Of a DNA stretch of 64,000 bases, positions 1 through 64,000 are shown piece by piece. How positions within the stretch are numbered: the first letter of the stretch is position 1; the number at the start of each line of letters is the position of its first letter. The notes below the pieces were generated by a model. It made no database searches and was not told where the DNA came from. It saw only the letters and a program-made list of their open reading frames with translations. Origin of the DNA: an uncultured Gammaproteobacteria bacterium (lineage in GTDB: Bacteria; Patescibacteriota; Microgenomatia; Levybacterales; GWA1-39-11); assembly GCA_964651815.1 (NCBI GenBank), contig CAZYWG010000001.1, positions 129,189 to 193,188 of the forward strand, written 5' to 3'. A program made the translations under genes and the position numbers.

Positions 1-276
1 GAAGACTCCGTCCCCACAACAGCTCCAACCCCAGTCCCAAGTGAAACAATTTCTCCTACGCAGGCTTTACAAACAAACGTTTTGATAACAAATACTCCAA
101 CTGGGTTTTTAAGAGTGCGGGCAACACCTTCTGTGGGAGGCACCCAAATTGCAGAAGTCAAACCTGGAGAAAAATATATATATGTAGATGAAAATGATTC
201 CTGGTTTGAAATTCAGTTAAATGACGGATCAAAAGGCTGGGTTAGTAAATCCTACACGCAAAAGGTTAACCAATAA
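1..276 (+). CDS. C-terminal fragment of a larger secreted protein: Pro/Thr-rich linker followed by a bacterial SH3 (SH3b) domain (5' partial; the frame is open from base 1)
   Basis: The frame is open from position 1 and in-frame with listed ORF 82-276. The Thr/Pro linker VPTTAPTPVPSETISPT is followed by an SH3b-like sequence GFLRVRATPSVGGTQIAEVKPGEKYIYVDENDSWFEIQLNDGSKGWVSKSY. Confidence 0.6.
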   Translation, partial: EDSVPTTAPTPVPSETISPTQALQTNVLITNTPTGFLRVRATPSVGGTQIAEVKPGEKYIYVDENDSWFEIQLNDGSKGWVSKSYTQKVNQ

Positions 277-1207
277 AGTAAATAACTGTGATTGCCAAAA
301 TTCCCCAAAGAATAACTGACGCAAGTAACGACTTGTCGGAAAGAAGTACGCGGTCTGGCGACTCTCCTTCGTGTTTTTCGTAAATATCCTGTAAATATCG
401 CATGAGTCCATAAACAACCGGCAGAATTGTTATCATGAGCCACTTTCTTTGAAGATAGTACGGTAAAAAATCGGGAAGCAATATTGAAAGCGAAATCCTA
501 ACGCCTGATGGATTTTCTAGAAAAGTGAAAAGTGAATAAAAAATAAAAGTCGATGTTGCAAAAATTACAGTGTATGCAACTAGCAAATCTTCAGAATAAT
601 GGGATAAGCTCTGTCTAATTTCTTCAACGCGTGTTCCTTTATAAGATCTAAGTAAAGTTAATTCCGATCGCCTTTTCCCAATTGCCAAAAAAAGCGATAA
701 GCAAATAGTAGTTAAGAGAAGCCAAACTGAAAGATGATATCCAGTTATCACTTCCCCAGAAAAAACTCTCAATATATATCCGGTCGCAATAAAAAATATA
801 TCGAATATGACAACTGATTTAAAAACGTAAGAATACAATAATTGAAGTACAAGATAAACAAGCGCCAAAAAGAAAAATGCACTACTAATTGATCTTGAAA
901 TAAGGAGTGCAATAGTTATTATTACTATAAAAATAATAATTGCCTCTGTGGTGCTAATTAAACCGGATGCAATTGGCCTCGCCCGTTTAAATGGATGGAG
1001 TTTATCTTTTCCTATATCAACAATGTCATTAACAATATAAGTGGACGATGAAAGAAAACAAAATGCAATAAATCCAAGAATTACTCTTAAAAGAGCATCT
1101 GCAACAAAAAGTTGACCTCCAAAGATAATCGCCGCAAATAATGCAACGTTTTTAATCCACTGCCGCGGCCTAAGAAGTTTTAAAATATAAAATAAATGCT
1201 TAAGCAT
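266..1207 (-). CDS. UbiA-family prenyltransferase, decaprenyl-phosphate phosphoribosyltransferase (DPPR synthase)-like
   Basis: Polytopic membrane protein with an Asp-rich motif NDIVDIGKDKLHPFKRARPIASG (NDxxDxxxD followed by RPIASG), typical of UbiA/DPPR synthases. Confidence 0.7.
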   Translation of the reverse strand: MLKHLFYILKLLRPRQWIKNVALFAAIIFGGQLFVADALLRVILGFIAFCFLSSSTYIVNDIVDIGKDKLHPFKRARPIASGLISTTEAIIIFIVIITIALLISRSISSAFFFLALVYLVLQLLYSYVFKSVVIFDIFFIATGYILRVFSGEVITGYHLSVWLLLTTICLSLFLAIGKRRSELTLLRSYKGTRVEEIRQSLSHYSEDLLVAYTVIFATSTFIFYSLFTFLENPSGVRISLSILLPDFLPYYLQRKWLMITILPVVYGLMRYLQDIYEKHEGESPDRVLLSDKSLLASVILWGILAITVIYFIG

Positions 1208-2261
1208 TTTCTACTCCTCCCTTTTTAGCAATAAACTTTAGGGTTAAAATAAATGCACCAACTACAACAACTACTAGAATTATAGCAAAAAGCTTGCCAC
1301 GACTCGATAGATTTAAAGCAAAGAACCCAAGCAGCAATGAAACTGCCCAATAAAATATTGCAATTTTTCTTTGTCCAAACCCTTGAGCAAGAAGTAAGTG
1401 GTGCAAATGTTCCCTGTCTCCTTTAAAAGGCGAGCGTCCCGACAAAATTCTACGTAAAAAAATAAACACAAAATCTGCAGCGGGCACTCCCATAACTAGT
1501 AACGCAGTTGCGAGTTTTGCCCCAGACATGATTGATAAAACCCCCAGTAAAAAACCAAGAATTGTTGCCGAATAACCAGGGAAAATTTTAGCCGGATAAA
1601 AATTGTAGAACAAGAATCCCAGTGCTGCTCCTGCAACTATAAAAGAAGCTTCTGCAACAATAATATTTCCTTGTGTTAAAACCGGGAATCTTAGTGAAGC
1701 AATTCCAATAGATATTGCGGCGATTGCTGCAATCCCCGGCATCTGACCATCAACTCCTTTACTCCAATTAAGCATGTTCATAATCCAAACAATCCACAGA
1801 ATTGCGAGTATCGATTGAACTGAAAACGAAATGCCAAAAATATTGTATGTGAAGCCGGCAAAATGTAGTATTCCTCCAAACGGATTTGTAATAAAAGATA
1901 TATGCACACCAATAAAAACAACTATTGCTGCGCAAATAATGTTTCCTCCAAACCTTAAATAAGGCGATAAATCATACCTATCATCTAGAAGTCCAATGAT
2001 AACCGCTAGTCCTCCGGCTAAGATTATTGAAATAAATATTTTATCAAGCGGTATGAAGAACAAAAATCCAAGAATTGCCCCAATATAAATGGGTAAACCG
2101 CCTGCCCTGGGAAGTGTTTTCTTATGGATTATAGCCGGATGCTTGTGTTTTTTGGGATCATCGACCAATTTAAATTTGTTTGCCAAAATAATTGTGACTG
2201 GAATTAGTATTAAGACAACAAAAAATGAAAACAAAAAAGGGATTAAAAAATTAACAATCAT
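1200..2261 (-). CDS. Polyprenyl-phosphate sugar-1-phosphate transferase of the MraY/WecA family (glycosyltransferase family 4)
   Basis: 353-aa polytopic protein with DDRYDLSPYLRF and NMLNWSKGVDGQ motifs resembling the MraY/WecA DDxxD and NxxNxxDGxDG motifs. It overlaps the UbiA gene by 8 nt. Confidence 0.65.
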   Translation of the reverse strand: MIVNFLIPFLFSFFVVLILIPVTIILANKFKLVDDPKKHKHPAIIHKKTLPRAGGLPIYIGAILGFLFFIPLDKIFISIILAGGLAVIIGLLDDRYDLSPYLRFGGNIICAAIVVFIGVHISFITNPFGGILHFAGFTYNIFGISFSVQSILAILWIVWIMNMLNWSKGVDGQMPGIAAIAAISIGIASLRFPVLTQGNIIVAEASFIVAGAALGFLFYNFYPAKIFPGYSATILGFLLGVLSIMSGAKLATALLVMGVPAADFVFIFLRRILSGRSPFKGDREHLHHLLLAQGFGQRKIAIFYWAVSLLLGFFALNLSSRGKLFAIILVVVVVGAFILTLKFIAKKGGVENA

Positions 2262-2264
2262 ATT

Positions 2265-2663
2265 TTAAAAAACCAAAAAAATTATTTGCCCAAATGCTAC
2301 TAAAGATAGCATTGTAAACAACAGGCAATTAAAAGAAAGTATTCTTGAGATAAGAGTATTTGTTCTATAAAATATTGTTGAAAGGATATTGTTTAAAATG
2401 AATACCAACACCAGTATTAATGGAATAAAAAGTATTGCCCATGATGGATAAAGCCTGTCAACGCCCCATGGGTTACTATTAAGTAAAGGAATTAATGGAG
2501 GGAGTTTTGGCAAAATAAACAATATAAATAAAGTTTGTATTACAATTAAAAATTCAGCTGCAGATATAGAATATTTTATTATCTTGTCAGAGAAAACTTC
2601 TTTAAAACTGTCTTTCATAAATAGTTGAATTTGAAAATTTATATCTGAGATCGTAACCGTCAA
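2265..2663 (-). CDS. Small hydrophobic membrane protein, function unknown (start possibly at the internal Met near 2618)
   Basis: ORF with 3-4 predicted TM helices. It overlaps the upstream GT-C gene by 17-62 nt depending on the start. Confidence 0.35.
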   Translation of the reverse strand: MTVTISDINFQIQLFMKDSFKEVFSDKIIKYSISAAEFLIVIQTLFILFILPKLPPLIPLLNSNPWGVDRLYPSWAILFIPLILVLVFILNNILSTIFYRTNTLISRILSFNCLLFTMLSLVAFGQIIFLVF

Positions 2664-4104
2664 GAAAACTTGCTATCTCAGGACCTTCTTTTGTTTGAAT
2701 TATATATCGTGGGTTTTTTTGTGCAATAGCTTTTTTAGTCTCTTCTACCGCATTTTTGTAAAAAGTTATGTGATATGCAACGGCGTAACGCCCTGGCGGA
2801 AGCTTTCCAGTGAGCGCGTATATTTGAGCGCTGTCACTCCACAAGAAAATACCTTGAGACTTAATTGTGTTTAAATTTATAAATCTTGCAATATCATAAT
2901 CACGAGGTGTGTTATGGTCAAAAAAAGTTTGATAAGAAACAAGATTCTTACCTCCTGTAACGAAAGAAAAATAGTTTTGATAATAAGGAATAATTTTTGT
3001 ATAAAATTTAAAATTATGATTTATAAAAAATAAAATAATTAAAATTAGTGGGATTGTAAACATAAGATGTTTTTTACTTTCTATCATATAACCTAATACA
3101 AGCGATGCTGCCGGAAGAACAACCAAGAGATAGTGGGTGTAAGGACGAGCTGAAAAAAAGGCGTCAAACACTGAGAAGAAAAACCAGATGAAAATAACAA
3201 ACCCAAGTTTTCCTAAACTTTTCCTAAAACGAAAAGTAATTAAAGTAGCAATCACGAGTAAGAACAGTTTTAGAAATATCAATCCCATTGGAAAAAGAAA
3301 AAAATTTCCATAACCAACGTACCCAACATTTTGCGAAAAAGTAGCACGGAAAAAATCCAAAATTGCGCTATTTAAAAAGAAATATAACGAAGTTAAAATG
3401 ATGGGAATTATAAACGCTATAAGCAAAACCGTTTCCTGCTGAAAAGTTTTAAAAAGATTTTTTACTTCAATTACAACGTCTTTTTTTGTGAAAGTTATTT
3501 TATCAAAAAACCTCATTCCAAATGTTGCAACTGAAAATGCTGCTAAATCAAAAATTGCAACGATTTTGGTTAAAAAAGCCAGCGAAAGTAATACCCCAGC
3601 CAAACTAATATTCAAAAAGGAATTTTTATTACGGTTTACAAAAAGTAGATAAAAAGCAATAAGTGTGGGTAGAACCATGAAATTTTCAGCATTTGCAATA
3701 TTTCCTTCAATAATGGGCAAACCAAACATTAAAGCAAAAAATGCGGTTGAAATAAAAATAGAATAAATGTTACTAAAAATCTTTTTAGCAATTACAAAAA
3801 ATACTAAAACTGATAATAAGCCGACAATTAAAGAAGCAAGCTTTGAGTAGAACTGATCACCATTAAATAATGCATATATAAGGTATAAAATTGGCGGTTT
3901 GTTGTCCCATATTTGGCTATACAAAATTCTACCATTCCGAATAGCGGAACCAACAACCTCATATATTCCTTCATCACCGTACCAATATGGCTCTGATACG
4001 CTGGGTAAACGAAATAAGGAAAAAAATAAAACTACTATTGAAATAAAAAAAACTTCAATATTATTGAAGTGAATATCTAGAAAATCCTCAATACTTTTGA
4101 TCAT
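2602..4104 (-). CDS. GT-C fold glycosyltransferase, ArnT/PMT (GT39/GT83)-like polyprenyl-phosphate-sugar-dependent transferase
   Basis: 500-aa protein with more than 10 TM helices. The N-terminal loop motif YWYGDEGIYEVVGSAIRNGRILYSQIWDNKPPILYLIYALF is typical of the PMT_2/ArnT family. Confidence 0.6.
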   Translation of the reverse strand: MIKSIEDFLDIHFNNIEVFFISIVVLFFSLFRLPSVSEPYWYGDEGIYEVVGSAIRNGRILYSQIWDNKPPILYLIYALFNGDQFYSKLASLIVGLLSVLVFFVIAKKIFSNIYSIFISTAFFALMFGLPIIEGNIANAENFMVLPTLIAFYLLFVNRNKNSFLNISLAGVLLSLAFLTKIVAIFDLAAFSVATFGMRFFDKITFTKKDVVIEVKNLFKTFQQETVLLIAFIIPIILTSLYFFLNSAILDFFRATFSQNVGYVGYGNFFLFPMGLIFLKLFLLVIATLITFRFRKSLGKLGFVIFIWFFFSVFDAFFSARPYTHYLLVVLPAASLVLGYMIESKKHLMFTIPLILIILFFINHNFKFYTKIIPYYQNYFSFVTGGKNLVSYQTFFDHNTPRDYDIARFINLNTIKSQGIFLWSDSAQIYALTGKLPPGRYAVAYHITFYKNAVEETKKAIAQKNPRYIIQTKEGPEIASFLDGYDLRYKFSNSTIYERQF

Positions 4105-5594
4105 GATTTCTCAGTGACACGGTACTCAAGTCTCTTCCCAATTATCAATTGCACGTGTGATATTAAAGCCGGCAGAGACGAAAGGAAAAAACCGGAAATT
4201 GGCATGAGCACAAATTCAAGCGGAAATATAAATTGCCTAAATTTTGAAACTTTTGTTTTTTTGTTTCTCATATCAAAATCTATGTATATCAAAACAAACA
4301 ATGCGAATAAACATAGCGTTAAAATAAATCCGGACATTCTTGGTAAGTTATACCCAAGACTCGTCCTGGTAAAAACAGGGTTAAGAAAAGCAATTAGATT
4401 GGCTGAGATTGTAATTATGTACCAGTTAACTGGCCAAAGGATATGGTCTAATAGTACATTTCCAACAAGATACGTTTTCTTCCAGAATGGGGCCTCATGT
4501 GCAAGTATCCACCATTTTACATATACGGCATCGTCTGAAATTCCCCATGACCAGCGCCTTTCTTGGTTATATTTGTTAAGAAGACTTTTTGTATAAGTTG
4601 CAGATCTAGGCGCATCCATGGATGTTTTCAAAAAAATTGGATCAACACTTACCTTTCCATTAGTTGCGAAAAACGCCTTAAAGAAAATTCTATAATCTTC
4701 CGGAATTACATCAGTATCCCAATAATTTATTTCCTTTAACAACTTAAAAGAAAGTGAGTATACGGAATTAGGAATTAACCTTAAACCTTGGACTAATAGA
4801 GAAATTCGCCATAAACTCCCAAAAAATGAAATTATCCTAATAAATGAAGGCACCTGCCAGAAATTATTGTATGTAACGTTTGCAGATTGCCAAAAAAGCC
4901 TATGTGGATCAGGAGATCTTAAGAATTCGTAAGACAGATAAGCAAAAAATTGTTGATCAAATATCGCGTCGGCATCTACTGATGAGACGGTTAAAAAGTT
5001 GACGTCGATTTTACGTTCGTCGAGTAAAATTTTTTCAGCGCAACGTCCTGCATATGCTTGATTTGATGATTTTCCTTTTACTTCAAGTGGACTATCCGGG
5101 TGGAAAGTTGAATAAAATCCACCAAAAACGTTTTTATATTCTAACGCAAGCATCTTTGCTTTTTCTTTAGCATCTGTTTCTCTTTCTTCAAACGCTATAA
5201 AAACATAGATTCTTTCAGTCGGAAACGTTTGCTCCCTAAACGAGTCAATTGTTTCTTTAATTTTTGCGAGACTCTCTTGATATGTTGGAATGATTACAAC
5301 GTGCCCTAGTTTTGAAAAATTTGGCAAAACTTTTGCTTTTGAAAGGAAATCAGTTTTTTCAGCTTTTTTAATCTTTCTCGAAGCAATGAAAGCGCAAATT
5401 GCTAAATTCCCGGATTTATAAAGCCAGTACATATTGAAAAAAATTATAAAGTATGCAAGCTGAGTAGGAAAAAAAATCGCACCCCAAAAGGGCATACTTA
5501 TTAAAAAGATTGCAAAAGTTGGAGGAATTATTTCTAATAATCGGATTGATTTTCTAGGGTATCTTGTAAAGATTTTTGTTGCTAGAGTGTGCAT
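4101..5594 (-). CDS. Processive family-2 glycosyltransferase (cellulose/chitin/hyaluronan synthase-like) flanked by TM helices
   Basis: N- and C-terminal TM helices surround a GT2 core with VVIIPTYQES, a DxD-like SSVDADAIF motif and the Q(Q/R)xRW motif QERRWSWG. Confidence 0.7.
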   Translation of the reverse strand: MHTLATKIFTRYPRKSIRLLEIIPPTFAIFLISMPFWGAIFFPTQLAYFIIFFNMYWLYKSGNLAICAFIASRKIKKAEKTDFLSKAKVLPNFSKLGHVVIIPTYQESLAKIKETIDSFREQTFPTERIYVFIAFEERETDAKEKAKMLALEYKNVFGGFYSTFHPDSPLEVKGKSSNQAYAGRCAEKILLDERKIDVNFLTVSSVDADAIFDQQFFAYLSYEFLRSPDPHRLFWQSANVTYNNFWQVPSFIRIISFFGSLWRISLLVQGLRLIPNSVYSLSFKLLKEINYWDTDVIPEDYRIFFKAFFATNGKVSVDPIFLKTSMDAPRSATYTKSLLNKYNQERRWSWGISDDAVYVKWWILAHEAPFWKKTYLVGNVLLDHILWPVNWYIITISANLIAFLNPVFTRTSLGYNLPRMSGFILTLCLFALFVLIYIDFDMRNKKTKVSKFRQFIFPLEFVLMPISGFFLSSLPALISHVQLIIGKRLEYRVTEKS

Positions 5595-5599
5595 ATGTT

Positions 5600-6430
5600 T
5601 TACGGTTTCAGCTGGAACAGGTGCTCAAAATTTGAGTAAATTTGGCTTTGAAAATCAGCAAAAGTCACGCCGGTAAGCTGTGCCAAATAATCACCTATAA
5701 TTATAACATTTTTAGGCTCGTTACGTTGCCCGCGTAACGGAACGGGTGTAAGAAATGGTGCATCTGTCTCGGTTAAAATTCGGTCAAGCGGAACCTCTCT
5801 TGCAAGGTCTGGCAAAGCTACTGTTTCGCCGGGTGCGATACCCTTATAAGTAATATTTCCGTCAAACCCTATAAAAAATCCTAATTCCAGCGCATCTTTT
5901 AAAACTTCTTGAGTCCCGGCAAAACAATGAAACATTCCGGGTGGATTTTGGAAACGACTTTTGTATTCTCCAAGTATTCTAACTACATCTTCGCCGGCCA
6001 AACGATTATGAATTTGCAAAGGTAATTTTAACTCGATCGAAAGCTCAATCTGTTGGCGAAATGTCTCTTCCTGGATTTTCTTATCAACAATCCCGTTCGA
6101 TTTATAAGTATGGTAATCGAGGCCGATTTCACCGATTCCAATGACCTTGTCCCTCTGCGCTATTTTTCGCAAATTTTCAAACCAGTCTTTCTGGAGTTCT
6201 CCTTCAAATTCTTGATCTGCTTTATCCGCATGATGAGGGTGTACACCAACAATTGCATACATATTTTCATATTTATAAGCCAACTCAACAGCACGTATAC
6301 TTGATGGAATACTTGTACCAGTGTTAACTATCGCCTTGACTCCAGCATCGAATGCGCGGCGTGCAACTTCATCATAATCCTGGTCAAACGAGTGTAAATT
6401 TAAGTGACAATGGACATCAATCATAAGCAA
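5600..6430 (-). CDS. tatD: TatD-family metal-dependent hydrolase/DNase
   Basis: Starts MLMIDVHCHLNL, with the IGEIGLDYH and HNR motifs characteristic of TatD. Confidence 0.8.
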   Translation of the reverse strand: MLMIDVHCHLNLHSFDQDYDEVARRAFDAGVKAIVNTGTSIPSSIRAVELAYKYENMYAIVGVHPHHADKADQEFEGELQKDWFENLRKIAQRDKVIGIGEIGLDYHTYKSNGIVDKKIQEETFRQQIELSIELKLPLQIHNRLAGEDVVRILGEYKSRFQNPPGMFHCFAGTQEVLKDALELGFFIGFDGNITYKGIAPGETVALPDLAREVPLDRILTETDAPFLTPVPLRGQRNEPKNVIIIGDYLAQLTGVTFADFQSQIYSNFEHLFQLKP

Positions 6431-6484
6431 TATTTAGTATAAAGTATCATGAATTAAGTATAAAGACGTTGTATAATACGTGAC

Positions 6485-6748
6485 ATGAGTATTTCCCAAA
6501 TTGCCAACATCATAGGCTATATCGCTGCGGGAGTCGGAATAATTACATTTTTTCCTCAAGCTTTCAATGTTTGGAAAACTAAAAATACAAAAAGTATATC
6601 TTTGGGTACTTTCGTTATGCTCGCACTCGTCTCTATTTTGTGGACTACGTATGGATTTCTCATAATTGCTTATCCTGTTATCCTAGTGAATGTAGTTGTT
6701 TTTGTCATGACTGCATATATAACAATTATGAAATTAAAATACAAATGA
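6485..6748 (+). CDS. SemiSWEET / PQ-loop (MtN3-family) sugar transporter
   Basis: 87-aa protein with 3 TM helices and a PQ motif (FFPQAFNVWKTKNTKSISLGTFVMLAL). Size and topology match SemiSWEET. Confidence 0.7.
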   Translation: MSISQIANIIGYIAAGVGIITFFPQAFNVWKTKNTKSISLGTFVMLALVSILWTTYGFLIIAYPVILVNVVVFVMTAYITIMKLKYK

Positions 6749-7050
6749 TCTTAATACTTGTTAGTTTTGAAACAAATGAAGATGCGGACAAAGCCGCAAA
6801 TTTTTTAATTGATAACAAACTTGCTGCTTGCGTTGAAATTTACCCTGTCAAAAACTATTACATGTGGAAAGGTGAGAAAACAGTTGCCGATGAAATTTCA
6901 GGAGTTATCAAAACTGATGACAGATATTTTGAGAAAATCGAACAAGCACTAAAAGAAATTTTGCCCTACGAAATTCCGCAGATTATAGAAATTAAAGCCT
7001 CGAATGTGAACGACCCTTATCTCAAATGGCTCAAAGAATCAGTAAAATAA
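6745..7050 (+). CDS. cutA: CutA1 divalent-cation tolerance protein
   Basis: MILILVSFETNEDADKAANFLIDNKLAACVEIYPVKNYYMWKGE...EIPQIIEIKASNVNDPYLKWL. The ATG overlaps the SemiSWEET stop (ATGA). The longer listed ORF from 6640 has an overlapping, non-homologous N-terminus. Confidence 0.75.
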   Translation: MILILVSFETNEDADKAANFLIDNKLAACVEIYPVKNYYMWKGEKTVADEISGVIKTDDRYFEKIEQALKEILPYEIPQIIEIKASNVNDPYLKWLKESVK

Positions 7051-7366
7051 TCTAAGATTTTAGGGGGTTTGAAGGGAATGTTGTTTTTTTAAATAAATTT
7101 ATTCAAGATTATCTGGTTTTTAATCTCAACTTCCCATTATAAGGCCTGACTATTCTCTGCAAGCGTCTTACCTCTTCCATTCCTTTTGGAGCTTGGCTGT
7201 CCATTCTTTGGCTGCGCGGGCCTGCTGTTGGCCACGCTTGTTTCATCTCGCGCAAATGCTCCACCATTTGCCAATTATTCTAATTCACAAAAAAAATTTA
7301 ATCAAGTATTGTTTTTTTGAGGACTTTGTTGGATTATTTTAATCTCGTATTTTGGGGATTTAAGAA

Positions 7367-9016
<1,650 letters not shown>

Positions 9017-9093
9017 TTAAATTTTTATAATCGATAGATAAAAATTTAAGTCACACTGAGGACCCTAAGTCCGAAGTGCAACCTTAATTTCCT

Positions 9094-9405
9094 CTACCCA
9101 ACGACTGCGAGTATATCTTTTTCCTCAACTATTGTCCATTCTTCATTTCCTACTTTGACTTCATTTCCGCCCCATTTTTTGTACATTACTTTTTCCCCAA
9201 CTTTAACAGTCATTTTCCTAATTTCCCCTTTTGGTGTCACTTCTCCATCTCCTATTGCCATAACCATTCCAACTTGAGGTTTTTCTTTTGCTGTCTCTGG
9301 CAAATAAATTCCGCCTGCGGTTTTTCCTTCCGCTTCAAGCGGTTTTATTAAAACATTATTAAATAGAGGTTTGATTGCTGAATTAGTTGTACTCACTTTT
9401 GTCAT
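9094..9405 (-). CDS. groS: Co-chaperonin GroES (Cpn10)
   Basis: 103-aa protein with IKPLFNNVLIKPLEAEGKTAGGIYLPETAKEKPQVGMVMAIGDG, immediately upstream of groEL on the same strand. Confidence 0.95.
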   Translation of the reverse strand: MTKVSTTNSAIKPLFNNVLIKPLEAEGKTAGGIYLPETAKEKPQVGMVMAIGDGEVTPKGEIRKMTVKVGEKVMYKKWGGNEVKVGNEEWTIVEEKDILAVVG

Positions 9406-9419
9406 AATCTCGATTTAGT

Positions 9420-9448
9420 ATTCTAAGAGAAACTGAAAAATTTGTCAA
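9420..9448 (-). promoter_or_regulatory. Near-consensus sigma70-type promoter for groES-groEL (TTGACA-17-TAGAAT)
   Basis: On the minus strand, TTGACA (9448-9443), a 17-nt spacer and TAGAAT (9425-9420) lie about 14 nt upstream of the groES ATG. No CIRCE inverted repeat was found. Confidence 0.45.
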
Positions 9449-9560
9449 GAGGCTACTCCGACTGCTAATTCATTCTCTAAAAGGCATTTGACTTATATGT
9501 GAAAATTGGCTACGCTATTACAAACGCAAGAATACTGCGTTTTAATCTTATTGTAAAGCC

Positions 9561-10751
9561 GTGAAAATATTATCAAACAAATTTTTTATAATCGGCAATC
9601 TTATCCTTTTGTTAATTGCAATTCCTGTTACTTTATTCTTTGTTAAAAAGCAGCAAGAAGTCAGAAGTAAAGCAGCCGCTTCATCTAAATTGTATTTTGC
9701 ACCATCAAGCATTAATACCTCTACAACCTGTCAGAGTTTCAACGTTGACGTTATGGTTGATCCAGGGACTAATATAGTAAATGTAGTTAAATTATATATA
9801 ACTTATGATCCAACCCTGTTATCTGTTTCGCAAATTACTCCTTCTGATGCGTTTAAAGAAACTCAAAGTGCCGCAAGTATAACTAGCGGCGCTGCTAACA
9901 TAGGATTATCTACTGGGTTTAACGCTACTTCTGTTTCTAGTGTGACAAAAGTAGCAACAATTACATTTATTCCAAAAGGCACTGGCACAGCACAAATTCA
10001 ATTCGATGGGACTCAAACGGCGGTGTACTCCACCGCAAAAGCAGACGGAGCGGTAGAAAATGTTCTTCAAATAGGATCTTTGGCACCGGCAAATGCTACT
10101 ATTGGATCTGCGGAATGCCTATCAGGCCCAACAGGCTCAGTCACACCTACGGGCACGGGCTCGATCACGCCAACTGGATCTATCGCGCCAACAGGAACTC
10201 CTAGTGTAACAACAACTACATCACCAACGCCTTCTGCAGCTACTCTGGCGCCGACTTGCACAAGTTTGCTTGCAAGTCCTTCCACGGGCAACGCCCCGCT
10301 TGCCGTTCTTTTTACAGGACAGGGAAGTGATCCAAATGCAAATGGTCTAATAACTAAAGCGACATTTACTTTTGGTGATGGACAAACGCAAGATGTAACA
10401 ACAGGGCTCAATTTGAAAACTGTTAACACACAAACAAGCCATACATATCAAACTAGCGGATCATTCACAGCAACTGTTTTGTTTACTAATAATCAAAGCG
10501 CAACAAGCCAAATAAGCCAAGCGTGTTCTCAGAGTATAAATGTAACAGCAGCGTCCGGTTCGGCAACTCTTACTCCAACCGCAACCTTAATACCAACGGC
10601 AACGCCGACTTTGGTAGAAAAGCCTACAGCAACACCAACGCTCGTTGAAAAGCCAACGATTGCGCAAACAGGGAGCGTTGCCCAAACCATGGGTACACTT
10701 GGGGTAATAATAATGTCAATAGTTGGCGGCTTCTTCTTGCTAACTCTTTAA
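9561..10751 (+). CDS. Cell-surface protein: N-terminal signal/TM anchor, cohesin-like domain, PKD-like domain, Thr/Pro-rich tandem repeats and a C-terminal hydrophobic tail
   Basis: N-terminal TM helix. Cohesin-like region NVDVMVDPGTNIVNVVKLYITYDPTLLSV. PKD-like region GNAPLAVLFTGQGSDPNANGLITKATFTFGDGQ. Tandem repeat PTATPTLVEK x2. C-terminal sequence IAQTGSVAQTMGTLGVIIMSIVGGFFLLTL. Confidence 0.55.
   Translation: MKILSNKFFIIGNLILLLIAIPVTLFFVKKQQEVRSKAAASSKLYFAPSSINTSTTCQSFNVDVMVDPGTNIVNVVKLYITYDPTLLSVSQITPSDAFKETQSAASITSGAANIGLSTGFNATSVSSVTKVATITFIPKGTGTAQIQFDGTQTAVYSTAKADGAVENVLQIGSLAPANATIGSAECLSGPTGSVTPTGTGSITPTGSIAPTGTPSVTTTTSPTPSAATLAPTCTSLLASPSTGNAPLAVLFTGQGSDPNANGLITKATFTFGDGQTQDVTTGLNLKTVNTQTSHTYQTSGSFTATVLFTNNQSATSQISQACSQSINVTAASGSATLTPTATLIPTATPTLVEKPTATPTLVEKPTIAQTGSVAQTMGTLGVIIMSIVGGFFLLTL
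10593..10658 (+). repeat. Near-perfect 30-nt tandem repeat (2 copies) encoding PTATPTLVEK within the surface protein
   Basis: ccaacggcaacgccgactttggtagaaaag / cctacagcaacaccaacgctcgttgaaaag, read directly from the sequence. Confidence 0.7.
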
Positions 10752-10753
10752 AC

Positions 10754-12571
10754 TTAAGCTTTTAGTACTGCGAGGAAAGCTTCTTTTGGGACATTAACAC
10801 TTCCGATTGTTTTCATTTTCTTCTTTCCCTTTTTTTGTGCTTCAAGAAGCTTATCCTTACGGGTCCTATCTCCACCTGACATCTTTGCCAAAACATTTTT
10901 TGCGTATGGAGTTATTCTTTCACTCGCGATAATTCGTGATCCAACCTGTGCTCTTACAGATACCTCAAATTGATGCCGGGGAATTTCTTGAGCTAACGCT
11001 TTCACAATTCTTCGGGAAAAATCATCAGTTTCGCTTTTATGTACTACAAAACATAACTCGGGAATTATCTCGTGATTAACTGATACATCAACTTTTACCA
11101 AATCCGATTCTCGGAATTCACTAATTTCATAATCAAATGATGAAAATCCAGAAGAAATTGTTTTTAATTTGTCATAAAAATCGTAGATAACGTTTGCTAA
11201 CGGCATTTTAAATTCTATTTTAGTTTGATTTCCAAAATAGATGACATTATTTGTTTCGCCTCGTCTTTTGTGGACCACTTCAAGAACTGCACCCAAATAT
11301 TTTTCAGGCGTATATATTTCTCCCGTCACAAACGGTTCTTCAACTTTCTGATTTGAATTATCAAGATCTTTTGGGTTAGTTACACTTTTTCCGTCTACAA
11401 TGTATTCTATAGATGGAGGGGCCGCAAAAACTTCAACCCCTTCTTCTTTTTCTATTCTTTCAATAACTATTTGCGCATGAAGTAGACCTAAAAAGCCGCA
11501 CCTAAAACCCGGTCCAAAAATACTAGATTGCTCGGGAGTAATAGATAGAGCGGCATCATTAAGCTTTAGTCTATATAAAGCTTTTCTGAGATTTTGAAAA
11601 TCAGAAACAGTTGTTGGGTAAATACTTAAATATACAAACGGTTTTTGTTCTATGTATCTTCCTAAAGATTCTCCCTCGCCGCGCTCATTCAAAATTGTAT
11701 CCCCTACTTTTGCTTGTGTTATATCCTTAATATTTGTAATGATAAAACCTACCTCACCGTTTGTAAGCTCCTCAGAATACATATATGTTGGCTTCATAAA
11801 TCCAACTTGATTTACCAAAACTTTTGACCCGTCCGAGAAAAAAGTTAACGTGTCTCCTTTTTTAATTCTTCCTTGCTTTAATCTGACGTAGATTACAATT
11901 CCCCTATGCTCATCATAAATTGAATCAAAAATTAGGGCTTGGGTCGGGGAGTTAATGTCGCCCGTAGGTCCAGGAACTTTTTCAATAATTTGCTTTATTA
12001 ATTCCTGGATACCCTCCCCTGTCTTTGCCGAAATTCTTAGTATTTCATCTTTTTTATAACCAAAAGTATCAAATATATCTTGCTCTGTTTTTTCAATATT
12101 GGCTGTTGGCAAATCCACTTTGTTTATTACTGGTATAATAGCAAGTCCGAGCTTTGCGGCAAAATTATAATTTGCAACGGTTTGTGCTTGAACTCCTTTT
12201 GTTGCATCTACTAATAAAACTGCTCCATCGCACGCGTATAGTGTACGGACCACTTCGTAAGAAAAGTCAACATGTCCTGGAGTATCAATTAGATTTAGAA
12301 TAAACTTTTCCTCGTTCGCTTCAAAGTCCATTCTCACAGGTGCCAACTTGATTGTTATTCCATGCTCTCTTGAAATTGCGGAACTGTCTAAAAATTGCTC
12401 TTGATCCTTTATGTCTTGTTTTCTGATAGTTCCGGTTATTTCAAGCAACCGGTCAGCGAGTGTTGATTTGCCATGATCAACGTGCGCAATTATACAAAAA
12501 TTCCTGATATTGCTTTGATTCATGTAAGAATTATACATCAAAAAGTTTCTTCCACTTGCAATTTTTGACAT
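10754..12571 (-). CDS. lepA: Elongation factor 4 (LepA); the true start is probably the internal Met near 12523
   Basis: IRNFCIIAHVDHGKSTLADRLLEITG is the GTPase G1 motif, and the full-length protein carries the characteristic LepA C-terminal domain. The first 16 residues look like a non-conserved extension. Confidence 0.93.
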   Translation of the reverse strand: MSKIASGRNFLMYNSYMNQSNIRNFCIIAHVDHGKSTLADRLLEITGTIRKQDIKDQEQFLDSSAISREHGITIKLAPVRMDFEANEEKFILNLIDTPGHVDFSYEVVRTLYACDGAVLLVDATKGVQAQTVANYNFAAKLGLAIIPVINKVDLPTANIEKTEQDIFDTFGYKKDEILRISAKTGEGIQELIKQIIEKVPGPTGDINSPTQALIFDSIYDEHRGIVIYVRLKQGRIKKGDTLTFFSDGSKVLVNQVGFMKPTYMYSEELTNGEVGFIITNIKDITQAKVGDTILNERGEGESLGRYIEQKPFVYLSIYPTTVSDFQNLRKALYRLKLNDAALSITPEQSSIFGPGFRCGFLGLLHAQIVIERIEKEEGVEVFAAPPSIEYIVDGKSVTNPKDLDNSNQKVEEPFVTGEIYTPEKYLGAVLEVVHKRRGETNNVIYFGNQTKIEFKMPLANVIYDFYDKLKTISSGFSSFDYEISEFRESDLVKVDVSVNHEIIPELCFVVHKSETDDFSRRIVKALAQEIPRHQFEVSVRAQVGSRIIASERITPYAKNVLAKMSGGDRTRKDKLLEAQKKGKKKMKTIGSVNVPKEAFLAVLKA

Positions 12572-12609
12572 TTTGTCCTATCCTATATACATTCTTATTC
12601 GCATTTTAA

Positions 12610-14067
12610 ATGCATAATAAAGATACAAAACAATATCCGGCTCCACTTCCACCCTTTGATATAAAACAGCAGCTTAAAGATACAATTCAGGAAAAATGTG
12701 GTGTTTTTGGAATATGGGGAAAGGACTTTGGTGCCTCTCAAATCGCCTATTATGGACTTTGGGCGCTTCAGCACAGAGGGCAAGAAGCAACTGGAATTAG
12801 TAGTACGGACGGCGAAAAATTATACACAAAAAAAGGGGAGGGTCTTGTAGCCCACGTTTATGCCGAAAAGGATTTAATTAAATTAAAGGGACATGCCGCA
12901 ATTGGACATAATCGCTATGGAACATCCGGTAATAAAAGGGTCGTCCATCCTCAACCCGCAACCGGTATAAGCGGTAAATTAGCCCTTGCCCACAACGGAA
13001 ATCTTTTTTCAACAAAAAAACTAGAAGAATTTTTTAGGAAAAATCATATCCAAGCACGAGGCTTAAATGACTCCGAAATGATGCAAAGAGCTTTAGAATT
13101 TGTTTTTACTAAAACAGGATCTTTGGAAAAAGCTGTTAGAACCTGCTTTCCGCTTTTCACAGGAACCTTCTGCTTATTACTCTTAACAAAAGATGAGCTC
13201 GTTGCAGTAAGAGATTCATTTGGAATTCGCCCACTTTGTCTTGGTAAACTCAACAAAGGGTATGTTGTTGCATCTGAAACTTGTGCACTGAACGCTGTCT
13301 ATGCAAAATACATAAGAGAAGTGTTACCCGGAGAAATGTTAGTAATAAATAAAAAGGGATTAAAGTCATACGGACTTGCAACGGGTACACAAAAACTTGA
13401 CGTTTTTGAATTTATATATTTTGCAAGACGCGATAGTGTTCTTCTTGGAAAAAGTGTTAATCAAATTAGAAGAAATTTGGGTATACAATTGGCCCGTGAA
13501 TGCAAAAATTTAAAAGCAGACCTTGTTATTCCAGTTCCTGACTCAGGAATTCCGGCAGCTCTTGGGTTTTCATGGCAAAGTGGAATTCCTTTTGACCATG
13601 GTTTTGTAAAAAATAGATATGTACATAGAACTTTTATTCGTCCTGTCCAGACGCATCGAGAAATTGGTGTTACATTAAAAATTAATCCACTTCCTCAAGT
13701 TCTTGGTGGGAAATCTATTGTTGTAGTGGACGATTCAATTGTTCGCGGCACTACAACTAAAAAAATTATTGCGATGCTTAAAAAAGCGGGGGCAAAAAAA
13801 GTTCATATGATGGTTTCATCCCCTCCAATTAAATATCCGGATTTTTATGGAATAGATACACCTGACCAAAAACAGTTAATCGCCGCGAATATGAATGTTG
13901 AGGCAATTAGAAAATATATTGGTGCAGATACGTTGCATTATCTATCATACGAAGGTTTATTTAATGCGATAGAACTTCCAGAACAAATGTTTTGTACAGC
14001 GCTTTTTACAGGAAACTATCCAATAGACATCATGGAGAAAAAAACCGAGGTCAATTTTGCAGTTTAA
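12610..14067 (+). CDS. purF: Amidophosphoribosyltransferase
   Basis: The N-terminal nucleophile Cys sits in CGVFGIWG. The PRTase motif VVDDSIVRGTT lies in the C-terminal half. Confidence 0.93.
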   Translation: MHNKDTKQYPAPLPPFDIKQQLKDTIQEKCGVFGIWGKDFGASQIAYYGLWALQHRGQEATGISSTDGEKLYTKKGEGLVAHVYAEKDLIKLKGHAAIGHNRYGTSGNKRVVHPQPATGISGKLALAHNGNLFSTKKLEEFFRKNHIQARGLNDSEMMQRALEFVFTKTGSLEKAVRTCFPLFTGTFCLLLLTKDELVAVRDSFGIRPLCLGKLNKGYVVASETCALNAVYAKYIREVLPGEMLVINKKGLKSYGLATGTQKLDVFEFIYFARRDSVLLGKSVNQIRRNLGIQLARECKNLKADLVIPVPDSGIPAALGFSWQSGIPFDHGFVKNRYVHRTFIRPVQTHREIGVTLKINPLPQVLGGKSIVVVDDSIVRGTTTKKIIAMLKKAGAKKVHMMVSSPPIKYPDFYGIDTPDQKQLIAANMNVEAIRKYIGADTLHYLSYEGLFNAIELPEQMFCTALFTGNYPIDIMEKKTEVNFAV

Positions 14068-14702
14068 ATTGTTTTGATTACTGCATTGTCTCCCAAAACT
14101 TCAATCAGACCCTTATTTTCAGCTTTTTTAAGACGCGTGTAAAGAGATTCAACCGTATCGTTTTTTTTAACCGGGACAAATACCCGTTTTAAAACCGGTC
14201 CAAAATCCGCTTTTTCTGTAACAATATGAATTGAAGAAGCAGCTGTACTTAATGTTAAAAAATTTGTAACGGCAGCATCAGTTAACATTCCCTGATTCCA
14301 AGGAATTTCTGTTCCGTCTTCCAAACGGAAAACGCCATTTTCGTGGTCCGGTATGGCACCCGGATGAACGTTAATCGTTTTACCACGAAAAGTTTTAAAA
14401 AATGGTTTAGTCAAAATTCTATTAAATCCCGCGAGGATCGCGGCGTCTATTTTGTGTTTATTCAAAATTTCCGCAATTTCCTGACTGTATATATCTCTGA
14501 ACTTCTCTTTACTTGTTTCTTCAGGTTTTTGATAGGGCGTGACTTTAAAATCGATCTGTTTCTCTTTTGCAATTTTTACACCAGCCGCGTCTTCCCTATC
14601 AGCTATCACAAGTTTTATATAAAACCCGGCGCCAATCAATGCTCTAAGATTTGAACCGGTCCCTTTGTTTGAAACCAAAACCGCAAGTCTAACTTTGTTC
14701 AT
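14064..14702 (-). CDS. purN: Phosphoribosylglycinamide formyltransferase
   Basis: 212-aa formyltransferase domain beginning RLAVLVSNKGTGSNLRALI, with an INVHPG active-site region. Its position in the pur operon fits. Confidence 0.8.
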   Translation of the reverse strand: MNKVRLAVLVSNKGTGSNLRALIGAGFYIKLVIADREDAAGVKIAKEKQIDFKVTPYQKPEETSKEKFRDIYSQEIAEILNKHKIDAAILAGFNRILTKPFFKTFRGKTINVHPGAIPDHENGVFRLEDGTEIPWNQGMLTDAAVTNFLTLSTAASSIHIVTEKADFGPVLKRVFVPVKKNDTVESLYTRLKKAENKGLIEVLGDNAVIKTI

Positions 14703-15808
14703 CTCAAATCAAGTGTATCAGAAGAATAAGTGAGGTTTTTGGGTTTTATGATAACTTGCTTTGGCCCTTTTTCAACGTATCCCGCGTCAATTGCTTGAAA
14801 TTTATTTTGGCGAACAATTTCTAGGGTTTTTTTAACTTCTTTTTGAGGTACAAAAATTACATAATCCTGGCCCATGTTATATGTTTGGTACATTTCATAA
14901 TCATCCAGGTTTGCATGCTTTTGAATAAATCCAAATATTTCCTGCGGCTTAAATATTTTTTCAACTATATATGTGAATGCCGGTTTTGCACGCATAATCT
15001 TTCTCATTCCATGTCCTGAGATATAATTCATATAATGAATATCAACATTTGCGTCAAGTAAATCTTCCACAAGTTTTGCATAAATATTACTTTTATTTAA
15101 AACTGCTTCTCCATAAATCTTTCCGCTAAGAAGTTTTGCACCGTACCCGCCTTTTACTCTTTTTGCAACTGCACGTGCTAAAGAAATTCCACTTGCGTTA
15201 ACTCCCTCGCTTTTAAGGAGAATTATTCTGTCTCCAGCTTTTAATTTTTTATCATGGATAAATCTTTTTGCAGGGCCTATTATTCCAACTGCTGAGCCTC
15301 CGAGATCAATTGTATTTGGAATAATAATTTGTTTAAGAGTTGGTGTCTCACCACCGCCCCAAGAAGCACCTGAAAGGTCACACGCTTTTTTCCAACCCGT
15401 AATTAAATCTTTCATCCGCGCTTCATCCGCAAGCCAATCATTATTCTCTATAGCCCAATATGCATGGACTGTCAGGGGTTTTGCGCCAACTGAAATTAAG
15501 TCATTAATAATGTAGGCGACAGTGTCATTTGCAATAACATCATAGTAAGTTTTTCCGGTAATTTTTCTTGTTTCATCAGCAACTAAATTTTTTGTACCAA
15601 GACCTTCAATCATTGTTGCCATATAAGTACTGCCTTGTTTCCAAACGTATGCTGATTCACCACGGCTCTCAGAAAGTTCTGAAAATCCACGTTTTTTTAG
15701 ATTTATTCCAGTCTTATATGCAGAGTTTTGAGCAAGTTTTTTGATGGGGTCTTTTGTTGAATAATTGTCTCCTACTTGGTAGGAAGTAATTGATTTTTGT
15801 TTTTTCAC
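14699..15808 (-). CDS. purM: Phosphoribosylformylglycinamidine cyclo-ligase (AIR synthase)
   Basis: PurM/AIRS N- and C-terminal domains, including DTVAYIINDLISVGAKPLTVHAYWA. The gene is translationally coupled to purN. Confidence 0.85.
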   Translation of the reverse strand: MKKQKSITSYQVGDNYSTKDPIKKLAQNSAYKTGINLKKRGFSELSESRGESAYVWKQGSTYMATMIEGLGTKNLVADETRKITGKTYYDVIANDTVAYIINDLISVGAKPLTVHAYWAIENNDWLADEARMKDLITGWKKACDLSGASWGGGETPTLKQIIIPNTIDLGGSAVGIIGPAKRFIHDKKLKAGDRIILLKSEGVNASGISLARAVAKRVKGGYGAKLLSGKIYGEAVLNKSNIYAKLVEDLLDANVDIHYMNYISGHGMRKIMRAKPAFTYIVEKIFKPQEIFGFIQKHANLDDYEMYQTYNMGQDYVIFVPQKEVKKTLEIVRQNKFQAIDAGYVEKGPKQVIIKPKNLTYSSDTLDLR

Positions 15809-15812
15809 GATT

Positions 15813-16757
15813 TTAATTAAGATATTTGTTTAGTTCTGATGTTGCCACTGGAATTATACCAGGTTTATAAAATTGTAATGTTCCTGCTAAAATTCCTACT
15901 TTCACGGCTTCTAAAATGTTTGCGCCTTTACTTAAAGATGCAACTAGTCCCGCCATTGTCTGGTCTCCACAACCAGTTTCATTCATTGTCTTGGTTTTTT
16001 TGATTTTGGGAATCTTAATATGCTCCTGGTTATTCTTGTTAAAAAAATAAGCTCCGTTTTTTCCGTTTGTAATTAAAAGATTTTCAACATTTTTTGAAAG
16101 TAGTTTCCTTGCTGCTTTTTGTGCGGATGTAAAATCATTCACTTTTATACCTGTTAATATTTCAGCTTCGTGTTCGTTGGGTTTTAATAAAAAAAGCCTT
16201 TTATTCAAAACTTCTTTTGGATCATTAATATTGGATATTCCACCTGGTTCAATCAAAACTTTCGAATTATATTTATTTGCCATTTTAATAGCATACAAAT
16301 ATGTTTTTACTGGTTGTGTAAATTCAACTATAATGTATTCCGCTCGAGATACAATTCCTTCTGCTTTGTCTATATCTTCTTTTGAAAAATCTTGATTGGC
16401 TCCATGAACCACGTAAATAGTGTTTTCGCCGCTATTATTAACAGGTATTATGCCTATCCCGGGAAATTTTCCTTTTTCATCTACATCAACATAATCCGTA
16501 TTTACGCCTATTTTTTTAAGAGCTTTTATTGGAACTTCCCATAAACCGTATGGATCCTTACTACTTTTACCAATCATTGCAACAGTATTTTTAGAAGTGA
16601 GTACTCCTGTCATTTCCGCGATATTTCTTCCTTTTCCTCCAGCTCCGATCCTGAAATCCTTTGCATATACCATTTGTCCAGACTTTGGAAAATTATCAAA
16701 ACCAGATATGAATATATCGGTGTTCAAACTTCCTATAACAACTATTCTTCCATTCAT
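15813..16757 (-). CDS. PfkB-family carbohydrate kinase (ribokinase-like) embedded in the purine operon
   Basis: The N-terminus VVIGSLNTDIFI...GGKGRNIA and a C-terminal GCGDQTMAG motif (a variant of the GAGD anion hole) identify a ribokinase-type PfkB kinase. Confidence 0.75.
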   Translation of the reverse strand: MNGRIVVIGSLNTDIFISGFDNFPKSGQMVYAKDFRIGAGGKGRNIAEMTGVLTSKNTVAMIGKSSKDPYGLWEVPIKALKKIGVNTDYVDVDEKGKFPGIGIIPVNNSGENTIYVVHGANQDFSKEDIDKAEGIVSRAEYIIVEFTQPVKTYLYAIKMANKYNSKVLIEPGGISNINDPKEVLNKRLFLLKPNEHEAEILTGIKVNDFTSAQKAARKLLSKNVENLLITNGKNGAYFFNKNNQEHIKIPKIKKTKTMNETGCGDQTMAGLVASLSKGANILEAVKVGILAGTLQFYKPGIIPVATSELNKYLN

Positions 16758-16760
16758 ATT

Positions 16761-17567
16761 TTATGACTCTTTGGCAAACTTAATCATTCCTTCAAAAATA
16801 AAACCGCCTAGCGCTTTCACGTTTCCGCGTCTCCAGTTAGGATGCTGGGTTAAATCGACAATTTTTTCAGGATGTGGCATCAGTCCAATTATATGTCCAG
16901 TTGGGTCAGTAACACCGGCAATTGCGTTAAGCGCTCCATTGGGATTTTCAGGATATTTTTGGGTGGGGCTTCCGTGATCATCAACATATCTAACAAAAAC
17001 CAAATTCTCATTTTCAATAAGAGTCAGAGTATTATTATCTGTATAAAATTTCCCCTCTCCGTGATTAACCGCAATATCAACGATTTGCCCAACATAAGGC
17101 TTAAGACAAACCGCCCGCGAATCTTCAATTCTTACTTTGACAAAACGGCATTCAAAATGACCCGAATCATTATTTGTTAAAGTGACATCCATCTCTCCAA
17201 TATGGTTAAACGGAAGAAGCCCAGTTCTTACTAAAACCTGAAATCCATTGCATATTCCAATTACCTGGCTACCTTTGGTTACAAATTCTTCAAGTTGATT
17301 TCTTAAAAAAGATACCAGCTCAGTAGCAAGGATTTTTCCAGAGACTATATCGTCCCCATATGCAAATCCTCCTGGAATTGCAAGTATATTAAACTCTTTT
17401 AATTTGCGGCTTTTATCTCTGAGCTCATTAACGTGGATAAATTCACAATCTCCACCATACTTTTGAAAAGCGTAAGACAATTCTTCGTCACAATTTATTC
17501 CGTCTGCTCTTAAAATACAAACTTTTGGTTTAATCATGGGAAAAATTTCTGCATGGGTTCTTTCCAT
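16761..17567 (-). CDS. purQ: Phosphoribosylformylglycinamidine synthase I, the glutaminase subunit
   Basis: Class-I glutamine amidotransferase with a catalytic Cys in GICNGFQVL and HGEG downstream. It overlaps the 3' end of purL by 34 nt. Confidence 0.88.
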   Translation of the reverse strand: MERTHAEIFPMIKPKVCILRADGINCDEELSYAFQKYGGDCEFIHVNELRDKSRKLKEFNILAIPGGFAYGDDIVSGKILATELVSFLRNQLEEFVTKGSQVIGICNGFQVLVRTGLLPFNHIGEMDVTLTNNDSGHFECRFVKVRIEDSRAVCLKPYVGQIVDIAVNHGEGKFYTDNNTLTLIENENLVFVRYVDDHGSPTQKYPENPNGALNAIAGVTDPTGHIIGLMPHPEKIVDLTQHPNWRRGNVKALGGFIFEGMIKFAKES

Positions 17568-20392
17568 GCATTTTTGAGTGCATCGATATTTTCTTCAAAA
17601 AGATTTTTATTAGATTGGCCGACGGTTATAAAATTATTTTTCGTTGTTTTACCGACTATTTTGTACGGTACTTTCTTAAATAAGTTTCTGGCGACATTGC
17701 TGCTCTCGACTTCCACAATAAAGCAACCTGCCGTTTCATTGAATAAAAAGTTTTCGGCAATTTCTTTTTTTGGGATTTCAATATTTACGCCAACACCACC
17801 CCCAATACACATTTCAAAAATTGAAGTGATTAGACCGCCTTCTGAAACATCATGACATGCAAGGATTTTTCCGCTCTTTATTCCTTTATAAATTGAGGTA
17901 AATATGCGAGGTAAAGTTTTTAAATCAGCTCTTGGGACGTCTCCCCCAGAAATCATTAAGCTTTCTAAAAATACTGATCCTCCCATTGCATCCATGTGTT
18001 GCTTACCGACAAGACAAATGACTGAATCAGCTTTTTTAAAATCTGTTGTTGCCGTCTTTGCCACATCCGGAATCCTGCCGAATGCCGAGATACATAAAAC
18101 CGGAGGAATTTTTAAAATGAAATTATCTTTACCACGGTAAGTTGATGACAGACTGTCTTTTCCGGAAATGACAGGTGTTTTGAAAATTTTCATAAGATCG
18201 CAAACAGCATCAACTGATCGGTCGAGCGACCACAAAGATTCTTCATCAGGAAAAGGCCAAATGTAATTATTGATTAAAGATGCCTCACGATAATCTCCAC
18301 CCACTGCAACATAATTTGATAAAGCTTCAACGCCTGCCCAAATACTCCCCCAATACGGATCAATATTATTGAGAACTGGATTTAATCCATGAGAAACAAC
18401 CATACCGTATGGCTTATTTAAAATTGGACGAACAACAGACGCGTCATTCGGGGCATCAAGTTTCACTCCAGAAAAAGGCTGCACAACGCTTGTCCCTTGT
18501 ACAGTATGGTCATACAAACGGACAATAGGTTCTTTTGAGCAAATATTCCCAGATGACAGAACTTTTTTTAAAACGCTAACCCATTCACTTTTAGTTTTTA
18601 TTCGAATGGATTTACCTTGAACGCGTACCGAAGAGACGGGTTGAATGGGTTTTTTTGCAACCATTTTTCTTTGCGGAAGACCATTGTGTAAGAATCCCAT
18701 ATCAAGATCTGCCACAAGTTCTTTTCCATAATAAACTTCCAGTTTTTTATTTCCGGTAAAAACTCCTAGCTCTGAGAATTCAACATTATATTTTTTGCAA
18801 ATTTTGGCAAATGTTGTAATTTTATTTTTGGGAACTACAACAATCATCCTCTCTTGGGACTCAGAAAGCCAAATTTCCCAAGGGGAAAGTCCCGGGTATT
18901 TTAACCGTTCATTTTTAAGTTGGACTTTTACACCAGTCTCCTTGCCAATTTCTCCAATTGCAGAAGATAAACCACCTCCACCGCTATCTTGAAGTGCCCG
19001 TATTATTTCTTTATCTCTCGCTTCAATTATTGCATCAAACATTCTTTTTTCTTCGATCGCATTTCCTATCTGAACTGCCTGCGCGTTGACTGAGATAGTT
19101 TGGTGAGTCATTTCACCACTGGAAAAAGTTGCGCCGTGAATTCCGTCGCGGCCAACTCTTCCACCCACGCTTATAACTTTATCTCCGACAACGGGCTTTC
19201 CAATCTTTGCGAGTTTTTTTGGTAAAATCCCATATGCGCCAACAAGCACCGTAGGTTTTGCGCGGAAGTCATCATGAAAATGAAATGAACCGTTGTTGGT
19301 TGGAATTCCCATACGGTTGCCGTAATCGCGAACCGCAGCGACAACACGTTTCAGCATATAATCAGGTGCAAGACATCCGGGTGGAAGAATTGATTTTGGC
19401 ATAGTAGGTAGCGCAAGACAAAAAATGTCAGTTGAAACAAGAGTTTTTGCGCCTTGTCCAGTTGCAACAATATCCCTAAACACTCCGCCGGATCCGGTCA
19501 TAGCTCCTCCGTATGGCTCAATTGCCGAAGGGCTGTTGTGAGTTTCCGCCTTTCCGCAAATTGCCCATCCATCATAAAAATCTGTAACCCCCGAATTATC
19601 AACAAATGCTGAGACAATAAGTTTTTTGTGTTTTAAAGCTTCTTTTTGAATTCTTTTAATTAAGGGCTCCTTTGCTTTGCCATCAACAGTGAGCTTTGCC
19701 CTAAATGTCTTGTGTCCCGAATGTTCACTCCAAGTTTGCGCCAACGTCTCAACTTCACAATCTGTTGGATCCCGCTTAATTTTCTCAAAATAAGCCTGAA
19801 TTACTTTCATCTCTGTAAGATTTAAGAAAAGCTTTCCACGCGAGAGTTGAACAAGCTCCTCATCATTCATTTTGCGGATTTTAATAACTTTTGTTTTTCC
19901 AACAATTCCAGTTATCTGAAGTGTTTTTGGTGCTTTTTCAACTATTTGTTCAATCAGCTTGTTGTACAAATTAAGCTTGTTAATATTATCGACAGCGTTT
20001 TTCTTGTTTGCACCAAAAAGGTAATATTCTGTGCTTGCATCGGCTGCTTTGAGTTTAACGTTAAGATCCCGAGCCGCCTTCATAATTGATGCCACCTCAG
20101 GATTCATAACTCCCGGCTTATAGGCAATCTCAATAACTGCAGACTCTGTCTTTGCGAGACCGAAGGTCGAAGCAATCTCTTTTTGGGAGTTTAATGAATA
20201 GATTTGATTTATTTTTTCGCAAAATAATTTTTCTGCTAAAATCTTGGCTGCTTTTTGATCAATTCCTTCAAGCCTATAAACTCGTGCTGTCCTAACATTT
20301 GCTATTTTAGGGTTTTTTAAATCTTGCTTTACGTTGAGGCCTTTTGTGTCGTCTCGGGCTAGAGCCTGTATTACACGAATTGTTTGAATCAT
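17534..20392 (-). CDS. purL: Phosphoribosylformylglycinamidine synthase II (PurL) with an N-terminal ~190-aa extension that looks like two tandem PurS-like modules (a PurS-PurS-PurL fusion)
   Basis: The PurL core begins at ...AQTWSEHSGHKTFRAK. The N-terminal segments IRVIQALARDDTKGLNVKQDLK... and IEIAYKPGVMNPEVASIMKAARDLN... resemble PurS (compare TLKPGVLDPQG). No separate purS ORF is present. Confidence 0.85.
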   Translation of the reverse strand: MIQTIRVIQALARDDTKGLNVKQDLKNPKIANVRTARVYRLEGIDQKAAKILAEKLFCEKINQIYSLNSQKEIASTFGLAKTESAVIEIAYKPGVMNPEVASIMKAARDLNVKLKAADASTEYYLFGANKKNAVDNINKLNLYNKLIEQIVEKAPKTLQITGIVGKTKVIKIRKMNDEELVQLSRGKLFLNLTEMKVIQAYFEKIKRDPTDCEVETLAQTWSEHSGHKTFRAKLTVDGKAKEPLIKRIQKEALKHKKLIVSAFVDNSGVTDFYDGWAICGKAETHNSPSAIEPYGGAMTGSGGVFRDIVATGQGAKTLVSTDIFCLALPTMPKSILPPGCLAPDYMLKRVVAAVRDYGNRMGIPTNNGSFHFHDDFRAKPTVLVGAYGILPKKLAKIGKPVVGDKVISVGGRVGRDGIHGATFSSGEMTHQTISVNAQAVQIGNAIEEKRMFDAIIEARDKEIIRALQDSGGGGLSSAIGEIGKETGVKVQLKNERLKYPGLSPWEIWLSESQERMIVVVPKNKITTFAKICKKYNVEFSELGVFTGNKKLEVYYGKELVADLDMGFLHNGLPQRKMVAKKPIQPVSSVRVQGKSIRIKTKSEWVSVLKKVLSSGNICSKEPIVRLYDHTVQGTSVVQPFSGVKLDAPNDASVVRPILNKPYGMVVSHGLNPVLNNIDPYWGSIWAGVEALSNYVAVGGDYREASLINNYIWPFPDEESLWSLDRSVDAVCDLMKIFKTPVISGKDSLSSTYRGKDNFILKIPPVLCISAFGRIPDVAKTATTDFKKADSVICLVGKQHMDAMGGSVFLESLMISGGDVPRADLKTLPRIFTSIYKGIKSGKILACHDVSEGGLITSIFEMCIGGGVGVNIEIPKKEIAENFLFNETAGCFIVEVESSNVARNLFKKVPYKIVGKTTKNNFITVGQSNKNLFEENIDALKNAWKEPMQKFFP

Positions 20393-20516
20393 AAAAGAAG
20401 AATAAATAACGTCATTCTCATTTTCAACGTTTTATGTATATATTATTTTTCCCGCAAAATCAACACTATTTACTCCTTGCCATATTCAATAAATTATTAT
20501 AAGATATACTTTCTCT

Positions 20517-21680
20517 ATGGCAATGTCTCGTGAAGGACTTACATATAGCACACGGCCGGACCACACACGTTCTCCAGAAAGAGAACGCTTCAACTTGGTT
20601 ATAGCGTCTGATCTTGAAGGCCCACATCTATTAGGGGATACAGCATTAAACGTAATGTCTGCCTATGTTCGTCCCGCAAACGGTGATCCAAATATTGATT
20701 ATGGTGCGGAATTATATGGACAAACATATGAATGGTTTGAAGAAAATTTCGATTCAAAGGGTCTTGGTCAAGAAGGTTCTGATATTGCTTTAGCTCTTGG
20801 TCTACTCATGAATTTTGGTGTTACCGGTAAAAATTTACACGAGCATGCTCTTACCTCAAAGATGGCTCCTTTTTCAGATAAATATAGAAGCTATGCCAAA
20901 TCAGAAAGCGGACTTTTATTTGGTGTGACTACAGCATGGGAGCAACCTCACAAACCAATAGTTCTTGGTCAGTTAAATTTTGACGGAATGAAAGGAACCG
21001 ATTTCCCGATTGATGACTCTACTAGAAAAATGAAAGAGTCCGGAAAATTGGATGAAGAGATGGAATTAGTTGGTAAATTTTTAGAAGACAGTTTTACCTT
21101 AATTGAAAATCGTGCTAATGCGGTTGATGAGGAGAGAGATCTCTTTGCTGTATTGCTCAGAGAAAGAATTAACAAATTTTATGGAGAGGAGATTGGAATA
21201 TCATGGGATGATAAAGGCAAGATGATTCCGGCTGCCGGTGGATTTAGAACTAAGCTTGGAGAAATCATGTCAACTCTTGATGTAATTGGTGATAAAAGAA
21301 AAGAACAGGTGGCTCAAGATTTGTTTACGAATTCTGCAACACCAAATGCGGTAAAACTTGCTATAGGAGATGGATTTAACGACAGGCGTATGCTGGCAAG
21401 CGCCCCTTGGTCAATAGGGCTCAATGGGGCAAAAGCAGCGGAAGCGGCAAAAATAGGTGTTATAACTCCGGATATCAGCACACTAATTGAAATAACGGAG
21501 CTGATTAAAAGGGACCCAAGACCAACACCTGCACGAATTGAACAAGTTGTTTTTGAATCAAATAGAATCCTAGGTGACAGGGCAATTGTGCACGCTGGAG
21601 GGCCACTATCCAAATTTCACCAAGACAAACACCAAGATATGAAAAAGGAAATTAGAGGAAAAGGTGCGCTTCTTCCCTAA
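20517..21680 (+). CDS. Hypothetical protein, possibly a HAD-superfamily-like hydrolase
   Basis: 387-aa protein. The C-terminal GDGFNDRRML resembles HAD motif IV (GDGxNDxxM). The N-terminal VIASDLEGP is a degenerate motif I. GC content is slightly above the local average. Confidence 0.35.
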   Translation: MAMSREGLTYSTRPDHTRSPERERFNLVIASDLEGPHLLGDTALNVMSAYVRPANGDPNIDYGAELYGQTYEWFEENFDSKGLGQEGSDIALALGLLMNFGVTGKNLHEHALTSKMAPFSDKYRSYAKSESGLLFGVTTAWEQPHKPIVLGQLNFDGMKGTDFPIDDSTRKMKESGKLDEEMELVGKFLEDSFTLIENRANAVDEERDLFAVLLRERINKFYGEEIGISWDDKGKMIPAAGGFRTKLGEIMSTLDVIGDKRKEQVAQDLFTNSATPNAVKLAIGDGFNDRRMLASAPWSIGLNGAKAAEAAKIGVITPDISTLIEITELIKRDPRPTPARIEQVVFESNRILGDRAIVHAGGPLSKFHQDKHQDMKKEIRGKGALLP

Positions 21681-21683
21681 AAT

Positions 21684-22637
21684 ATGCCAAGTGTTATAGG
21701 AATCGGATCAACATTTGTCGATTACTTTTTTGAAGCTGATAAGAAATTTCTCAAAGACTACAAGCTCAAACCGGAAGACGACGTTTTTTTTGAAGATAAA
21801 GGTATAACACTAAATCAGATTTTAAGTAAACTTACTCTTCTTTCAAAAAGTCCCGGTGGAATGTCAACAAATACTACCGCTGTTTTATCAAAGCTTGGGG
21901 AAAAAGCAGGATTTTACGGAATTGTAGGCCAAGACGAAAACGAAAAAATATGGAAAGAGAAATTACCAAACGTTGATTTGAGTCATGTAAAAACTCTTGG
22001 GACAACTTCTGTATGCGCATGTATTCTGACAGGGAAACAAAAACATAGACTTTTTATATCAAGTATGAATCACGCAGATAATTTATTTTTTGACAATGTT
22101 GATTATCTTTTTTTAAACAGCGCAAAACTAATTCATGTTTCTCCATTTTTACTTGATCCTGAAGGAACAATTCCCAGAGTCGCCGCTCTCCTTGAAAAAA
22201 TTGATAAACCCCAAATAAGTTTTACTCCAAGCCTTATATATAGTTGGCTAGGGCTTAAGGCAATTGAGCCGATAATTAAAAACGTAGACATTATTTTTTT
22301 TAACACAGAGGAATTAAAAGCGCTTACAAATAAATCCCCAAAGATTGGAAGTAAAATACTTCTAAAGTGTGGTCCCAAAATTGTTGTCTGCACAATGGGT
22401 AAAAAGGGTGTTTTGATAACAACACAAGACATGCAATTTTTAACTAAAACTAGGCCGGTCAAAAAGATAGTTGATTCGACAGGTGCTGGAGACGCTTTTG
22501 CCGCCGGATTTTTATTTGGAATTTTAAATAAAAAAACGCTTCAATGGTCTGCCAGTTTTGGAAATAAAGTTGCTTCAAATGCGCTTACTGATTATGGGCT
22601 TTCTTGGCTAAAAGATTTTAAACCAAGCGATTTATAA
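21684..22637 (+). CDS. PfkB-family carbohydrate/nucleoside kinase
   Basis: DSTGAGDAFAAGFLFGIL is the PfkB C-terminal anion-hole motif. There is an N-terminal GG-type motif. Confidence 0.8.
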   Translation: MPSVIGIGSTFVDYFFEADKKFLKDYKLKPEDDVFFEDKGITLNQILSKLTLLSKSPGGMSTNTTAVLSKLGEKAGFYGIVGQDENEKIWKEKLPNVDLSHVKTLGTTSVCACILTGKQKHRLFISSMNHADNLFFDNVDYLFLNSAKLIHVSPFLLDPEGTIPRVAALLEKIDKPQISFTPSLIYSWLGLKAIEPIIKNVDIIFFNTEELKALTNKSPKIGSKILLKCGPKIVVCTMGKKGVLITTQDMQFLTKTRPVKKIVDSTGAGDAFAAGFLFGILNKKTLQWSASFGNKVASNALTDYGLSWLKDFKPSDL

Positions 22638-22646
22638 CAAAGCGAA

Positions 22647-24302
22647 TTATTGTGGCGTTGGCTTTGGGCTTTCAAAAATCTCCCCAACCTGTCTTAGAAT
22701 TTGATTCGGCTTTTTAAATCTTTTTAGAACTGCAATAATATAATAAGCCTCTTTTATATCAAGGAGCCACGTCAAAAAAATATAAGCCGCGAGTCCTGCC
22801 ACAGAAGCAATACCCGTAAGAAGCAATAAATTGACAGTGCGTGTGGTATCAAAAACTAGTTGGTCTAACAATTTTATTGGTACATAAAGACATATTCCAG
22901 TAATAATAGTTGCGGTGGCTATTTTTGCAAATGAGATTATCATTTCTATTTTGGGCAAAGTGATTTTCTGCTCGAGTAAAACTATCATAATAATTACGCT
23001 CATTACAGACGCCAATGAAAATGCAAATGCTAACGAATATATAGGTAAATGATTTATTAAAATGAAAAAATATGCAATCACTATGTTAAAAAAAACAGAC
23101 CCAAGTGTAACATAAAGCGGCGTTTTTGAATCATGATAAGCATAAAATGCACGAGACAAGAGAAATGACAACGAAGTTGCCGCAACGGAAATTGAAAAGT
23201 AGGCAAGTGTCAAACCTGTCTCAACTGTTGCTGCCCAATCAAAACGAGATGCCCCAAAAAAAAGTCTTACAAGCGGAATTCTAAGAACTATTAAAATCGC
23301 AGAAAGAGGCAGAGTCAAATATAGTATTTGGTTGAAAGAACTCGTAAATATTGACGTGAATTCACTTTTGTTATTTGTTTTAAGTGACATGGCGGGAAAG
23401 GATGCTTGAGCAATTGATTGACCAATTAAAAGCACCGGCGCCATTGCAAGGGTTTGCGCCAAATCCAAAACAACAAGCGAACGTGCCGATACAAATGACG
23501 CAAAGAATACGTTTGCAGTTGCTGCAATTTGTGAAACAACCAAAGTAAAAGATCTTGGTATCATAAGTTTTGTCAATCTATTTACACCAACACTTGTTTT
23601 AAAAGATATAAAAAATTTGAATCCTACATTAAAAAGAAGAGGAATTTGAACTATACAAAAGAAAAGAGATCCGAGCGCGACGCCCAATGTGGCGCCATAA
23701 ATTCCAAAATGGAAAAAATAGGAAAAAATGATTAGTCCAAGAATTATACCCAGGTTATAAAACGCCGATGCAATTCCTGGAATTACAAAATGCTGAAATG
23801 ATTGAAGGATTGCAGTAAAAAGTGTCCCTAGAATAAAGAAAACTTGTGATAATTGAATAATAATCATTAAATTTGCCATAAGAGCGAGTTCTGGTTTTGA
23901 AAAACCAGGTGCAACAAGACTTGCAAGCGGATATGCAAAAATAACAATTATTATGGAAATGAAGATAAAAAATAACGCCCCAATGCTTACGAGAGATGAT
24001 GTAAATTCATACGCTTCTTGTTTTTTGTCCTTACTCAGAAAATCTGTAAATATTGGAATAAATGAAGCTGTAAGAGCGCCCGAAATAACTACTTGAAAAA
24101 CAAAATCTGGCACCCTAAATGCTGCAAGAAAAACCCCTAGATCTGAAGACGCCCCAAAAAGGGCAACAAGCAACCTGTATTTAAGAACGCCGAATAATTG
24201 GGAGAGGATTGTTGTCAGAATTATGAAGGTTGCTGCAGTAAAAATATTTGTTTGACGAGACGTAAATGCATTAATACCCCGCTTTACAATATTTGAAACC
24301 AT
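22647..24302 (-). CDS. murJ: Lipid II flippase MurJ (MviN family)
   Basis: 551-aa protein with about 14 TM helices. The N-terminus ...AATFIILTTILSQLFGVLKYRLLVALFGASSDLGVFLAAFRVPDF is typical of MurJ. Confidence 0.85.
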   Translation of the reverse strand: MVSNIVKRGINAFTSRQTNIFTAATFIILTTILSQLFGVLKYRLLVALFGASSDLGVFLAAFRVPDFVFQVVISGALTASFIPIFTDFLSKDKKQEAYEFTSSLVSIGALFFIFISIIIVIFAYPLASLVAPGFSKPELALMANLMIIIQLSQVFFILGTLFTAILQSFQHFVIPGIASAFYNLGIILGLIIFSYFFHFGIYGATLGVALGSLFFCIVQIPLLFNVGFKFFISFKTSVGVNRLTKLMIPRSFTLVVSQIAATANVFFASFVSARSLVVLDLAQTLAMAPVLLIGQSIAQASFPAMSLKTNNKSEFTSIFTSSFNQILYLTLPLSAILIVLRIPLVRLFFGASRFDWAATVETGLTLAYFSISVAATSLSFLLSRAFYAYHDSKTPLYVTLGSVFFNIVIAYFFILINHLPIYSLAFAFSLASVMSVIIMIVLLEQKITLPKIEMIISFAKIATATIITGICLYVPIKLLDQLVFDTTRTVNLLLLTGIASVAGLAAYIFLTWLLDIKEAYYIIAVLKRFKKPNQILRQVGEIFESPKPTPQ

Positions 24303-24444
24303 ATAAGATCAACAACAGTTAACAATTAACAACCGGCGAAGAGTATTCGGTCAATTGTCAGTTGCTAGAGGTCAATTGTTGTAATATCCAGTATATCATG
24401 CTAAAATTCCCATGCCCAGATAGAAAATGCTGTAATTCTCTGTC

Positions 24445-24801
24445 TTGGAAAATATGCCGGTAATAAAGTCTGCAATTAAAAAATTAAGGAAAGACAGAAA
24501 GCGAGAGCGTGAAAATGACGCTTTCCGTAATGAGCTTGATAAAACTGTAAAAGAGGCTAAAAAATTGAAAACCTCAAAAGCGGTTTCTTCAGCTTCTTCT
24601 ATTTTGGATCGTGCTGTTAAGAAAAACCTTCTTCACAAAAACCGAGCAGCCAGAATTAAATCTTCTCTTGCAAAACTTGCCGGCCCCGTAAAAGGAAAAG
24701 CCAAACTAGCCGAAAAAACCACTTCCGTTAAAACTAAAAGTGTAACAAAAACGAAGTCTAAAAAAACTCAATCAAAACCCCCTAAGAAAACCTCCAAATA
24801 A
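24445..24801 (+). CDS. rpsT: 30S ribosomal protein S20 (bS20) with a Lys-rich C-terminal extension
   Basis: MPVIKSAIKKLRKDRKRERENDAFRNEL...LHKNRAARIKSSLAKL is a bS20 signature. The start is possibly at MPVIKS (24454). Confidence 0.85.
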   Translation: MENMPVIKSAIKKLRKDRKRERENDAFRNELDKTVKEAKKLKTSKAVSSASSILDRAVKKNLLHKNRAARIKSSLAKLAGPVKGKAKLAEKTTSVKTKSVTKTKSKKTQSKPPKKTSK

Positions 24802-24849
24802 GCGCTTTAGCTTTTTGACAAACCCTAAAAAACTCTCTAAACTAAATTC

Positions 24850-25395
24850 ATGCCTGATTCACCACACGTGAAGATTAATCTTATTGGGAAACAAAAAATA
24901 ACCCTTGGGGAGGATTTTTTGAGATGGGCAGTTAAGGCTGGAAGAATTATAATTGTAGTAACTGAGCTTATAGCTCTTGGCGCACTTTTATATCGCTTTA
25001 CAATTGACCGTAAAATAATTGACCTCCACGACAAAATAAAAAACGAACAACTTCTTGTAGAAAGCCAAAAGCCCAAAGAAACCACTTATAGAAGCATCCA
25101 GTCGCGTCTTGACAATGTAAAAACAATACAAGAAGAAACTAAAGCTAAAATCAATATTATGAACAGCATTGTATCGTCAATTTCCGATGGAGATTTCACC
25201 TCAACCAATATAACAGTTGATCAAAACACTATAGAAGTTCAAGGAGTCGCATTTTCAATTTTTCCTATAAATGCTTTTATAGATACTCTTAAAAAGGACC
25301 CTAATGTGACCTCTATAAGTCTTGACGATGTTACGAGCAGCAACCAAGGAGTCGGGTTTAAGATGAGTCTAGAAATAAAAGGACCAAGCTCATGA
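24850..25395 (+). CDS. PilN-like type IV pilus assembly protein (bitopic)
   Basis: Short cytoplasmic N-terminus KINLIGKQK (compare the PilN INLLP start), one TM helix, a coiled-coil region and a periplasmic-type domain. It is translationally coupled to the next gene. Confidence 0.45.
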   Translation: MPDSPHVKINLIGKQKITLGEDFLRWAVKAGRIIIVVTELIALGALLYRFTIDRKIIDLHDKIKNEQLLVESQKPKETTYRSIQSRLDNVKTIQEETKAKINIMNSIVSSISDGDFTSTNITVDQNTIEVQGVAFSIFPINAFIDTLKKDPNVTSISLDDVTSSNQGVGFKMSLEIKGPSS

Positions 25396-26018
25396 AATTC
25401 AAACTACCAAAATTTAATTCACTGAAATTTATACTTATAAAAGAGTATAGAAAATTACAAGCCTACTTAGGTACTATAAATAGCGAAAAACTTAAGGGTT
25501 ATACATATATAGTCCTCACCTTATTTACTGTTTCATTCTTTGGATTGGCCGCAATAAGCCCAACTCTAAATACTGTAATTAATTTAGATAAACAGTTTGA
25601 CGATAATTCCCTTGTTTATAATGCTCTAAAACAAAAACTCTCAAACCTAGTCTCACTTGATGAACAGTACACAAACCTACAGGATGATATAAATTCCGTG
25701 TATTCGGCAATTCCTAAGAGTCCCAAAATACCCTTACTTACGCGTCAAATAGAAAATTTAGCAAAAATGAACAATCTTATCGTTTCCAAACTAACATTCG
25801 GAACAGTAGAAATTTATCCTAATGATAAAGGAATTCCAATATATTCTTTCACATTTACAGTTGAGGTCGTAGGTAATCGTTCTGACGCGAATAATTTTAT
25901 TGCCGACATAATCAATTTTGATAGAATAGTTGGAATTGATAGAGTAGTTACAGGTGTAAATCAGGAGAAACAATATAACTTGTCCTTCACTGGACGCGCC
26001 TATTTTATACCTGACTAA
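25392..26018 (+). CDS. PilO-like type IV pilus assembly protein (bitopic)
   Basis: N-terminal TM helix and a coiled coil, then AIPKSPKIPLLTRQIENLAKMNNLIVSKLTFG, which resembles the conserved PilO core. Confidence 0.5.
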   Translation: MKFKLPKFNSLKFILIKEYRKLQAYLGTINSEKLKGYTYIVLTLFTVSFFGLAAISPTLNTVINLDKQFDDNSLVYNALKQKLSNLVSLDEQYTNLQDDINSVYSAIPKSPKIPLLTRQIENLAKMNNLIVSKLTFGTVEIYPNDKGIPIYSFTFTVEVVGNRSDANNFIADIINFDRIVGIDRVVTGVNQEKQYNLSFTGRAYFIPD

Positions 26019-26019
26019 T

Positions 26020-26328
26020 ATGCTTAAAAACCTTCTTTATTTTGCAATATTTACAACACTTATAGTTTCATCGTGGGTTGTTTTTGGAATTTACCACAGC
26101 AGCGTTACTTCAACTATAACGCCCGATACAACACTGATAATCACGCCTATCCCTTCTAGTTTTGACACCAAAACTATTAATAATATTAAAACCAGGCAAA
26201 TTATCCCCGCAGATATTTCTTTAGCAAGATCCGGGGGGGTAGCATCCAAATCTGGCACACCTTCTATTAACATCCCTTCTCCAACTTCCGTAATAGTTAA
26301 TAATTCTACTCCGTCGGCTGCTTTATGA
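26020..26328 (+). CDS. Small membrane-anchored protein with a Ser/Thr/Pro-rich tail (possibly a PilP-like accessory protein)
   Basis: 102-aa protein with an N-terminal TM helix, directly following the pilN/pilO-like genes. Confidence 0.3.
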   Translation: MLKNLLYFAIFTTLIVSSWVVFGIYHSSVTSTITPDTTLIITPIPSSFDTKTINNIKTRQIIPADISLARSGGVASKSGTPSINIPSPTSVIVNNSTPSAAL

Positions 26329-26329
26329 T

Positions 26330-27799
26330 ATGAAAAAAAAATTGTGGCATAAAAGAATTCCGACATCGGCTGCCTTTCTACTTCTTTTTATAAGTATTTG
26401 GGTAACCTCATTTCTCCTTCAAAAAGGGGCGGTTTTTATTGGCCAAGCGACACCTGATAAAACGCCGCAAAATGTTAAGATTTATAATGTGTCCGATTCT
26501 TCGTTTGCGGTTGCGTTTGCAACATATGACAAAACGGTTTCAGCGCTTCTAGTTGATGTAGACTCAAAAAATTCGAATACAATATTTGATTATAGAGACA
26601 AAAAAGGAGAAGCGAATTTTAATTCACATTTTATTGTTGTGTCTGGCCTATCTCCAAATCATAAATATTCATTTTCCATATTATCTGAGGGACAAACTTT
26701 TAATAATGGGGATTCAAAATATATTGTCAAAACCGGACCAAAAATTTCCTCAAAATCCCCAAATCAAAAGTTAATTTCCGGGAAGGTAATTCTCCCCGAT
26801 GGAACGCCTGCTCCTGACACAATTGTTCAACTTCAGGTTCCTAATGCACAAAGCATAGCTACTGTCACAGATAACAACGGCTCGTATAAAATCCAGGCGA
26901 ATATCATTAGAAGTGCCAATTTATCAACTTATATAAGACTTGGTTCATCAACTGAAATTGTATTAAAATTCTCTAATCAAAATCTTGAGTCAACTATAAA
27001 AAGCATTTACAAATCGGCCGCCACAATTCCTACAGTAACTCTTTCATATAAATATGATTTTACCCGCGTCACAAGTCAAGAATCGGCAACCGCCTCTTCA
27101 CAACTACAAGCACCCGTTCAAATTTTACAGGCTGGTGTCATAAAGATATTAAAGCCGGTGCCTGGTCAATCTTACACAGATTCTCAGCCGGTATTTCAGG
27201 GTATCGCCCTACCCACAGAAAACGTAAGTATTTTAATTAATCCGGATTCAATTAAAGCAACACTGGTTGCGGACAGGAATGGTTTTTGGTCTTATAGACC
27301 AAGTGGGCCTTTATCTCCGGGTGCTCACACTCTTACAATTAAAACCCCGAATAATCTGGGCATTTCAAAAACATTAATTGCCGATTTTAATATTTTTTCG
27401 CTTGGTACACGCGTTACGGAATCAGCGACTCCTTCCGCAACTCCCGTTATAACTTTGGCTCCCACTTTTACACCAACTCCTACTACTGTTCCGACTGTTG
27501 CTCCAACTGCGACTCCAACAATTGCAGTTCAAACTACCCAAAATCCAACTCCTACTGTTGGCACAGTATCAAATCCAACTCCTACTACCGCTCCAACTGC
27601 TGCACCTACCTTGATTGCACTTAACCCTACCTCCACTCCCACTCCAACGGTTGCAAAAGTCGCAACAAATGCGCCAACCGCGAAACCAAAATTGACAGGT
27701 GCAACTCCAGTTCCAACCGGAAGTTCGTCAACTGTAGTTTTTACATTCATTTCTGTTATATTAATAACTGCTGGAAGTGCATTATTGTTTATCCTCTAA
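26330..27799 (+). CDS. Large cell-surface protein: N-terminal signal anchor, FN3/Ig-like domains, a Thr/Pro/Ala-rich low-complexity stalk and a C-terminal hydrophobic anchor
   Basis: 489-aa protein. N-terminal TM helix. Beta-rich domains such as VKIYNVSDSSFAVAFATYDKTVSALL. PT(P/A)T-rich region. C-terminal sequence VVFTFISVILITAGSALLFIL. Confidence 0.5.
   Translation: MKKKLWHKRIPTSAAFLLLFISIWVTSFLLQKGAVFIGQATPDKTPQNVKIYNVSDSSFAVAFATYDKTVSALLVDVDSKNSNTIFDYRDKKGEANFNSHFIVVSGLSPNHKYSFSILSEGQTFNNGDSKYIVKTGPKISSKSPNQKLISGKVILPDGTPAPDTIVQLQVPNAQSIATVTDNNGSYKIQANIIRSANLSTYIRLGSSTEIVLKFSNQNLESTIKSIYKSAATIPTVTLSYKYDFTRVTSQESATASSQLQAPVQILQAGVIKILKPVPGQSYTDSQPVFQGIALPTENVSILINPDSIKATLVADRNGFWSYRPSGPLSPGAHTLTIKTPNNLGISKTLIADFNIFSLGTRVTESATPSATPVITLAPTFTPTPTTVPTVAPTATPTIAVQTTQNPTPTVGTVSNPTPTTAPTAAPTLIALNPTSTPTPTVAKVATNAPTAKPKLTGATPVPTGSSSTVVFTFISVILITAGSALLFIL
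27420..27720 (+). repeat. Low-complexity Thr/Pro/Ala-rich coding repeat region (PTxT units)
   Basis: Repeated act cct / cca act / gct cca codon blocks encoding TPTPTTVPTVAPTATPT... Confidence 0.6.
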
Positions 27800-27820
27800 A
27801 ACTGTCTTAAAATAAAACAC

Positions 27821-29104
27821 ATGAAAATTGGTATTATTGGAGCGGGATTTACTGGACTTTCTGCAGCATTCGCCTTATCAAAAAAGGGACACGACGTTGA
27901 GGTTTTTGAACGTGATGATAAGCCTGGAGGTTTAGCAATTGGATATCAAGAAAAAGAGTGGAAATGGAGCCTTGAAAAACATTACCATCATTGGTTTACA
28001 AATGATAAATTCGTATTGAATCTCGCAAAAGAAATTGGCCACAATGTAATTATTCGGCGCCCAAAAACTTCAAACTTTGTTAATGGCCGGATTTACCAGT
28101 TTGACTCTCCTCGTGACGTTTTGTCATTTCCAGAACTATCTGTATTTAACCGTCTGCGTATGGCTGCAGTAATTGCAACTTTGCGTTACGACCCTTTTTG
28201 GCAGCCGCTTGAGAAATTTAATGCAACCGAATTTTTACCTAAAACGATGGGCGAAGAAGCTTATAGATTAATTTGGGAGCCATTGTTTAAAAATAAATTC
28301 GGACCTTACTCAGATAACATTTCTCTTGCATGGTTTTGGGCAAGAATTGTAAAACGCACACCTTCTCTTGCTTATCCTGAAGGAGGTTTTCTAACTTTTG
28401 CACAGCACCTTCAGAAAGCAATAGAAAAACGAGACGGCAAATTTCAATATAATACAGAAGTTATTGATTTGTCATCAGATAAAAATCCCCACATAAAATT
28501 TTGCAGGGTCGGAACAACTGAAACAAAATTGAAAAGTTATGACAAAGTTATAGTTACACTTCCTTCCTTCCAATTTCTAAAAATCGCACATAATTTACCT
28601 GACGAGTATAAAAATAAATTTGTAAAACTTAAAGGTCTTGGCGCAACCAATCTTATTCTTCGTCTCAAAAAACCATTTTTTCAAGATAATACGTATTGGC
28701 TTAGTATCTGTGATCCAACCTCTCCCATTATGGCAATTGTAGAACATACAAATTTTATGGACAAAAAAAATTATAACAATGAACACCTAGTTTATCTTGG
28801 AAATTATTTACCTGCAGATCACACGAGATTTACTATGGACAAAGTAGAAAAGTTAAAACTTTTTGATTCTTTTTTAAAAAAAATCAATCCCGAGTATAAA
28901 AAGAGTTTAATAGATTATGAGCTATTCAAAGCTCCATTCGCTCAACCAATTATACCGGTTAACTATTCAAAAAATATTCCTCAACATAATACTCCCCTTA
29001 AGAATGTGTATTTAGCAAATATTGAACAGGTTTACCCATGGGACAGGGGGACAAATTATGCTGTTGAACTTGGAGAAAAAATAGCAAATATTGTTTTTAA
29101 TTAA
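27821..29104 (+). CDS. FAD/NAD(P)-binding oxidoreductase of the amine-oxidase/phytoene-desaturase/protoporphyrinogen-oxidase superfamily
   Basis: N-terminal Rossmann fold MKIGIIGAGFTGLSAAFALSKKGHDVEVFERDDKPGG. It is the first gene of a co-directional operon of overlapping genes. Confidence 0.7.
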   Translation: MKIGIIGAGFTGLSAAFALSKKGHDVEVFERDDKPGGLAIGYQEKEWKWSLEKHYHHWFTNDKFVLNLAKEIGHNVIIRRPKTSNFVNGRIYQFDSPRDVLSFPELSVFNRLRMAAVIATLRYDPFWQPLEKFNATEFLPKTMGEEAYRLIWEPLFKNKFGPYSDNISLAWFWARIVKRTPSLAYPEGGFLTFAQHLQKAIEKRDGKFQYNTEVIDLSSDKNPHIKFCRVGTTETKLKSYDKVIVTLPSFQFLKIAHNLPDEYKNKFVKLKGLGATNLILRLKKPFFQDNTYWLSICDPTSPIMAIVEHTNFMDKKNYNNEHLVYLGNYLPADHTRFTMDKVEKLKLFDSFLKKINPEYKKSLIDYELFKAPFAQPIIPVNYSKNIPQHNTPLKNVYLANIEQVYPWDRGTNYAVELGEKIANIVFN

Positions 29105-31320
29105 TGGACTTTCAAAGCATATCTTCTCTTGCCTATTTTGTTTCTTTTCTTCTCCTTATAACTTGCCTTGGAATTCCAATTGTGTTTCTTCTTTTTAAAA
29201 AAAACGGGGATCATGGTTTTGCTTTTTCAAAGCTTTCTGTAATTCTTATTTTATCTTTCACTTCTTGGCTTATAGGATATATGGGAGAGGTATATATTTT
29301 TAAAACAATTTTGGCAGAATTTTTAATAATCGCAATTATTTCCTCGATTGTTTTTTTTAAAAATAAAAAAGACTTAATTAAAACTCTCAAATCTAGCAAA
29401 AAGATATTTATTTTTGAGGAACTTATTTTTTGGATTTTCTTCTTTTCTTTTATCTTAATTCGCGTAGGTAACCCAGACTTATGGCACCCTGTCATGGGTG
29501 GCGAAAAACCGATGGATTTTGCCTTCTTAAATGCAATGGTAAGAACAACTTCTCTTCCACCATTTGACCCATGGTTTGCAGGAAGTACTATCAATTATTA
29601 CTATTTTGGGCAATTTATAGGCGCGACAATTATTAAGCTATTAAATATTCCTTCTGCTATATTCTATAATCTTTTTCTTTCATACCTTTTTGCTCAAGCC
29701 GCGGTGGGCGCAGCATCAATTATTTTTTCATTCACGAAAAATAAGGCGTTTTCATTATTGGGAAGCTTCTTTCTTTTGGTATCAGGCAATTTAGCACAGA
29801 TTCCCGTAATCATTGGCTCATTCAAAACCGCTATTCCTATAAATGGGTGGTATTGGACAGCAACACGAATTATGCCAAATTTTGAAATAAATGAATTTCC
29901 ATTTTTTACATTTCTTTATGCAGATCTCCACTCTCACCTAATTGCGCTTCCCATAGATTTATTTTTAATTGCTCTTCTAACTGAATTTTATCAACTCTTG
30001 AAATCCCAGGAATTAATGCGAGCAACGTTTTTAGTAATTCTCGCATCAATTGTTCTTGGAATATTACGAATGACAAACATATGGGACTACCCTAGCTTTT
30101 TGCTATTTACTTTTTTAGTTATCTTTTTATCAATCTTACATTTTTCAAAAAAAAGCGTTTTTAAACGACTCTTAATAGCGGGTTTCTTATCCGCAATTTC
30201 AGTTGTAGTAAGTAATCTTTCTATTCTACCTTTTATTATTTTTTATAAAACCGGCCCTCTTGGCGCAACAATTTACACAGAGCACCCCACGCGAATATCT
30301 GATTATGTTTTAATTCATGGATTCTTTTTGTTTATATTAATTACTTTCTTTATTGTATTTATTAAATTTAAAAATATTTTTACTCTTTCCAAGATATATA
30401 GGCTCTTTTTGTTTATACCGTTGGCAATTTGCGTTATTTTACTCTCAAAAAGTTTGATCTTTCTAGCATTTATTTCTTTCCTAATTTCATTAACTTTTAT
30501 CACCTTTGTGATAAACAGAAATGACAAACTGGCACCTCCAGTAATTCTATTAATCTTTGCACTTTTCTTGACTTCAATTCCCGATATTATCGACATAAAA
30601 CTCGGTCTCGGAAGAATGAATACCGTTTTTAAATTCTATTTTCAAGGATGGATATTTTTTGCACTTGGATCATCGATTGCCTCATTTTTTATTTTCGAGA
30701 AGATTAAAAAACACTCAACCGTAAAAATCGTCGTAATGGTAATTTTCTTTGTATTATTTGGCGGAACGCTTTTGTATCCCGTGACAGCCACACCTGCAAA
30801 AATTAATGACAGAATGGGGCTAGATAGACGTCCCACTTTAAATGGCGAGCACTACATGAATAATTCCATTTACTACGACAAAGAGGAAAGTATCCCTCTC
30901 CGTTATGACATGTTTGCCATTGATTGGATTAAAAAAAATATAGAAGGAAAACCTGTAATTCTTGAGGCGTCTGTCCCTATTTATCGCTGGGGAAGCCGCA
31001 TCTCAATATATACAGGACTCCCTACTGTACTTGGTTGGGATTGGCACGAAATTGCGCATAGACAATATCTTCCGGCATCAGATATCCAAATCCGCACTGC
31101 TCAAATTCAACAAATATATGAATCAAATGATTTTGAAGCAACAAAAAAACTTTTGGTACTATATAATATTTCATATATTTATTTAGGTCAACTTGAGAAA
31201 GCGTATTACAATACGTCTGGTATTAGAAATATAATTGTTAAACATCCGGCATTTTTTGTGGAAGTTTACAAAAATCCACAAGTTACTATCTATAAGTTTT
31301 TGAATGGAAGATCTTATTAA
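29104..31320 (+). CDS. Chlor_Arch_YYY / DUF2298-like polytopic membrane protein (738 aa), first paralog; probably a GT-C-type transferase
   Basis: About 16 or more TM helices. Motifs EKPMDFAFLNA, DPWFAG, INYYYFG (the YYYxG motif) and GLPTVLGWDWHE. The ATG overlaps the stop of the upstream oxidoreductase. Confidence 0.6.
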   Translation: MDFQSISSLAYFVSFLLLITCLGIPIVFLLFKKNGDHGFAFSKLSVILILSFTSWLIGYMGEVYIFKTILAEFLIIAIISSIVFFKNKKDLIKTLKSSKKIFIFEELIFWIFFFSFILIRVGNPDLWHPVMGGEKPMDFAFLNAMVRTTSLPPFDPWFAGSTINYYYFGQFIGATIIKLLNIPSAIFYNLFLSYLFAQAAVGAASIIFSFTKNKAFSLLGSFFLLVSGNLAQIPVIIGSFKTAIPINGWYWTATRIMPNFEINEFPFFTFLYADLHSHLIALPIDLFLIALLTEFYQLLKSQELMRATFLVILASIVLGILRMTNIWDYPSFLLFTFLVIFLSILHFSKKSVFKRLLIAGFLSAISVVVSNLSILPFIIFYKTGPLGATIYTEHPTRISDYVLIHGFFLFILITFFIVFIKFKNIFTLSKIYRLFLFIPLAICVILLSKSLIFLAFISFLISLTFITFVINRNDKLAPPVILLIFALFLTSIPDIIDIKLGLGRMNTVFKFYFQGWIFFALGSSIASFFIFEKIKKHSTVKIVVMVIFFVLFGGTLLYPVTATPAKINDRMGLDRRPTLNGEHYMNNSIYYDKEESIPLRYDMFAIDWIKKNIEGKPVILEASVPIYRWGSRISIYTGLPTVLGWDWHEIAHRQYLPASDIQIRTAQIQQIYESNDFEATKKLLVLYNISYIYLGQLEKAYYNTSGIRNIIVKHPAFFVEVYKNPQVTIYKFLNGRSY

Positions 31321-32257
31321 AGCAAGAAAGAAAACTCGCAGAGGTTTTCAGGACGAAGATTGGCCAGATCATTACCTTGAAAAAGTGGCTTGTCCGCTGT
31401 GCAAAAGTGATTCCTATAAAAAACTCTACCCAGACTCTTACCGAAGGATCGTGAGGTGTAATAAGTGTCATCTGATATACACTAACCCGCGTCTTAAAAA
31501 AATCCATTTGAAACACCTTTATTCGCAGGAGTACTTCCAAAATACAAATTCTTCCCATTTTGGATACGAAAACTATTTGGATGATGAAGAAAAAATTGTT
31601 AAAACTTTCGCAAAAAGGATGTCTGCGATTGAAAGAGAGTTTGGCCGAGGGAAAAAGGGGAATATCTTAGACATTGGATGCGCAACCGGTTTTTTCTTAA
31701 AAGCAGCAAAAGACGCCGGCTGGCAAGTTGAAGGAGTCGAGATTTCAGAATTTGCTGCCAACTACGCTAAAAATCACTTTAAATTTAAGGTCTACTGTGA
31801 AGATTTTTTAGATATTAAAATTTCAGAAAAGTTTGATGTTATCACAATGTGGGACGTTATAGAACACTTCTATAATCCGCAAGCTGCAATTGAAAAAGCA
31901 AATAAACTTTTAAAACCCGGGGGCTTACTTGTTTTGTCAACGCCAGATGTTGCTTCACTACCGGCCAAAATAACCCGCCACAAATGGGTAGGTTACAAAC
32001 TTTCAGATGAACACTTAACTTATTTTTCTCCCAAAACTATGAAAATCTTCCTTGAAAATTCAGGGTTATCGATTGTGAGGAATGGACATGTTGGAAAACA
32101 CGTTTCACTTGATATGCTTCAGGACAGAGCATCAATTTATAGTCCTGCTTTGGGCCGCGCATTTTCTATTGCAAAACGATTTTTCCCTAAAAATTACTTT
32201 CTTTACATCAATCCATTTGACATAATGTGTGTATATGCAAAGAAAATTCTTTCATAA
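31304..32257 (+). CDS. Class I SAM-dependent methyltransferase with an N-terminal Zn-ribbon
   Basis: Zn-ribbon CPLCKS...CNKCH. SAM motif I ILDIGCATGFF. Acidic motif II-like sequence DVITMWDVIEH. Confidence 0.8.
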   Translation: MEDLIKARKKTRRGFQDEDWPDHYLEKVACPLCKSDSYKKLYPDSYRRIVRCNKCHLIYTNPRLKKIHLKHLYSQEYFQNTNSSHFGYENYLDDEEKIVKTFAKRMSAIEREFGRGKKGNILDIGCATGFFLKAAKDAGWQVEGVEISEFAANYAKNHFKFKVYCEDFLDIKISEKFDVITMWDVIEHFYNPQAAIEKANKLLKPGGLLVLSTPDVASLPAKITRHKWVGYKLSDEHLTYFSPKTMKIFLENSGLSIVRNGHVGKHVSLDMLQDRASIYSPALGRAFSIAKRFFPKNYFLYINPFDIMCVYAKKILS

Positions 32258-32285
32258 TTTCCAAGACACGCTTTCCACTTGATGA

Positions 32286-33989
32286 ATGAAATATAGAGAA
32301 AAAATTTTACTTGGATTAATATTGGCCGGGGCTTTTTTTTTGAGGTCGTACCACATTAATTGGGATCAGGGAACACATCTTCATCCCGATGAGCGTGCAA
32401 TTGTCATGAATACGCTCCCGCTTGCACTTCCCCAAAGCTTATCCCAATTTTTAAGCGTCGCGAGCCCACTTAACCCACACTTTTTCCCTTATGGAAACTT
32501 TCCGCTTTATCTTTTAAAGGCCATTTCAACATTTGCAGCAATATTTAACCATCACCTTGCTGAATATAATGGAATTGAACTTGTTGGTCGATTTATCTCC
32601 TCGCTTATTGATATACTCACGATTTTGTTAATCTTTAAAATGACAAGAATTCTGTTTGGAGAAAAGGCAGGATTTGCAGCAGCTATTATTTATGCACTTT
32701 CTGTTTTCCCAATACAAGCTTCTCATTTTTATGCAGTAGATATACTTTTAACTTTTTTTACAACCTTAACACTTTTCCGTCTTCTACTATTTCATACAAA
32801 ACCCAACATTCTTAATGCAGCATTTGTTGGCATATCTTTTGGACTTTCTCTAGTCACAAAAATAAGCGCTATTCCGCTATTTGCTGCCATAGTTGGAGCC
32901 ATTTCTATAGATTTTGTATTAATTCTTGTGAAAGCTCCACATAAATACAATGTTTGGCTTCCTCATGTTCCAATATTTTTAAAACGGCTGATTCGAGATC
33001 TTCTTTCGATTGGTTTTTTTACCACCCTTACTTTTGTCATTTTTCAACCGTATGCTCTGATTGATTCTAAAGAATTCATTTCTCAAAATTTGCTTCAATC
33101 TCAAATGAGCAATAATGCTTATATTTTCCCGTATACCCTACAGTATGTTGGAAAAATTCCATATTTTTACGAACTAAAGAATTTATTTTTATGGGGGCAA
33201 GGACCTGTAATATCATTATTGTGTCTTTTGGGTGTTTTATTTTTTGCATTGAATTACAAAAATTATCCAAAAGAAGCAAAGTCCAAGACTTTAATAATTC
33301 TATCGTTTTTACTAATTTATTTCTTAATTATTGGAAAATTCGCGGTGGGATGGATGAGATACATGTTACCACTTTATCCGCTACTTAGTATTTTTGGAGG
33401 AACTTTTTTACTTTTTTTAGTTGACAAATATTTTAAGCCTATAAAATTTAACTTTGTAAAAATTTCATTAGGTATCGCAATTTTATTGTTACTTTTAATT
33501 TGGCCAATTTCATTCATGTCGATTTATCAAAAAACAAACACCCGAGTAGCCGCAACAGATTGGATAAATAAAAACATTCCAACCGGTTCACCAATTGCCA
33601 TTGAACACTGGGATGACCAATTACCGCTGTACTCGTCAAATAACTATAATTTCATTATCCTAACGCTTTACGACCAACCCGACGACAAAACAAAATGGGC
33701 TATTATGTCCCAGAAAATAAAAGCCGCAAAATATATTATCATCGCGTCCAATAGGCTTTACATACCACTACAAAAACTTTCTGATTGTAAAAAGTTTAAA
33801 GAATGTTTCCCCTTAACCGCACAGTATTATAAAAATTTATTCTCCGGGAAGCTGGGATTCAAAAAAATTGCAGAATTTTCGTCTTATCCCACTATTCCAG
33901 TATTAAACTTGCAGATTAATGACCAAGGGGCAGACGAGTCATTTACAGTCATTGATCACCCGAAAGTGTATATTTTCAAAAAGGTGTAA
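32286..33989 (+). CDS. GT-C fold glycosyltransferase (ArnT/PMT-like)
   Basis: 567-aa polytopic protein. The first extracytoplasmic loop carries a DE motif (HLHPDERAIVMNT) and there is a C-terminal soluble domain. Confidence 0.55.
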   Translation: MKYREKILLGLILAGAFFLRSYHINWDQGTHLHPDERAIVMNTLPLALPQSLSQFLSVASPLNPHFFPYGNFPLYLLKAISTFAAIFNHHLAEYNGIELVGRFISSLIDILTILLIFKMTRILFGEKAGFAAAIIYALSVFPIQASHFYAVDILLTFFTTLTLFRLLLFHTKPNILNAAFVGISFGLSLVTKISAIPLFAAIVGAISIDFVLILVKAPHKYNVWLPHVPIFLKRLIRDLLSIGFFTTLTFVIFQPYALIDSKEFISQNLLQSQMSNNAYIFPYTLQYVGKIPYFYELKNLFLWGQGPVISLLCLLGVLFFALNYKNYPKEAKSKTLIILSFLLIYFLIIGKFAVGWMRYMLPLYPLLSIFGGTFLLFLVDKYFKPIKFNFVKISLGIAILLLLLIWPISFMSIYQKTNTRVAATDWINKNIPTGSPIAIEHWDDQLPLYSSNNYNFIILTLYDQPDDKTKWAIMSQKIKAAKYIIIASNRLYIPLQKLSDCKKFKECFPLTAQYYKNLFSGKLGFKKIAEFSSYPTIPVLNLQINDQGADESFTVIDHPKVYIFKKV

Positions 33990-34026
33990 TTGTAAAAAGA
34001 ATTTTTATTGTTTAAAATGTATTTTT

Positions 34027-35064
34027 ATGCAAACCGTTCTTATTACAGGTGGTGCCGGCTTTCTTGGAGTGCATTTATCCCGCTTCTTACTCGCAAAGGG
34101 TCTTAAAGTAATTTGCCTTGATATTGAAGAAATAACCGCGTCTGATATCAAAAAAAGAGTTTCATATGTTAACGTTGATATCAGAAATAAAAACGAGCTC
34201 ATCCGTGCATTTAAAAACGTAGACTTCATTGTTCATGCTGCTGCCGCTCTTCCCATAATTCATAGTAAAAACGAAATATTTAAAACAAATATTGACGGAA
34301 CAGAAAATGTACTTGACGCAGCATTTACAAACAAAGTAAAACGTTTAGTCTTTATTTCTAGCACTGCCGTTTATGGGGTCCCAAAACATTTACCCGAAAC
34401 TGAAGGAGATCTTATTAAACCAATAGGCTATTACGGTGAGTCAAAAGTGGCCGGCGAAAAATTATCCCTTTCTTATCAAAAAAAAGGTTTACAAGTAAAT
34501 ATTATTCGTCCCAAAACATTTTTAGGGCCAGAGAGGCTCGGGGTCTTTACCCTTTGGTTTGAAGCAATATATAAAAACAAACCAGTTTTCATTTTGGGGT
34601 CTGGAGATAATTTATATCAGCTCCTTGAAGTTAATGATTTATGCGATGCTATTTATAACGCGCTCACAATTAAAAAATCTGGGGAGGTTTTTAATGCCGG
34701 GGCGCAAGAATTTAGGACCTGGAGGGAGGATCTAGGTGCATTAATAAAACATGCAAAATCAAAATCAAAAATTGTAGGCTTCCCTGTTTTACCTTCACAA
34801 TTAGCACTTTCAGTTCTTGAAAAATTAAATCTTTCACCAATCGTTGCGTGGCATTATAAAACACTTCCAATTAATTCTTACGTAAGTATAGAAAAGGCAA
34901 AAAAGATTTTAAATTTTAAACCAAAAAAAGGGAACCAAGATATTTTAATTGAGAGTTATGATTGGTATGCTAAAAATAGGAAAAAATTTATTGGAAAAAC
35001 AGGAAACACCCATAGAACACTTTGGAATTTTAAATTGCTTGATATTTTTGACAAATTATCATGA
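34027..35064 (+). CDS. NAD-dependent epimerase/dehydratase (SDR family, UDP-sugar epimerase-like)
   Basis: MQTVLITGGAGFLGVHL has the GxxGxxG motif, and the catalytic YxxxK sits in YGESKVAGEK. The listed ORF start at 33919 overlaps the upstream gene, so the ATG at 34027 is preferred. Confidence 0.85.
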   Translation: MQTVLITGGAGFLGVHLSRFLLAKGLKVICLDIEEITASDIKKRVSYVNVDIRNKNELIRAFKNVDFIVHAAAALPIIHSKNEIFKTNIDGTENVLDAAFTNKVKRLVFISSTAVYGVPKHLPETEGDLIKPIGYYGESKVAGEKLSLSYQKKGLQVNIIRPKTFLGPERLGVFTLWFEAIYKNKPVFILGSGDNLYQLLEVNDLCDAIYNALTIKKSGEVFNAGAQEFRTWREDLGALIKHAKSKSKIVGFPVLPSQLALSVLEKLNLSPIVAWHYKTLPINSYVSIEKAKKILNFKPKKGNQDILIESYDWYAKNRKKFIGKTGNTHRTLWNFKLLDIFDKLS

Positions 35065-35615
35065 AGACAAAAATTGGGTTTGATTTTGACAAAATATTTG
35101 TATCATATCCTCCAATTATTCCGGGCTTTTTAATTGAATATTTATATAAGAAGAAAAACCATAATCTTTCTTATAGAATCCCTGGTAAGGTAGAGCAAAA
35201 GATAAGGGTTCTCTCTCATACACCAATTTTTCGTCGTCCTATAAAATCTAACATTGATGCACTTAAAAAAATTTTTGATTCAAAGGAATTTAAAATATAC
35301 TTAATTTCAAGCAGGTTTTCATTTTTAAAAAAAAGGACAGATGACTGGAACCATAAACACAAACTCTCCAGTTTTTTTGAAAACATGTACTTTAACTTTG
35401 ATGATAAACAACCGCATATTTTTAAAAAAACAATCATTAAAAAGGAAGGTATTCAAAAGTTTGTGGATGATGATCTTGATCTTTTGCGATATCTTGCTAA
35501 AGAAAACGAGGACGTACAATTTTATTGGCTGAGTGATAATCATCATTTGACAAAATTACCGGAAAATATCAAAAAAATTAAAAATTTGGAAGAATTTAGA
35601 ATTAAATATTTATGA
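35061..35615 (+). CDS. Hypothetical protein, possibly a HAD-like phosphatase
   Basis: 184-aa protein. FDFDKIF is a motif I-like DxD sequence. VDDDLD is motif IV-like. Translationally coupled to both neighbours. Confidence 0.3.
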   Translation: MKTKIGFDFDKIFVSYPPIIPGFLIEYLYKKKNHNLSYRIPGKVEQKIRVLSHTPIFRRPIKSNIDALKKIFDSKEFKIYLISSRFSFLKKRTDDWNHKHKLSSFFENMYFNFDDKQPHIFKKTIIKKEGIQKFVDDDLDLLRYLAKENEDVQFYWLSDNHHLTKLPENIKKIKNLEEFRIKYL

Positions 35616-37762
35616 TCACACAAGATTTTCTGTATGTTCTCCAGTGGTGGATTCCCTTTTTTATATTGGGAATAGTTTTTTTCCCGTTAACATCTCTTGT
35701 ATTTGAAAACTTTTTGGATAAAGGTTATATTTTTTCAAGAGTAATTGCTATTGGTATAATCTCCTATGTTGTTTTTGTAATTAACGAACTTCACCTCCTA
35801 AAATTTAATACTCCTACGATTCTATTTGTTGTCTTTCTTTTTCTTATTGTTAATATTTTGATTTTTCATAAAACTAAATCCATTAACTTCAAAAAAATAA
35901 ATTACAAAATCATTATTTTTGAAGAGCTTTTATTTTTAGTAGGAATTATTATTTGGTCTTATGTCAGAGCACATGAACCAAGTATTAATGGACTTGAAAA
36001 GTTTATGGACTTTGGATTTCTGAATTCTATTTTAAGATCTGATTATATGCCACCAACTGATATGTGGTTTACACCGCTACCAATAAATTATTACTATTTT
36101 GGTCACCTAAGCACTGCCGTTATTACCAAACTCTCTTTTTTACCATCATTTTTAACATTTAATCTAATGATAGCAACTCTGTTTTCTTTTACATTTAGTC
36201 TTTCTTTCTCTCTTGCTTCAAACTTAATTTCTAAAGCTATTTCTGTTAAAAAAGGAATTTTTGGAGGATTTATTACGGCAATTCTTTTAACTTTTGGAGG
36301 TAACCTTCACATGATTTATGCATTATTTAAACCGTATGATGTAACCAACCCTGTCCCCTTTTGGAAACTTTCATTTTCCCCGCTTACTTTCCCAAATAGC
36401 TATTGGTATCCAAATGCAACGCGTTTTATTCCCTACACTATCCATGAATTCCCAATTTATTCATTTGTTGTATCCGATCTTCACGGGCATGTAATTGACA
36501 TAATGTACGTGCTCTTATCAATTACTTTAATCTACGCCCTTTTTATTAAAAAGGGGATTGATAAGGTGACACTCGTTTTAATATCTTTTTTCCTTGCAAT
36601 AATGTACATGACAAATGCGTGGGATGGTGGAATTTATTTAATGCTAGTGTGCATAATACTATTCATCAAAAATTGGCACTATATAAAAATCCGTAAAGGT
36701 CAAAAAATCTTATCAATTCTTAACCATCTTGAATTATCTAATATTAAAGTTTTTTTAACAAAACTTTTTAAACCTGCTATTAGCACTTTTATTTTATTTG
36801 TTATTTTTTCACTCCCGTTTAACATCTATTTTCAGACAGGGGCGATAGTACATGGTATTGGAGTTGTCTGCGCGCCAAGTTTTCTGACTAATATTGGTCA
36901 CTTGGGCCCGTTCTTATTTGAAGCGTCACATTGCCAAAAATCCACATGGTGGGAACTCTTAACTCTTTACGGATTTTTCTACTTTTTTGTTTTATCGTTT
37001 TTGATTTTTATATCCCGGAGCAAAAAATTGAATTTGCTAACTGAAGACTTCTTTATTTTAGCGTTAATTCTAATTTCAACTCTATTGATAATTATTCCAG
37101 AATTTTTCTATCTTAAAGATATTTATCCTGCTCATTATCGTGCAAATACCATGTTTAAACTTGTTTACCAAGCATTTATGATGCTCTCGATTGTTTCGGT
37201 TTACGTTTTAGTCAGAATTTTGAATAAAACAAAAAATATTTTCTTTTACATCATGAGTGCAATTTTAATCATCCCAATTCTTATCTATCCTTATTTTGCA
37301 ATTAGGTCATATTATGGAGATTTTAAGAACTATACTGGAATTAATGGTTCGCTTTATCTTAAAACACGCTACCCGGATGATTACTCTGCAATAAACTGGA
37401 TAAATACCAACATTCAGGGCCGACCGGTGATGGTAGAAGCACAAGGCGATTCTTACACGGATTACGAAAGGATTTCAGCAAATACAGGCCTTCCAACAAT
37501 TCTTGGCTGGACAGTCCATGAATGGCTTTGGCGTGGGACGTATGATATTCCAGCACCGCGAATTCAAGAAGTCAAAGATGTTTATGAAAATCCGGATGTT
37601 AATAAAACACGACAGATATTAAAAAAATACAATGTGCAGTATGTTTATATAGGAACACTTGAGCATCAAAAATATGTAAATTTAAAAGAGGACAAATTTG
37701 ATAAACTTGGTAAAGTGGTTTTCCAGCAAGGACAAACAACAATCATTAAACTATCTATTTAA
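35612..37762 (+). CDS. Chlor_Arch_YYY / DUF2298-like polytopic membrane protein (716 aa), second paralog
   Basis: Same architecture and motifs as the 29104-31320 gene: EKFMDFGFLNS, DMWFTP, INYYYFG and GLPTILGWTVHEWLW. Confidence 0.6.
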   Translation: MITQDFLYVLQWWIPFFILGIVFFPLTSLVFENFLDKGYIFSRVIAIGIISYVVFVINELHLLKFNTPTILFVVFLFLIVNILIFHKTKSINFKKINYKIIIFEELLFLVGIIIWSYVRAHEPSINGLEKFMDFGFLNSILRSDYMPPTDMWFTPLPINYYYFGHLSTAVITKLSFLPSFLTFNLMIATLFSFTFSLSFSLASNLISKAISVKKGIFGGFITAILLTFGGNLHMIYALFKPYDVTNPVPFWKLSFSPLTFPNSYWYPNATRFIPYTIHEFPIYSFVVSDLHGHVIDIMYVLLSITLIYALFIKKGIDKVTLVLISFFLAIMYMTNAWDGGIYLMLVCIILFIKNWHYIKIRKGQKILSILNHLELSNIKVFLTKLFKPAISTFILFVIFSLPFNIYFQTGAIVHGIGVVCAPSFLTNIGHLGPFLFEASHCQKSTWWELLTLYGFFYFFVLSFLIFISRSKKLNLLTEDFFILALILISTLLIIIPEFFYLKDIYPAHYRANTMFKLVYQAFMMLSIVSVYVLVRILNKTKNIFFYIMSAILIIPILIYPYFAIRSYYGDFKNYTGINGSLYLKTRYPDDYSAINWINTNIQGRPVMVEAQGDSYTDYERISANTGLPTILGWTVHEWLWRGTYDIPAPRIQEVKDVYENPDVNKTRQILKKYNVQYVYIGTLEHQKYVNLKEDKFDKLGKVVFQQGQTTIIKLSI

Positions 37763-38921
37763 CGCCATTTGTGGGCGTCTCCCCAACTTTTGTTATCCCT
37801 TCCTTTCCAACTGTACAAACACTACCTTCTGTAATACATGCCACATAATCATGTATTTCCGAAAAGTCATTTTCGCCTACGCGTGGTGAAAGAATAAACT
37901 GAAATTGCTTATCTGATGTTGGGACGGGTTGTGATAAAAGTCCAAATGTACCCTGATAAACGTTGCCTGAATCAATCACATAACTTTGTGTTTTTGCATT
38001 TTGCATTTTGCGTGCGAGATTTATAAAATCATCATATTCATTAGCTTGAATATCAGTATCAATATTACTTTTTAATATATTAAAAATTCCAAATATTTTG
38101 ACGGGATTAAGAATAATCCCTAAGGATAAAACTTTTTCTTTAACTGCTGAAATTACTTCTTGTTGACGCTTGCTCCTTGCAAAATCAGATCCTTCTTCAC
38201 CTACTCCGTGACGCGACCGAGAAAATTCTAGTGCTAAATTTCCATCCATATGTTGAAGCCCAGCATTTACATGCAGGTGAACATAACGGCATGGGAAATA
38301 TGTCCAAATATCCTGTTCTGCTGACGCGGTTGCCGTAAAATCTTTAATATCTTGATCAGAATGATCACAAGTATCCGCTTCTTTTCCTTCAACTGGATAA
38401 TTATAATCATCAAGAGTATGAGAGACATTCACATCAACACCTCCCAAATAATCAATCAATTTAACAAAACCCGAAAAATCAATAACAACAACGTAGTCAA
38501 TTGGAACTCCGGCTACTTTCTCAACAACTGCTTTGGCATAAAGCTTTCCCTGATTATTTTGTTTCTGTCCAAGCGCGTAGGCTAAATTAATTTTACCCTT
38601 TATATCATCAACCCACAGATCTCGTGGAATGGAAATTAGACCCGCAGAGTCTTTTGAAGGATTTACCATTGCAAGAATAATGGTGTCTGTTAAATCAGGG
38701 CCGTCATGTGTTCCACCACCTCGACCTAGTATTAAAATATTTATATTACCGCTTTTTTCTTCTTTTAATTGAAGCTTTTGGTTAAGAACAAATTTATAAA
38801 TTAAGTAAGACGCGGCAATCAAAAATATTGCTAGAATAATAATTATAAAAGGGTTATTTTTTTTAAGCATTTTTAACAATTGAGGCAAAACTTTCGGGGT
38901 CGCGGCTTGATCTACCAACAA
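37755..38921 (-). CDS. LytR-CpsA-Psr (LCP) family cell-envelope polymer transferase
   Basis: N-terminal TM helix, then ILILGRGGGTHDGPDLTDTIILAMVNPSKDSAGLISIPRDLWV, the LCP core motif. The start is probably the internal Met near 38870. Confidence 0.8.
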   Translation of the reverse strand: MLVDQAATPKVLPQLLKMLKKNNPFIIIILAIFLIAASYLIYKFVLNQKLQLKEEKSGNINILILGRGGGTHDGPDLTDTIILAMVNPSKDSAGLISIPRDLWVDDIKGKINLAYALGQKQNNQGKLYAKAVVEKVAGVPIDYVVVIDFSGFVKLIDYLGGVDVNVSHTLDDYNYPVEGKEADTCDHSDQDIKDFTATASAEQDIWTYFPCRYVHLHVNAGLQHMDGNLALEFSRSRHGVGEEGSDFARSKRQQEVISAVKEKVLSLGIILNPVKIFGIFNILKSNIDTDIQANEYDDFINLARKMQNAKTQSYVIDSGNVYQGTFGLLSQPVPTSDKQFQFILSPRVGENDFSEIHDYVACITEGSVCTVGKEGITKVGETPTNGVK

Positions 38922-39540
38922 GGACTCCTGATATATTTTCCATTGCAGTAAATTTTCCTACGTTCTCTGGATTTACACTTCCGCCATATAAAACGAGTTG
39001 AAGATCCGGGTATTTACCTTTTACTGTTTTTGCAACCATTTCAGCATTTTCAGGAGTGTCAGGCTTGTCAGAACCTATTGCAAATGGAGGCTCGTAAGCC
39101 ACTACAGAAACGCCTTGAGGAATGGGTGTGTTTTCATCTTGAATACAAAAAATTGGAATTAAACCTGCATTAATCGCGGTCGCTACCTTTTTTGAAAGCA
39201 TTTCATCATTTTCTCCAAAATTCTTTCTCCGCTCAGAATGCCCAATAATTGCGTATTTCACAAACTCCGCTGCTTGATGTGCCGACACTTCACCTGTATA
39301 TTCTCCGTCTTCAAAAGGCGCAACGTCCTGCACGCCAAGTGCAATTGGCAAACTATTTGCTCTAATATATTTTGCCGCGTCAGGAACAGAAAGAAAAGGT
39401 GGACAAATCACAATTTTATTGTTTGACTGACTTAAAGATTCAAGAAGCGCTCCTATTTTTTCAAAATAACTTGTGGCTTCGACTGAAGTCATTTGCATTT
39501 TCCAATTACCAACAGTTAATAACTCTTTCATATGATACAA
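38863..39540 (-). CDS. tpiA: Triosephosphate isomerase
   Basis: The N-terminal catalytic motif GNWKM, the active-site motif IIGHSERR, the catalytic glutamate in AYEPPFAIGS, and C-terminal YGGSV. Confidence 0.9.
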   Translation of the reverse strand: MYHMKELLTVGNWKMQMTSVEATSYFEKIGALLESLSQSNNKIVICPPFLSVPDAAKYIRANSLPIALGVQDVAPFEDGEYTGEVSAHQAAEFVKYAIIGHSERRKNFGENDEMLSKKVATAINAGLIPIFCIQDENTPIPQGVSVVAYEPPFAIGSDKPDTPENAEMVAKTVKGKYPDLQLVLYGGSVNPENVGKFTAMENISGVLVGRSSRDPESFASIVKNA

Positions 39541-39582
39541 TTTAAGGTGACTTCTCCAATTTTCATACTATTATAACAGCAT

Positions 39583-41430
39583 ATGAATGATATTCTCAAT
39601 AAATTAAATGCGGAGCAAAAAAAGGCGGTTACACAATCTGATGGTCCTATGATTGTTTTGGCTGGAGCAGGCTCCGGTAAAACAAGAGTTTTAGTCCACC
39701 GTGTTTTATATCTAGTCCTCGAAAAAAAGGTAAACCCTTCAAATATTTTAATGGTTACTTTTACCAATAAAGCTGCCGGTGAAATGCTTGAGCGAATTAT
39801 TAAAACGTTCGACCAATATAAAATAAGCGAACAACCTGTGGTTGGTACATTTCATGCAATTTGTGCCAAGATTTTAAGGCGTGAAGGAAAAAACATTGGA
39901 ATTCCCGTGGGTTTTCAGATATTTGATGACCAAGACCAACTTGAAACAATAAAGGAAGCATTTTCATTTCTTGATATTTCAATTAAAGATATAAAGCCGA
40001 GAGCTGTTTTGGCAACTATTTCCCAGGCAAAAAATCAAATGATAGATGAAGCTTCTTATGAATCCCTGGCGCGTGGTTATTTTCAGGAAACAGTTGCAAA
40101 AGTTTATCCTGTCTACCAAGCCTTACTCAAAGACCACGAAGCGCTTGATTTTGACGATTTACTTTTAAAAACTGTTGAGCTTTTCAAAAAAACTCCATCA
40201 GTTTTAAACCAATACCAGTACAGGTTCCAATATGTAATGGTTGATGAATATCAAGACACTAATGAGGCGCAATATAGATTAACAAAACTCCTTGGTGGAA
40301 AAAACAGAAACATATGTGTTGTAGGGGACTTTTCCCAAAGTATTTACTCTTTCAGGGGAGCGGATTTTAGAAATCTTGAAAAATTCAAGCGCGATTTTCC
40401 GGAGTGCGTAACTTTCCCACTTTCTCAAAATTATCGTTCGACTCAAAAAATTCTTGACGCTGCGACTACTGTTATTTCAAATAATACCCTTCACCCTGTG
40501 TTATCACTTTGGACTAAAAATGAAGAAGGTGAGGAGGTAGTAATATTTTCAGCCGAAAACGAACACAACGAAGCGGAATTTATTATTCAACAAATAATTA
40601 CTTCGCAACAAAAAAATCCAGATTTGCATCTTCGGGATGTTGTAATTTTATATAGAACTAATGCTCAGTCACGAGCTTTGGAAGAAACTTTTTTACATAA
40701 CTCTGTGCCATATGTACTTGTTGGCGGCACGCGTTTTTACGAAAGAAAAGAAGTTAAGGATGTACTCTCCTATCTTTCATATTTAGCAAATAATAAAAAC
40801 AAAATCGCTTTAAAAAGAATTGAAAAAATAGGAAAAAGACGCATGGAAAAACTTTTGGAATACGTAAATGAGGTAGCAAAAGAAGGTTTAGAAAAAAAAG
40901 CGACTATCGAAATATTGGATGAAATTTTGATCAAAACGGATTACATAGCGCTATACGACGACAAAGACCCAGAGGATAAACCGAGAATTGAGAATATTAA
41001 AGAACTCCGCTCCGTTGCAATTGAATTTCCAAACCTTAATCAATTTTTGGAAAATGTCGCTCTAGTTGAGCAAGATTATCACAGTATGCCAGATAGACAA
41101 GTTAAAAACCCAGACGCAATAACTCTTATGACAATGCACGCTGCAAAAGGGCTAGAATTTAAAATTGTGTTTATTGTGGGAATGGAAGAAGGCCTTTTTC
41201 CACACAGCCAATCTATGTTTGACGCCGGGGAAATTGAGGAAGAAAGACGTCTTTGTTATGTTGGAATAACTCGTGCGAAAGAAAAATTATTTCTTACGTT
41301 TGCAAAACGACGATTATATTTTGGACAAACAGTTTCTAACCAAATTTCAAGATTTATATACGAGTTGCCTGAGGAAGTTTTGAAAAAAAATTATATAGAA
41401 AGATATTCTGATGAACCGAGTTTTCTATGA
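39583..41430 (+). CDS. UvrD/PcrA/Rep-family ATP-dependent DNA helicase (short form, 615 aa)
   Basis: The N-terminus has Walker A (GAGSGKT), Q motif and helicase motifs II (VMVDEYQDTN), IV and VI. The C-terminus carries VGITRAKEKLFLT. Confidence 0.88.
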   Translation: MNDILNKLNAEQKKAVTQSDGPMIVLAGAGSGKTRVLVHRVLYLVLEKKVNPSNILMVTFTNKAAGEMLERIIKTFDQYKISEQPVVGTFHAICAKILRREGKNIGIPVGFQIFDDQDQLETIKEAFSFLDISIKDIKPRAVLATISQAKNQMIDEASYESLARGYFQETVAKVYPVYQALLKDHEALDFDDLLLKTVELFKKTPSVLNQYQYRFQYVMVDEYQDTNEAQYRLTKLLGGKNRNICVVGDFSQSIYSFRGADFRNLEKFKRDFPECVTFPLSQNYRSTQKILDAATTVISNNTLHPVLSLWTKNEEGEEVVIFSAENEHNEAEFIIQQIITSQQKNPDLHLRDVVILYRTNAQSRALEETFLHNSVPYVLVGGTRFYERKEVKDVLSYLSYLANNKNKIALKRIEKIGKRRMEKLLEYVNEVAKEGLEKKATIEILDEILIKTDYIALYDDKDPEDKPRIENIKELRSVAIEFPNLNQFLENVALVEQDYHSMPDRQVKNPDAITLMTMHAAKGLEFKIVFIVGMEEGLFPHSQSMFDAGEIEEERRLCYVGITRAKEKLFLTFAKRRLYFGQTVSNQISRFIYELPEEVLKKNYIERYSDEPSFL

Positions 41431-42446
41431 GCGAATTTATTGATGTTAACGACTCCAAAAAGGAAGAATTTAATAAAGTGGTCAATCACCCATTACAATC
41501 TTTTGAATGGGGTGAGTTTCGCAAAAAAACCGGGATTAAAGTAATAAGACGGGCTCTTATCCAAAATGGACAATTTGTAGATGGATTTACTGTAACTCTT
41601 CATAAAGTTCCTAAAACAAAATACTACATTGGGTATTTGCCTAAAGGAAATGAACCAACAAAAGAAGTCATCGAGGAACTCAAAAGAATTGGAAAGGAAA
41701 ATAATTGCATATTTATCCAACTTGAACCAAATATCATAAGTCTTAAATCTGAAGTCTTAGGTCTTCTAAAACCCGCTGCCCACCCCCTGTTTACAAAATT
41801 CACTTTTGTTCTTGACCTAACAAAATCAGAAGATGAACTGTTAAAACAAATGCATTCAAAAACACGTTATAACATCCGTGTTGCTGAGAAACATAATGTA
41901 AAAGTTTCTGAAGATAATTCTGAAAAAAGTTTTGTAGAATATTTAAAACTGATGCTCACAACCACTAGTCGCCAGGGTTTTTATGCACACACGCCAAGCT
42001 ATCATGAAAAACTTTTCGAGACTTTGCCAAAAGAAGAGGGACCAAATATCTTATCTTACCATTTACTAAATGCGCAATTCGATTCTAAAACTTTAACTTC
42101 TTGGGTTTTATTTGTTTTCAAAAATCATCTTTATTATCCTTATGGTGCGTCCAGCCGCGAACACCGCGAAACAATGTCTAACAATCTTGTTGCATGGGAA
42201 GCAATCAAATTCGGCAAAAAACTAGGACTTAAAAAATTTGATATGTGGGGGGCACTCGGGACAGAACCCGATAAAAACGACCCATGGTATGGCTTCCATA
42301 GATTTAAAGAAGGTTACGGCGCAGAACTTGTAGAATTCGTTGGATCATATGATCTTATTGTAAAACCTAAACTTTACGAACTATATAAAGTCGCTGATAA
42401 ATTCCGCTGGGAATTATTAAGAGTAAAGAAAAAAATTCTTAAATGA
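41427..42446 (+). CDS. FemAB-family peptidyltransferase (peptidoglycan interpeptide-bridge formation, FemX-like)
   Basis: 339-aa protein with two GNAT-like halves. LQSFEWGEFRKKTG is an N-terminal FemAB signature. Translationally coupled to the helicase gene. Confidence 0.75.
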   Translation: MSEFIDVNDSKKEEFNKVVNHPLQSFEWGEFRKKTGIKVIRRALIQNGQFVDGFTVTLHKVPKTKYYIGYLPKGNEPTKEVIEELKRIGKENNCIFIQLEPNIISLKSEVLGLLKPAAHPLFTKFTFVLDLTKSEDELLKQMHSKTRYNIRVAEKHNVKVSEDNSEKSFVEYLKLMLTTTSRQGFYAHTPSYHEKLFETLPKEEGPNILSYHLLNAQFDSKTLTSWVLFVFKNHLYYPYGASSREHRETMSNNLVAWEAIKFGKKLGLKKFDMWGALGTEPDKNDPWYGFHRFKEGYGAELVEFVGSYDLIVKPKLYELYKVADKFRWELLRVKKKILK

Positions 42447-42972
42447 TTTTATAGAGGTACATTTCGTTCTTTCTGTCTTCTCCTACAAGCTGTATTTTTT
42501 TATCCTGTTCAAACTTATATCTGTAGCTTACAACTTTTGTCCCTTTTTTTAACTCTTTAAACAATTTTGGTTTCAGTTTTTCAAGGACCCTTGGGACAAG
42601 ATAAACAAAGACTATTGTTGCACTGTTTAAATTGATGTTAAAAAAATTACCTTTTTTAAGTGTTACTTTTTTTCCAACTTTGTTTAATACAACATTTAAC
42701 TTAGCGGTTAAGTGTCTTATTGGATCTATTTCAACACCAAAACATTTCGCGTCAAAATTTTTTGCCACTGTTACCAAAAACGTTGCGTCACCACTTCCCA
42801 ATTCATATACGATATCTTTTGAATCTATTTTTGCGAGTTTAGCCGCAGCTTTTGCTTTTCTTCCGCTTGTCCGCCACCAAGGACTCCAGGGACTATCAGG
42901 CGGCCAAACACACGACAAAATAATAAGTAGTATAAATACAAAAAAAATAAGTACCAAATTGATAATCATCAT
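42439..42972 (-). CDS. Small class I SAM-dependent methyltransferase with an N-terminal TM helix
   Basis: VYELGSGDATFLVTVAKNF is SAM motif I (ExGxGxG), followed by motif II-like sequence FGVEID. Confidence 0.65.
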   Translation of the reverse strand: MMIINLVLIFFVFILLIILSCVWPPDSPWSPWWRTSGRKAKAAAKLAKIDSKDIVYELGSGDATFLVTVAKNFDAKCFGVEIDPIRHLTAKLNVVLNKVGKKVTLKKGNFFNINLNSATIVFVYLVPRVLEKLKPKLFKELKKGTKVVSYRYKFEQDKKIQLVGEDRKNEMYLYKII

Positions 42973-43248
42973 TTAAATTTTAATCAGCACTTTTCCCAAA
43001 ATATTTTCTTTCTTAATTGGTTCGACTTTTAAACTATCGTTCATATTGTCTCCCCCAACAACAAAAAATTCTTGATTTATTTTTGTGATACGTTTGATGA
43101 TAATTCTATCATTATATTTGAACAAGATCACATCACCAACGCGAGGGTCTCTGAAAAAATAAGGAATTGAGCTAATAATTACATGATTGTTGGGCTTGAA
43201 TGTAGGCAACATGCTATGACCTGAAATCTTAAACAAACCGAGGATCAT
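42973..43248 (-). CDS. sodX: NiSOD maturation protease SodX (small S26-family signal-peptidase-like serine protease)
   Basis: 91-aa protein. SGHSMLPT contains the SGSM-type nucleophile, and KRITKI contains the general-base Lys. It lies immediately downstream of sodN. Confidence 0.75.
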   Translation of the reverse strand: MILGLFKISGHSMLPTFKPNNHVIISSIPYFFRDPRVGDVILFKYNDRIIIKRITKINQEFFVVGGDNMNDSLKVEPIKKENILGKVLIKI

Positions 43249-43253
43249 GGAGA

Positions 43254-43784
43254 TTATTTGTGCATCACTATTTCTCCGCCAGTTGGATATCCAGATGGAA
43301 CGTGGATAGATTCAAGGTTTTTTGTTTTGTAAAAAATCTCGGCAATTTTTTGAGTATTTTCGAGAAGCTCATTTGCTGCAACTTTATCAATATTCTGTCT
43401 GACTTTAATAGAAAGTTTTACGGTGGACGACAAAAGCGCTTGAAGTTCTGGATATTTCTCATGGTGCTCGGGTTTAAAATAATCATTTTCAAGAGTCCCC
43501 AATTCTTCTTCAACTATTCCACCGTGCTCTTCTTTTACATGAACCATCCGTGCAATATCATGTTCTGTTTTTGTTTCATCTTCCCTTTTCAATTCGCTGA
43601 TTAATGAAGTCATACGAATAACCGTATGCGCTGCCATTTGAATACCATGAACATCATAAACCCCGCATGGTATATCACAATGCGCATAAGCAATTGGCGT
43701 AGGAATTAAATTGACAAAAAGAGGTATAATTTTTAGAACTTTTTTTGTCACCCTGAACGAAGTGAAGGACCTTATACTCACCAT
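43254..43784 (-). CDS. sodN: Nickel-containing superoxide dismutase precursor (NiSOD)
   Basis: The Ni-hook motif HCDIPCGVYD (43653-43682) follows a 34-aa leader ending AYA. Confidence 0.9.
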   Translation of the reverse strand: MVSIRSFTSFRVTKKVLKIIPLFVNLIPTPIAYAHCDIPCGVYDVHGIQMAAHTVIRMTSLISELKREDETKTEHDIARMVHVKEEHGGIVEEELGTLENDYFKPEHHEKYPELQALLSSTVKLSIKVRQNIDKVAANELLENTQKIAEIFYKTKNLESIHVPSGYPTGGEIVMHK

Positions 43785-43928
43785 AATTCTATATTAGACT
43801 AACACATGAAGGTTTGAATTTCAATATAAATCTGCAATAAATATGAACATATCCAAAACTACCATTTGATGGATCGCAATCTAGACTATAATAAACGCGT
43901 TAAGAAAATATGTTAAAGAATAAAAATC

Positions 43929-44480
43929 CTAAGCGGCTTTTCTCAGCTCTTGAGTAACAAATCTTTGTATTACCGGTACTGCTTGACCAGGCACCGGCAT
44001 ACCTCTTTGAATTCCCATCTCCGAAAGCTTTTGCGTCGCCCCTGACCAACCAACTAATTCTGAGATTGGATCAACCTTCTCATTGGTTCTAGACTGGTAA
44101 GTAACTATCAACTCTTCACCATTTTTTACACCTACAATTAAGGCTTTTTTACCCTCTGACCAAGTAAGATACCTTGCTGCAATACCAAAGAAATCTTGCT
44201 CCTCAGGAATAATATCACCGGAGTGTCGTGGTAAATCCAATCTTACCAAACTCACTGTTTTGCAAATCTGTCCAGGTTTTCCTAACCCTCCAAGAACCTC
44301 TTGATTCACAAGCTCAAGTGAAGGAGTTACATGCAAACCTTCCAAAACCTGCCTGCCAAAAACAGCATTTAATCTTGCGAGGCTCTCAGGATATGGCGAG
44401 ACATAAGGCTCGGCTTTATCAACGATTTTTCCTTTGTCTCTTGCTAAATCCCTTAAACTATCAATGAATTGTTCTGCCAT
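43929..44480 (-). CDS. Hypothetical protein (183 aa) with no recognisable motif and slightly elevated GC
   Basis: Clean ORF co-directional with the downstream ATP-cone nuclease gene. No TM helix. GC is visibly higher than its flanks. Confidence 0.4.
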   Translation of the reverse strand: MAEQFIDSLRDLARDKGKIVDKAEPYVSPYPESLARLNAVFGRQVLEGLHVTPSLELVNQEVLGGLGKPGQICKTVSLVRLDLPRHSGDIIPEEQDFFGIAARYLTWSEGKKALIVGVKNGEELIVTYQSRTNEKVDPISELVGWSGATQKLSEMGIQRGMPVPGQAVPVIQRFVTQELRKAA

Positions 44481-44514
44481 ATTAATTGTGATTTTACAAC
44501 TTATAAGCTATTTG

Positions 44515-45351
44515 TCAATTTTCTCCGCAGATAAGACTAGCGGATTTTTTAATTTCGGCAACTCTTTGTTTATCTATCATGTATTTGGTAACAAATTCAT
44601 CTTCGGGAATTTTTATAAGATCTGAGGCGAGCACAATATCATTGTCTATCAATCTCCTTTTTTCTTCGGTTGTCAGATCTGTCATTATCGTCACAGGGTA
44701 CATTTTTGGCCTCTCAACAAAGTCTTGAAGACTTTCATTATCCGGATAATTCCACGCAAGAGTCTTTATTCCTTTACACTCGGCATATGTAATTGCATCA
44801 ACCGTAAGCTTTGTATTTGTTGCCACCCACACGGCCTCTATCTTGTTTCTTTCCTTAATATCAAGGAATCTGGCATAAGTATAAAGCAAAACTTGCACAT
44901 CTGTTTTTCCAAAACTTTGATTGTGGAATTTTGCCTCAATTATTTCCCTCTTCCCATTTTTCTCAAGTAAAACATCTATCTCATGAGAAACACATTCACC
45001 TTGCATTATAAGATCAACCTGAGTTTTATATCCTTGACTCTCAAAAATTCTTGCTAAATATTGCTCGAATGGAAAACCGGTTGGTCCAAGTTCAAAAATT
45101 CCCTGGCGTAGATTAAAACGCAAAGCGCTTTTTCTATCTTTATGGACCAAAAATTCCCTGATGTGATAAAAAATCTCATCAGTTGTAATTGTATTATCCG
45201 TTTGGACCCGTTCTTTAATGTGCTCAAGGACGCGGTCAAAAAGCTCTTTTGGAACTCCACTTCTTTCCATGGAGCGAATAACGCGCATATCATCAAACAC
45301 AACCTGCTCTCCATCTCGCTTTATAACGGTTATTGGGGACTGGGCAGTCAT
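44515..45351 (-). CDS. ATP-cone domain fused to an Mrr-type (PD-(D/E)xK) restriction-endonuclease-like domain
   Basis: N-terminal ATP-cone ITVIKRDGEQVVFDDMRVIRSM. C-terminal Mrr_cat-like YLARIFESQGY...HEIDVLLEKNGKREIIEAKFHN with a D...E.K catalytic pattern. Confidence 0.6.
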   Translation of the reverse strand: MTAQSPITVIKRDGEQVVFDDMRVIRSMERSGVPKELFDRVLEHIKERVQTDNTITTDEIFYHIREFLVHKDRKSALRFNLRQGIFELGPTGFPFEQYLARIFESQGYKTQVDLIMQGECVSHEIDVLLEKNGKREIIEAKFHNQSFGKTDVQVLLYTYARFLDIKERNKIEAVWVATNTKLTVDAITYAECKGIKTLAWNYPDNESLQDFVERPKMYPVTIMTDLTTEEKRRLIDNDIVLASDLIKIPEDEFVTKYMIDKQRVAEIKKSASLICGEN

Positions 45352-45414
45352 ATATTGTATATTATGCCAATTTTCTTAATTAAAAGGAAGGATTTTCAAG
45401 TATCCGATCTATTC

Positions 45415-47223
45415 TTAAAAGCTGGAAAGTAATGCTTGGATATCAGTGTTTAGAATTAGATACGCACTTTCATTAACATGTTTTCCTCGCTGCGCGCCTA
45501 AATCATTTAACAATGCGCTCAACACATTCTTTTGGGAAGTTTTATCTTTTGATGCACTCTGAACTTTTGAAAGTAAATCTTTACAAATCCCAGAATTATC
45601 TATACTCCCGTTATTACAAAGAGTATTTATATCATTAATAAGACTATTAAAGGTAATCAATTTGGTAATTGAATCATTTTGTGAGTTGTTATGGTTAAAG
45701 TTAATGACATAAATATCACTGTTTGTGTTAATTAAATTCCCAAAAAAGTCTCCTGTTACATCTTGGGCGGTGTTATCAAAAAGGTCAGATTCAAGGTGGT
45801 AGCTTTGATTTGTAGGGGAAGAAATAGTTACATAATATTTGCCACTTGATGGCTTTTTGATATAGTAGATCTTAACTGGGTCTCCACTCGCCACTCCTTC
45901 TGGATCGTCTATTAATGGTTGCTCCATAACTACTCCACCAACAGGAAGGAAGTTTTGATCTGTTACAAAAATATTCACAGAAGGATTAACATACAGCTCA
46001 ATCAGCGATCCGTCGGAATTTGCTGGTGCAAAATGTTTTATTGAAGAAAAAACACCACCATAATCTGTCAAAGTTGTTTTGTTATAAAAGGGATCGTTTA
46101 TAGAAAATGTTGCACTAGTAGTACCGGTTGTAATTACAAAATGGCCACTGTTATTGACCCCAAGTATGTCTGGCTGATGATTTTGTATATCTGTAGTTAA
46201 CTGGGTGTTTGTTGCAGCCGCGAGTGGATCAAACTCTAAAAGATCGTAATGAAAATTAGGATTTGCTGATCGAGCAAGATGTGATAGTTTTGAAATTGCA
46301 CCCCAATTGACATATCCATTCTCAATGTAAGACTTTGAATTTGTCTCAAACCAACTATTTAAAGTTCCAGGGTTTAAGTCTGTTCCATCTGGGAGGTGTG
46401 TGATTCCATAGTATCTTAATAGCATTACGGATGAAGTTAGCGCACATCCCCATCTTGAAATATCTGTTGCTTGTGGAGGAGTCAAGGTTGGCGCCCAAAG
46501 ATTTGCAGAATCATAAAGTTGCCCACCCCAAGCATTATCTGTTTGCTTAAGAAGCGGGACACTAAGATTAACAGAATTACCGTCAATGGTACTAACAACA
46601 ATATTGTCAAAATGAGTTTCACTTGAAGAATCACCACCTACACCCGCTCTCAATCCTATTGTACCTAAAGGCAAAGGTGATGATAAATATATCTCCCTAA
46701 CAAGCAAATTATTTATAAAAACCTTTATATCATCAACATTTACAATAATCTTAACATGATAAGTGCTACCATTTTGATAGTTTTGAGGTACGTTCACTAA
46801 TATCTGGTCTATTGGACCTCCAATTGCGAAATCTCCAGGTGATTGGAAGTGAACTTCGTACAAGGTTAAGGAATTTGGCTCAATTATGTAAGGAAGGTTG
46901 TGATCTGTCCCATTTACAAATTTCATATCCAGTTCTATTTCATATTTGTTTAGAGGAGTAGTCCATTCGGATGGTTTAGGGATTATATTACTTGCACAAC
47001 TAGGTTCGTTTTGAATTTTCATCACAACTTCACCATTCTCTACTACCCATTGAGCACTACATGTAGGTGGAAAATTAAACGGTATCCAGCGAGATGGAAA
47101 TGAATCATTAGGATAAGAATCAAAATTGTCTTGAAATATCGTTGAGGCAAAAATATGTTTCGTAAAAATCGGCGAAAGAAAAAAACACAGCAAAACTAAT
47201 AGGGCAAGATATAGTCTTTTCAT
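45415..47223 (-). CDS. Secreted multidomain protein: signal peptide, LamG/ConA-like domain and a C39-like papain-fold cysteine peptidase domain
   Basis: Signal peptide MKRLYLALLVLLCFFLSPIFTKHIFAST. DNFDSY...HFDNIVV is a LamG_3-like signature. VPLLKQTDNAWGGQLYD...RWGCALTSSVMLLRYYG is Peptidase_C39_2-like with a candidate catalytic Cys. Confidence 0.45.
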   Translation of the reverse strand: MKRLYLALLVLLCFFLSPIFTKHIFASTIFQDNFDSYPNDSFPSRWIPFNFPPTCSAQWVVENGEVVMKIQNEPSCASNIIPKPSEWTTPLNKYEIELDMKFVNGTDHNLPYIIEPNSLTLYEVHFQSPGDFAIGGPIDQILVNVPQNYQNGSTYHVKIIVNVDDIKVFINNLLVREIYLSSPLPLGTIGLRAGVGGDSSSETHFDNIVVSTIDGNSVNLSVPLLKQTDNAWGGQLYDSANLWAPTLTPPQATDISRWGCALTSSVMLLRYYGITHLPDGTDLNPGTLNSWFETNSKSYIENGYVNWGAISKLSHLARSANPNFHYDLLEFDPLAAATNTQLTTDIQNHQPDILGVNNSGHFVITTGTTSATFSINDPFYNKTTLTDYGGVFSSIKHFAPANSDGSLIELYVNPSVNIFVTDQNFLPVGGVVMEQPLIDDPEGVASGDPVKIYYIKKPSSGKYYVTISSPTNQSYHLESDLFDNTAQDVTGDFFGNLINTNSDIYVINFNHNNSQNDSITKLITFNSLINDINTLCNNGSIDNSGICKDLLSKVQSASKDKTSQKNVLSALLNDLGAQRGKHVNESAYLILNTDIQALLSSF

Positions 47224-47294
47224 TTATTAATGTGTATAATCTCAATAATAAGTTATTATTTTAAAGCAATTCAATATCCATTTAGTGCATAGGA

Positions 47295-48098
47295 ATGAGT
47301 AAATCTATATCAATAATTTACGTCTACTATAACACCCCACATGAAATATTAGACTCCATTAATTCACTTAGGAGTGCTGCTTCCAATTATGAGGTTATAA
47401 TTGTCAACAACAAATCAACTAGACCTCTCCCAGAAGAAATAAAGAAAAAAAAACACCTGAAGATAATTGACAACATTGAAAACGTGGGTTTTGGGAAGGC
47501 TGCGAATCAGGCAGTTAAACTTGCCCGCGGAACATATGTGATGATTTTAAACCCTGATACTGTATGCTATACAAAATCAATTGATCTTATGGTAGCAAGG
47601 ATGCAACTAGATAAAACAATTGGGGTATTGGGTCCACAACAAGTTAATAAACAGGGCGAAATTTTACATAGCATTGGTTCTATGCCAATGCTTCCAGATG
47701 CAATCTTTGTTTTTTCTTTTTTGAGGAAAATTTGGCCAAAAAATCCATACAAAGAAAAATTTTGGGCAAAAGGAATAGATAGAACTAAAGAGCAAGAGAC
47801 AGAAACCATAGGTGGTGCGTGTATGCTATTCCCAAAAAAAATATTTGATGCAGTTGGTGGTTTCGACGAAAGATTCTTTATGTATTTTGAGGAGGCAGAT
47901 ATTTGCTTGCGAATAAAAAAACTCGGATACAAAATTTTTTATTATCCCAAAGCAAAAATAATGCACTTAGTTGGTAAGAGTACTTCAGATAAAGATTGGA
48001 TTAAAAAAACGTTTGAAAAAAGCAGGTACGAATTTTTTAAAAAATATTATCCTTTTCCTACTGCATTACTTAGTGAATTATTTCTTCGGTTATTCTAA
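47295..48098 (+). CDS. Family-2 glycosyltransferase
   Basis: SIIYVYYNTPHEILDSINSL...YEVIIVNNKST is a GT2 N-terminal signature, and there is a DxD region. Confidence 0.8.
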   Translation: MSKSISIIYVYYNTPHEILDSINSLRSAASNYEVIIVNNKSTRPLPEEIKKKKHLKIIDNIENVGFGKAANQAVKLARGTYVMILNPDTVCYTKSIDLMVARMQLDKTIGVLGPQQVNKQGEILHSIGSMPMLPDAIFVFSFLRKIWPKNPYKEKFWAKGIDRTKEQETETIGGACMLFPKKIFDAVGGFDERFFMYFEEADICLRIKKLGYKIFYYPKAKIMHLVGKSTSDKDWIKKTFEKSRYEFFKKYYPFPTALLSELFLRLF

Positions 48099-48169
48099 CT
48101 TCATTATTATTGCGCGGAAAATATAGTCTTCTTCATACGCTGTAAAAATTACTAATTGATTGTGTGATT

Positions 48170-48841
48170 TCAGATTTCCTTTGTAGACTTCTTAAGTCTA
48201 TATATTCCATGTTTTGCACAAATAGGAAAATTAAATGGTGTAGCATTTATATACTGTATAGTCATGTCTTCCAATCTTAATCCGGGTAAACTTTCAACCA
48301 ACTTTAACATATCTTTTTTTGTCCTAACGTACTTTCCTTGCTCGAGTATTTTATAATAATGCATAAATTTTGGGTCATTTTTCTCTGGCAATAATGGTTC
48401 AACTACAACTAAGATTCCATTTTTAGACAATATTTTAGCAGCAGCGATTGATAATTTAATTGCCATACTGTTATCTATATGATGGATTACACCTGCAAAA
48501 AGTATATAATCAAATTTTTTTGTGGTTTTTTTCACAAAATCCCTTAAATCACTTGCAATAAAATTGAAATTGTTTTTTTCCTTAAAGGCATTCTTCGCAT
48601 ATTTTATTGCAGCATTATCTAAATCTATTCCAGTATAGTTAATGTTTTTATTTTTTAAAAAAGCCTTTGCAGTAATACCTGTTGAACAGCCAATTTCTAA
48701 AATATTTGTTTGATTTCCATAATAGACTTTACATAATTTCCTTTTATCAACTGCCCCTCCCGCAAAATATTGAAATAAAGTCCATAGGCGCGGGAAATTT
48801 GCTTGTGAAAGAAATGGGTTGGAATTTTTTTTTGTTGACAT
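48170..48841 (-). CDS. Class I SAM-dependent methyltransferase
   Basis: SAM motif I ILEIGCSTGITA. Confidence 0.75.
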   Translation of the reverse strand: MSTKKNSNPFLSQANFPRLWTLFQYFAGGAVDKRKLCKVYYGNQTNILEIGCSTGITAKAFLKNKNINYTGIDLDNAAIKYAKNAFKEKNNFNFIASDLRDFVKKTTKKFDYILFAGVIHHIDNSMAIKLSIAAAKILSKNGILVVVEPLLPEKNDPKFMHYYKILEQGKYVRTKKDMLKLVESLPGLRLEDMTIQYINATPFNFPICAKHGIYRLKKSTKEI

Positions 48842-48888
48842 TCTACTTATTTAAAGTATTTCTTATCCAGTCATATCAAAAACTATGA

Positions 48889-49671
48889 TTAAAACTTTGT
48901 TTTTAAATTACCCGTTTTTTTTAATTGGTTTTTCTCATAATACAAAAGGACATCACCACAATAGAACATGGAAACAAAAGGAAGTCTCTCAAAAAAAGGT
49001 TGCACCGTCTGTAAAAACTGAGCAAATTTTTTGTTACAAAAATATGGAATAATTACACAATAGTTTTGCTTTTTAACGAAAAAACCATTTTTTTTAAACC
49101 ATTTATTTATCAGTGGAGGAAAGTAAGATTTCTCTTCATGTTCTATGTGATAAGGCGATACTTTTTCAATTACCTTTAGGATTGGGTTATATCCGTTACA
49201 TTCCAAAACAACTACTTTATCCACAACCTTGGTAACACTTTCAATTGCTTTTTTTGGTTCATAAAGATGATGCAATACGCCTCTTATGATAGCTACGTCA
49301 AATTCTCCTTTTTTTATTTTTTTATCGATATCATATATACTTGCTTGGAAAAATTTTATTTTCCTGAGTTTTCCTTTCTTTACCTTCTCCTGAGCAAACT
49401 TAATCCCCATTTTTGAATTATCAAATCCTACTATTTTTTTGGGGCTAACTTTTTTTAACAATTCTAAAGTAAATGTTCCATCTCCACACCCAACATCTAA
49501 TATTTTTTTATTACGCCCGATTTTTAAAAGAATTGTGTTGACAATTTCATCTGTTTGCCTTTTTGTTGCAAGTCTCGCTGAAAGCCGACGAATATCTGTG
49601 TATATATACCTTCCTGTTTTTGCAACATCTTTGTTATAAACGCTTATAACCTTTTCTTTTTTTATTCTCAT
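48889..49671 (-). CDS. Class I SAM-dependent methyltransferase
   Basis: SAM motif I ILDVGCGDGTFT. Confidence 0.75.
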   Translation of the reverse strand: MRIKKEKVISVYNKDVAKTGRYIYTDIRRLSARLATKRQTDEIVNTILLKIGRNKKILDVGCGDGTFTLELLKKVSPKKIVGFDNSKMGIKFAQEKVKKGKLRKIKFFQASIYDIDKKIKKGEFDVAIIRGVLHHLYEPKKAIESVTKVVDKVVVLECNGYNPILKVIEKVSPYHIEHEEKSYFPPLINKWFKKNGFFVKKQNYCVIIPYFCNKKFAQFLQTVQPFFERLPFVSMFYCGDVLLYYEKNQLKKTGNLKTKF

Positions 49672-49677
49672 AAATCC

Positions 49678-51381
49678 CTATTTTTCAATAAGCCAATTTT
49701 CAAGTAGTAAGCCGTCTAAACCACTATGCGTAAATGTCCAATACGCAGTTTGCAAAGTCCCACACAGCGGATACCCATGAATATTAAATGAGGTGTTTAA
49801 TAACCCACCAACACCCGTAATTTTTTTAAATTCCTTCAAAATACTCTCAAGACCCGGATTCCATTCGTTAACAGTTTGAGGTCTTGTTGTTAAATCAAAG
49901 GGATGAAGTCCTGCAATAATATCTTTTGCCTGTTCGGTTGTATCAAAAGCCTCAATCATATACGGTGAGAATCTGCTTTTTTTAACATATTTTGGCTGAT
50001 CCCCCTCTAGAATTGCTGGGGCAAACGGCATCCAGAAATCTCTTTGCTTAATCGCAACATTAATTTTTCTGATTATACTCAGATTTCTTGGGTCGGCTAA
50101 AATACTCCTATTTCCAAGAGCTCGGGGACCAAATTCATCTCTTCCAGCAAATCGCGCAATGACTTTTCCATTTTTAAGATATGATGAAACTTCTTTCGCA
50201 GACACTTTTCGCGGCTTTTTTTTTAATTTTTTAGATGAAATAAAATCTGTAATTTCTTCTTCGGTATATTGATGGCCATAATAAAGGCTGTCTATTATTG
50301 TTTTTTTTGCAGTTAATTTGTTCTTTTCACAATATCTATAATATCCCTCTAAAGCCACTCCTACTGGAGCTCCACCATCTTCTGCTGCTGGATATACAAA
50401 AAAACTTTCAACCTCTGGAAGTTCACGAATAAGCTTATTGGTTTTAACATTTAAAAAGGACCCTCCTGCACAAACTATTTTATGAATTTTAGTTTCTTTA
50501 ATTGCGTTTTTTACCCAATTCACAACTAGTTCTTGAAAATATTCTTGAGTTGCTGCGGCAATGTTGTCAAAACGCTTACCACGAAGCATTTTTTGATAAA
50601 CCTTTTGCATTTTTTTTAAATAGTGACCAGATATATTTTCAAACTCAAGTGGATTACCTGGATTAATTCGCACAACATTCCTTAAATCATCAATTATACC
50701 GGTTGATTTACCGTATGGTGCAAGACCCATTACTTTATATTCGTGTTCCCACCTTTTCATACCAAGATATGCTGTGATTTCAGAATATAGATTATTGCCG
50801 ATACTGTCATAATAACTTGTCTCAGCTATTCGCTTCATATTAAATTGGCTACCTATACTCACTGTCGCTGAAATACTATCTCCCATTCCATCCAAAGTAA
50901 ATATCAGGGTTTTTTCACTCCATGGTCTTTGATAAAAAGCACATGCAGCATGGACAATATGATGTTCTATGAACTGAATTGGCTTTCCATACATACCTAG
51001 CATTTCTAACTGATTAATGAGCTCTTCTTTTTTTCGAAAGAGATGAAATAATGCAACAGCTGAGTGACTGAGCCATTTTTGGTGAAACCATGGTGAGAAA
51101 ATTTCCGCGAGCAAATGTACTGTATTTTTTTCTACCTTTACAGGGTTGTCGAGCCTTAGTAAACTTGCAATAGTAATAAGAGTCACGTCTCTAGGAGAAA
51201 TGCCAGAAATTTCAAACACTTTTTTAATTGCTAATTTTGGAACTCCTGAAAAGTTTTTTTCATTATTCAACCGTTCTTCGTTAATTGCAGCAATAACCTT
51301 TCCATCAACAACTAACGCTGCCCCGGCATTATGTCCGTCATGAATACCTAATATTACAATTTTATTCTGTGTCGTTTCCAT
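49678..51381 (-). CDS. Carbamoyltransferase of the NodU/CmcH/TobZ family (O-carbamoylation of a sugar or secondary metabolite)
   Basis: 567-aa protein. N-terminal Kae1/YgjD-like domain ILGIHDGHNAGAALVVDGKVIAAINEERLNNEK plus a C-terminal carbamoyltransferase domain. Confidence 0.8.
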   Translation of the reverse strand: METTQNKIVILGIHDGHNAGAALVVDGKVIAAINEERLNNEKNFSGVPKLAIKKVFEISGISPRDVTLITIASLLRLDNPVKVEKNTVHLLAEIFSPWFHQKWLSHSAVALFHLFRKKEELINQLEMLGMYGKPIQFIEHHIVHAACAFYQRPWSEKTLIFTLDGMGDSISATVSIGSQFNMKRIAETSYYDSIGNNLYSEITAYLGMKRWEHEYKVMGLAPYGKSTGIIDDLRNVVRINPGNPLEFENISGHYLKKMQKVYQKMLRGKRFDNIAAATQEYFQELVVNWVKNAIKETKIHKIVCAGGSFLNVKTNKLIRELPEVESFFVYPAAEDGGAPVGVALEGYYRYCEKNKLTAKKTIIDSLYYGHQYTEEEITDFISSKKLKKKPRKVSAKEVSSYLKNGKVIARFAGRDEFGPRALGNRSILADPRNLSIIRKINVAIKQRDFWMPFAPAILEGDQPKYVKKSRFSPYMIEAFDTTEQAKDIIAGLHPFDLTTRPQTVNEWNPGLESILKEFKKITGVGGLLNTSFNIHGYPLCGTLQTAYWTFTHSGLDGLLLENWLIEK

Positions 51382-51683
51382 ATTATGCTAGTATTAATTT
51401 CTAAATCTAAAATATTGCAAGTGGAAAATGAAAATCCCAAAAAAAGCTTTATTTTTCCTGCTCGCTAATTGCTGAATTATATCACACGTTGCGTTCCTTA
51501 GAATAATTCAATAGTGTGATTGTTATGCATTAAATTGGAGAGGTTTAATACTTTGTTAACACCTCTGTCAACCATAAAATTTGGTAAAAAATTATTTAAG
51601 TGCTATCCACTAAAATACAATACGTTGACAATTATGCTATGTATGCTAGTATCAAATTTAAATCATGAAAATAAAACCTCCAA

Positions 51684-53030
51684 ATGTATAATTTTTTCAA
51701 AAAAAATTGGATTTATTTTTCCACAGGATTCATCCTTCTAATTGCTAATTCGTTACTTTTTATTCTCTCAAAACCGGCTGTTGCAATGGAGCTTTTTTAT
51801 TATCCTTGGCTAATTGAAAAAGGCCTCCTCATATACAGGGATTTTTACCATGACCACGGTCCATTACTTAGCTATCTTCTTGCTCCTTTAACTTTAGATA
51901 AATCATTACTTACACTTAAAATGTTTTATATTTTGGTACAAGACGTTAACCTAGCGCTTGTTTTAATCATAATAAAAAGATTTTCTAAGTTTTCGGGTTT
52001 TATTGTTGGAGGGATAGTTTTTATATTGTTAAATTTTATCTTCTCGTACATGTATTTTTGGGACGAGCAGCTAATTGCAACATTTTTTTTGTTAATTTTT
52101 TATGTCCTTAGCATTAAAGATTTTCCATTAAAAACAGCAGTCCTTGGCGTTCTGATTGGACTTTTAGCCTTAATAAAGCCTAACGTAGTGATTATCACAA
52201 TTCCTGTATTTTTTTTATATAAAAGGAAATCTTTCTTATTTTATACAATTTTGGTTTGGTTAATTGCCACGTTATTTTTTTTAGTTCAACATGCGGTTCC
52301 TAATATTATTGATAACGTCATTTTATATAACATCTTTTATCAAAACTTCTCCAGAAACAGCTATCCTTATCTCGAAACCCTTAAAAACCTACAATTTTTC
52401 CTAAACTTTCTCCTTGTCATTTCCATTTTTGCGGTCTTTAACATAAATAAAAAAAACATTAATGTCAGATTGCTCATTTTCATGTTGGTATCGTTAGTCA
52501 CAATATACCCAGAGTTGGGCTATATGCGTTTTGTCCCTTTTGGGGGATTTTTTGCTATTTTTATAGCTTATTTATTTACTATTACTAATAAGAAATTATT
52601 TTTTCTAGCTGTATTGATTTTATACATGGTTGGTTTTTCTTTACAAATAAAAAGCATAATAAAAACCCATCAACATTTAATATCAGTGACTGAAGGTAGT
52701 AGGAACCTGAAGATTGTAAGTTATCTAAAAACAAATAATCTCTATGAGAAAAATTTTTACATCATGAGCAATAATCCCGAAATATATTATATGCTTGACA
52801 GGCCGATTCAACTGTACTTTCCCTTAATGTACCCGAATCTTTCAAGCTACTATAAGAACTATCAACAAACATATATTAATGACTTAAACAGAAATAAAAC
52901 TTACACAGTAATAATTCCACAACCGCTAAGCGTAATTTATGCACAAGCCACTACTCTAATTGCTTTTGTAAAAACAAACTATAAACTTTCTTACAAAGAT
53001 AAAGATTTTTTAGTTTATACAAAAAGATAA
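51684..53030 (+). CDS. Polytopic membrane protein, GT-C-like (DUF2029/mannosyltransferase-like), function unknown
   Basis: 448-aa protein with about 11 or more TM helices and a small extracytoplasmic C-terminal domain. Confidence 0.4.
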   Translation: MYNFFKKNWIYFSTGFILLIANSLLFILSKPAVAMELFYYPWLIEKGLLIYRDFYHDHGPLLSYLLAPLTLDKSLLTLKMFYILVQDVNLALVLIIIKRFSKFSGFIVGGIVFILLNFIFSYMYFWDEQLIATFFLLIFYVLSIKDFPLKTAVLGVLIGLLALIKPNVVIITIPVFFLYKRKSFLFYTILVWLIATLFFLVQHAVPNIIDNVILYNIFYQNFSRNSYPYLETLKNLQFFLNFLLVISIFAVFNINKKNINVRLLIFMLVSLVTIYPELGYMRFVPFGGFFAIFIAYLFTITNKKLFFLAVLILYMVGFSLQIKSIIKTHQHLISVTEGSRNLKIVSYLKTNNLYEKNFYIMSNNPEIYYMLDRPIQLYFPLMYPNLSSYYKNYQQTYINDLNRNKTYTVIIPQPLSVIYAQATTLIAFVKTNYKLSYKDKDFLVYTKR

Positions 53031-53236
53031 ATTGATTAGGTGATAAATTATTCTACCTCATAAATGCGAGTTTTATTGGTGAAACTTTATTTAGCTTCAA
53101 ATTTACCATATAAATATCTGTAATTAACTAGGAAAAGAATTGCATAAATTATGGCATTTAATTTTAGCGTAATTTCCTTTCTTAAATAGTTGTTTAAGTG
53201 TTGTTGCAACCCTAAGCGCTTGCTATAATTGCGGGA

Positions 53237-54184
53237 ATGCAAACTAAAAACGTTTTTGTGACTGGTGGGACCGGATTTATTGGAGCAAACCTTATATACA
53301 GGTTGATTGGAAAAGGATTTACCATACATCTTCTCGTAAGAAAAGAAACAAATTTTTGGAGATTAAAAAAAATTCAAAATAAAATTCACACCCATTTTGT
53401 CGATCCTTTAGAACTGGGTGCTTTATCATCAACATTGAAAAAAATAAATCCAAATGCAATTTTTAATTTAGCGGCATACGGTGGATCATCATCAGAAACA
53501 GATATTCAGGAAACAATTCAAGCGAATATAAATATCACAGCAAATTTGCTGCTCGCTAGTCAAAACATCCCTTATAAAATTTTTGTGAATACCGGGTCGT
53601 CTTCAGAATACGGTTTTAAAAAAAATGCAATGAATGAAAATGATGCGCTTTCACCTAGCAGTTTTTACGCAGCAACAAAAGCTGGCGCAACATATTTATG
53701 TCAAGTTTTTTCAAAACAATATAAAAAACCAATCGTCACACTTCGTCCCTTCTCTGTTTACGGACCTTACGAGTCAAAAAACCGTTTTATCCCTACAATT
53801 GTTCAAAATCTTATCAACAAAAAAGACATAAATGTTACAAAAAGCCCATCACGACGAGATTTTATTTATATTGATGATATAATCGATGCGTATATTAAAA
53901 CTTATCAACTCGGCAAAAAATTAGGCGGTGAAATTTTCAATCTTGGGACAGGAAAAGAATATTCAAATCAAGAAGTGATAGAACAACTTTTTAAAGTATC
54001 AAAGAAAAAAGTTGCGGTAAATCATGGCGCATATGCAGAACGTTCCTGGGACACTCTCCACTGGAAAGCAGATATTTCAAAAGCCAAAAAAGGGCTTGAC
54101 TGGAAACCTAAATATACACTTGCACAAGGTCTAAAAAAAACGTTTAGATGGTTTTCTGAAAATTCAACTCTGTATGAAAATTAA
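53237..54184 (+). CDS. NAD-dependent sugar-nucleotide epimerase/dehydratase (SDR)
   Basis: VFVTGGTGFIGANL (GxxGxxG). YAATKAGA contains the YxxxK catalytic dyad. Confidence 0.85.
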   Translation: MQTKNVFVTGGTGFIGANLIYRLIGKGFTIHLLVRKETNFWRLKKIQNKIHTHFVDPLELGALSSTLKKINPNAIFNLAAYGGSSSETDIQETIQANINITANLLLASQNIPYKIFVNTGSSSEYGFKKNAMNENDALSPSSFYAATKAGATYLCQVFSKQYKKPIVTLRPFSVYGPYESKNRFIPTIVQNLINKKDINVTKSPSRRDFIYIDDIIDAYIKTYQLGKKLGGEIFNLGTGKEYSNQEVIEQLFKVSKKKVAVNHGAYAERSWDTLHWKADISKAKKGLDWKPKYTLAQGLKKTFRWFSENSTLYEN

Positions 54185-54929
54185 CAGAACATCAAAATCA
54201 TTTGAAAAATTTATTAAAAAGCTTTCCACCGAGCAAAAAAAATTAAGAATTAGAATCCTTGAAATTTCTAACGCTGCACAAATTAGCCATATTGGTTCTT
54301 GTTTTTCTTGTGTAGATATAATTGCAGCGATTTATAAAGTGAAAAAACCGGTAGATAAATTTGTATTGAGCAGCGGGCACGCCGGCGTTGCGTTATATTC
54401 GGTCCTTGAAAAAAAAGGGATGATGAAATCTCCCAGTATCGGAAATCTTCACATACACCCTGACAGGAACATCAAAAATGGAATTTACGTCTCAACGGGA
54501 AGCCTAGGACAAGGCTTACCAATTGCCGTTGGGTTTGCACTTGCCAATAGAAATGAGAATGTTTATTGTGTGGTTTCTGATGGGGAGTGTTTTGAGGGAA
54601 GTATTTGGGAGTCAATAAATATTGCATCAAGTCAAAGACTTGGAAATTTAAAAATAGTCGTTAACGCGAATGGTTTTGGGGCTTATGGGAAAACAGATGT
54701 AAACAAACTCGCTCCTAAGTTTATTGCTTTTGGAGCACGTGTTACAACTCTAGACGGACATGATGTCAAAAAAATTTCTAGTGCACTTTCCAAAAAGATA
54801 AAAAATAAACCAGTTGTCATTATTGCAAAAACTACTGTTGAGCAACTTCCTTTTTTACAAGGGCAGGATGCACATTATAAAATAATGATAGCAGAAGAAT
54901 TTAAGCTTGCCCGAGAAATCTTAAAATGA
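54174..54929 (+). CDS. Split transketolase, N-terminal (ThDP/PP-domain) subunit
   Basis: GH...ThDP-binding GDG...N motif (VVSDGECFEGSIWE...VVNANG). Confidence 0.8.
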   Translation: MKINRTSKSFEKFIKKLSTEQKKLRIRILEISNAAQISHIGSCFSCVDIIAAIYKVKKPVDKFVLSSGHAGVALYSVLEKKGMMKSPSIGNLHIHPDRNIKNGIYVSTGSLGQGLPIAVGFALANRNENVYCVVSDGECFEGSIWESINIASSQRLGNLKIVVNANGFGAYGKTDVNKLAPKFIAFGARVTTLDGHDVKKISSALSKKIKNKPVVIIAKTTVEQLPFLQGQDAHYKIMIAEEFKLAREILK

Positions 54930-55450
54930 AAGCCAAATTGCAAAAACTTAATATCAAACATCGTCATCCCACAATGAGGGGATGGTTTTCCTATGAACTT
55001 TATAATCTTATGTTGAAAGATGACAAAATATGGGTAATAGTTGGTGACTTAGGATATAAAATGTTCGACTTTATAAGAGAGGCTTTCCCCGAGCGATTTA
55101 TAAATACAGGGTCCGCGGAACAAGCAATGATAGGAATTGCAATAGGTCTTGCACTTCAAGGAAAGAAGCCTTTTGTTTATTCAATTACGCCATTTCTTCT
55201 CTATCGTCCATTTGAAACGATAAGAAACTATATTAATCAGGAAAAAATCCCAGTCCGTTTAATTGGCGCCGGACGAGATCGTGATTATCTACATGATGGG
55301 TTTTCTCATTGGGCAGAAGAGGATAAAAAAATAATGAAGATTTTTGGAAATATAAATTCTTTATGGCCAAGCAAAAACGAGGATATTCCATCACACGTTA
55401 AAAAAATGGTAAATACTAATAAACCATGGTACATTAACCTTAAGAAATAG
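54926..55450 (+). CDS. Split transketolase, pyrimidine-binding (Pyr) domain subunit; short form with no C-terminal domain
   Basis: FINTGSAEQAMIGIAIGLALQGKKPFVYSITPFL is a Pyr-domain signature. Only 174 aa, against a typical ~300-aa C-subunit. Confidence 0.7.
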   Translation: MKAKLQKLNIKHRHPTMRGWFSYELYNLMLKDDKIWVIVGDLGYKMFDFIREAFPERFINTGSAEQAMIGIAIGLALQGKKPFVYSITPFLLYRPFETIRNYINQEKIPVRLIGAGRDRDYLHDGFSHWAEEDKKIMKIFGNINSLWPSKNEDIPSHVKKMVNTNKPWYINLKK

Positions 55451-55452
55451 AT

Positions 55453-56397
55453 ATGAAGAAAAAAATTTCAGCAATCATTGCATGTTATAAAGACGGAGAA
55501 GCAATTCCTGTGATGTATAAAAGACTTTCCGAAACTTTCAAGGCATTGAAAATTGATTATGAAATAATTTTTGTAAACGATGGCAGTCCTGATAATTCAG
55601 AGGAGGTAATAAGTAAAATCGTTGCAAAAGATGGACACGTTATAGGAATTAACCACTCAAGAAATTTCAGCTCCCAAATGGCATTTACAAGCGGAATGGA
55701 TATCTCAACGGGCGACGCAATTGTTTTTCTGGACGGAGACTTGCAAGACCCTCCTGAGATAATAAAAGACTTCTATAAAAAATGGATTGAAGGATATGAT
55801 GTCGTTTATGGTATCAGAGCAAAACGCGAAGCACCAATGTGGATGGCTCTTTCTTATAAATTATTTTATAGAATTTTTAATAAAATGTCCTACATAAAAA
55901 TGCCATTGGACGCTGGAGACTTTTCACTTATTGATAGGAGAGTGGTTGAAGTTTTAAAACAGTTTCCTGAAAGAGATAGGTTTCTACGGGGTCTTCGCGC
56001 TTGGGTAGGCTTTAAGCAAACTGGAATAAAATACGTAAGACCGGAAAGAATGTTTGGAAAAACAACAAATAATCTGTTCAAAAACATCAATTGGGCATTT
56101 AAAGGTATATTTTCTTTTTCGTATGTACCTTTGCAAATTATGACACTTATTTCTTTCTCAATATTTGTTTTGGCAATTATTGGAATTATTTTCCAAATTA
56201 TTATCCGTCTTTTTTTCAACGTAACCCCGCAAGGAACCACTACTGTTTTAATCGTCATATTATTTTTAGGTGCATTGCAACTTCTTGGCATAAGTATTCT
56301 TGGACAATATATGGGGAAAATTTTTGAGGAAGTAAAATTACGTCCAAAATATATTGTAAAAAGTATTATTAAACATTCCAACCCTCGTAGAAAATAA
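55453..56397 (+). CDS. Polyprenyl-phosphate glycosyltransferase of the GtrB/DPM1 type (GT2 domain with two C-terminal TM helices)
   Basis: IIACYKDGEAIPVMY...IIFVNDGSPDNSEEV...FLDGDLQDPPE contains the DxD motif. Two C-terminal TM helices. Confidence 0.85.
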   Translation: MKKKISAIIACYKDGEAIPVMYKRLSETFKALKIDYEIIFVNDGSPDNSEEVISKIVAKDGHVIGINHSRNFSSQMAFTSGMDISTGDAIVFLDGDLQDPPEIIKDFYKKWIEGYDVVYGIRAKREAPMWMALSYKLFYRIFNKMSYIKMPLDAGDFSLIDRRVVEVLKQFPERDRFLRGLRAWVGFKQTGIKYVRPERMFGKTTNNLFKNINWAFKGIFSFSYVPLQIMTLISFSIFVLAIIGIIFQIIIRLFFNVTPQGTTTVLIVILFLGALQLLGISILGQYMGKIFEEVKLRPKYIVKSIIKHSNPRRK

Positions 56398-57308
56398 TGA
56401 TGAAAGATGGACATCTCATAACTACTCATTGTGCCATCTGTGGTTTTGCCGAAAAAAAAGAAGAACTTTACACCACAACTTTTGATACTAAAAAAATAAA
56501 TAGTAAAACTTTTTCTGCCCGCCGTACTCCAGACCGCATGCATTACAGATTTGTCAGGTGTAAGAAATGTGGCCTAATTTTCTCAGATCCTATTCTCCCA
56601 GAAAAAAAGCTTAATGAACTTTATAAAAAAAGTGGCTTTACATATAGTCAGGAATCAAAATACCTTAAGAACACATACGGCTATTATTTATCGAAAATAA
56701 TTCCCAAAAAAGGAAAAGTTAAACTTCTTGATATTGGATGTGGCGACGGATTTTTTATGGAAGAAGCAAAAAATCTTGGGGCTACTGACATTTTTGGTAT
56801 TGAACCGGGTGCGCCATCTGTAAAACATGCACCTCAAAATATCCAAGGTAACATTAAAGTTGATATTCTTAGAAAAGGATTATTTAAACCCGGAACATTT
56901 GATATTATTACTTGTTTTCAAACCCTTGACCATATCCCTGATCCAAATGAGTTCCTAAAAATAACAAGAAATCTTCTAAAAAAGGGTGGCAAGGCACTAT
57001 TTATACAACATAATACTGATGGACTTTCCGTAAAAGTCCTGCATGAAAAATCCCCGATATTTGACGTTGAGCACATTTATTTATTCAACAAAAAAACACT
57101 CAAAAAGATTTTTGAAAAAAATGGTTTTAAGGTCAAAGGCGTATTCGATGTTAAAAACTGTTATCCAATATCATACTGGACACGTATGCTCCCTTTTTCA
57201 AGAGGGTTTAAAAAAATAATTCTGCCATTTCTTGACATAACAAAAATAGGTCTTATACCAATAACGATAGGTGCCGGTAATTTAGGAATAATCGCGGAAA
57301 AAATCTAA
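56397..57308 (+). CDS. Class I SAM-dependent methyltransferase with an N-terminal Zn-ribbon; paralog of the 31304-32257 gene
   Basis: CAICG...CKKCG Zn-ribbon. LLDIGCGDGFFMEEAKNLGA. Confidence 0.8.
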   Translation: MMKDGHLITTHCAICGFAEKKEELYTTTFDTKKINSKTFSARRTPDRMHYRFVRCKKCGLIFSDPILPEKKLNELYKKSGFTYSQESKYLKNTYGYYLSKIIPKKGKVKLLDIGCGDGFFMEEAKNLGATDIFGIEPGAPSVKHAPQNIQGNIKVDILRKGLFKPGTFDIITCFQTLDHIPDPNEFLKITRNLLKKGGKALFIQHNTDGLSVKVLHEKSPIFDVEHIYLFNKKTLKKIFEKNGFKVKGVFDVKNCYPISYWTRMLPFSRGFKKIILPFLDITKIGLIPITIGAGNLGIIAEKI

Positions 57309-57340
57309 TACTTATATTATGAATGTACCTTGTTATTATA

Positions 57341-57736
57341 TTATCTGTCTTTCAATCTGTAAACAAATTTTAACCCAGACCAAATATCATCAATTGCCGC
57401 AACCTTTACATCAACTAACCCATTTTCAAGTCCTTCTTCCCGAATAATATTTTCATTCAGATCTGTTTTAACGCCAGACATTTTTTTGGGCCATGAAATC
57501 CAAAGTGTTCCATCTTTGTTTAAGTGATTGCGAACACTCTCGAAAAATTTTTTAAGCTCCTCCTTACTTTTTGAGAAAAAGTGAACGTAATCAAATTCCC
57601 CTTCCAATTTTCCCTTAGTTTGAAGATTAACACCGAGCGCTTGACGAAATGTTTGTGGTTCATTGATAAAAATTATCTTATAATCCGGTTTTATTCCTAA
57701 TTTTTTAATCAATGGCGTTCCTGAATACCCAACCAT
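57341..57736 (-). CDS. Hypothetical small cytoplasmic protein
   Basis: 131-aa ORF with no recognisable motifs. Confidence 0.4.
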   Translation of the reverse strand: MVGYSGTPLIKKLGIKPDYKIIFINEPQTFRQALGVNLQTKGKLEGEFDYVHFFSKSKEELKKFFESVRNHLNKDGTLWISWPKKMSGVKTDLNENIIREEGLENGLVDVKVAAIDDIWSGLKFVYRLKDR

Positions 57737-57796
57737 ATTTTGTAGTTTATCATAATTGCCCTACTTGAATTAAATCTCCTTTGCTATACTAAATAA

Positions 57797-58342
57797 ATGG
57801 AATGGGAATCTTGGCAATACAAAAATTTAACAATATTATTTTTCTCATTTCTTCTGTCTCTCGCGCTCGGAAGTTTTAAACCGTTCCACGAATTCCTTTT
57901 TACTGCCGGGTATTGGTCCGCATTTCTAGCCGGAGTAATTTTTGTTTTTACTTTTAGTGCCCCGATTGCTGCCGTTATACTTTTGATTCTTGCCGAAAAA
58001 CTTCCTATTTTCCTTGTGTTAGTTGCTGCCAGTTTTGGCGCAATACTCTCCGACTTTACAATCTTCCGTTTGTTCAAAGATGGTCTTGCTGAAGAAATCG
58101 AACCACTTTATGAAAATCTAGGCAAAAATCATTTTAAACATATATTGCGAACCAAACATTTTAGGAGACTTCTCCCTGTAATTGGCGCGATAATTATTTT
58201 GACTCCTCTTCCTGACGATGTGGGAATAAATCTTATGGGAATTCACAAACTAAAAAACCAACAGTTTTTGGTTTTGTCAGCGCTTGTTAACGTTGTTGGA
58301 ATAATTTTTATTCTTCTCCTATCTTTTGTGATCAAACCCTAA
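57797..58342 (+). CDS. Hypothetical membrane protein (about 5 TM helices)
   Basis: Hydrophobic 181-aa ORF, translationally coupled to the next gene. Confidence 0.4.
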   Translation: MEWESWQYKNLTILFFSFLLSLALGSFKPFHEFLFTAGYWSAFLAGVIFVFTFSAPIAAVILLILAEKLPIFLVLVAASFGAILSDFTIFRLFKDGLAEEIEPLYENLGKNHFKHILRTKHFRRLLPVIGAIIILTPLPDDVGINLMGIHKLKNQQFLVLSALVNVVGIIFILLLSFVIKP

Positions 58343-58344
58343 AT

Positions 58345-59517
58345 ATGCTGTTTAGCAACAATAAATTTTGGTATGGATTTATTATTTTTATAGCATTAAA
58401 CATTTTTTTATACGTTTTTATTTTTAAGTTTAACAAAATCCCTTTTGATTCATTTGATTACACGTATAATTCCCACCACTATCTTAGAGACAACAGGATA
58501 GATAAAGGCCCCTTTAATTTTTTGCGTTCTTTAGGGCAGTATGACGCACAATGGTATCTAAAAATTGCAAATGATTCTTATCCTACGCTTCCAAAAAATA
58601 TTGATATGAATAATAAAAAAGTTATGGATGGCCTAACTTTTGCTTTTTTCCCTTTTTATCCTCTGGCAATTCGAACAATAAATTACGCTTTTAAAAATGT
58701 AGAACTTAGTGCCTTTGTTCTTTCTAATTTGCTATTACTTCTCGACTTTATCAGTCTTTTTTTTGTTGTTTCAAAATTATATAAGATAGATATAGCATTA
58801 AAAACTATTTTTCTTCTCTTTCTTTTCCCATTTTCTATTTTCTTTAGAAGTTATTTTACAGAAAGCCTACTGCTTCTAGAGCTTGTTTGGTTTTCCCATT
58901 TTTTAATAAATAGAAAGTGGATTTTTTCGTCCATTATTTTAGGCCTTATGATAGTTACTCGGGGAGCAGGAATATTTATCCTCCCTGTATTTTTCTATTT
59001 TCTATACAAAAATACCAAAACCAGAAATTTAAATCTGCAGTCTTTCTTTTGGATTATCTTATTTTCTCTCACACCTTTGTTTTTATGGCTTTCTTATTGT
59101 TATTTACAGACCGGAAACGCTCTATATTTTTTGTCCATAAGAAGCGTATGGTTTTCTGATCCCGTTCCAATATTACATAACTTTCTTATGATTTTTCTAT
59201 TTTGGAAATTACCGCTTCACAATTTTCATACTTCACAAATAGATGTAACAACAATAATAGTTTTACTCGCTCTTTTGATTAAAAGTAAAAAAATGATTAA
59301 ACCGGAATTATGGCTGATAAGTTTTGCGCTTTGGTTAGGCCCGCTTCTCACAACTGATACTATGTCTTTCACCCGATACCAAATAATATCGTTTCCTATA
59401 TTTATATATCTAGCTCAAATTTTAGTAGGCTATAAATACTGGGCTTTGACAATAATTTTCTTTTTAGGTTTACTTTTTACTTCTCTTCTTTTTGTAAATT
59501 GGTACTGGCTCGGGTAA
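58345..59517 (+). CDS. Polytopic membrane protein, GT-C-like glycosyltransferase candidate
   Basis: 390-aa protein with about 10 TM helices and an extracytoplasmic loop near the N-terminus. Confidence 0.4.
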   Translation: MLFSNNKFWYGFIIFIALNIFLYVFIFKFNKIPFDSFDYTYNSHHYLRDNRIDKGPFNFLRSLGQYDAQWYLKIANDSYPTLPKNIDMNNKKVMDGLTFAFFPFYPLAIRTINYAFKNVELSAFVLSNLLLLLDFISLFFVVSKLYKIDIALKTIFLLFLFPFSIFFRSYFTESLLLLELVWFSHFLINRKWIFSSIILGLMIVTRGAGIFILPVFFYFLYKNTKTRNLNLQSFFWIILFSLTPLFLWLSYCYLQTGNALYFLSIRSVWFSDPVPILHNFLMIFLFWKLPLHNFHTSQIDVTTIIVLLALLIKSKKMIKPELWLISFALWLGPLLTTDTMSFTRYQIISFPIFIYLAQILVGYKYWALTIIFFLGLLFTSLLFVNWYWLG

Positions 59518-60699
59518 CGCTTTACTTTGGTAAAAAATACTTAGCATCACAGATAAAAGAAAGCTGATGATACCAAAAGTTGAAAACAATCTAATAAGAT
59601 TCCTAAAAGGCGCATAAATTATAAAACCAAATGGGTCAATAATTGCAATAAATCCTACAATAAAAATTACATACCACCAAAATGGTATATAGAAATTCTT
59701 TTCCAAATTCTTAACCATTATCAATAACGGGAGTAGCAATATCGCTATGTTCCAATCAAAAGTTACGGGAAAAGCAAGTAGCGCAGTTGTTAACATTACT
59801 CCTTCTATTAACAAATCATCTTTTAAAAACCGTCTGTAACGATATATAAAAATCAAAACTATAATAACAACAATTAATGACATTGTGTATCCCAATATAT
59901 ATGTAATATTACTTGGGAGTTGTAATAAAAGAGGATTGATTTTCAGGGGGATTCCATGAGCCTCAAAAGTGGAGCCAACAAAAAGTTTTGCAAATAAACC
60001 ACTTAAAGAAGTATTACTGATATTTGAAATCCAAGCATTTTCATATATCCTCACAGGGCCGAGGTATGTTTTGTAGGTTTTTGGTCCGAACAAAACGAGC
60101 GTTGTCACAACGCCAACAATGCAAGTAAAGATTGCTGAAATAAAAATTTTTTTCTTTCCTAAAATATAAATTCCAATTATTAAAACCGCGGGCCAAATTT
60201 TTATTAGGGCTGCAACACCCAGCAACAATCCGGACAATAAATCATTATTCTTTTTTCTCGCAATCCATGATGAGACTAGTAAAAATAGGAGTATTTGATT
60301 TAAATTATGGAAAACGCTTGATGTAAAAAGTGGCGACCATAAAATACTCAGAGATAAAAAAACTGATAAATTTTTAATAGAAAACATTTTTAATGTCTGT
60401 AAAATTCCAATCCCTGCTGCAATATAAAAAGATAAAGAAATAACAGACCATATAAGACTCGCGTCTTCCAAAGAAAACATCTCAAATGGATAAAAAAATA
60501 AGACTGAAAAAGGTGGATGAGCATCATATTTTAATTTGGGACATGAAATACGTGAATATATTGATTTATGGTTTACAAAGTTTTTAACAGCGGAATAATC
60601 CTGACAAAAGTCGCCACTGATAACACTCAATTGAACGCTTATCCTGAAAAGAACAAGAAAACTTATGAGTGATAAAAAAATCCAAACAAATCGAGTCAC
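59470..60699 (-). CDS. Polytopic membrane protein, DUF2029/GT87-like GT-C glycosyltransferase candidate
   Basis: 409-aa protein with about 11 TM helices. ALIKIWPAVLIIGIYILGKKK is a KIWP-type motif seen in DUF2029 mannosyltransferase-like proteins. Convergent 48-nt overlap with the 58345-59517 gene. Confidence 0.45.
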   Translation of the reverse strand: MTRFVWIFLSLISFLVLFRISVQLSVISGDFCQDYSAVKNFVNHKSIYSRISCPKLKYDAHPPFSVLFFYPFEMFSLEDASLIWSVISLSFYIAAGIGILQTLKMFSIKNLSVFLSLSILWSPLFTSSVFHNLNQILLFLLVSSWIARKKNNDLLSGLLLGVAALIKIWPAVLIIGIYILGKKKIFISAIFTCIVGVVTTLVLFGPKTYKTYLGPVRIYENAWISNISNTSLSGLFAKLFVGSTFEAHGIPLKINPLLLQLPSNITYILGYTMSLIVVIIVLIFIYRYRRFLKDDLLIEGVMLTTALLAFPVTFDWNIAILLLPLLIMVKNLEKNFYIPFWWYVIFIVGFIAIIDPFGFIIYAPFRNLIRLFSTFGIISFLLSVMLSIFYQSKALPEPVPIYKKKRSKK

Positions 60700-60846
60700 A
60701 GAAGTAGTATATATTATTGCGCGTTTGGTGCGGACCGTCGCAGACGATGTTCGAACTTTTTGTGCACAAAATCAATGCGTCTTCCCGTTATATTCTTAAC
60801 CTCAACCTCGGTTGACATTCATTGATAATTCATAAATACTGAATTA

Positions 60847-61842
60847 GTGGAAAACAATCAACTATCCCAAACTTCACAAGTTCCACCTGTTCAACCGGTT
60901 TTCCAAACTAAATCTCCCGGTCAATTAAAGTCTACTTTCCATATTCCTAAATTAATTATGTTTGGGATTATTTTGCTGATTCTTATTTTGATTGTCCCGG
61001 TTAGTATATATGTTTTAAAAGTATTTGAAGCAATTCCTAAAGCAAACTGGAAAACATACACAAATAATATTTATCACTATTCATTTCGATATCCTTCAGG
61101 GGACACCGTTGAAGAAACTGTACCGGATCGTTTTGGTAGCTCGGTAACAATATCAGACAGCGAAGGGATAATTAATGTTGATGTGAATCCTATTAACTTA
61201 CCTGATTTCCATAAAATTTCTGGAGATTCAGTAAATAAAAGATCATTCAACGGGATATCATGGTACATACACACAACTCAAGGTACTGACTGCTCCCATG
61301 GATGTTTAAGTAGTCTTCCTTCAACTGTAACTTATCAAACTGAAAAAGATGGCGATGCCTATACTTTCAGCTATGATTATTATGGAAATAAACCACTGCT
61401 ATATGATGCTATTTTTTCAACCTTCAAATTTACAGACCAAACAAAGACAGCAATAAGTCTGACCCAAGAACTTAATAATTTCCCCATATATCCTGCTGCT
61501 ATATATACTTCAAAATCTATCAATGGATCTTGTCTCCAGCAAACACTAGGTCCAAATGAATGCATTAAGGGATATACGGTATATAAATTCGGATTTCATG
61601 AAAATGAAGAAACAGTAATGAATTGGTATAACGGAAAGGAGTTCCCAACCGGATGGAGCTGTATGGTATTTGGTGCAAAGAATACTCACACTTATAAGAA
61701 TATATCTGAAGAATATTCTCCTTCAGGACATTTTACTCCTTACGTATATTCGTACTTGGATAGTTTATGTTCTAACAATAATTTACGCTATAAATTGAGG
61801 ATATCCTCAGATCAAACTATCTTTGTCGGAATACCTGATTGA
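60847..61842 (+). CDS. Secreted/membrane-anchored hypothetical protein
   Basis: N-terminal TM helix/signal anchor (LIMFGIILLILILIVPVSIYVL), then a Cys-containing globular domain. Confidence 0.4.
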   Translation: MENNQLSQTSQVPPVQPVFQTKSPGQLKSTFHIPKLIMFGIILLILILIVPVSIYVLKVFEAIPKANWKTYTNNIYHYSFRYPSGDTVEETVPDRFGSSVTISDSEGIINVDVNPINLPDFHKISGDSVNKRSFNGISWYIHTTQGTDCSHGCLSSLPSTVTYQTEKDGDAYTFSYDYYGNKPLLYDAIFSTFKFTDQTKTAISLTQELNNFPIYPAAIYTSKSINGSCLQQTLGPNECIKGYTVYKFGFHENEETVMNWYNGKEFPTGWSCMVFGAKNTHTYKNISEEYSPSGHFTPYVYSYLDSLCSNNNLRYKLRISSDQTIFVGIPD

Positions 61843-61913
61843 CCCTTCATTTCGTAAACGGGGGGAGGACCAACTTCTTTGGCCTTGCCAAACTAAGCCT
61901 TGGCGAAGTTGTG

Positions 61914-62000
61914 CGGAGAGGGCGAGATTCGAACTCGCGGTGACGTTGCCGCCACAAAGGTTTTCAAGACCTTCGCACTAGACCACTATGCGACCTCTCC
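61914..62000 (-). tRNA. tRNA-Ser (anticodon TGA)
   Basis: Folded manually. Acceptor GGAGAGG/CCTCTCC. 3-bp D stem. Anticodon stem AAGGT/ACCTT with loop CTTGAAA. 18-nt variable arm. T arm GCGAG-TTCGAAT-CTCGC. Discriminator G. CCA is not encoded. Confidence 0.85.
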
Positions 62001-62041
62001 ACTGAAAAGTAGGCAAAAAATTAACTTATCTACTTTTCAGT
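62000..62041. repeat. Perfect 13-bp inverted repeat (hairpin) filling the spacer between the two tRNA-Ser genes
   Basis: cactgaaaagtag (62000-62012), a 16-nt loop, then ctacttttcagtg (62029-62041). Confidence 0.8.
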
Positions 62042-62042
62042 G

Positions 62043-62128
62043 CGGAGGAGACAGGATTCGAACCTGCGAGAGCCTTACGGCTCAGGGATTTAGCAAACCC
62101 CCTCAGTGGGCCACTGTGACACTCCTCC
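62043..62128 (-). tRNA. tRNA-Ser (anticodon GCT)
   Basis: Acceptor GGAGGAG/CTCCTCC. 3-bp D stem TCA/TGA. Anticodon stem GGGGT/ATCCC with loop TTGCTAA. 17-nt variable arm. T arm GCAGG-TTCGAAT-CCTGT. Confidence 0.8.
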
Positions 62129-62230
62129 AAAATCAGGATGCGTCTTAAACGCTCCTCCAAAAATTAGTATCTAATTATATCAGGCAGAGCCGTAATTTAA
62201 AACAGAACGAAATCTTAATTTGTTATTTGT

Positions 62231-62656
62231 TTGTTAAGGCTTTATGAGCCTATTTTGGTTGCCGAAAAAGCTATCCTATGCTATGATTTAAGCATGACAA
62301 ACGCAGTTGCTGAAACTGAAATGAGTTCTGTGAATCCGCCCGAAAGTAAGCCAGTTACTCTTTTACCAGAAGTTACTGGGAGTGGCGTAAAAGCTATTCA
62401 ACCGGATAAGCATATGAATGAAATTATAGATGCACATCCGGAAGAATCTGTAATGCCCGCCGCCCAATCTGTCCCAACACCAACAGCTTTAAGCGAAACG
62501 CTTATGGTTCCCATAACTCAAACTACTGAAGTGTTATCTCCGGATAGAAAAAGTGACGCTACACAAACTTCAAGATACGCAAAATTTGTAAATATGTTAA
62601 ATAAAATAAGATCTGGAATTAGAGCTGGAAAAGGAGGACAAAATGGGATTAGATAA
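62231..62656 (+). CDS. Hypothetical soluble protein (141 aa)
   Basis: ORF immediately upstream of, and overlapping by 14 nt, the ATPase gene. No motifs recognised. Confidence 0.3.
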   Translation: MLRLYEPILVAEKAILCYDLSMTNAVAETEMSSVNPPESKPVTLLPEVTGSGVKAIQPDKHMNEIIDAHPEESVMPAAQSVPTPTALSETLMVPITQTTEVLSPDRKSDATQTSRYAKFVNMLNKIRSGIRAGKGGQNGIR

Positions 62657-64000
62657 TTTCACTCAGGTATTTATAAATGTACTTTTCGCGTTTTTACTCG
62701 CTTTTGTCCTTGCGTCAATTGTCATTGGGTGTTTAGCGGGGATTGTTCTTGCAGTGGGTTTTTGGAATAAAAGTAAAAAAAGGCACGAACGCGCACTTGA
62801 TACAACTCTTCTTGAAGTATCTCTTCCACGCGAAAATGAAATTAAGATTGACGCGGCAGAACAACTTTTCTCAAGCGTTATTTCTATCAAAGGTACAAAA
62901 GGAATATTTTCTTTTCTTAAAAACGCTGATAGCATTTCGTTTGAAATAGTCGCGCGTCCTCAAGACATTAGATTTTATGTTGGAGTACCAAATAAACTTC
63001 GTGACATGGTTGAAAAACAAATCCACGGAAGTTATCCTGACGCGCAAATTCTTCAAGTTGAGGACTACAATTTGTTTGAAACCCCGGGACACGTTGCGTA
63101 TTCGTCGCTCAAACTTAAAAAATCAAATTATTTACCCATAAAAACCTATAAGGATTTGCCTATTGATCCTCTATCGTCAATTACTAGCACGATAGCTAAA
63201 ATGACAGAGGGTGAAGGCGCTTCAATTCAGATTCTAGTGACTCCTTGTGGTGATTCCTGGAAAAAGGCAGGACGCGAATATATTACAACTACCAAAAAAC
63301 GCGAGGCAAATCCAGAGACTGCTAAGTATTCCGTTGACCAAAAAGAACTTGAATCAATTGAACAAAAAATAACAAAGCCGGGTTTTGCAGTATTTGTAAG
63401 ACTTCTGGTTGTCTCCTCAACCAAAGAATCATCGGAAGCGCATCTTACAAATATTAAAGGTTCTTTTTCACAATTTGAGTCTTCATACAACGCGTTTGAG
63501 GAAGAAAAAAACAGGTTTTTTAAAGGAATGGCAATTGTTGATTTTATTTACCGCCAACTACCCCTTATGCCAAAAGTTTTGGGAATTCTAAATACAGAAG
63601 AGCTTGCAACAATTTTTCATTTTCCAAACAAAACGGTTGAGACGCCGGGGATTCATTTTCTTGGGGCTCGCGTCGCACCTGCTCCTGCAAACATTCCAAC
63701 CAGCGGGCTTTATCTTGGGAAAAGTATTTACCGTGGACAGATTCGGGAAGTATACATGAACGATGATGACCGGAGACGCCACATGTATATAATAGGTAAG
63801 ACAGGCGTGGGAAAATCAGAATTTTTGAAGGATATGATTCTTCAAGACATTCGCAACGGCAAAGGGCTCTGCTTCATTGATCCTCATGATACAATAGACA
63901 TGATCTTGCCGCTTATCCCACCGGAACGTGCTGAAGATGTTATCCTGTTTGACCCTTCAGATACGGAACGCCCAATGGGTGTAAATTTCTTAGACGCCCA
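62643..64000 (+). CDS. Membrane-anchored P-loop NTPase (VirB4/VirD4/HerA/FtsK-like, AAA_10/DUF87-type), 3' partial
   Basis: Re-translated by hand: no stop codon from the ATG at 62643 to the window end (452 or more codons). A strong AGGAGG RBS lies 5 nt upstream. N-terminal TM helix VLFAFLLAFVLASIVIGCLAGIVLAV. Walker A HMYIIGKTGVGKSEF, followed by GLCFIDPHDT and VILFDPSD. Confidence 0.6.
   Translation, partial: MGLDNFTQVFINVLFAFLLAFVLASIVIGCLAGIVLAVGFWNKSKKRHERALDTTLLEVSLPRENEIKIDAAEQLFSSVISIKGTKGIFSFLKNADSISFEIVARPQDIRFYVGVPNKLRDMVEKQIHGSYPDAQILQVEDYNLFETPGHVAYSSLKLKKSNYLPIKTYKDLPIDPLSSITSTIAKMTEGEGASIQILVTPCGDSWKKAGREYITTTKKREANPETAKYSVDQKELESIEQKITKPGFAVFVRLLVVSSTKESSEAHLTNIKGSFSQFESSYNAFEEEKNRFFKGMAIVDFIYRQLPLMPKVLGILNTEELATIFHFPNKTVETPGIHFLGARVAPAPANIPTSGLYLGKSIYRGQIREVYMNDDDRRRHMYIIGKTGVGKSEFLKDMILQDIRNGKGLCFIDPHDTIDMILPLIPPERAEDVILFDPSDTERPMGVNFLDA

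Follow-up and report, generated by a model that had tools for sequence, protein, structure and literature searches.

The question raised by this locus is which sugar polymer is made by a compact set of minus-strand genes in which a homolog of Rv3806c, an enzyme of the mycobacterial arabinan pathway, is encoded beside predicted glycosyltransferases. The genes occupy positions 266-5594 of the 64,000-nucleotide stretch of DNA analysed here, which will be referred to as the window. Most likely, they are co-transcribed and serve to build a cell-envelope glycopolymer in a Levybacteria-like Patescibacterium (CPR).

Organization of the operon and assignment of its enzymes

An earlier note on this DNA had described four consecutive minus-strand genes. 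The four open reading frames were recovered on that strand at 266-1207 (313 aa), 1200-2261 (353 aa), 2602-4104 (500 aa) and 4101-5594 (497 aa), but the count had to be raised to five, as a 117-aa reading frame (2265-2618) had been overlooked. The operon is tightly packed and translationally coupled: adjacent genes overlap by 8, 17 or 4 nt or are separated by only 3 or 5 nt, and no convincing internal terminator was detected in it. A gene encoding a TatD-family metal-dependent hydrolase (5600-6430, minus strand; PF01026 253 bits, TIGR00010 246 bits) is located 5 nt upstream of the start of the GT2 gene (4101-5594); it probably shares the transcript with the module as the first gene of the apparent operon.

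The UbiA-fold protein (266-1207, Pfam PF01040) is assigned by its sequence as a polyprenyl-phosphate 5-phosphoribosyltransferase (PPPRS) of the DPPR-synthase family. It scored 219.6 bits with the NCBIfam DPPRS model NF008977 (cutoff 234), 206.8 bits with NF008978 (cutoff 207) and 152 bits with a third model; that the values stay slightly below the curated cutoffs was counted against the assignment. The protein matched M. tuberculosis Rv3806c (PDB 8j8j) with E 6.7e-34 and contains the motifs NDIVDIGKD (residues 60-68) and RPIASG (77-82), and all 11 PRPP-site residues of Rv3806c are identical, seven of them being invariant among 59 diverse homologs. The proposal of a DPPR-synthase-like UbiA enzyme with NDxxDxxxD and RPIASG motifs was thus confirmed, but its label "actinobacterial-style" is outdated, since PPPRS-based pentofuranose systems are now found in many phyla (PMC11127046). 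A strong GGGAGGAG ribosome-binding site for the PPPRS gene sits within the 3' end of the upstream gene.

Two other identities were considered for the first two enzymes. An aromatic or heme prenyltransferase of the MenA/UbiA/CyoE type, acting outside glycan synthesis, is a barely conceivable identity for the UbiA protein. The protein does belong to the Pfam UbiA family, and homologs are labelled "4-hydroxybenzoate polyprenyltransferase" in some databases; however, the NCBIfam prenyltransferase models of other UbiA subfamilies all gave 55 bits or less compared to about 220 bits for DPPRS, placing the protein on the side of the DPPR synthases rather than of the menaquinone/heme prenyltransferases. 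Moreover, the phosphoribose-binding residues K28, Y70, Q135 and Y157 of Rv3806c, whose conservation does not extend to other UbiA enzymes (PMC10994848), are all present in the window protein, and profile scores and binding residues together effectively refute the prenyltransferase identity. The neighbouring protein (1200-2261), whose gene overlaps the PPPRS start by 8 nt, is here termed GT4 after Pfam Glycos_transf_4 (PF00953, the MraY/WecA PNPT superfamily) and not after CAZy family GT4. It appears to be a TagO/WecA-type polyprenyl-phosphate HexNAc-1-phosphate transferase and should make polyprenyl-PP-HexNAc, in agreement with the polyprenyl-P sugar-1-P transferase proposed before. PF00953 was matched with 94 bits and the wecA model TIGR02380 over its full length with 99.8 bits, compared to 39.2 bits (cutoff 192) for the mraY model TIGR00445, both TIGR scores being below cutoff; the motifs are DD93-94xxD, NMLNWSKGVDG162 and HLHH285-288. 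Best tblastn matches were TagO-like proteins of Firmicutes (33-35% identity), with E. coli WecA at 27%. It is very improbable that GT4 is instead the cell's MraY, synthesizing lipid I for peptidoglycan and lying beside the UbiA gene incidentally, even though MraY proteins are the best solved-structure matches of the family profile (82 bits; GPT, 29 bits) and neither the window nor 1.4 Mb of related loci showed a second PNPT gene. Against a bona fide MraY argue the low mraY score, the HLHH motif of WecA type instead of the HHH of MraY, the annotated relatives of TagO/WecA type, and the position of the gene outside a mur/dcw context, fused to or paired with a module-specific protein.

This module-specific protein is the uncharacterised 117-aa membrane protein encoded on the minus strand between the GT-C and GT4 genes (2265-2618). 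Its probable start is the ATG at 2618, whereas the automatic ORF listing extends it to a TTG at 2663. The protein has three hydrophobic segments, and the family alignment shows a loop with the conserved sequence LPPxIPLFYSxPWGxxQL, in which P44 is invariant; none of 26 members could be placed in a Pfam or NCBIfam family. In 11 WWE3-type loci the small domain forms the N-terminal part of a continuous reading frame with GT4 (E 1e-10 to 3e-16 for the small domain), and because of this fusion the three-TM protein appears to be a dedicated partner of GT4.

The 500-aa protein (2602-4104) yielded an AlphaFold model with pLDDT 90.2 and pTM 0.89, for which all significant Foldseek matches in the PDB were GT-C enzymes (AglB, E 2e-7, followed by STT3, PglB and Pmt4). 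From this model we are confident of a GT-C fold; a D-E pair is conserved after TM1, within the invariant E38-P-x-W-Y-G-D44-E45. The ArnT likeness claimed in the earlier note is only loose, however, as ArnT was not among the best structural matches. EmbB matched only marginally (E 0.09). PMT_2 scored 23.5 bits, below the cutoff of 26.1, homologs match PF02366/PF13231, and a PDB search with the family profile gave no match; the protein falls in no described family. It is presumed to use a polyprenyl-phosphate-pentose donor outside the cytoplasm.

The GT2 protein (4101-5594) is predicted from sequence and model to be a processive, membrane-integrated synthase of the HAS/BcsA/PgaC type with the full D, DxD, ED and QxxRW catalytic set, as expected from the earlier description of a cellulose-synthase-like GT2. 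It matched PF13632 (Glyco_trans_2_3) with 30.5 bits and carries invariant D207-A-D209, E299-D300 and Q344-E-R-R-W348. In the structure model (pLDDT 84, pTM 0.85) a GT-A core is combined with two N-terminal and three long C-terminal helices, and the top Foldseek matches were hyaluronan synthases of Chlorella virus and Xenopus (E 2e-9), BcsA and chitin synthase. The sole annotated BLAST relative was B. cereus PgaC (22% identity). Among the proteins of the module, GT2 is conserved best, with 63-87% identity among 44 aligned homologs. Sequence searches found no characterised relatives of the GT-C and GT2 families, so that any donor, acceptor or polymer named for them is putative.

Conservation of the module in related loci

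Conservation was evaluated in 60 informative loci of Microgenomates and WWE3. Ahead of PPPRS, GT4 was encoded in 49 of the 60, the small protein or domain in 48 (38 times as a separate gene, 10 times as a fusion with GT4) and GT2 in 44; the GT-C was present in 21 and all four together in 19. GT2, GT4 and PPPRS occurred jointly in 44/60 loci, down to approximately 43-50% PPPRS identity, and the conserved core consists of GT2, the small protein, GT4 and PPPRS. The single most conserved feature is the adjacency of GT4 and PPPRS with overlapping codons (49/60), which is kept across lineages with differing flanks. In nearly every locus with the module, WWE3 included, the TatD gene immediately precedes GT2; in module-less Shapirobacteria loci it adjoins MetRS instead. 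Much of the Levybacteria synteny reaches into housekeeping genes, and part of the conservation is therefore inherited gene order. Nevertheless, the clustering exceeds chance, because the gene boundaries overlap or nearly touch and GT2, GT4 and PPPRS recur together in most loci. The functional linkage proposed for the module is borne out by this repeated co-occurrence, which includes three distant homologs of the module GT-C (45-50% identity), all located within the same module.

The module GT-C itself is accessory. It is missing from about two thirds of the PPPRS loci, so it cannot be the enzyme that uses the donor throughout. An independent link between PPPRS and GT-C enzymes comes from loci lacking GT4: in eight of these 11, one or two GT-C genes come immediately after PPPRS, an arrangement typical of Shapirobacteria-type genomes. 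The window encodes a second GT-C (32286-33989, plus strand; PMT_2, HPDER motif, PF13231 52.7 bits), homologs of which (33-46% identity, ~99% coverage) occur in nine Shapirobacteria-type loci, 2.2-4.8 kb downstream of PPPRS and in its orientation; there they usually come next to a more distant paralog (25-29% identity), which precedes them and directly abuts PPPRS. This second GT-C may thus be an additional consumer of the PPPRS product in the host.

The transferred sugar and comparison with known systems

The earlier note suggested an arabinan- or ribofuranose-like surface polymer and a search for the DprE1/DprE2 epimerase pair. Such a pair was absent from the 64-kb window and within 10 kb of PPPRS in ~80 related loci; the window encodes no FAD_binding_4/DprE1-like or DprE2-like protein. 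The genuine DprE1-like/DprE2-like pair of Chondrinema, which like Lactococcus has an annotated reference PPPRS system, retrieved nothing from the window (tblastn, E up to 0.01) or from the genes of the ~80 CPR PPPRS loci. A phosphoribose phosphatase or a GtrA, MATE or SMR flippase was detected neither in the window nor in any of the related CPR loci, an absence that had been overlooked before, and no conserved oxidoreductase was found among the PPPRS neighbours. With no linked epimerase pair, phosphatase or known flippase, the transferred sugar is therefore most likely ribofuranose, possibly phosphorylated, rather than arabinofuranose; ribofuranose, as the default product, is the part of the suggestion that stands.

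The reference for such systems is the three-component scheme of Kelly et al. (PNAS 2024, PMC11127046), in which a PPPRS, a flippase and a GT-C introduce Ribf, Xylf or Araf outside the cytoplasm. In C. youngae O1/O2 these components are ORF15 (PPPRS-PRP), ORF14 (MATE flippase) and ORF12 (GT136 GT-C) (PMC11127046). As in C. youngae, the window PPPRS has the UbiA fold and the same catalytic motifs, its gene adjoins that of a GT-C-fold enzyme, and the glycan operon depends on a WecA-type initiator; with no epimerase, the expected sugar is ribofuranose, which is the case of serotype O1. Unlike C. youngae, the module lacks a HAD (PRP) phosphatase, either as a domain or as a gene, as well as a MATE, SMR or GtrA flippase, its GT-C represents a separate family without detected sequence relation to the reference PPPRS-linked GT-Cs tested and is absent from the CPR module in most lineages, and PPPRS is translationally coupled to an initiating PNPT and linked to a synthase-type GT2, whereas C. 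youngae uses an ABC-transporter pathway. The host of the cassette on Lactococcus cremoris plasmid pF27D (a hypothetical 462-aa membrane protein, PPPRS, HAD-IB phosphatase, GtrA and LCP) is likewise a monoderm; the lactococcal PPPRS shares 31-33% identity with that of the window, and here too an LCP enzyme is encoded nearby. Unlike the CPR module, which has GT4, the small protein and GT2 instead, this cassette comes with a phosphatase and a GtrA flippase.

In mycobacteria, Rv3806c, Rv3807c, DprE1/DprE2, Rv3789 and the Aft/Emb GT-Cs form the DPA/arabinan pathway, and the WecA-primed arabinogalactan is attached by an LCP ligase. The window shares the homologous first enzyme (E 7e-34, identical PRPP site) and the general plan, in which a WecA-type enzyme primes, a GT2 polymerises, GT-Cs add sugars outside the membrane and an LCP ligase attaches the product. 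It differs in that searches for DprE1/E2, a PAP2 phosphatase and a GtrA-like Rv3789 homolog gave nothing, GT2 is an integral-membrane HAS-like synthase and not a peripheral GlfT2-type enzyme, and the GT-C is not Emb/Aft-like.

Proposed pathway and alternatives

We consider it moderately likely that the operon builds a cell-surface polymer together with a lipid-linked ribose donor decorating it, joining the three-component pentofuranose logic (PMC11127046) to a WecA-primed, synthase-type pathway. PPPRS would convert PRPP and polyprenyl phosphate into polyprenyl-phospho-5-phosphoribofuranose, while the TagO-like enzyme would prime the lipid carrier with HexNAc (polyprenyl-PP-HexNAc) and GT2 would polymerise and export a beta-linked backbone. 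The model for the latter is Salmonella O:54, where WecA and WbbF carry out synthase-dependent O-antigen assembly (PMC2841628). Both combine a WecA-type initiator with an integral-membrane processive GT2 that polymerises and exports (PMC2841628), an activity presumed for the GT2 of the window; PPPRS, GT-C and the small protein are not part of the O:54 system. From gene linkage and the WbbF analogy, GT4 and GT2 may act together; that synthases of the HAS/BcsA type do not normally need a lipid-PP primer was counted against this partnership. The PPPRS product would be flipped to the outer face, with dephosphorylation and flipping carried out by unlinked or unrecognised proteins; that these two steps have no protein assigned near PPPRS was counted against the proposal. 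Outside, the module GT-C, and probably also the second GT-C, would transfer the pentofuranose onto the polymer or a surface protein. The function of LCP proteins is established in Gram-positive bacteria and is the basis for the predicted role of the LytR-CpsA-Psr (LCP) protein at 37755-38921 (minus strand, PF03816 122 bits) as ligase joining the polyprenyl-PP-linked product to peptidoglycan.

Two alternatives to this decorated polymer concern the use of the PPPRS product. In a mycobacterium-style route, DPPR would be dephosphorylated and 2'-epimerised by DprE1/DprE2-type enzymes to polyprenyl-P-arabinofuranose, from which the GT-C would build an arabinan-like polymer. PPPRS is a clear Rv3806c homolog, the DPA users of mycobacteria are GT-C enzymes, and the epimerase search covered the window and the related loci, leaving room elsewhere in the genome. 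Moreover, an FAD oxidoreductase (27821-29104) and a GalE-like extended SDR "epimerase" (33919-35064, plus strand; PF01370 149 bits, HpnA/GalE-type NCBIfam matches), which overlaps the 3' end of the second GT-C, flank the GT-C genes in the window's second cluster and could form a non-homologous epimerase pair; in two Shapirobacteria-type loci PPPRS is preceded by a homolog of the FAD protein, at a distance of 1.3-3.4 kb. The SDR is, speculatively, a candidate polyprenyl-phosphate-pentose epimerase, by analogy to ORF13 of C. youngae O2, the undP-Ribf to undP-Xylf epimerase, which is also a GalE-like SDR (PMC11127046). The blank epimerase searches, the lack of a conserved oxidoreductase beside PPPRS and the marginal EmbB match nevertheless make arabinan improbable. 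A separation into two pathways appears less doubtful, though still rather unlikely: GT4, the small protein and GT2 would make a polymer of their own, and PPPRS would mainly feed GT-Cs encoded elsewhere (32286-33989 and DUF2298 proteins), for example in glycosylation of surface or pilus-associated proteins, adjacency reflecting shared use or regulation of the polyprenyl-phosphate pool. In Shapirobacteria-type genomes PPPRS indeed belongs to a MurJ-PilN-PilO-Big_13-...-GT-C-GT-C-DUF2298 cluster, to which the window is syntenic at 22.6-38.9 kb. The module can do without its GT-C, and arabinosylation of P. aeruginosa pilin runs on a PPPRS pathway according to work cited in PMC11127046. Against this separation stand the overlapping GT4-PPPRS arrangement, which tops conservation despite differing flanks, and the module GT-C family, which was encountered only in this operon.

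If the decorated-polymer proposal is true, it extends the recently described bacterial strategy of pentofuranose decoration to the tiny, uncultured CPR bacteria; evidence for a mycobacterium-style arabinan was not found. In favour of the proposal, the window also encodes the PRPP-using PurF and other purine genes, taken as a sign that PRPP is available, and, as a wall-building context, LCP, MurJ and FemAB.

Operon layout and the phosphoribosyltransferase

The minus-strand operon at 266-5594 was found to contain one gene more than the four listed in the earlier note, which were all confirmed; the list had overlooked an ORF of 117 amino acids with an ATG start and three hydrophobic segments (2265-2618, minus strand), counterparts of which are annotated by gene callers in related contigs. 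The operon runs from the GT2 synthase (4101-5594, 497 aa) through a GT-C enzyme (2602-4104, 500 aa), the small ORF and the GT4 gene (1200-2261, 353 aa) to the UbiA-fold enzyme (266-1207, 313 aa), referred to as PPPRS (polyprenyl-phosphate phosphoribosyltransferase). Its first gene is probably that of a TatD-family hydrolase (5600-6430, minus strand), which lies 5 nt upstream of GT2. Overlaps of 4 nt (GT2/GT-C), 17 nt (GT-C/small ORF) and 8 nt (GT4/UbiA) and a gap of 3 nt between the small ORF and GT4 were observed, and the ribosome-binding site of the UbiA gene (GGGAGGAG) is located within the GT4 coding sequence. These gene boundaries are those of a single translationally coupled transcript. 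Consensus scans for promoters and terminators were no better than shuffled background.

Several genes flank the operon. TatD is found directly upstream of GT2 in Microgenomates and WWE3 despite differing genes further upstream (FtsH in WWE3; GroEL or CutA in Levybacteria). The convergent gene right after PPPRS (1-276, plus strand), cut by the window start, encodes the C-terminal SH3 part of a PEGA + SH3_3 protein; as this neighbour of PPPRS is kept in 58 related loci, a role as a wall-associated partner or an acceptor is conceivable. Divergent from the operon, an 87-aa ORF (6485-6748, plus strand) encodes a homolog of PQ-loop/SemiSWEET-type sugar transporters with 49% identity to a PQ-loop-annotated gene at the same position in the related locus L093. 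The assumed CPR-like nature of the host was corroborated by a GC content of ~35% and by nearest homologs in Candidatus Levybacteria and other Patescibacteria. Levybacteria- or Microgenomates-type loci (related PPPRS loci L009, L011, L013, L017, L022 and others) were met in many MAG records from binchicken co-assemblies that are named "uncultured Gammaproteobacteria", "Pseudomonadales" or "Candidatus Saccharibacteria", and the organism labels on these records look like placeholders unfit for taxonomy.

The UbiA-fold protein contains NDIVDIGKD at residues 60-68 followed by RPIASG at 77-82, with N60, D61, D64, D68, R77 and P78 invariant in 59 homologs. In Mycobacterium tuberculosis Rv3806c the PRPP site is formed by R22, K28, Y70, N73, D77, K87, R90, Q135, Y138, K143 and Y157, and those among them that bind the phosphoribose are not shared by other UbiA enzymes (PMC10994848). 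The window protein has the identical residue at all eleven PRPP-site positions; seven of these are invariant across the 59 diverse homologs, and the other positions, Q135 excepted, vary conservatively (K/R, Y/F). The top NCBIfam models were three for decaprenyl-phosphate phosphoribosyltransferase (219.6, 206.8 and 152.3 bits), with 164.8 bits for the phosphatase-fused UbiA model. The curated equivalog cutoffs were narrowly missed (NF008977, 219.6 versus 234 bits; NF008978, 206.8 versus 207 bits), and these two models exceeded every prenyltransferase model by more than 150 bits, the UbiA, chlorophyll synthase, heme O synthase and GGGP types all scoring at most 55 bits. The best solved-structure match was Rv3806c (8j8j, E 6.7e-34), compared to only E 3e-8 for an archaeal UbiA. 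Motifs, model ranking, structural match and PRPP-site residues together strongly argue for a phosphoribosyltransferase and not a prenyltransferase, as had been proposed, and speak against a grouping with the quinone/heme enzymes. The epithet "actinobacterial-style" was overstated, since annotated DPPR synthases homologous to PPPRS are found in Lactococcus, Bacteroidota, haloarchaea and elsewhere; the family comprises 1,638 cluster representatives at E ≤1e-30. The DPPR synthase name has already been given by NCBI to some Levybacteria proteins. Our literature search found no paper joining PPPRS and Patescibacteria, and the supplement and survey of Kelly et al. contain no CPR example among their entries (PMC11127046).

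The initiating transferase, the synthase and the GT-C enzyme

The GT4 protein belongs to Pfam Glycos_transf_4 (94 bits), the MraY/WecA PNPT superfamily, and not to CAZy GT4. The wecA model (TIGR02380) aligned over the full length with 99.8 bits against a cutoff of 326. The protein carries DD93-94xxD, NMLNWSKGVDG and a WecA-type HLHH motif; the K in place of the first D of the second motif is the family-consensus residue, outside the invariant and ≥90% columns. Its best annotated relatives are TagO-like "MraY family glycosyltransferases" of Firmicutes (33-35% identity), E. coli WecA being 27% identical. The earlier note had raised a bona fide MraY as the alternative, and among solved structures the family profile did match MraY best (82 bits; eukaryotic GPT, 29 bits). 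The mraY model (TIGR00445), however, yielded 39.2 bits against a cutoff of 192, the motif is HLHH instead of HHH, and the gene stands next to GT2, GT-C and PPPRS with no dcw/mur context, so that MraY was rejected. No second PNPT paralog was found in the window and related loci. Taken together, model scores, motifs and TagO-like relatives suggest that GT4 is a TagO/WecA-like initiating transferase.

The small protein family shares a conserved loop, LPPxIPLFYSxPWGxxQL, and matched no described family. The small protein is fused in frame with GT4 in every one of the 11 WWE3-type loci (L047:7166-8671, L052:7168-8673, and in L062, L065, L073, L075, L077, L078, L080, L083 and L087), giving a protein of ~500 aa in which the small domain covers residues ~23-123 (E 1e-10 to 3e-16) and GT4 covers ~136-496. 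In these loci PPPRS lies ~1.3 kb beyond the fusion, after an opposite-strand small membrane protein and an OmpR-type response regulator. The fusion ties the small protein to GT4. We had considered it as the missing GtrA/SMR-type flippase; since it matched no flippase family and is fused to GT4 in WWE3, it was ranked as a probable GT4 subunit, ahead of a flippase role.

The GT2 family has invariant DAD, ED and QERRW motifs. Its model (pLDDT 84) was matched best in Foldseek by the hyaluronan synthases CvHAS and XlHAS1 (E 2e-9), followed by BcsA and chitin synthase, and the family profile found no sequence match in the PDB. The sole annotated BLAST relative was Bacillus cereus PgaC with 22% identity; the PgaC_IcaA model scored 20.6 bits against a cutoff of 422, and a PilZ domain is absent. 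The protein is thus assigned to the processive, membrane-integrated, HAS-like synthases, bearing out the proposed processive QxxRW GT2, and on these comparisons appears to stand outside the characterised subfamilies tested (BcsA with PilZ, PgaC equivalog).

For the GT-C protein, Pfam gave only a PMT_2 match below threshold, and no sequence relative was found in the PDB, profile searches included. An AlphaFold model from a 48-sequence alignment (pLDDT 90, pTM 0.89) had significant PDB matches exclusively to GT-C enzymes (AglB at E 2e-7, then STT3, PglB and Pmt4). EmbB reached only E 0.09 and ArnT was outside the best 50 structural matches; of the earlier term "ArnT-like GT-C" the fold is therefore retained and the ArnT likeness is not. 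GT-C enzymes carry catalytic acidic residues just after the first helix, and at this place the present family has an invariant E-P-x-W-Y-G-D-E segment. Comparison by hhalign revealed no real relation to the PPPRS-linked membrane protein of Lactococcus, the Chondrinema GT39 or the other GT-C of the window. Three homologs on long contigs (45-50% identity) are all inside the same module. The modelled fold and this linkage point to a new family tied to the PPPRS donor.

Conservation of the module and a second envelope cluster

Levybacteria contigs keep the order TatD-GT2-GT-C-small-GT4-UbiA. As the flanking housekeeping genes LepA, GroES and GroEL are conserved as well, this order alone is weak evidence for clustering. 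A search with a 12-sequence subset of the 59-sequence PPPRS alignment returned as its best 80 loci those of Levy-, Davies-, Gottesman-, Curtiss-, Shapiro- and Woesebacteria and WWE3, all of them Patescibacteria; linkage outside this group was seen solely via plasmid matches. Profile searches of the ORFs in the 60 loci that extend 6 kb or more upstream of PPPRS detected GT4 in 49, the small domain (separate or fused) in 48, GT2 in 44 and the module GT-C in 21, all four being present upstream in 19. These counts demonstrate that GT2, the small protein, GT4 and PPPRS are the conserved core and that GT-C is accessory. In WWE3-type loci (L047, L052, L061, L062, L065, L073-L075, L077-L080, L083 and L084), PPPRS is followed on its own strand, at a distance of 1.7-3.6 kb, by one or two O-antigen-ligase-like Wzy_C proteins whose C-terminal regions are TPR-like. 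Where the module is without GT-C, they may act as transferase or ligase.

Eight of the 11 loci lacking GT4, of the Shapirobacteria type, have one or two GT-C genes immediately after PPPRS, with a PMT family hit above cutoff. Their order is MurJ-PilN-PilO-Big_13 protein-(FAD oxidoreductase)-PPPRS-GT-C-GT-C-...-DUF2298, which is syntenic with 22.6-38.9 kb of the window, and the second GT-C resembles the window GT-C at 32286-33989 (33-46% identity, ~99% coverage, shared HPDER motif). The PPPRS-GT-C linkage thus recurs in two architectures, one of them that of the window operon, and the PPPRS product probably also serves this distal GT-C in the present genome.

The corresponding window region (22647-38921) represents a second envelope cluster: MurJ (minus strand), PilN, PilO, a Big_13/fn3 surface protein, an FAD oxidoreductase (PRK07233 family), a DUF2298 GT-C, a methyltransferase, a PMT_2 GT-C, a GalE-like SDR, a 184-aa protein of no known family, a second DUF2298 and an LCP enzyme (minus strand). 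In the syntenic Shapirobacteria-type loci, PPPRS sits inside this cluster directly before the GT-C genes.

A proposed pathway and its missing steps

In the three-component pathway of Kelly et al., a PPPRS with fused phosphatase produces undecaprenyl-P-ribofuranose, a MATE or SMR flippase exports the donor and a GT-C adds alpha-Ribf to the finished polymer, while an SDR (ORF13) or DprE1/E2 turns the donor into Xylf or Araf (PMC11127046). This is the closest described system and shares its PPPRS-GT-C logic with the CPR operon, where a HAS-like synthase and a TagO-like initiator with its own subunit come on top. The pairing of these two recalls the synthase-dependent O:54 route, in which WecA is paired with the integral synthase WbbF (PMC2841628). 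In contrast to the three-component system, the CPR module has no dedicated MATE/SMR/GtrA flippase and no phosphoribose 5-phosphatase.

An ORF-by-ORF scan of the window detected no PAP2/HAD phosphatase and no GtrA/SMR/MATE protein in the module, and PPPRS with its 313 aa has no extra phosphatase domain. Accessory queries were taken from two annotated cassettes, on Lactococcus cremoris plasmid pF27D (PPPRS-HAD-GtrA) and a Chondrinema plasmid (PPPRS-FAD-SDR and GT39 enzymes). Of all proteins of these cassettes, only PPPRS itself found matches in the window or any of the CPR loci; the lactococcal HAD-IB and GtrA queries hit nothing in the window or related loci. The conserved PPPRS neighbours are the PEGA/SH3 protein, a Wzy_C protein, an M23 peptidase, a response regulator and proteins matching nothing known, with no oxidoreductase, phosphatase or transporter among them. 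The only flippase candidate in the window is MurJ (22647-24302, MOP superfamily). TatD was considered as the missing phosphatase on its position only; in module-less Shapirobacteria loci, TatD adjoins MetRS. The lactococcal plasmid itself (L088, NZ_CP068515.2), mobilizable and of dairy origin, carries a complete PPPRS-HAD phosphatase-GtrA cassette accompanied by an O-antigen-ligase-like gene, a Wzx-like flippase and LCP, which predicts ribofuranose decoration of the lactococcal cell-wall polysaccharide.

An arabinan- or ribofuranose-like surface polymer had been suggested. While the enzyme module itself was upheld, a mycobacterium-like arabinan, however tempting, is unsupported, as neither a DprE1-type (FAD_binding_4) nor a DprE2-type protein of the defining epimerase pair was found in the 64-kb window, scanned ORF by ORF, or in ~80 PPPRS loci. 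As a pair, the FAD oxidoreductase and SDR of the second envelope cluster could act analogously to DprE1/E2 or ORF13 without homology to them.

Based on the PPPRS, TagO-like, GT-C-fold and HAS-like assignments, which come from sequence and structure comparison, we propose the following reactions and transfers. GT4 with the small protein would prime polyprenyl phosphate with HexNAc-1-P, and GT2 would polymerise and export a beta-linked backbone. PPPRS would form polyprenyl-P-Ribf-5-P from PRPP, which should be available given PurF and further purine enzymes encoded in the genome. Proteins outside those recognised here would dephosphorylate and flip the donor, GT-C enzymes would add the pentofuranose outside the membrane, and the LCP enzyme (37755-38921) might anchor the product to peptidoglycan. 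The partnership of GT4 and GT2, the acceptor and the final form of the sugar are what we infer in this scheme. A bolder reading, which as a whole we consider improbable, would give Microgenomates and WWE3 an undescribed core machine of four proteins, namely HAS-like synthase, TagO-like phosphotransferase with novel three-TM subunit and phosphatase-less PPPRS. The lipid-linked 5-phosphoribose would be kept phosphorylated and transferred as phosphoribosyl units. The resulting wall polymer would be anionic, similar to teichoic acids and peculiar to CPR bacteria, and the close GT4-PPPRS coupling would reflect a physical complex sharing out scarce polyprenyl phosphate between two reactions.

The envelope of CPR/Patescibacteria mediates their episymbiotic lifestyle, and to our knowledge its chemistry is almost uncharacterised. 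The operon predicts synthesis of a polyprenyl-phosphoribose donor across a large part of the Microgenomates/WWE3 radiation and therefore the display of pentofuranose-containing surface glycans. New here are the small subunit with its GT4 fusion, the GT-C family, a module without cis-encoded phosphatase, flippase and epimerase, and the conserved linkage of PPPRS with both the TagO-like transferase and the HAS-like synthase. The three-component pentofuranose paradigm of 2024 would thereby come to include another phylum-level group and a pathway of the synthase type. Testable items are PPPRS, which is assayable by published methods, the donor-linked GT-C family and the fusion-supported subunit of the TagO-like transferase.

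The 64-kb window contains at least six GT-C-type genes. Another polyprenyl-phosphate-sugar system occupies 53237-60699. Its polyprenyl-P sugar synthase (55453-56397) is GtrB/PgfS/ArnC-like, with 233 bits to PgfS, and is accompanied by an SDR dehydratase/epimerase, a methyltransferase, a split transketolase (54174-55450), a GT87 GT-C (59470-60699) and a weak PMT_2-like protein (58345-59517). The region 47295-51381 encodes a NodU/CmcH-type carbamoyltransferase (49678-51381) together with a GT2 and two SAM methyltransferases, which suggests glycans carrying methyl and carbamoyl groups. A nickel superoxide dismutase (Sod_Ni, 112 bits; 43254-43784, minus strand) is present in this CPR genome, adjoined by a 183-aa ORF with no family match (43929-44480). 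Purine de novo genes (PurF-like, PurN, PurM, PurQ and PurL) and two PfkB-family sugar kinases lie at 12610-22637, and a 387-aa protein encoded at 20517-21680 gave a faint HAD signal and otherwise no family match.

Follow-up and report, generated by a model that had tools for sequence, protein, structure and literature searches.

Layout of the locus

The window analysed in this study is a stretch of 64 kb within a 193,788-bp contig from an ultrasmall Microgenomates (CPR) bacterium of the Levybacteria type. Positions 24850–27799 of the window hold four tightly packed ORFs on the plus strand, all of which were confirmed in extent. The features of the locus are as follows.

22647..24302, minus strand: murJ, lipid II flippase, divergent (Pfam PF03023, 215.7 bits)
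24445..24801, plus strand: rpsT, ribosomal protein S20 (Pfam PF01649, 47.1 bits)
24815..24843, plus strand: promoter-like site TTGACA-17-TAAACT in the rpsT/pilN interval (consensus scan, 10/12 matches)
24850..25395, plus strand: pilN, 181 aa (Pfam PF05137)
25392..26018, plus strand: pilO, 208 aa (Pfam PF04350)
26020..26328, plus strand: gene for a small bitopic membrane protein, 102 aa
26330..27799, plus strand: gene for a stalked Ig-like envelope protein, 489 aa

The pilN stop and the pilO start share a 4-nt overlap (ATGA), gaps of a single nucleotide separate pilO from the 102-aa gene and the latter from the 489-aa gene, and a sequence scan found no terminator-like sites inside the four-gene cassette. 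The spacer between rpsT and pilN is 48 nt long and contains the promoter-like site, a match to consensus only, whose -10 element stops 7 nt 5' of the pilN ATG. rpsT is a conserved upstream neighbour that lies outside the functional unit, and murJ is a conserved divergent neighbour that serves as context only.

Products of the four genes

The first two proteins are members of the PilN and PilO families. Residues 105–175 of the 181-aa protein match the PilN family PF05137 with 30.1 bits (cutoff 22.8), and a profile built from 13 of its orthologs matches the PilN of the Myxococcus structure 3jc8 (E = 2.8e-5). The protein is bitopic and N-in, with a basic cytoplasmic N-terminus, a hydrophobic TM helix at approximately residues 27–49, a coiled coil and the C-terminal PilN domain, and its gene is coupled upstream of pilO. 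A broader search with a PilN profile gave 558 matches, the best 120 of which are all 176–213 aa in length and apparently of the cassette type. The N-terminal motif of the window's PilN is KINLIGK, in which INL represents residues 9–11 and the LP of INLLP is replaced by IG. Alignment of the family showed I9 and L11 to be invariant and N10 nearly so. The canonical INLLP is present in ~20 same-cassette orthologs, and outside the subgroup to which the window's protein belongs most orthologs have it. [quoted passage not shown] The INLIG of the window's PilN, in place of INLLP, could mean that this subgroup binds PilM differently.

For PilO, residues 76–199 of the 208-aa protein match PF04350 with 36.6 bits (cutoff 22), and a profile of 24 homologs matches the PilO chain of 3jc8 (E = 1.8e-6) as well as 2rjz (E = 9e-4). 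This protein is also bitopic, with a TM helix at approximately residues 36–57, a long coiled-coil helix and a C-terminal alpha/beta core, which is ferredoxin-like in the predicted model. The AF2 model (pLDDT 81) has helices at residues 31–106, 112–126 and 163–174 and four strands, and ranks 1–4 of its Foldseek matches are all PilO structures (3jc8_O at 4.6e-7, then 2rjz and 5uvr). Within the ...LTRQIE... core, residues L116, T117, R118, Q119 and E121 vary little or not at all among the 24 homologs.

An earlier note on this DNA had recognised a PilN/PilO-like pair from its KINLIG start, TM helices and conserved ...LTRQIE... core, all of which are real, and had named a lack of profile similarity as the result that would count against the assignment. 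Both proteins instead score above the gathering scores of their Pfam families and both find their counterparts in 3jc8, and the fold matches of the model support the PilO identity further. The matches to Pfam, at 30 and 37 bits, are modest, and the two share only ~13–17% identity with characterised PilN and PilO proteins, as might be expected if the two were generic bitopic coiled-coil proteins matched through chance or composition. That reading is effectively refuted by the profile and fold evidence, and we give it almost no credence: two curated thresholds are passed, the independent family profiles match PilN and PilO structures specifically, the four top-ranked folds are PilO, and the pilN-pilO order, the topology and the INLLP motif all agree. 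Public sources already name orthologs of these proteins PilN or PilO.

The 102-aa protein has a basic N-terminus, a TM helix at approximately residues 5–25, a conserved W19 and a conserved ectodomain motif, P43-I-P-S-S-F-D-T-K-T-I-N-N-I-K-T-R59, followed by a variable low-complexity tail. It matched no family in Pfam or NCBIfam. Its own family comprises 390 representative clusters, and the best 150 of these 390 are all stand-alone proteins of 62–142 aa. An identification as PilP was ruled out, as the protein has neither a cysteine/lipobox nor a match in Pfam or NCBIfam, and the ~35 conserved residues that follow the TM helix leave no room for the C-terminal HR beta-sandwich with which PilP binds the secretin N0 domain. 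At most, it would act in the manner of the PilNO-binding part of PilP, and it is not a member of that family.

The 489-aa protein begins with a conserved KRIPT motif and an N-terminal helix (residues 12–38), after which come an FN3-like domain (~45–135), a CarboxypepD_reg-like domain (148–245) and a Big_13 domain (270–355), then a disordered Pro/Thr stalk (363–460), the residues P-T-G (462–464) and a hydrophobic helix (466–488). The Pfam matches to these domains (fn3 / Pur_ac_phosph_N, CarboxypepD_reg-like and Big_13) are sub-threshold in the window's protein, and for many of the orthologs listed the precomputed annotation includes PF19077, PF00041 or PF16656 domains. The AF2 model (pLDDT 78.9) has three beta-sandwiches, a disordered PT stalk and a helix at each end. 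Its Foldseek matches are exclusively generic tandem Ig/FN3 arrays and provide no specific tie to pili. The architecture described in the earlier note for this protein and the 102-aa membrane protein was correct. Two more specific assignments were rejected: a secretin of the PilQ type, as there is no secretin-family Pfam match and the model is Ig-like with a stalk, and any other specific part of the machine, as the fold matches are generic. The C-terminal tail resembles a sorting signal, and a tail of the same type is present in another surface protein of the window (9561–10751). Membership in the LPXTG sortase signal class was not accepted, however, with the best-matching family (LPXTG_anchor, TIGR01167) scoring 11.1 bits against a cutoff of 15.9 and 15.8 bits in the best ortholog. 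The protein ends in ...LLFIL and has no basic tail, and only G464 of the P-[TP]-G motif is invariant among 46 sequences.

Conservation of the cassette and the search for other pilus genes

The conservation of the cassette was examined in 35 non-redundant loci from Levybacteria, Shapirobacteria, Collierbacteria and other relatives, with counts limited to those loci having enough sequence. The order rpsT-pilN-pilO-small-big is found in full in every locus with a sufficiently long contig: PilO is present in 27 of 27 loci, the small protein in 26 of 26 and the big protein in 23 of 23. The junctions within the cassette are mostly -4, -1 or +1 to +4 nt across the 35 loci. This co-occurrence is reciprocal, in that the full set is present whether a locus was found via PilO, PilN or the big protein, and it is kept down to identities of ~27% for PilN and ~24% for PilO. 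The earlier note had asked if the 489-aa protein co-occurs with pilNO in relatives, as it does in every locus with room for it, and adjacency of these genes to unrelated functions in relatives, which it had put forward as evidence against a relationship, was not seen for the four-gene unit. PilN and PilO belong to a coupled four-gene operon that occurs across Microgenomates apart from other pilus genes. Database entries already carry the PilN/PilO annotation; the module of four conserved genes appears to be undescribed.

Upstream, rpsT lies 5' of pilN in virtually every locus with sufficient sequence on that side (in one, L040, no rpsT was called), and murJ is conserved in all loci that extend to it. 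The genes 3' of the big-protein gene vary between loci. PMT_2-type glycosyltransferases are encoded downstream of the 489-aa gene, and outside Levybacteria additional genes for PT- or Cys-rich surface proteins are appended. The conserved neighbours are cell envelope genes (MurJ, LytR-CpsA-Psr, FemAB and PMT_2/DUF2298) and none is a pilus gene. As rpsT and murJ are conserved beside the cassette as strongly as its own genes, synteny alone is weak evidence for function in these genomes.

The 64-kb window was searched by inspection of its ORFs, by motif scans for peptidase A24, pilin N-termini and T2SSE Walker boxes, and by Pfam scans, in three batches, of the ORFs whose identity was not plain on inspection; evident housekeeping ORFs, such as GroEL/ES, LepA and the Pur genes, were assigned by inspection alone. 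The window yielded no pilM, pilB/T or pilC, no prepilin peptidase and no pilin-like N-terminus. Similarly, Pfam annotations and motif scans revealed no other pilus genes within ±10 kb of the cassette in the 35 related loci (~545 kb). The absence of nearby pilus genes reported in the earlier note was therefore borne out, but its term "orphan" has to be qualified: the pair is no isolated remnant and is part of a lineage-wide fixed operon that included the 102-aa and 489-aa genes in 100% of the loci sampled. Elsewhere in Microgenomates, the closed genome Ch65 is reported to have a single T4P locus with pilins, PilD, PilB, PilT, PilC and PilM, and the published list for that locus omits PilN and PilO (PMC7143001); no PilN, PilO or PilM entries were found in the supplementary files of that paper. 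The PilB/T/C/M/N/O families are enriched across CPR (PMC6744442).

Possible roles and comparison with known systems

CPR bacteria depend on type IV pili for their epibiotic lifestyle. We consider that the pair is probably the genuine PilN and PilO of the assembly ("alignment") subcomplex of a T4aP whose remaining parts are encoded elsewhere. The earlier note had offered such a subcomplex and a repurposed scaffold as two options, and the former is favoured because INLLP is conserved family-wide and because the Ch65 locus has PilM and no listed PilN or PilO. It is quite likely that the two proteins would heterodimerise in the membrane and encircle the PilC platform. More tentatively, the 102-aa protein might be a third subunit that contacts PilN/PilO via its short conserved ectodomain motif, a suggestion we would rate somewhat short of an even chance. 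Similar odds apply to the suggestion that the 489-aa protein, with its Pro/Thr stalk, three Ig-like domains and sortase-signal-like tail, could provide the PilNO ring with a connection or anchor to, or through, the cell wall. Considered together, the two proteins might then act as wall-spanning or wall-anchoring accessories. By gene order and logic they could stand in for the PilP and PilQ of diderms or, alternatively, for the unexplained extension that Firmicute PilO carries outside the cell. That they are unrecognised parts of the T4P machine, serving as a wall anchor and/or for passage through the wall and surface layer, is a possibility to which we assign a rather low probability.

Another reading, also of rather low probability, is that PilN and PilO are pilus-related, whereas the 102-aa and 489-aa proteins are co-transcribed wall or S-layer passengers in a frozen gene order. 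The strict retention beside pilN of rpsT and murJ, neither of which has a pilus function, demonstrates that genes firmly keep their order here whatever their function, and the 489-aa protein is structurally generic and shares its tail type with the surface protein at 9561–10751. A glycosylated surface protein would also fit with the PMT_2-type glycosyltransferases 3' of its gene, and the further PT- or Cys-rich surface proteins outside Levybacteria are in keeping with such an assemblage. What a frozen order accounts for less readily is that in most loci pilO and the small and big genes overlap or lie 1–4 nt apart, in comparison to the 48-nt spacer with a promoter-like site between rpsT and pilN in the window, and that reciprocal co-occurrence (23/23) persists over deep divergence whereas the genes after the big protein vary. 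In addition, the small protein was found in no other form among the best 150 of its 390 representatives.

Alternatively, PilN and PilO may have been repurposed as a pilus-independent scaffold that organises or anchors the Ig-like protein or an envelope-biogenesis complex. There is precedent for this as PilMNO homologs form a flagellar motor cage in Helicobacter pylori (PMC10823254), and the absence of pilus genes from the 64 kb here and from ±10 kb in the 35 related loci, the consistent cell-envelope biogenesis neighbourhood and the loss of the LP of INLLP in the window's subgroup all fit with it. Yet most of the family has kept the PilM-binding INLLP motif, and the H. pylori set retains pilM in its operon, unlike the cassette (PMC10823254). 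Moreover, monoderm T4aP need PilN and PilO (PMC6916266), and with PilM but no listed PilN/PilO in the reported Microgenomates pilus locus (PMC7143001), the cassette pair is the obvious partner. We therefore regard repurposing as improbable, and prefer an assembly subcomplex for a pilus encoded elsewhere.

Among known systems, one close counterpart of the pair is the PilM-PilN-PilO(-PilP) subcomplex of diderm T4aP, as in Myxococcus xanthus (3jc8), Pseudomonas aeruginosa and Thermus thermophilus. The same PilN and PilO families are present at similar sizes (~180–210 aa), with bitopic N-in topology, a coiled coil and a C-terminal alpha/beta core, a coupled pilN-pilO order and, in most cassette orthologs, the (I/L)NLLP motif that binds PilM. 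Even the order of a small envelope gene and then a large extracytoplasmic gene after pilO is reminiscent of pilN-pilO-pilP-pilQ. The cassette differs from those systems in having no pilM and no nearby pilus genes; its third product is not PilP, its fourth is not a secretin and its host has no outer membrane.

In the latter respect the T4aP of Firmicutes (Streptococcus sanguinis, Clostridium spp.) are a nearer comparison, being monoderm systems without PilP or PilQ in which PilN and PilO are expected to be assembly components, more than mere aligners. Monoderms cannot assemble T4aP without PilMNO, and an extra extracytoplasmic module is tied to PilO in Firmicutes, whose function is unexplained but has been speculated to deal with peptidoglycan (PMC6916266). 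Our literature search found no structural description of this extension. In Firmicutes the module is fused to PilO (56.6 kDa), whereas in the cassette PilO is of canonical size and the module, if there is any, would consist of separate coupled genes. Firmicute PilN also differs, as a C-terminal PilM motif has been proposed for it whereas the cassette PilN has the diderm-type N-terminal motif, and Firmicute pil genes are clustered while the cassette pilNO is detached. The best-studied CPR pili, those of Saccharibacteria (TM7x), are likewise from monoderm CPR bacteria with T4aP-type PilM/N/O and no PilQ. Both T4P loci of TM7x keep pilM-pilN-pilO with pilB and pilC (PMC11623550), in contrast to the Microgenomates pilN-pilO, which lies beside rpsT and murJ and has two extra conserved genes. 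The H. pylori cage resembles the cassette in having PilN and PilO homologs away from pilus genes. However, T4P are entirely lacking in H. pylori and generally present in CPR bacteria, and pilM forms part of the H. pylori operon but not of the cassette.

A detached pilN-pilO cassette would explain why surveys of Microgenomates can show a pilus locus with PilM and without PilN or PilO. Should the two downstream proteins be unrelated to pili, what is left is an ordinary PilN/PilO pair, previously annotated, whose genomic position is unusual. If the proposed roles are correct, the 102-aa and 489-aa proteins would take the functional place of PilP-PilQ in a monoderm and correspond to the enlarged Firmicute PilO in "split" form. 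How T4P cross, or attach to, a wall in cells without an outer membrane is an open question (PMC6916266), for which the unexplained PilO extension of Firmicutes has so far been the sole wall-crossing candidate. The module that is invariant across Microgenomates, in which a canonical PilN and PilO are accompanied by two dedicated extracytoplasmic proteins, provides concrete candidates with which that question can be tested.

Family membership and setting of the PilN/PilO pair

The orphan PilN/PilO-like pair, membrane protein and surface protein described in the earlier note correspond exactly, in coordinates and sizes, to four ORFs at 24850-27799, which together with rpsT are arranged as follows:

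24445-24801, rpsT, upstream of pilN
24850-25395, + strand, pilN, 181-aa ORF
25392-26018, + strand, pilO, 208-aa ORF, ATGA overlap with pilN
26020-26328, + strand, small gene, 102-aa ORF, 1-nt gap after pilO
26330-27799, + strand, big gene, 489-aa ORF, 1-nt gap after the small gene

PilN and PilO are secure members of already known families and in this respect are not new, as evidenced by Pfam scores, profile matches to PDB structures, fold matches and existing labels. The 181-aa protein scored 30.1 bits against Pfam PilN (cutoff 22.8) and the 208-aa protein 36.6 bits against Pfam PilO (cutoff 22). Profiles of the PilN (13 orthologs) and PilO (24 homologs) families matched the respective proteins of the Myxococcus xanthus type IVa pilus (T4aP) machine 3jc8 (E=2.8e-5 and E=1.8e-6), the latter also matching P. 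aeruginosa PilO (2rjz). The AF2 model of PilO (pLDDT 81) combines a TM helix and a long coiled coil with an alpha/beta core, and its best four structural matches are all PilO. Public labels on orthologs include "type 4a pilus biogenesis protein PilO", "PilN domain-containing protein" and "Tfp pilus assembly protein PilN/PilO".

The rpsT-pilN interval holds a promoter-like TTGACA-17-TAAACT (a consensus-type match), and no terminator-like sites were seen in the window sequence inside the cassette. With only 7 nt between the end of the -10 element and the pilN ATG, and without a visible Shine-Dalgarno sequence (24815-24849), the pilN transcript may be leaderless. A divergent murJ lies upstream beyond rpsT, and a FAD amine-oxidase-type gene starts 21 nt downstream of the big gene, with DUF2298 and PMT_2 membrane glycosyltransferases coming next. 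The neighborhood genes are those of cell-envelope biogenesis (MurJ, LytR-CpsA-Psr, FemAB, GT2, PMT_2, DUF2298).

The earlier reading that no other pilus genes lie nearby held across the 64 kb, in which ORF inspection, motif scans and Pfam scans found no PilM, PilB/T, PilC, prepilin peptidase or pilin; Pfam scans covered ORFs not obvious by eye, obvious housekeeping ORFs being identified by eye only. A partial ORF (62643-64000, +) with an N-terminal TM segment was rejected as a pilus ATPase, its P-loop region being coupling-protein-like (DUF87/HerA / FtsK / TrwB). Elsewhere in the window, at 42973-43784 (-), inspection of translations by eye revealed a nickel superoxide dismutase with an N-terminal HCDIPCGVYD motif after its leader and, adjoining it, a small ORF for an S26-like peptidase that probably matures it. 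Two tRNA-Ser genes (61913-62128, -; anticodons TGA and GCT) account for an 82-aa ORF at 61900-62148, a spurious translation across both. A 387-aa protein between purL and a PfkB kinase (20517-21680, +) has no Pfam family; the identical Logan contigs L001 and L002 carry it as well.

Conservation of the four-gene cassette in Microgenomates

Related loci (L-numbered below) were gathered by three routes, PilO, PilN and the 489-aa protein, and the gene order murJ(-)|rpsT-pilN-pilO-small-big was found in every locus reached. Co-occurrence of the 489-aa protein with pilNO, which the earlier note had proposed examining, is therefore reciprocal. Across 35 non-redundant loci, no cassette gene is missing where the contig extends far enough (PilO 27/27, small 26/26, big 23/23); junctions are mostly of -4, -1 or +1 to +4 nt, and the arrangement persists at ~27% PilN and ~24% PilO identity. 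The family spans Microgenomates, based on cassettes directly observed in genomes with Levybacteria, Shapirobacteria and Collierbacteria labels and on one Roizmanbacteria-labelled PilN that falls in the same PilN family. We found no description of this detached, Microgenomates-wide module in the searchable literature. Several reference MAGs with the Patescibacteria cassette (L010, L011, L012, L014, L016) are titled "uncultured Gammaproteobacteria" or "Pseudomonadales", and are probably mislabelled submissions.

In loci outside the Levybacteria group, the cassette continues with one or two extra surface proteins, PT- or Cys-rich, whose C-terminal tails are similar:

L016, 12269-14130
L017, 11361-13075
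L018, 5320-7338
L039, 12804-14986
L041, 13560-16386

One type of appended ORF (~400-580 aa) combines a Pro-rich N-terminus with a single TM helix and an ectodomain rich in Cys, and the other is shorter and PT-rich with the same kind of tail; none has a Pfam family, save for an fn3 match in L017.

The 102-aa and 489-aa proteins

The 102-aa protein has no family in Pfam or NCBIfam. Its N-terminus is basic, its single TM helix contains a conserved Trp, its ectodomain keeps a motif that includes P-[IL]-x-[PS]-x-[FLI]-[DE]-x-x-[TV]-[IL], and its tail is variable and of low complexity. An exhaustive search identified 390 representative clusters of relatives, the best 150 of which are without exception stand-alone, at 62-142 aa. 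In the AF2 model of the 489-aa protein (pLDDT 78.9), a helix lies near each end, at residues 12-38 (after a conserved KRIPT) and 466-488; between the two come three beta-sandwich domains and then a Pro/Thr stalk that is disordered (363-460). Foldseek matched it only to generic tandem Ig/FN3 arrays (e.g., adhesin extenders, S-layer protein SlaB, fibronectin). In family membership the 102-aa protein is no PilP and the 489-aa protein no secretin, although each might still work like that component.

The 489-aa C-terminus has a P-[TP]-G motif, in which G464 is invariant, and then ~20 hydrophobic residues without a basic tail; its best curated match, the LPXTG anchor TIGR01167, scored 11.1 bits (15.8 for an ortholog), both under the cutoff of 15.9. 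A common tail type (x-T-G-S or LPVAG-like, ~20 hydrophobic residues, ending ...G..LL[FLA]x[LF], without a basic tail) occurs in PT-rich surface proteins at window 9561-10751 (+) and 26330-27799 (+), L017 12158-13075 and L018 6757-7338. TIGR01167 is its best curated match, at or under cutoff, and the tail may serve as a sorting signal, either LPXTG-like or specific to the lineage. The region encoding the PT stalk (27416-27709) is followed, here and in relatives, by the FAD oxidase and PMT_2/DUF2298 genes (27821-33989, 35612-37762), whose glycosyltransferase products are relatives of protein O-mannosyltransferases, and the stalk may therefore be O-glycosylated.

A possible pilus subcomplex encoded apart

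Based on sequence, the PilN family retains the predicted PilM-docking peptide despite pilM lying outside the operon, as I9 and L11 are invariant, N10 is nearly so and about 20 orthologs have canonical INLLP. In a comparison of the window (24874-24888) with loci L016-L041, the window's Levybacteria subgroup has INL[IS]G, extended as INL[IS]G[KR], whereas other Microgenomates retain INLLP; the replacement may stem from co-evolution with PilM or mean that the interaction is weakened. In the closed Microgenomates genome Ch65, which also has a sortase, all T4P components were reported at a single locus, the list (PilA, minor pilins, PilD, PilB, PilT, PilC, PilM) including neither PilN nor PilO (PMC7143001). 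CPR bacteria are enriched in the PilB/T/C/M/N/O families and lack PilQ (PMC6744442). Together, INLLP conservation, the Ch65 list and this enrichment favor a reading in which the window pair, probably the organism's sole PilN/PilO, serves its T4aP after relocation to an operon of its own, whereas in Saccharibacteria pilMNO remain inside pilus loci (PMC11623550).

Our results demonstrate family, fold, topology, operon structure and conservation. By analogy with established T4aP machines, PilN/PilO heterodimers would ring the PilC platform and PilN would recruit PilM, which would contact the extension ATPase; PilN, PilO and PilM would together be required for assembly, even in monoderms (PMC6916266). 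The 102-aa and 489-aa proteins could be parts of the same machine, since their genes are translationally coupled to pilO, their order parallels pilN-pilO-pilP-pilQ of known T4aP, and PilO of Firmicutes has an extracellular extension that is large and unexplained, speculated to mediate crossing of or anchoring to peptidoglycan and listed as an open question (PMC6916266). A membrane-to-wall tether is a plausible role for the 489-aa protein, as this membrane protein combines a PT stalk of ~100 residues with a tail resembling a sortase signal. Alternatively, this structurally generic Ig-like protein may be no more than a surface protein that the neighboring PMT_2 enzymes glycosylate; beside the cassette, rpsT and murJ show conservation as strong as that of the small and big genes, and synteny is therefore weak evidence of function here. 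As potential parts of a pilus machine, the proteins of the four-gene module offer candidates for testing how the type IV pili of monoderms cross the cell wall.

Follow-up and report, generated by a model that had tools for sequence, protein, structure and literature searches.

Gene content of the locus

Within the window, a 64,000-nucleotide stretch of DNA from a Levybacteria-like genome, seven co-directional open reading frames on the plus strand lie where the initial annotation placed them (27821-37762). They encode two large membrane proteins, designated YYY1 and YYY2, together with the partners listed in Table 1. Start and stop codons had been described as overlapping throughout; this holds for four of the six junctions, namely FAD oxidoreductase/YYY1 (1 nt, TAATG), YYY1/methyltransferase (17 nt), SDR/HAD-like and HAD-like/YYY2 (4 nt each), while the other two are short gaps, of 28 nt between methyltransferase and PMT_2 and of 37 nt between PMT_2 and SDR, given an SDR start at 34027. 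The first ATG of the SDR frame is at 33919, and the start at 34027 gives a protein of the length seen in orthologs (345-346 aa).

The tightly packed array is probably 11 genes long rather than seven, beginning at 24850, the upstream additions being a PilN-like, a PilO-like, a 102-aa and a Big_13 Pro/Thr-rich protein, with gaps of -4, 1 and 1 nt in this 5' part. Orthologs of the small 5' genes show PilO Pfam matches and faint PilN matches. The best plus-strand promoter-like site of the region, 24815-24843, lies just 5' of the array, in a scan that did not exceed shuffled expectation. At the other end, a LytR-CpsA-Psr (LCP) gene of opposite orientation runs toward YYY2 and overlaps its 3' end by 8 nt.

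Table 1. Genes of the array and other genes of the window considered in the text.
Feature	Position	Strand	Evidence or remark
UbiA-family polyprenyl-phosphate phosphoribosyltransferase-like enzyme	266..1207	-	NF008977, NF008978 just under cut-off
PilN-like 181 aa, PilO-like 208 aa, 102-aa TM protein	24850..26328	+	Pfam in orthologs
Big_13/fn3 surface protein, 489 aa	26330..27799	+	weak Big_13, fn3 matches
FAD-dependent oxidoreductase, 427 aa	27821..29104	+	stop overlaps YYY1 start
YYY1, DUF2298/TIGR03662, 738 aa	29104..31320	+	predicted GT-C fold
SAM-dependent methyltransferase, 317 aa	31304..32257	+	Methyltransf_23 E 7.9e-29
PMT_2-type GT-C protein, 567 aa	32286..33989	+	PF13231 E 7e-14
Extended SDR ("epimerase/dehydratase"), 345 aa	34027..35064	+	PF01370 E 1.4e-43
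Small HAD-superfamily phosphatase-like protein, 184 aa	35061..35615	+	family motifs, PDB profile search
YYY2, DUF2298/TIGR03662 GT-C, 716 aa	35612..37762	+	TIGR03662 494.4 bits
LCP glycopolymer ligase gene	37755..38921	-	PF03816 E 2.9e-35; TIGR00350 106 bits
GtrB/PgfS/ArnC-like GT2	55453..56397	+	Glycos_transf_2 E 8e-25

Family and predicted fold of YYY1 and YYY2

Both YYY proteins belong to TIGR03662 (497.2 bits for YYY1 and 494.4 for YYY2, against a cut-off of 300.25) and to PF10060 (E 3.7e-95 and 2e-92), as had been proposed, and they are true paralogs that align end to end with 29% identity (E 6e-54). The motifs quoted in the initial annotation are present in both, and YYYxG and GW.WH are invariant across 56 homologs. 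Conservation was scored on a 56-sequence alignment that includes YYY2, with residues in YYY1 numbering. The invariant positions are E134, K135, M137, D138, D155, W157, Y165-Y166-Y167 and G169, followed by D274, H276, H278, N325, D328, R504, K510, G644, W645, H648 and R653; YYY2 keeps every one of these columns. YYY2 falls into one clade (bootstrap 100/100) with the YYY genes that in Chloroflexota stand downstream as separate genes, and on sequence evidence the two proteins represent ancient, separate lineages, YYY2 being no recent duplicate of YYY1. The literature searched mentions DUF2298 only in passing, with no description of its function found there, and an operon carrying a YYY pair is a good experimental handle on the function of DUF2298/TIGR03662.

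The suggestion of a GT-C-like rather than transporter-like fold is borne out by an AF2 model of YYY (pLDDT 94.9, pTM 0.95), for which the top nine Foldseek matches are all GT-C proteins (DPY19, STT3, AftA, AglB). Both YYY proteins are predicted with high confidence to share the fold of lipid-linked-sugar glycosyltransferases. YYY1 is predicted to have a GT-C core in the membrane, preceded by three additional TM helices at the N-terminus and followed by a C-terminal domain that resembles that of AglB and lies outside the membrane. The first loops past the GT-C "TM1" carry invariant acidic and His residues. A K-rich segment (87-98) precedes the TM helix at 99-122 and the subsequent loops lack K and R, consistent with their being the external EL1. 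A YYY-specific insertion holds E264 and the D274-x-H-x-H motif. E134 and D138, together with D274-x-H276-x-H278, would form an outward-facing, metal- and phosphate-binding catalytic site. Because the fold comes from a predicted model, both the clustering of invariant residues into one such site and a residue-level equivalence of GW.WH with the WWDYG motif of known oligosaccharyltransferases are putative.

The PMT_2 partner, labeled an ArnT-like GT-C gene in the initial annotation, is a PMT_2 GT-C protein (Table 1) from a family with invariant W26-D27 and H33-P34-D35-E36-R37 past TM1. Profile comparison by hhalign shows that it and YYY are distant homologs: the alignment is collinear (YYY 95-733 against PMT_2 1-567; global 95% probability, E 9e-9; local 62.6%, E 7e-5), pairs YYY H128-P129..E134-K135 with the invariant H33-P34-D35-E36-R37 of the partner, and reveals a common C-terminal "A.DWI.KNI" motif. 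YYY nevertheless differs from PMT_2, ArnT and PMT-type GT-C proteins (GT83, GT39) in being unmatched by the PMT_2 Pfam model and in having its own family models and its YYYxG and DxHxH motifs.

The fold matches bear on one alternative directly, in which YYY would act like an oligosaccharyltransferase, taking a glycan already assembled on a polyprenyl-(pyro)phosphate carrier and moving it en bloc onto protein in the manner of AglB/PglB/STT3 or TfpW/PglL, with GW.WH standing in for WWDYG in acceptor binding. Full-length STT3, AglB and PglB are within the best YYY fold matches, the invariant G644-W645..H648 falls inside the C-terminal domain, the array itself encodes a Pro/Thr-rich surface protein, and cytoplasmic GT4/HAD genes could assemble a lipid-linked oligosaccharide. 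We consider this unlikely. YYY has no sequence-level match to STT3 families (GT66), and its profile finds no PDB sequence match; it lacks a literal WWDYG, GW.WH lying about 75 residues beyond the last TM helix; and since a homologous C-terminal domain occurs in the PMT_2 partner, that domain is not specific to oligosaccharyltransferase function. The extra N-terminal helices and the insertion with E264 and D274-x-H-x-H also set YYY apart from GT66 proteins, as does its occurrence in pairs or trios and in fusion with another GT-C; three serially fused GT-C modules suit stepwise addition more than one en-bloc transfer.

A predicted three-enzyme GT-C set in CPR and Chloroflexota

As for conservation of the neighborhood, the whole cassette recurs in related CPR genomes, where it is syntenic with variable slots, whereas Chloroflexota share the GT-C core only: at E<1e-5 the three GT-C genes alone are common to both groups. 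The Chloroflexota loci lack the FAD enzyme, HAD and LCP genes as well as this methyltransferase, and their match to the SDR is weak. By these comparisons, the FAD enzyme, methyltransferase, SDR and HAD genes are lineage-specific or common at superfamily level only. In some Levybacteria YYY1 is replaced by a PMT_2-like gene, so the GT-C trio is not universal.

A full-length PMT_2 homolog is fused in frame to the N-terminus of a YYY1-type module in 78 of 80 Chloroflexota loci, and the two exceptions are loci cut by contig ends. Seven of the fusions are PMT_2-YYY-YYY proteins of about 2,400 aa; in 39 loci a separate YYY2-type gene lies downstream of the PMT_2-YYY1 fusion. Open reading frames delimited by start codons, of 1430 and 2482 aa, bear the fusions out, and assembly artefacts across 78 independent genomes are unlikely. 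All three modules retain their conserved motifs even when fused. PMT_2, YYY1 and YYY2 make up a conserved set of three predicted enzymes that is one giant protein in Chloroflexota.

In these CPR loci the flanking housekeeping genes (GroEL, LepA, MurJ, S20, TIM, UvrD, FemAB) are syntenic as well. Conservation of gene order within the CPR lineage alone is therefore weak evidence, and the synteny may partly reflect common descent. Taken to its limit, this would make the gene order inherited without functional coupling, with the YYY genes serving an unrelated process among envelope genes. The fusions, in loci of a different phylum, and the YYY2-type genes directly downstream cannot be accounted for by gene-order drift, and start/stop overlaps inside the operon and a HAD-GT4 fusion adjoining DUF2298 speak further against it. 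The PMT_2-YYY1 fusions in particular largely refute this reading, which we regard as highly improbable.

We favor, with a probability of roughly 0.6, the reading that both YYY proteins are catalytically competent glycosyltransferases of the GT-C type and that the module adds polyprenyl-phosphate-linked sugars stepwise to a surface acceptor; the three-enzyme set most likely builds a cell-surface glycan. The module would work outside the cytoplasm, supplied by polyprenyl-phosphate-linked donors. Its three proteins may be joined in a physical complex or may have to act in a fixed order, for example priming, then extension, then capping. The FAD enzyme, SDR, methyltransferase and HAD phosphatase (and GT4 in relatives) would synthesize or alter the lipid-linked donor or primer, and turnover of cytoplasmic genes between close relatives could diversify the glycan.

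Alternatively, one or both YYY proteins or the PMT_2 partner might be flippases or scramblases of lipid-linked sugars, or non-catalytic subunits that bind carrier lipid for a neighboring transferase. The operon has no dedicated flippase gene. Members of the PMT_2 partner family show weak matches to archaeal STT3, to ArnT and, in six of 11 cases, to TIGR03663, "flippase activity-associated protein Agl23", which is likewise a PMT-like multi-TM family; an Anaerolineae gene following YYY2 also matches this model weakly. Agl23 of Haloarcula hispanica is reported as flippase-associated, and the purified protein flips lipid-linked glycans in proteoliposomes (PMC11182771). All the TIGR03663 matches, however, fall far below the cut-off (55.8 versus 126 bits), with YYY itself unmatched, so neither YYY nor the PMT_2 protein of the window is a member. 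YYY has invariant E/D/H residues where PMT-type enzymes carry their catalytic DE motif, combined with a conserved external domain; such a pattern is typical of catalysis, and conserved motifs persist in all three modules even in fusions; a flippase role seems decidedly unlikely.

Partner genes, donor and acceptor

The remaining labels of the initial annotation also stand. The FAD oxidoreductase matches PF01593 and NCBIfam PRK07233 (398 bits, cut-off 252); it belongs to the structural group of phytoene desaturase, protoporphyrinogen oxidase and UDP-galactopyranose mutase, with phytoene desaturase the closest fold. The Zn-ribbon methyltransferase is a Methyltransf_23 protein in which a zinc-ribbon-like C30-x2-C33...C52-x2-C55 can be read at the N-terminus, and it adjoins YYY1 across CPR loci L001-L007. 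The sugar epimerase is an extended SDR of the "Epimerase" family (Table 1); its best NCBIfam match is HpnA-like (107 bits, below cut-off), and a PDB search finds NSDHL and GalE-like enzymes at about E 1e-20. Its slot is variable, holding an SDR in the window, L006, L091 and L092, a second methyltransferase in L001, and a GT4 plus PMT_2 in L004.

The 184-aa HAD-like protein has no above-threshold Pfam match, though family-wide motifs and profile matches uphold its label. Across 50 family sequences D8, D10, R85 and D137 are invariant and K122 is present in at least 90%, within a consensus FDLDGV / YLITxR / K / DDDxD. In a PDB profile search, 11 of 13 matches fall on phosphatases of the HAD type or on a small hypothetical HAD-like protein (Pnkp1 at E 1e-3, 2obb, deoxyribonucleotidase, AphA, BT2127-type pyrophosphatase, beta-phosphoglucomutase-like). 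From these features it is assigned as a small HAD-superfamily, phosphatase-like protein. Its gene adjoins YYY2 in all CPR loci examined. Long homologs are fused to GT4 glycosyltransferases in ten of ten tested, and one such fusion adjoins DUF2298 and LCP genes.

Two genes elsewhere in the window are candidate donor synthases. The GT2, 18 kb from the operon, is possibly a polyprenyl-phosphate-hexose synthase (PgfS 233 bits, ArnC 160 bits, both below cut-off). The UbiA protein, 27 kb away, might supply a pentofuranose donor linked to lipid; it scores 219.6 bits against NF008977 (cut-off 234) and 206.8 against NF008978 (cut-off 207), and homologs near Anaerolineae YYY clusters exceed the cut-offs (264.5, 275.7 bits). 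The homologs above the cut-offs lie 6-9 kb 5' of the PMT_2-YYY1 fusion, and a UbiA gene appears in eight loci near the limit of the retrieved flanking sequence.

Compatible with the glycosyltransferase reading is a tentative sub-hypothesis in which a UbiA-type polyprenyl-phosphoribose synthase starts from PRPP and the GT-C enzymes use the resulting polyprenyl-phosphate ribofuranose or one of its epimers (Araf, Xylf). The lipid-linked ribose would be oxidized and reduced by the FAD enzyme and/or the SDR, in the manner of DprE1/DprE2 or ORF13, and having or lacking the SDR would switch the sugar. This sub-hypothesis draws on the near-threshold, DPPRS-like UbiA and its qualifying homologs, on an SDR slot that differs between close relatives, and on an FAD enzyme resembling phytoene desaturase, whose substrate is a long isoprenoid. 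Three-component pentofuranose systems (Kelly et al. 2024, GT136; PMC11127046) follow the same logic of a polyprenyl-P-sugar donor and an external GT-C, with optional sugar-changing SDR epimerases: Citrobacter youngae ORF13 alone converts Ribf to Xylf (PMC11127046), and elaborate Bacillus versions have several GT-C enzymes, FAD oxidoreductases and NAD(P) epimerases (PMC11194591). Here, in contrast, the operon has neither a PRP-UbiA fusion synthase nor a MATE/SMR-type flippase, and its HAD-like protein does not correspond to the PRP domain of known synthases, has no PDB-level match to a solved PRP enzyme, and has relatives fused to GT4 rather than UbiA. Moreover, the window UbiA sits in its own cluster with another GT-C, and the Anaerolineae homologs are encoded on the other strand, beyond an intervening FtsJ gene that is unrelated.

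Mycobacterial arabinan assembly (UbiA/DPPRS, DprE1/DprE2, AftA-D, EmbA-C, Lcp1) likewise uses serial GT-C enzymes outside the membrane and a lipid-linked donor. Possible counterparts in the window are the DPPRS-like UbiA, the FAD enzyme plus SDR, and the adjacent LCP. AftA, AftB and AftD are within the YYY fold matches, but arabinosyltransferases score no higher there than mannosyl- or oligosaccharyl-transferases; the cassette FAD enzyme has an amine-oxidase/PDS fold, not that of DprE1, and its SDR is an extended SDR, dispensable in close relatives.

Three acceptors were weighed. A lipoglycan is rather unlikely. A lipid-linked wall polymer, attached later by the adjacent LCP ligase, is a reasonable candidate at well under even odds; the LCP gene is absent from the equivalent place in L004 and present there in L001, L006/L007 and L093. 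Slightly more plausible, though still short of even odds, is that surface proteins rich in Pro and Thr, for instance the Big_13 protein of the 5' part of the array, are O-glycosylated. In streptococci, a GT-A makes an Und-P-sugar and one or two GT-C enzymes O-glycosylate external Ser/Thr-rich disordered regions, and the Pgf cluster contains an epimerase and adjoins its substrate genes (bioRxiv 10.1101/2024.05.05.592596). The streptococcal Pgf and GtrB/PgtC2 systems would have as counterparts in the window the surface protein in the array and the PgfS-like GT2, though the streptococcal GT-C is of the YfhO family, not DUF2298. The Big_13 protein has a Pro/Thr-rich stalk (P or T at 52 of 100 residues, 363-462) and a C-terminal hydrophobic anchor. 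In all six orthologs a stretch rich in Pro and Thr (33-52%) leads into a Gly/Ser-rich motif, G-S-S in most of them, and then a TM anchor, and the gene lies directly 5' of the FAD gene in all CPR loci with that side recovered.

The probable eleven-gene array and the predicted fold of the YYY proteins

The operon that the initial annotation had described was confirmed as seven plus-strand ORFs at the coordinates listed in the table below, and the partner genes are of the kinds it had named. They encode an FAD amine-oxidase-fold protein (NCBIfam PRK07233, 398 bits, a family whose name is merely "hypothetical protein"; the closest named relatives are from Candidatus Levybacteria/Patescibacteria), a Methyltransf_23 methyltransferase with a CxxC...CxxC pattern, a PMT_2 GT-C protein, and an extended SDR. 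Four of the six junctions are overlaps (1, 17, 4, and 4 nt), and at the remaining two the genes are 28 and 37 nt apart, the latter figure presuming the SDR start that gives 345 aa as in orthologs. Because four further co-directional genes, spaced at -4, 1, 1, and 21 nt, are packed upstream of the FAD gene (encoding a PilN-like protein, a PilO-like protein, a 102-aa membrane protein, and a 489-aa Big_13/fn3 protein), the array probably comprises 11 genes. An LCP (LytR-CpsA-Psr) ligase gene converges on its 3' end with an 8-nt overlap, and MurJ is encoded on the opposite strand, about 0.5 kb before the start of the array and 3.5 kb away from the FAD gene. A scan for consensus promoters and terminators gave counts not above those in shuffled sequence, and the array ends cannot be fixed by that means.

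Coordinates of features in the window and in comparison loci from Anaerolineae
Feature	Sequence	Position	Strand
Envelope-glycan cluster	window	266-5594	-
DPPRS-like UbiA	window	266-1207	-
WecA/MraY-like phosphotransferase	window	1200-2261	-
132-aa protein	window	2265-2663	-
Weak PMT_2 GT-C	window	2602-4104	-
GT2	window	4101-5594	-
Purine-synthesis block	window	12610-20392	
Co-directional array (probable extent)	window	24850-37762	+
Big_13 protein	window	26330-27799	+
FAD enzyme	window	27821-29104	+
YYY1	window	29104-31320	+
Methyltransferase	window	31304-32257	+
PMT_2 partner	window	32286-33989	+
SDR	window	34027-35064	+
HAD-like protein	window	35061-35615	+
YYY2	window	35612-37762	+
LCP	window	37755-38921	-
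Nickel superoxide dismutase	window	43254-43784	-
Third glycan-gene region	window	47295-61842	
PgfS/ArnC-like GT2	window	55453-56397	+
PMT_2-YYY-YYY ORF	L014	7847-15295	
Multi-TM gene after YYY2	L008	15999-17753	
Multi-TM gene after YYY2	L010	17163-19013	
Multi-TM gene after YYY2	L014	17778-19592	
Multi-TM gene after YYY2	L062	15150-16886	

YYY1 (738 aa) and YYY2 (716 aa), called paralogs from their shared motifs, can be aligned over their full lengths with 29% identity (E 6e-54). Both are members of DUF2298/TIGR03662, scoring 497.2 and 494.4 bits against TIGR03662 (cut-off 300.25), and 320 bits (E 3.7e-95) and 311 bits (E 2e-92) against PF10060 (cut-off 27.8). Each has 13-15 hydrophobic segments, and both contain INYYYFG, as befits a family of strongly hydrophobic, YYYxG-bearing proteins of about 700-900 residues. 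The other motifs noted from the sequence are also present; in an alignment of 56 homologs, 30-59% identical to YYY1, residues E134, K135, M137, D138, D155, W157, Y165-167, G169, G644, W645, and H648 are invariant, as are D274, H276, H278, N325, D328, R504, K510, and R653. The homology search did not return YYY1 and YYY2 themselves, because the representatives of the 90%-identity clusters that hold them are 49-51-aa fragments, a database artefact.

A YYY family profile searched against PDB sequences gave only chance matches to triosephosphate isomerase. With no solved structure detectable by sequence, a comparison of folds was therefore needed. The AlphaFold2 model of YYY1, built from the 56-sequence alignment (pLDDT 94.9, pTM 0.95), has a predicted multi-TM fold that can be superposed on solved GT-C enzymes, with scores of 18.6 for ALG12, 16.8 for Pmt4, 15.9 for STT3B, 15.7 for ArnT, 15.3 for Pmt2, 15.3 for AftA (483 residues aligned), 14.9 for both AglB and PglB, and lower values, down to 11.1, for AftD, AftB, PIG-M, ALG3, and DPY19. 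Foldseek placed DPY19, STT3, AftA, and AglB at E values from 9e-7 to 2.5e-4, and transporters only at E>0.9; a transporter-like fold, which would have counted against the GT-C idea, was not the outcome. A C-terminal globular "central core" domain, as in STT3, AglB, and PglB, is present. There is no literal WWDYG, and the AglB-like domain predicted by the model carries an invariant G-W-x-W-H.

GT-C enzymes are expected to have conserved acidic residues in the first external loop after TM1. In the loop that follows TM 99-122 of YYY1, D125 is present in 90% or more of the sequences, and the invariant residues are E134 and D138. The distribution of Lys and Arg would place this loop outside the cell: a lysine-rich segment, 87-98, precedes the helix, and the loops that come after lack Lys and Arg, a pattern that fits a TM1 running from cytoplasm to outside. 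We assign the YYY proteins to the GT-C superfamily by fold, with high confidence.

A parallel lies within the operon itself. In the PMT_2 partner family, W26-D27 and H33-P34-D35-E36-R37 are invariant directly after the first TM helix, and the C-terminal domain has an E-H-W-D motif. In hhalign, the YYY profile and this family are collinear over their full lengths (YYY 95-733 against PMT_2 1-567; global probability 95%, E 9e-9; local 62.6%, E 7e-5), with YYY H128-P129...E134-K135 falling on H33-P34-D35-E36-R37 and an A.DWI.KNI motif common to the C-terminal domains. This collinearity, with its aligned motifs, indicates that the YYY proteins branch off, at a distance, from within the PMT/ArnT-like GT-C enzymes. 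To that plan the YYY family adds three extra N-terminal TM helices and a family-specific insertion bearing E264 and D274-x-H276-x-H278. ArnT binds a metal through a Glu and an H-x-H, and by analogy the E134/D-x-H-x-H set of YYY may form a comparable site. The proteins lie outside the STT3, PMT_2, and TIGR03663 families: STT3 models from Pfam and NCBIfam do not match YYY1 or YYY2 at E<=0.01, and the YYY profile finds no oligosaccharyltransferase sequence in the PDB at E<=10.

A GT-C fold alone is no proof of transferase activity, and YYY might be purely a flippase or a scaffold. Weak matches to TIGR03663 ("flippase activity-associated protein Agl23") occur in the gene after YYY2 in L062, an Anaerolineae locus, and in six of 11 proteins from the PMT_2 partner family, and purified Agl23 flips lipid-linked glycans (PMC11182771). 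These matches are, however, well below the 126-bit cut-off (55.8 bits for the L062 gene; best E 4e-9 for the partner family), and in YYY the catalytic position is occupied by acidic and His residues that are invariant. The window PMT_2 protein does not match TIGR03663. We consider a non-transferase role improbable and read the YYY proteins as candidate transferases.

Conservation across CPR bacteria and Chloroflexota

The family is large, with at least 593 relatives among the first 600 pattern matches (one genome per species). Recurrence of the neighbourhood, on which the operon interpretation depended, holds in related CPR loci (41-59% identity to YYY1), where the order is PilO-like, Big_13, FAD enzyme, YYY1, methyltransferase, PMT_2, a variable slot, a protein of about 180 aa, YYY2, and often LCP. 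The variable slot holds an SDR in the window and in L006, a second methyltransferase in L001, and a GT4 plus another PMT_2 in L004. Other Levybacteria-like genomes have a PMT_2-like gene in place of YYY1 and keep the FAD enzyme, PMT_2, SDR, small protein, and YYY2. Homologs of the FAD enzyme in more than 100 CPR clusters are 64-79% identical, which makes it far more conserved than the GT-C proteins; YYY1 is at most 59% identical to any relative, and its slot is at times filled by that PMT_2-like gene. The flavoenzyme is therefore under much stronger constraint than the transferases.

Among the matches listed in a scan of one genome per species, 80 loci, all from Chloroflexota and about 30% identical, formed a second comparison set. 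In 78 of the 80, a full-length homolog of the window PMT_2 lies directly upstream of the YYY1-type module in the same uninterrupted frame; the two others are cut by contig ends. Seven loci (L011, L014, L035, L036, L079, L087, L088) have single PMT_2-YYY-YYY ORFs of about 2,000-2,500 aa, and in 39, YYY2 gives a better score than YYY1 against a separate gene located downstream. Defined by start codons, the ORF in L013 (8006-12298) is 1,430 aa, and L014 has one of 2,482 aa with an 800-aa YYY2-type gene after it. Such in-frame fusion is strong evidence, at the level of gene structure, for a coupling of the GT-C genes that would be physical or obligatory in function.

In a neighbor-joining tree of YYY modules (100 bootstraps), a YYY2-type clade containing CPR YYY2 and the separate Chloroflexota genes stands apart from all YYY1-type and fused modules (bootstrap 100/100), and the second YYY module of the PMT_2-YYY-YYY proteins forms its own clade (100/100). 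The YYY1/YYY2 pair is therefore ancient and co-inherited, and the three GT-C genes of the window are the counterparts of a trio that two phyla have conserved.

Little else is common to both groups. At E<1e-5, the FAD enzyme, HAD protein, LCP, and the same methyltransferase were not found beside Chloroflexota YYY genes, and are therefore outside the universal core. In Anaerolineae, an SDR, a GT4, a methyltransferase, and a further PMT_2 precede the trio; this SDR and methyltransferase match the window genes at 66 bits or less, or not at all, and so are not demonstrably orthologous. The GT-C core is the sole part truly common to CPR and Chloroflexota. Dehalococcoidia carry only the PMT_2-YYY1 fusion. 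The Anaerolineae YYY2-type gene is followed by a conserved multi-TM gene of 578-616 aa that has no Pfam match and no homolog in the window.

The main claims of the initial annotation, a GT-C-like fold, conserved motifs, and a recurring neighborhood, are thus supported, and the full module model has a probability of roughly 0.6. The system is of a known type, external glycosylation from lipid-linked sugars by GT-C enzymes, and not a categorically new mechanism. A bolder proposal, which we regard as rather unlikely when its parts are taken jointly, is that PMT_2, YYY1, and YYY2 form an unrecognised, physically coupled assembly line of three GT-C enzymes that makes a major surface glycan of LPS-lacking, single-membrane CPR/Patescibacteria and Chloroflexota; that it is one polypeptide in some Chloroflexota; and that its donor comes by a new route, in which a phytoene-desaturase-like flavoenzyme, not of DprE1 type, oxidises a polyprenyl-phosphate sugar. 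If that were true, DUF2298 would be the basis of a new GT-C family in CAZy, one whose acceptor-binding domain is oligosaccharyltransferase-like.

In the literature searched we found no functional study of DUF2298, nor its description as GT-C, only two passing mentions; matches to "YYY domain" otherwise concern the unrelated Y_Y_Y beta-propeller. What is new for this large orphan family is a confident GT-C/AglB-like assignment with candidate catalytic residues and a near-universal PMT_2-YYY1 fusion in Chloroflexota, together with the ancient YYY1/YYY2 split, the link of HAD to GT4, and leads to donor and acceptor. The assignment yields testable targets: the catalytic residues, a fixed partner fused in Chloroflexota, and a short list of donors and acceptors. 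The Chloroflexota fusion proteins, at 1,430-2,480 aa, are attractive cryo-EM targets for the hand-over of a glycan between consecutive GT-C enzymes. CPR bacteria are mostly uncultivated episymbionts, and the finding bears on how the cell surface is built in two poorly understood groups, CPR and Chloroflexota.

Leads to donor and acceptor

The 184-aa protein of the operon has no Pfam match above threshold, only faint matches to HAD_2 and LNS2, and an exhaustive search found just 142 representative clusters. A 50-sequence alignment of the family shows four HAD motifs, with D8, D10, and D137 invariant, K122 in at least 90%, and a consensus of FDLDGV/YLITxR. In a profile search of the PDB, 11 of 13 matches (best E 1e-3) were HAD-type phosphatases or a small HAD-like hypothetical protein, among them Pnkp1, deoxyribonucleotidase, AphA, a BT2127-type pyrophosphatase, and a beta-phosphoglucomutase-like protein. 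Ten long homologs were tested, and each proved to be a HAD-GT4 fusion; one of them adjoins DUF2298-LCP-TIM-UvrD in another CPR genome. Motifs, PDB matches, and fusions together indicate that the label "HAD-like" is right and that the functional partner would be a GT4 enzyme, a layout known from synthase/phosphatase pairs. We rejected the protein as a phosphoribose-phosphatase (PRP) domain of polyprenyl-phosphoribose synthases, given that the fusions are to GT4 and not UbiA and that no PRP enzyme is matched at PDB level.

One lead for the donor sugar is a pentofuranose. Polyprenyl-phosphoribose synthases supply external GT-C enzymes with Und-P-ribofuranose, a single SDR epimerase suffices to switch Ribf to Xylf, and elaborate systems have multiple GT-C enzymes and epimerases (Kelly et al. 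2024, PMC11127046); Bacillus pentofuranose systems have FAD-dependent oxidoreductases too (commentary, PMC11194591). Both the FAD enzyme and the variability of the SDR slot are in keeping with such systems. The window UbiA falls just below two NCBIfam decaprenyl-phosphate phosphoribosyltransferase cut-offs (219.6 against 234; 206.8 against 207), and Anaerolineae have homologs above them, encoded 6-9 kb upstream of PMT_2-YYY1. However, the window UbiA is 27 kb from the operon, in its own cluster, and lacks a PRP domain, a role the GT4-linked HAD protein of the operon does not fill. The three-component pentofuranose systems (Kelly et al. 2024) have in their locus a UbiA with a HAD-type PRP domain, and a dedicated MATE/SMR-type flippase; the operon lacks the former, and none of the 11 array genes encodes the latter. 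Alternatively, the PgfS/ArnC-like GT2 could supply a polyprenyl-P-hexose or -HexNAc donor.

For the acceptor, one lead is the Pro/Thr-rich Big_13 surface protein. Its stalk has 52 Pro plus Thr in 100 residues, and in six of six orthologs (window, L001, L004, L006, L091, L092) a Pro/Thr-rich stretch leads into a motif rich in Gly and Ser (G-S-S in most) and then a TM anchor. This C-terminal layout is like that of PGF-CTERM/LPXTG-type signals after O-glycosylated Thr-rich linkers, and the hydrophobic tail region looks like a sorting or anchoring signal. In streptococci, pairs of GT-A and GT-C enzymes O-glycosylate external Ser/Thr-rich regions, and the Pgf cluster combines an epimerase and two GT-C genes with adjoining substrate genes (bioRxiv 10.1101/2024.05.05.592596); another GT-C enzyme, TfpW, adds arabinose to type IV pilin. 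The neighboring LCP gene speaks instead for a wall-linked polymer. Dehalococcoidia are not known to have peptidoglycan, and because they carry the PMT_2-YYY1 fusion only, a protein or lipid acceptor is mildly favored for this core pair.

Other regions of the window

The minus-strand cluster at the start of the window, a second set of envelope-glycan genes, consists of overlapping genes; its 132-aa protein, with about three TM segments and no Pfam match, could be a small flippase. This cluster alone resembles a polyprenyl-phosphoribose three-component system. The third glycan-gene region contains a GT2, two methyltransferases, a NodU/CmcH-type carbamoyltransferase, an SDR, a split transketolase, the PgfS/ArnC-like GT2, a second zinc-ribbon Methyltransf_23 paralogous to the operon methyltransferase, several multi-TM proteins without a Pfam match, and a GT87 (PimE-like) GT-C. 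The operon and these two regions together hold five GT-C genes within 64 kb; for a small CPR genome this suggests that extracytoplasmic glycosylation is a major investment.

Between LepA and MurJ lies a purine-synthesis block (PurF-like, PurN-like, PurM-like, PfkB kinase, PurQ, PurL), which is of note in a CPR genome, since de novo purine synthesis is often missing from these bacteria. In the syntenic relatives L001 and L006 nothing separates LepA from MurJ, and the window would seem to have gained the block, unless the relatives lost it. The window also encodes a nickel superoxide dismutase (Sod_Ni, E 3e-32).
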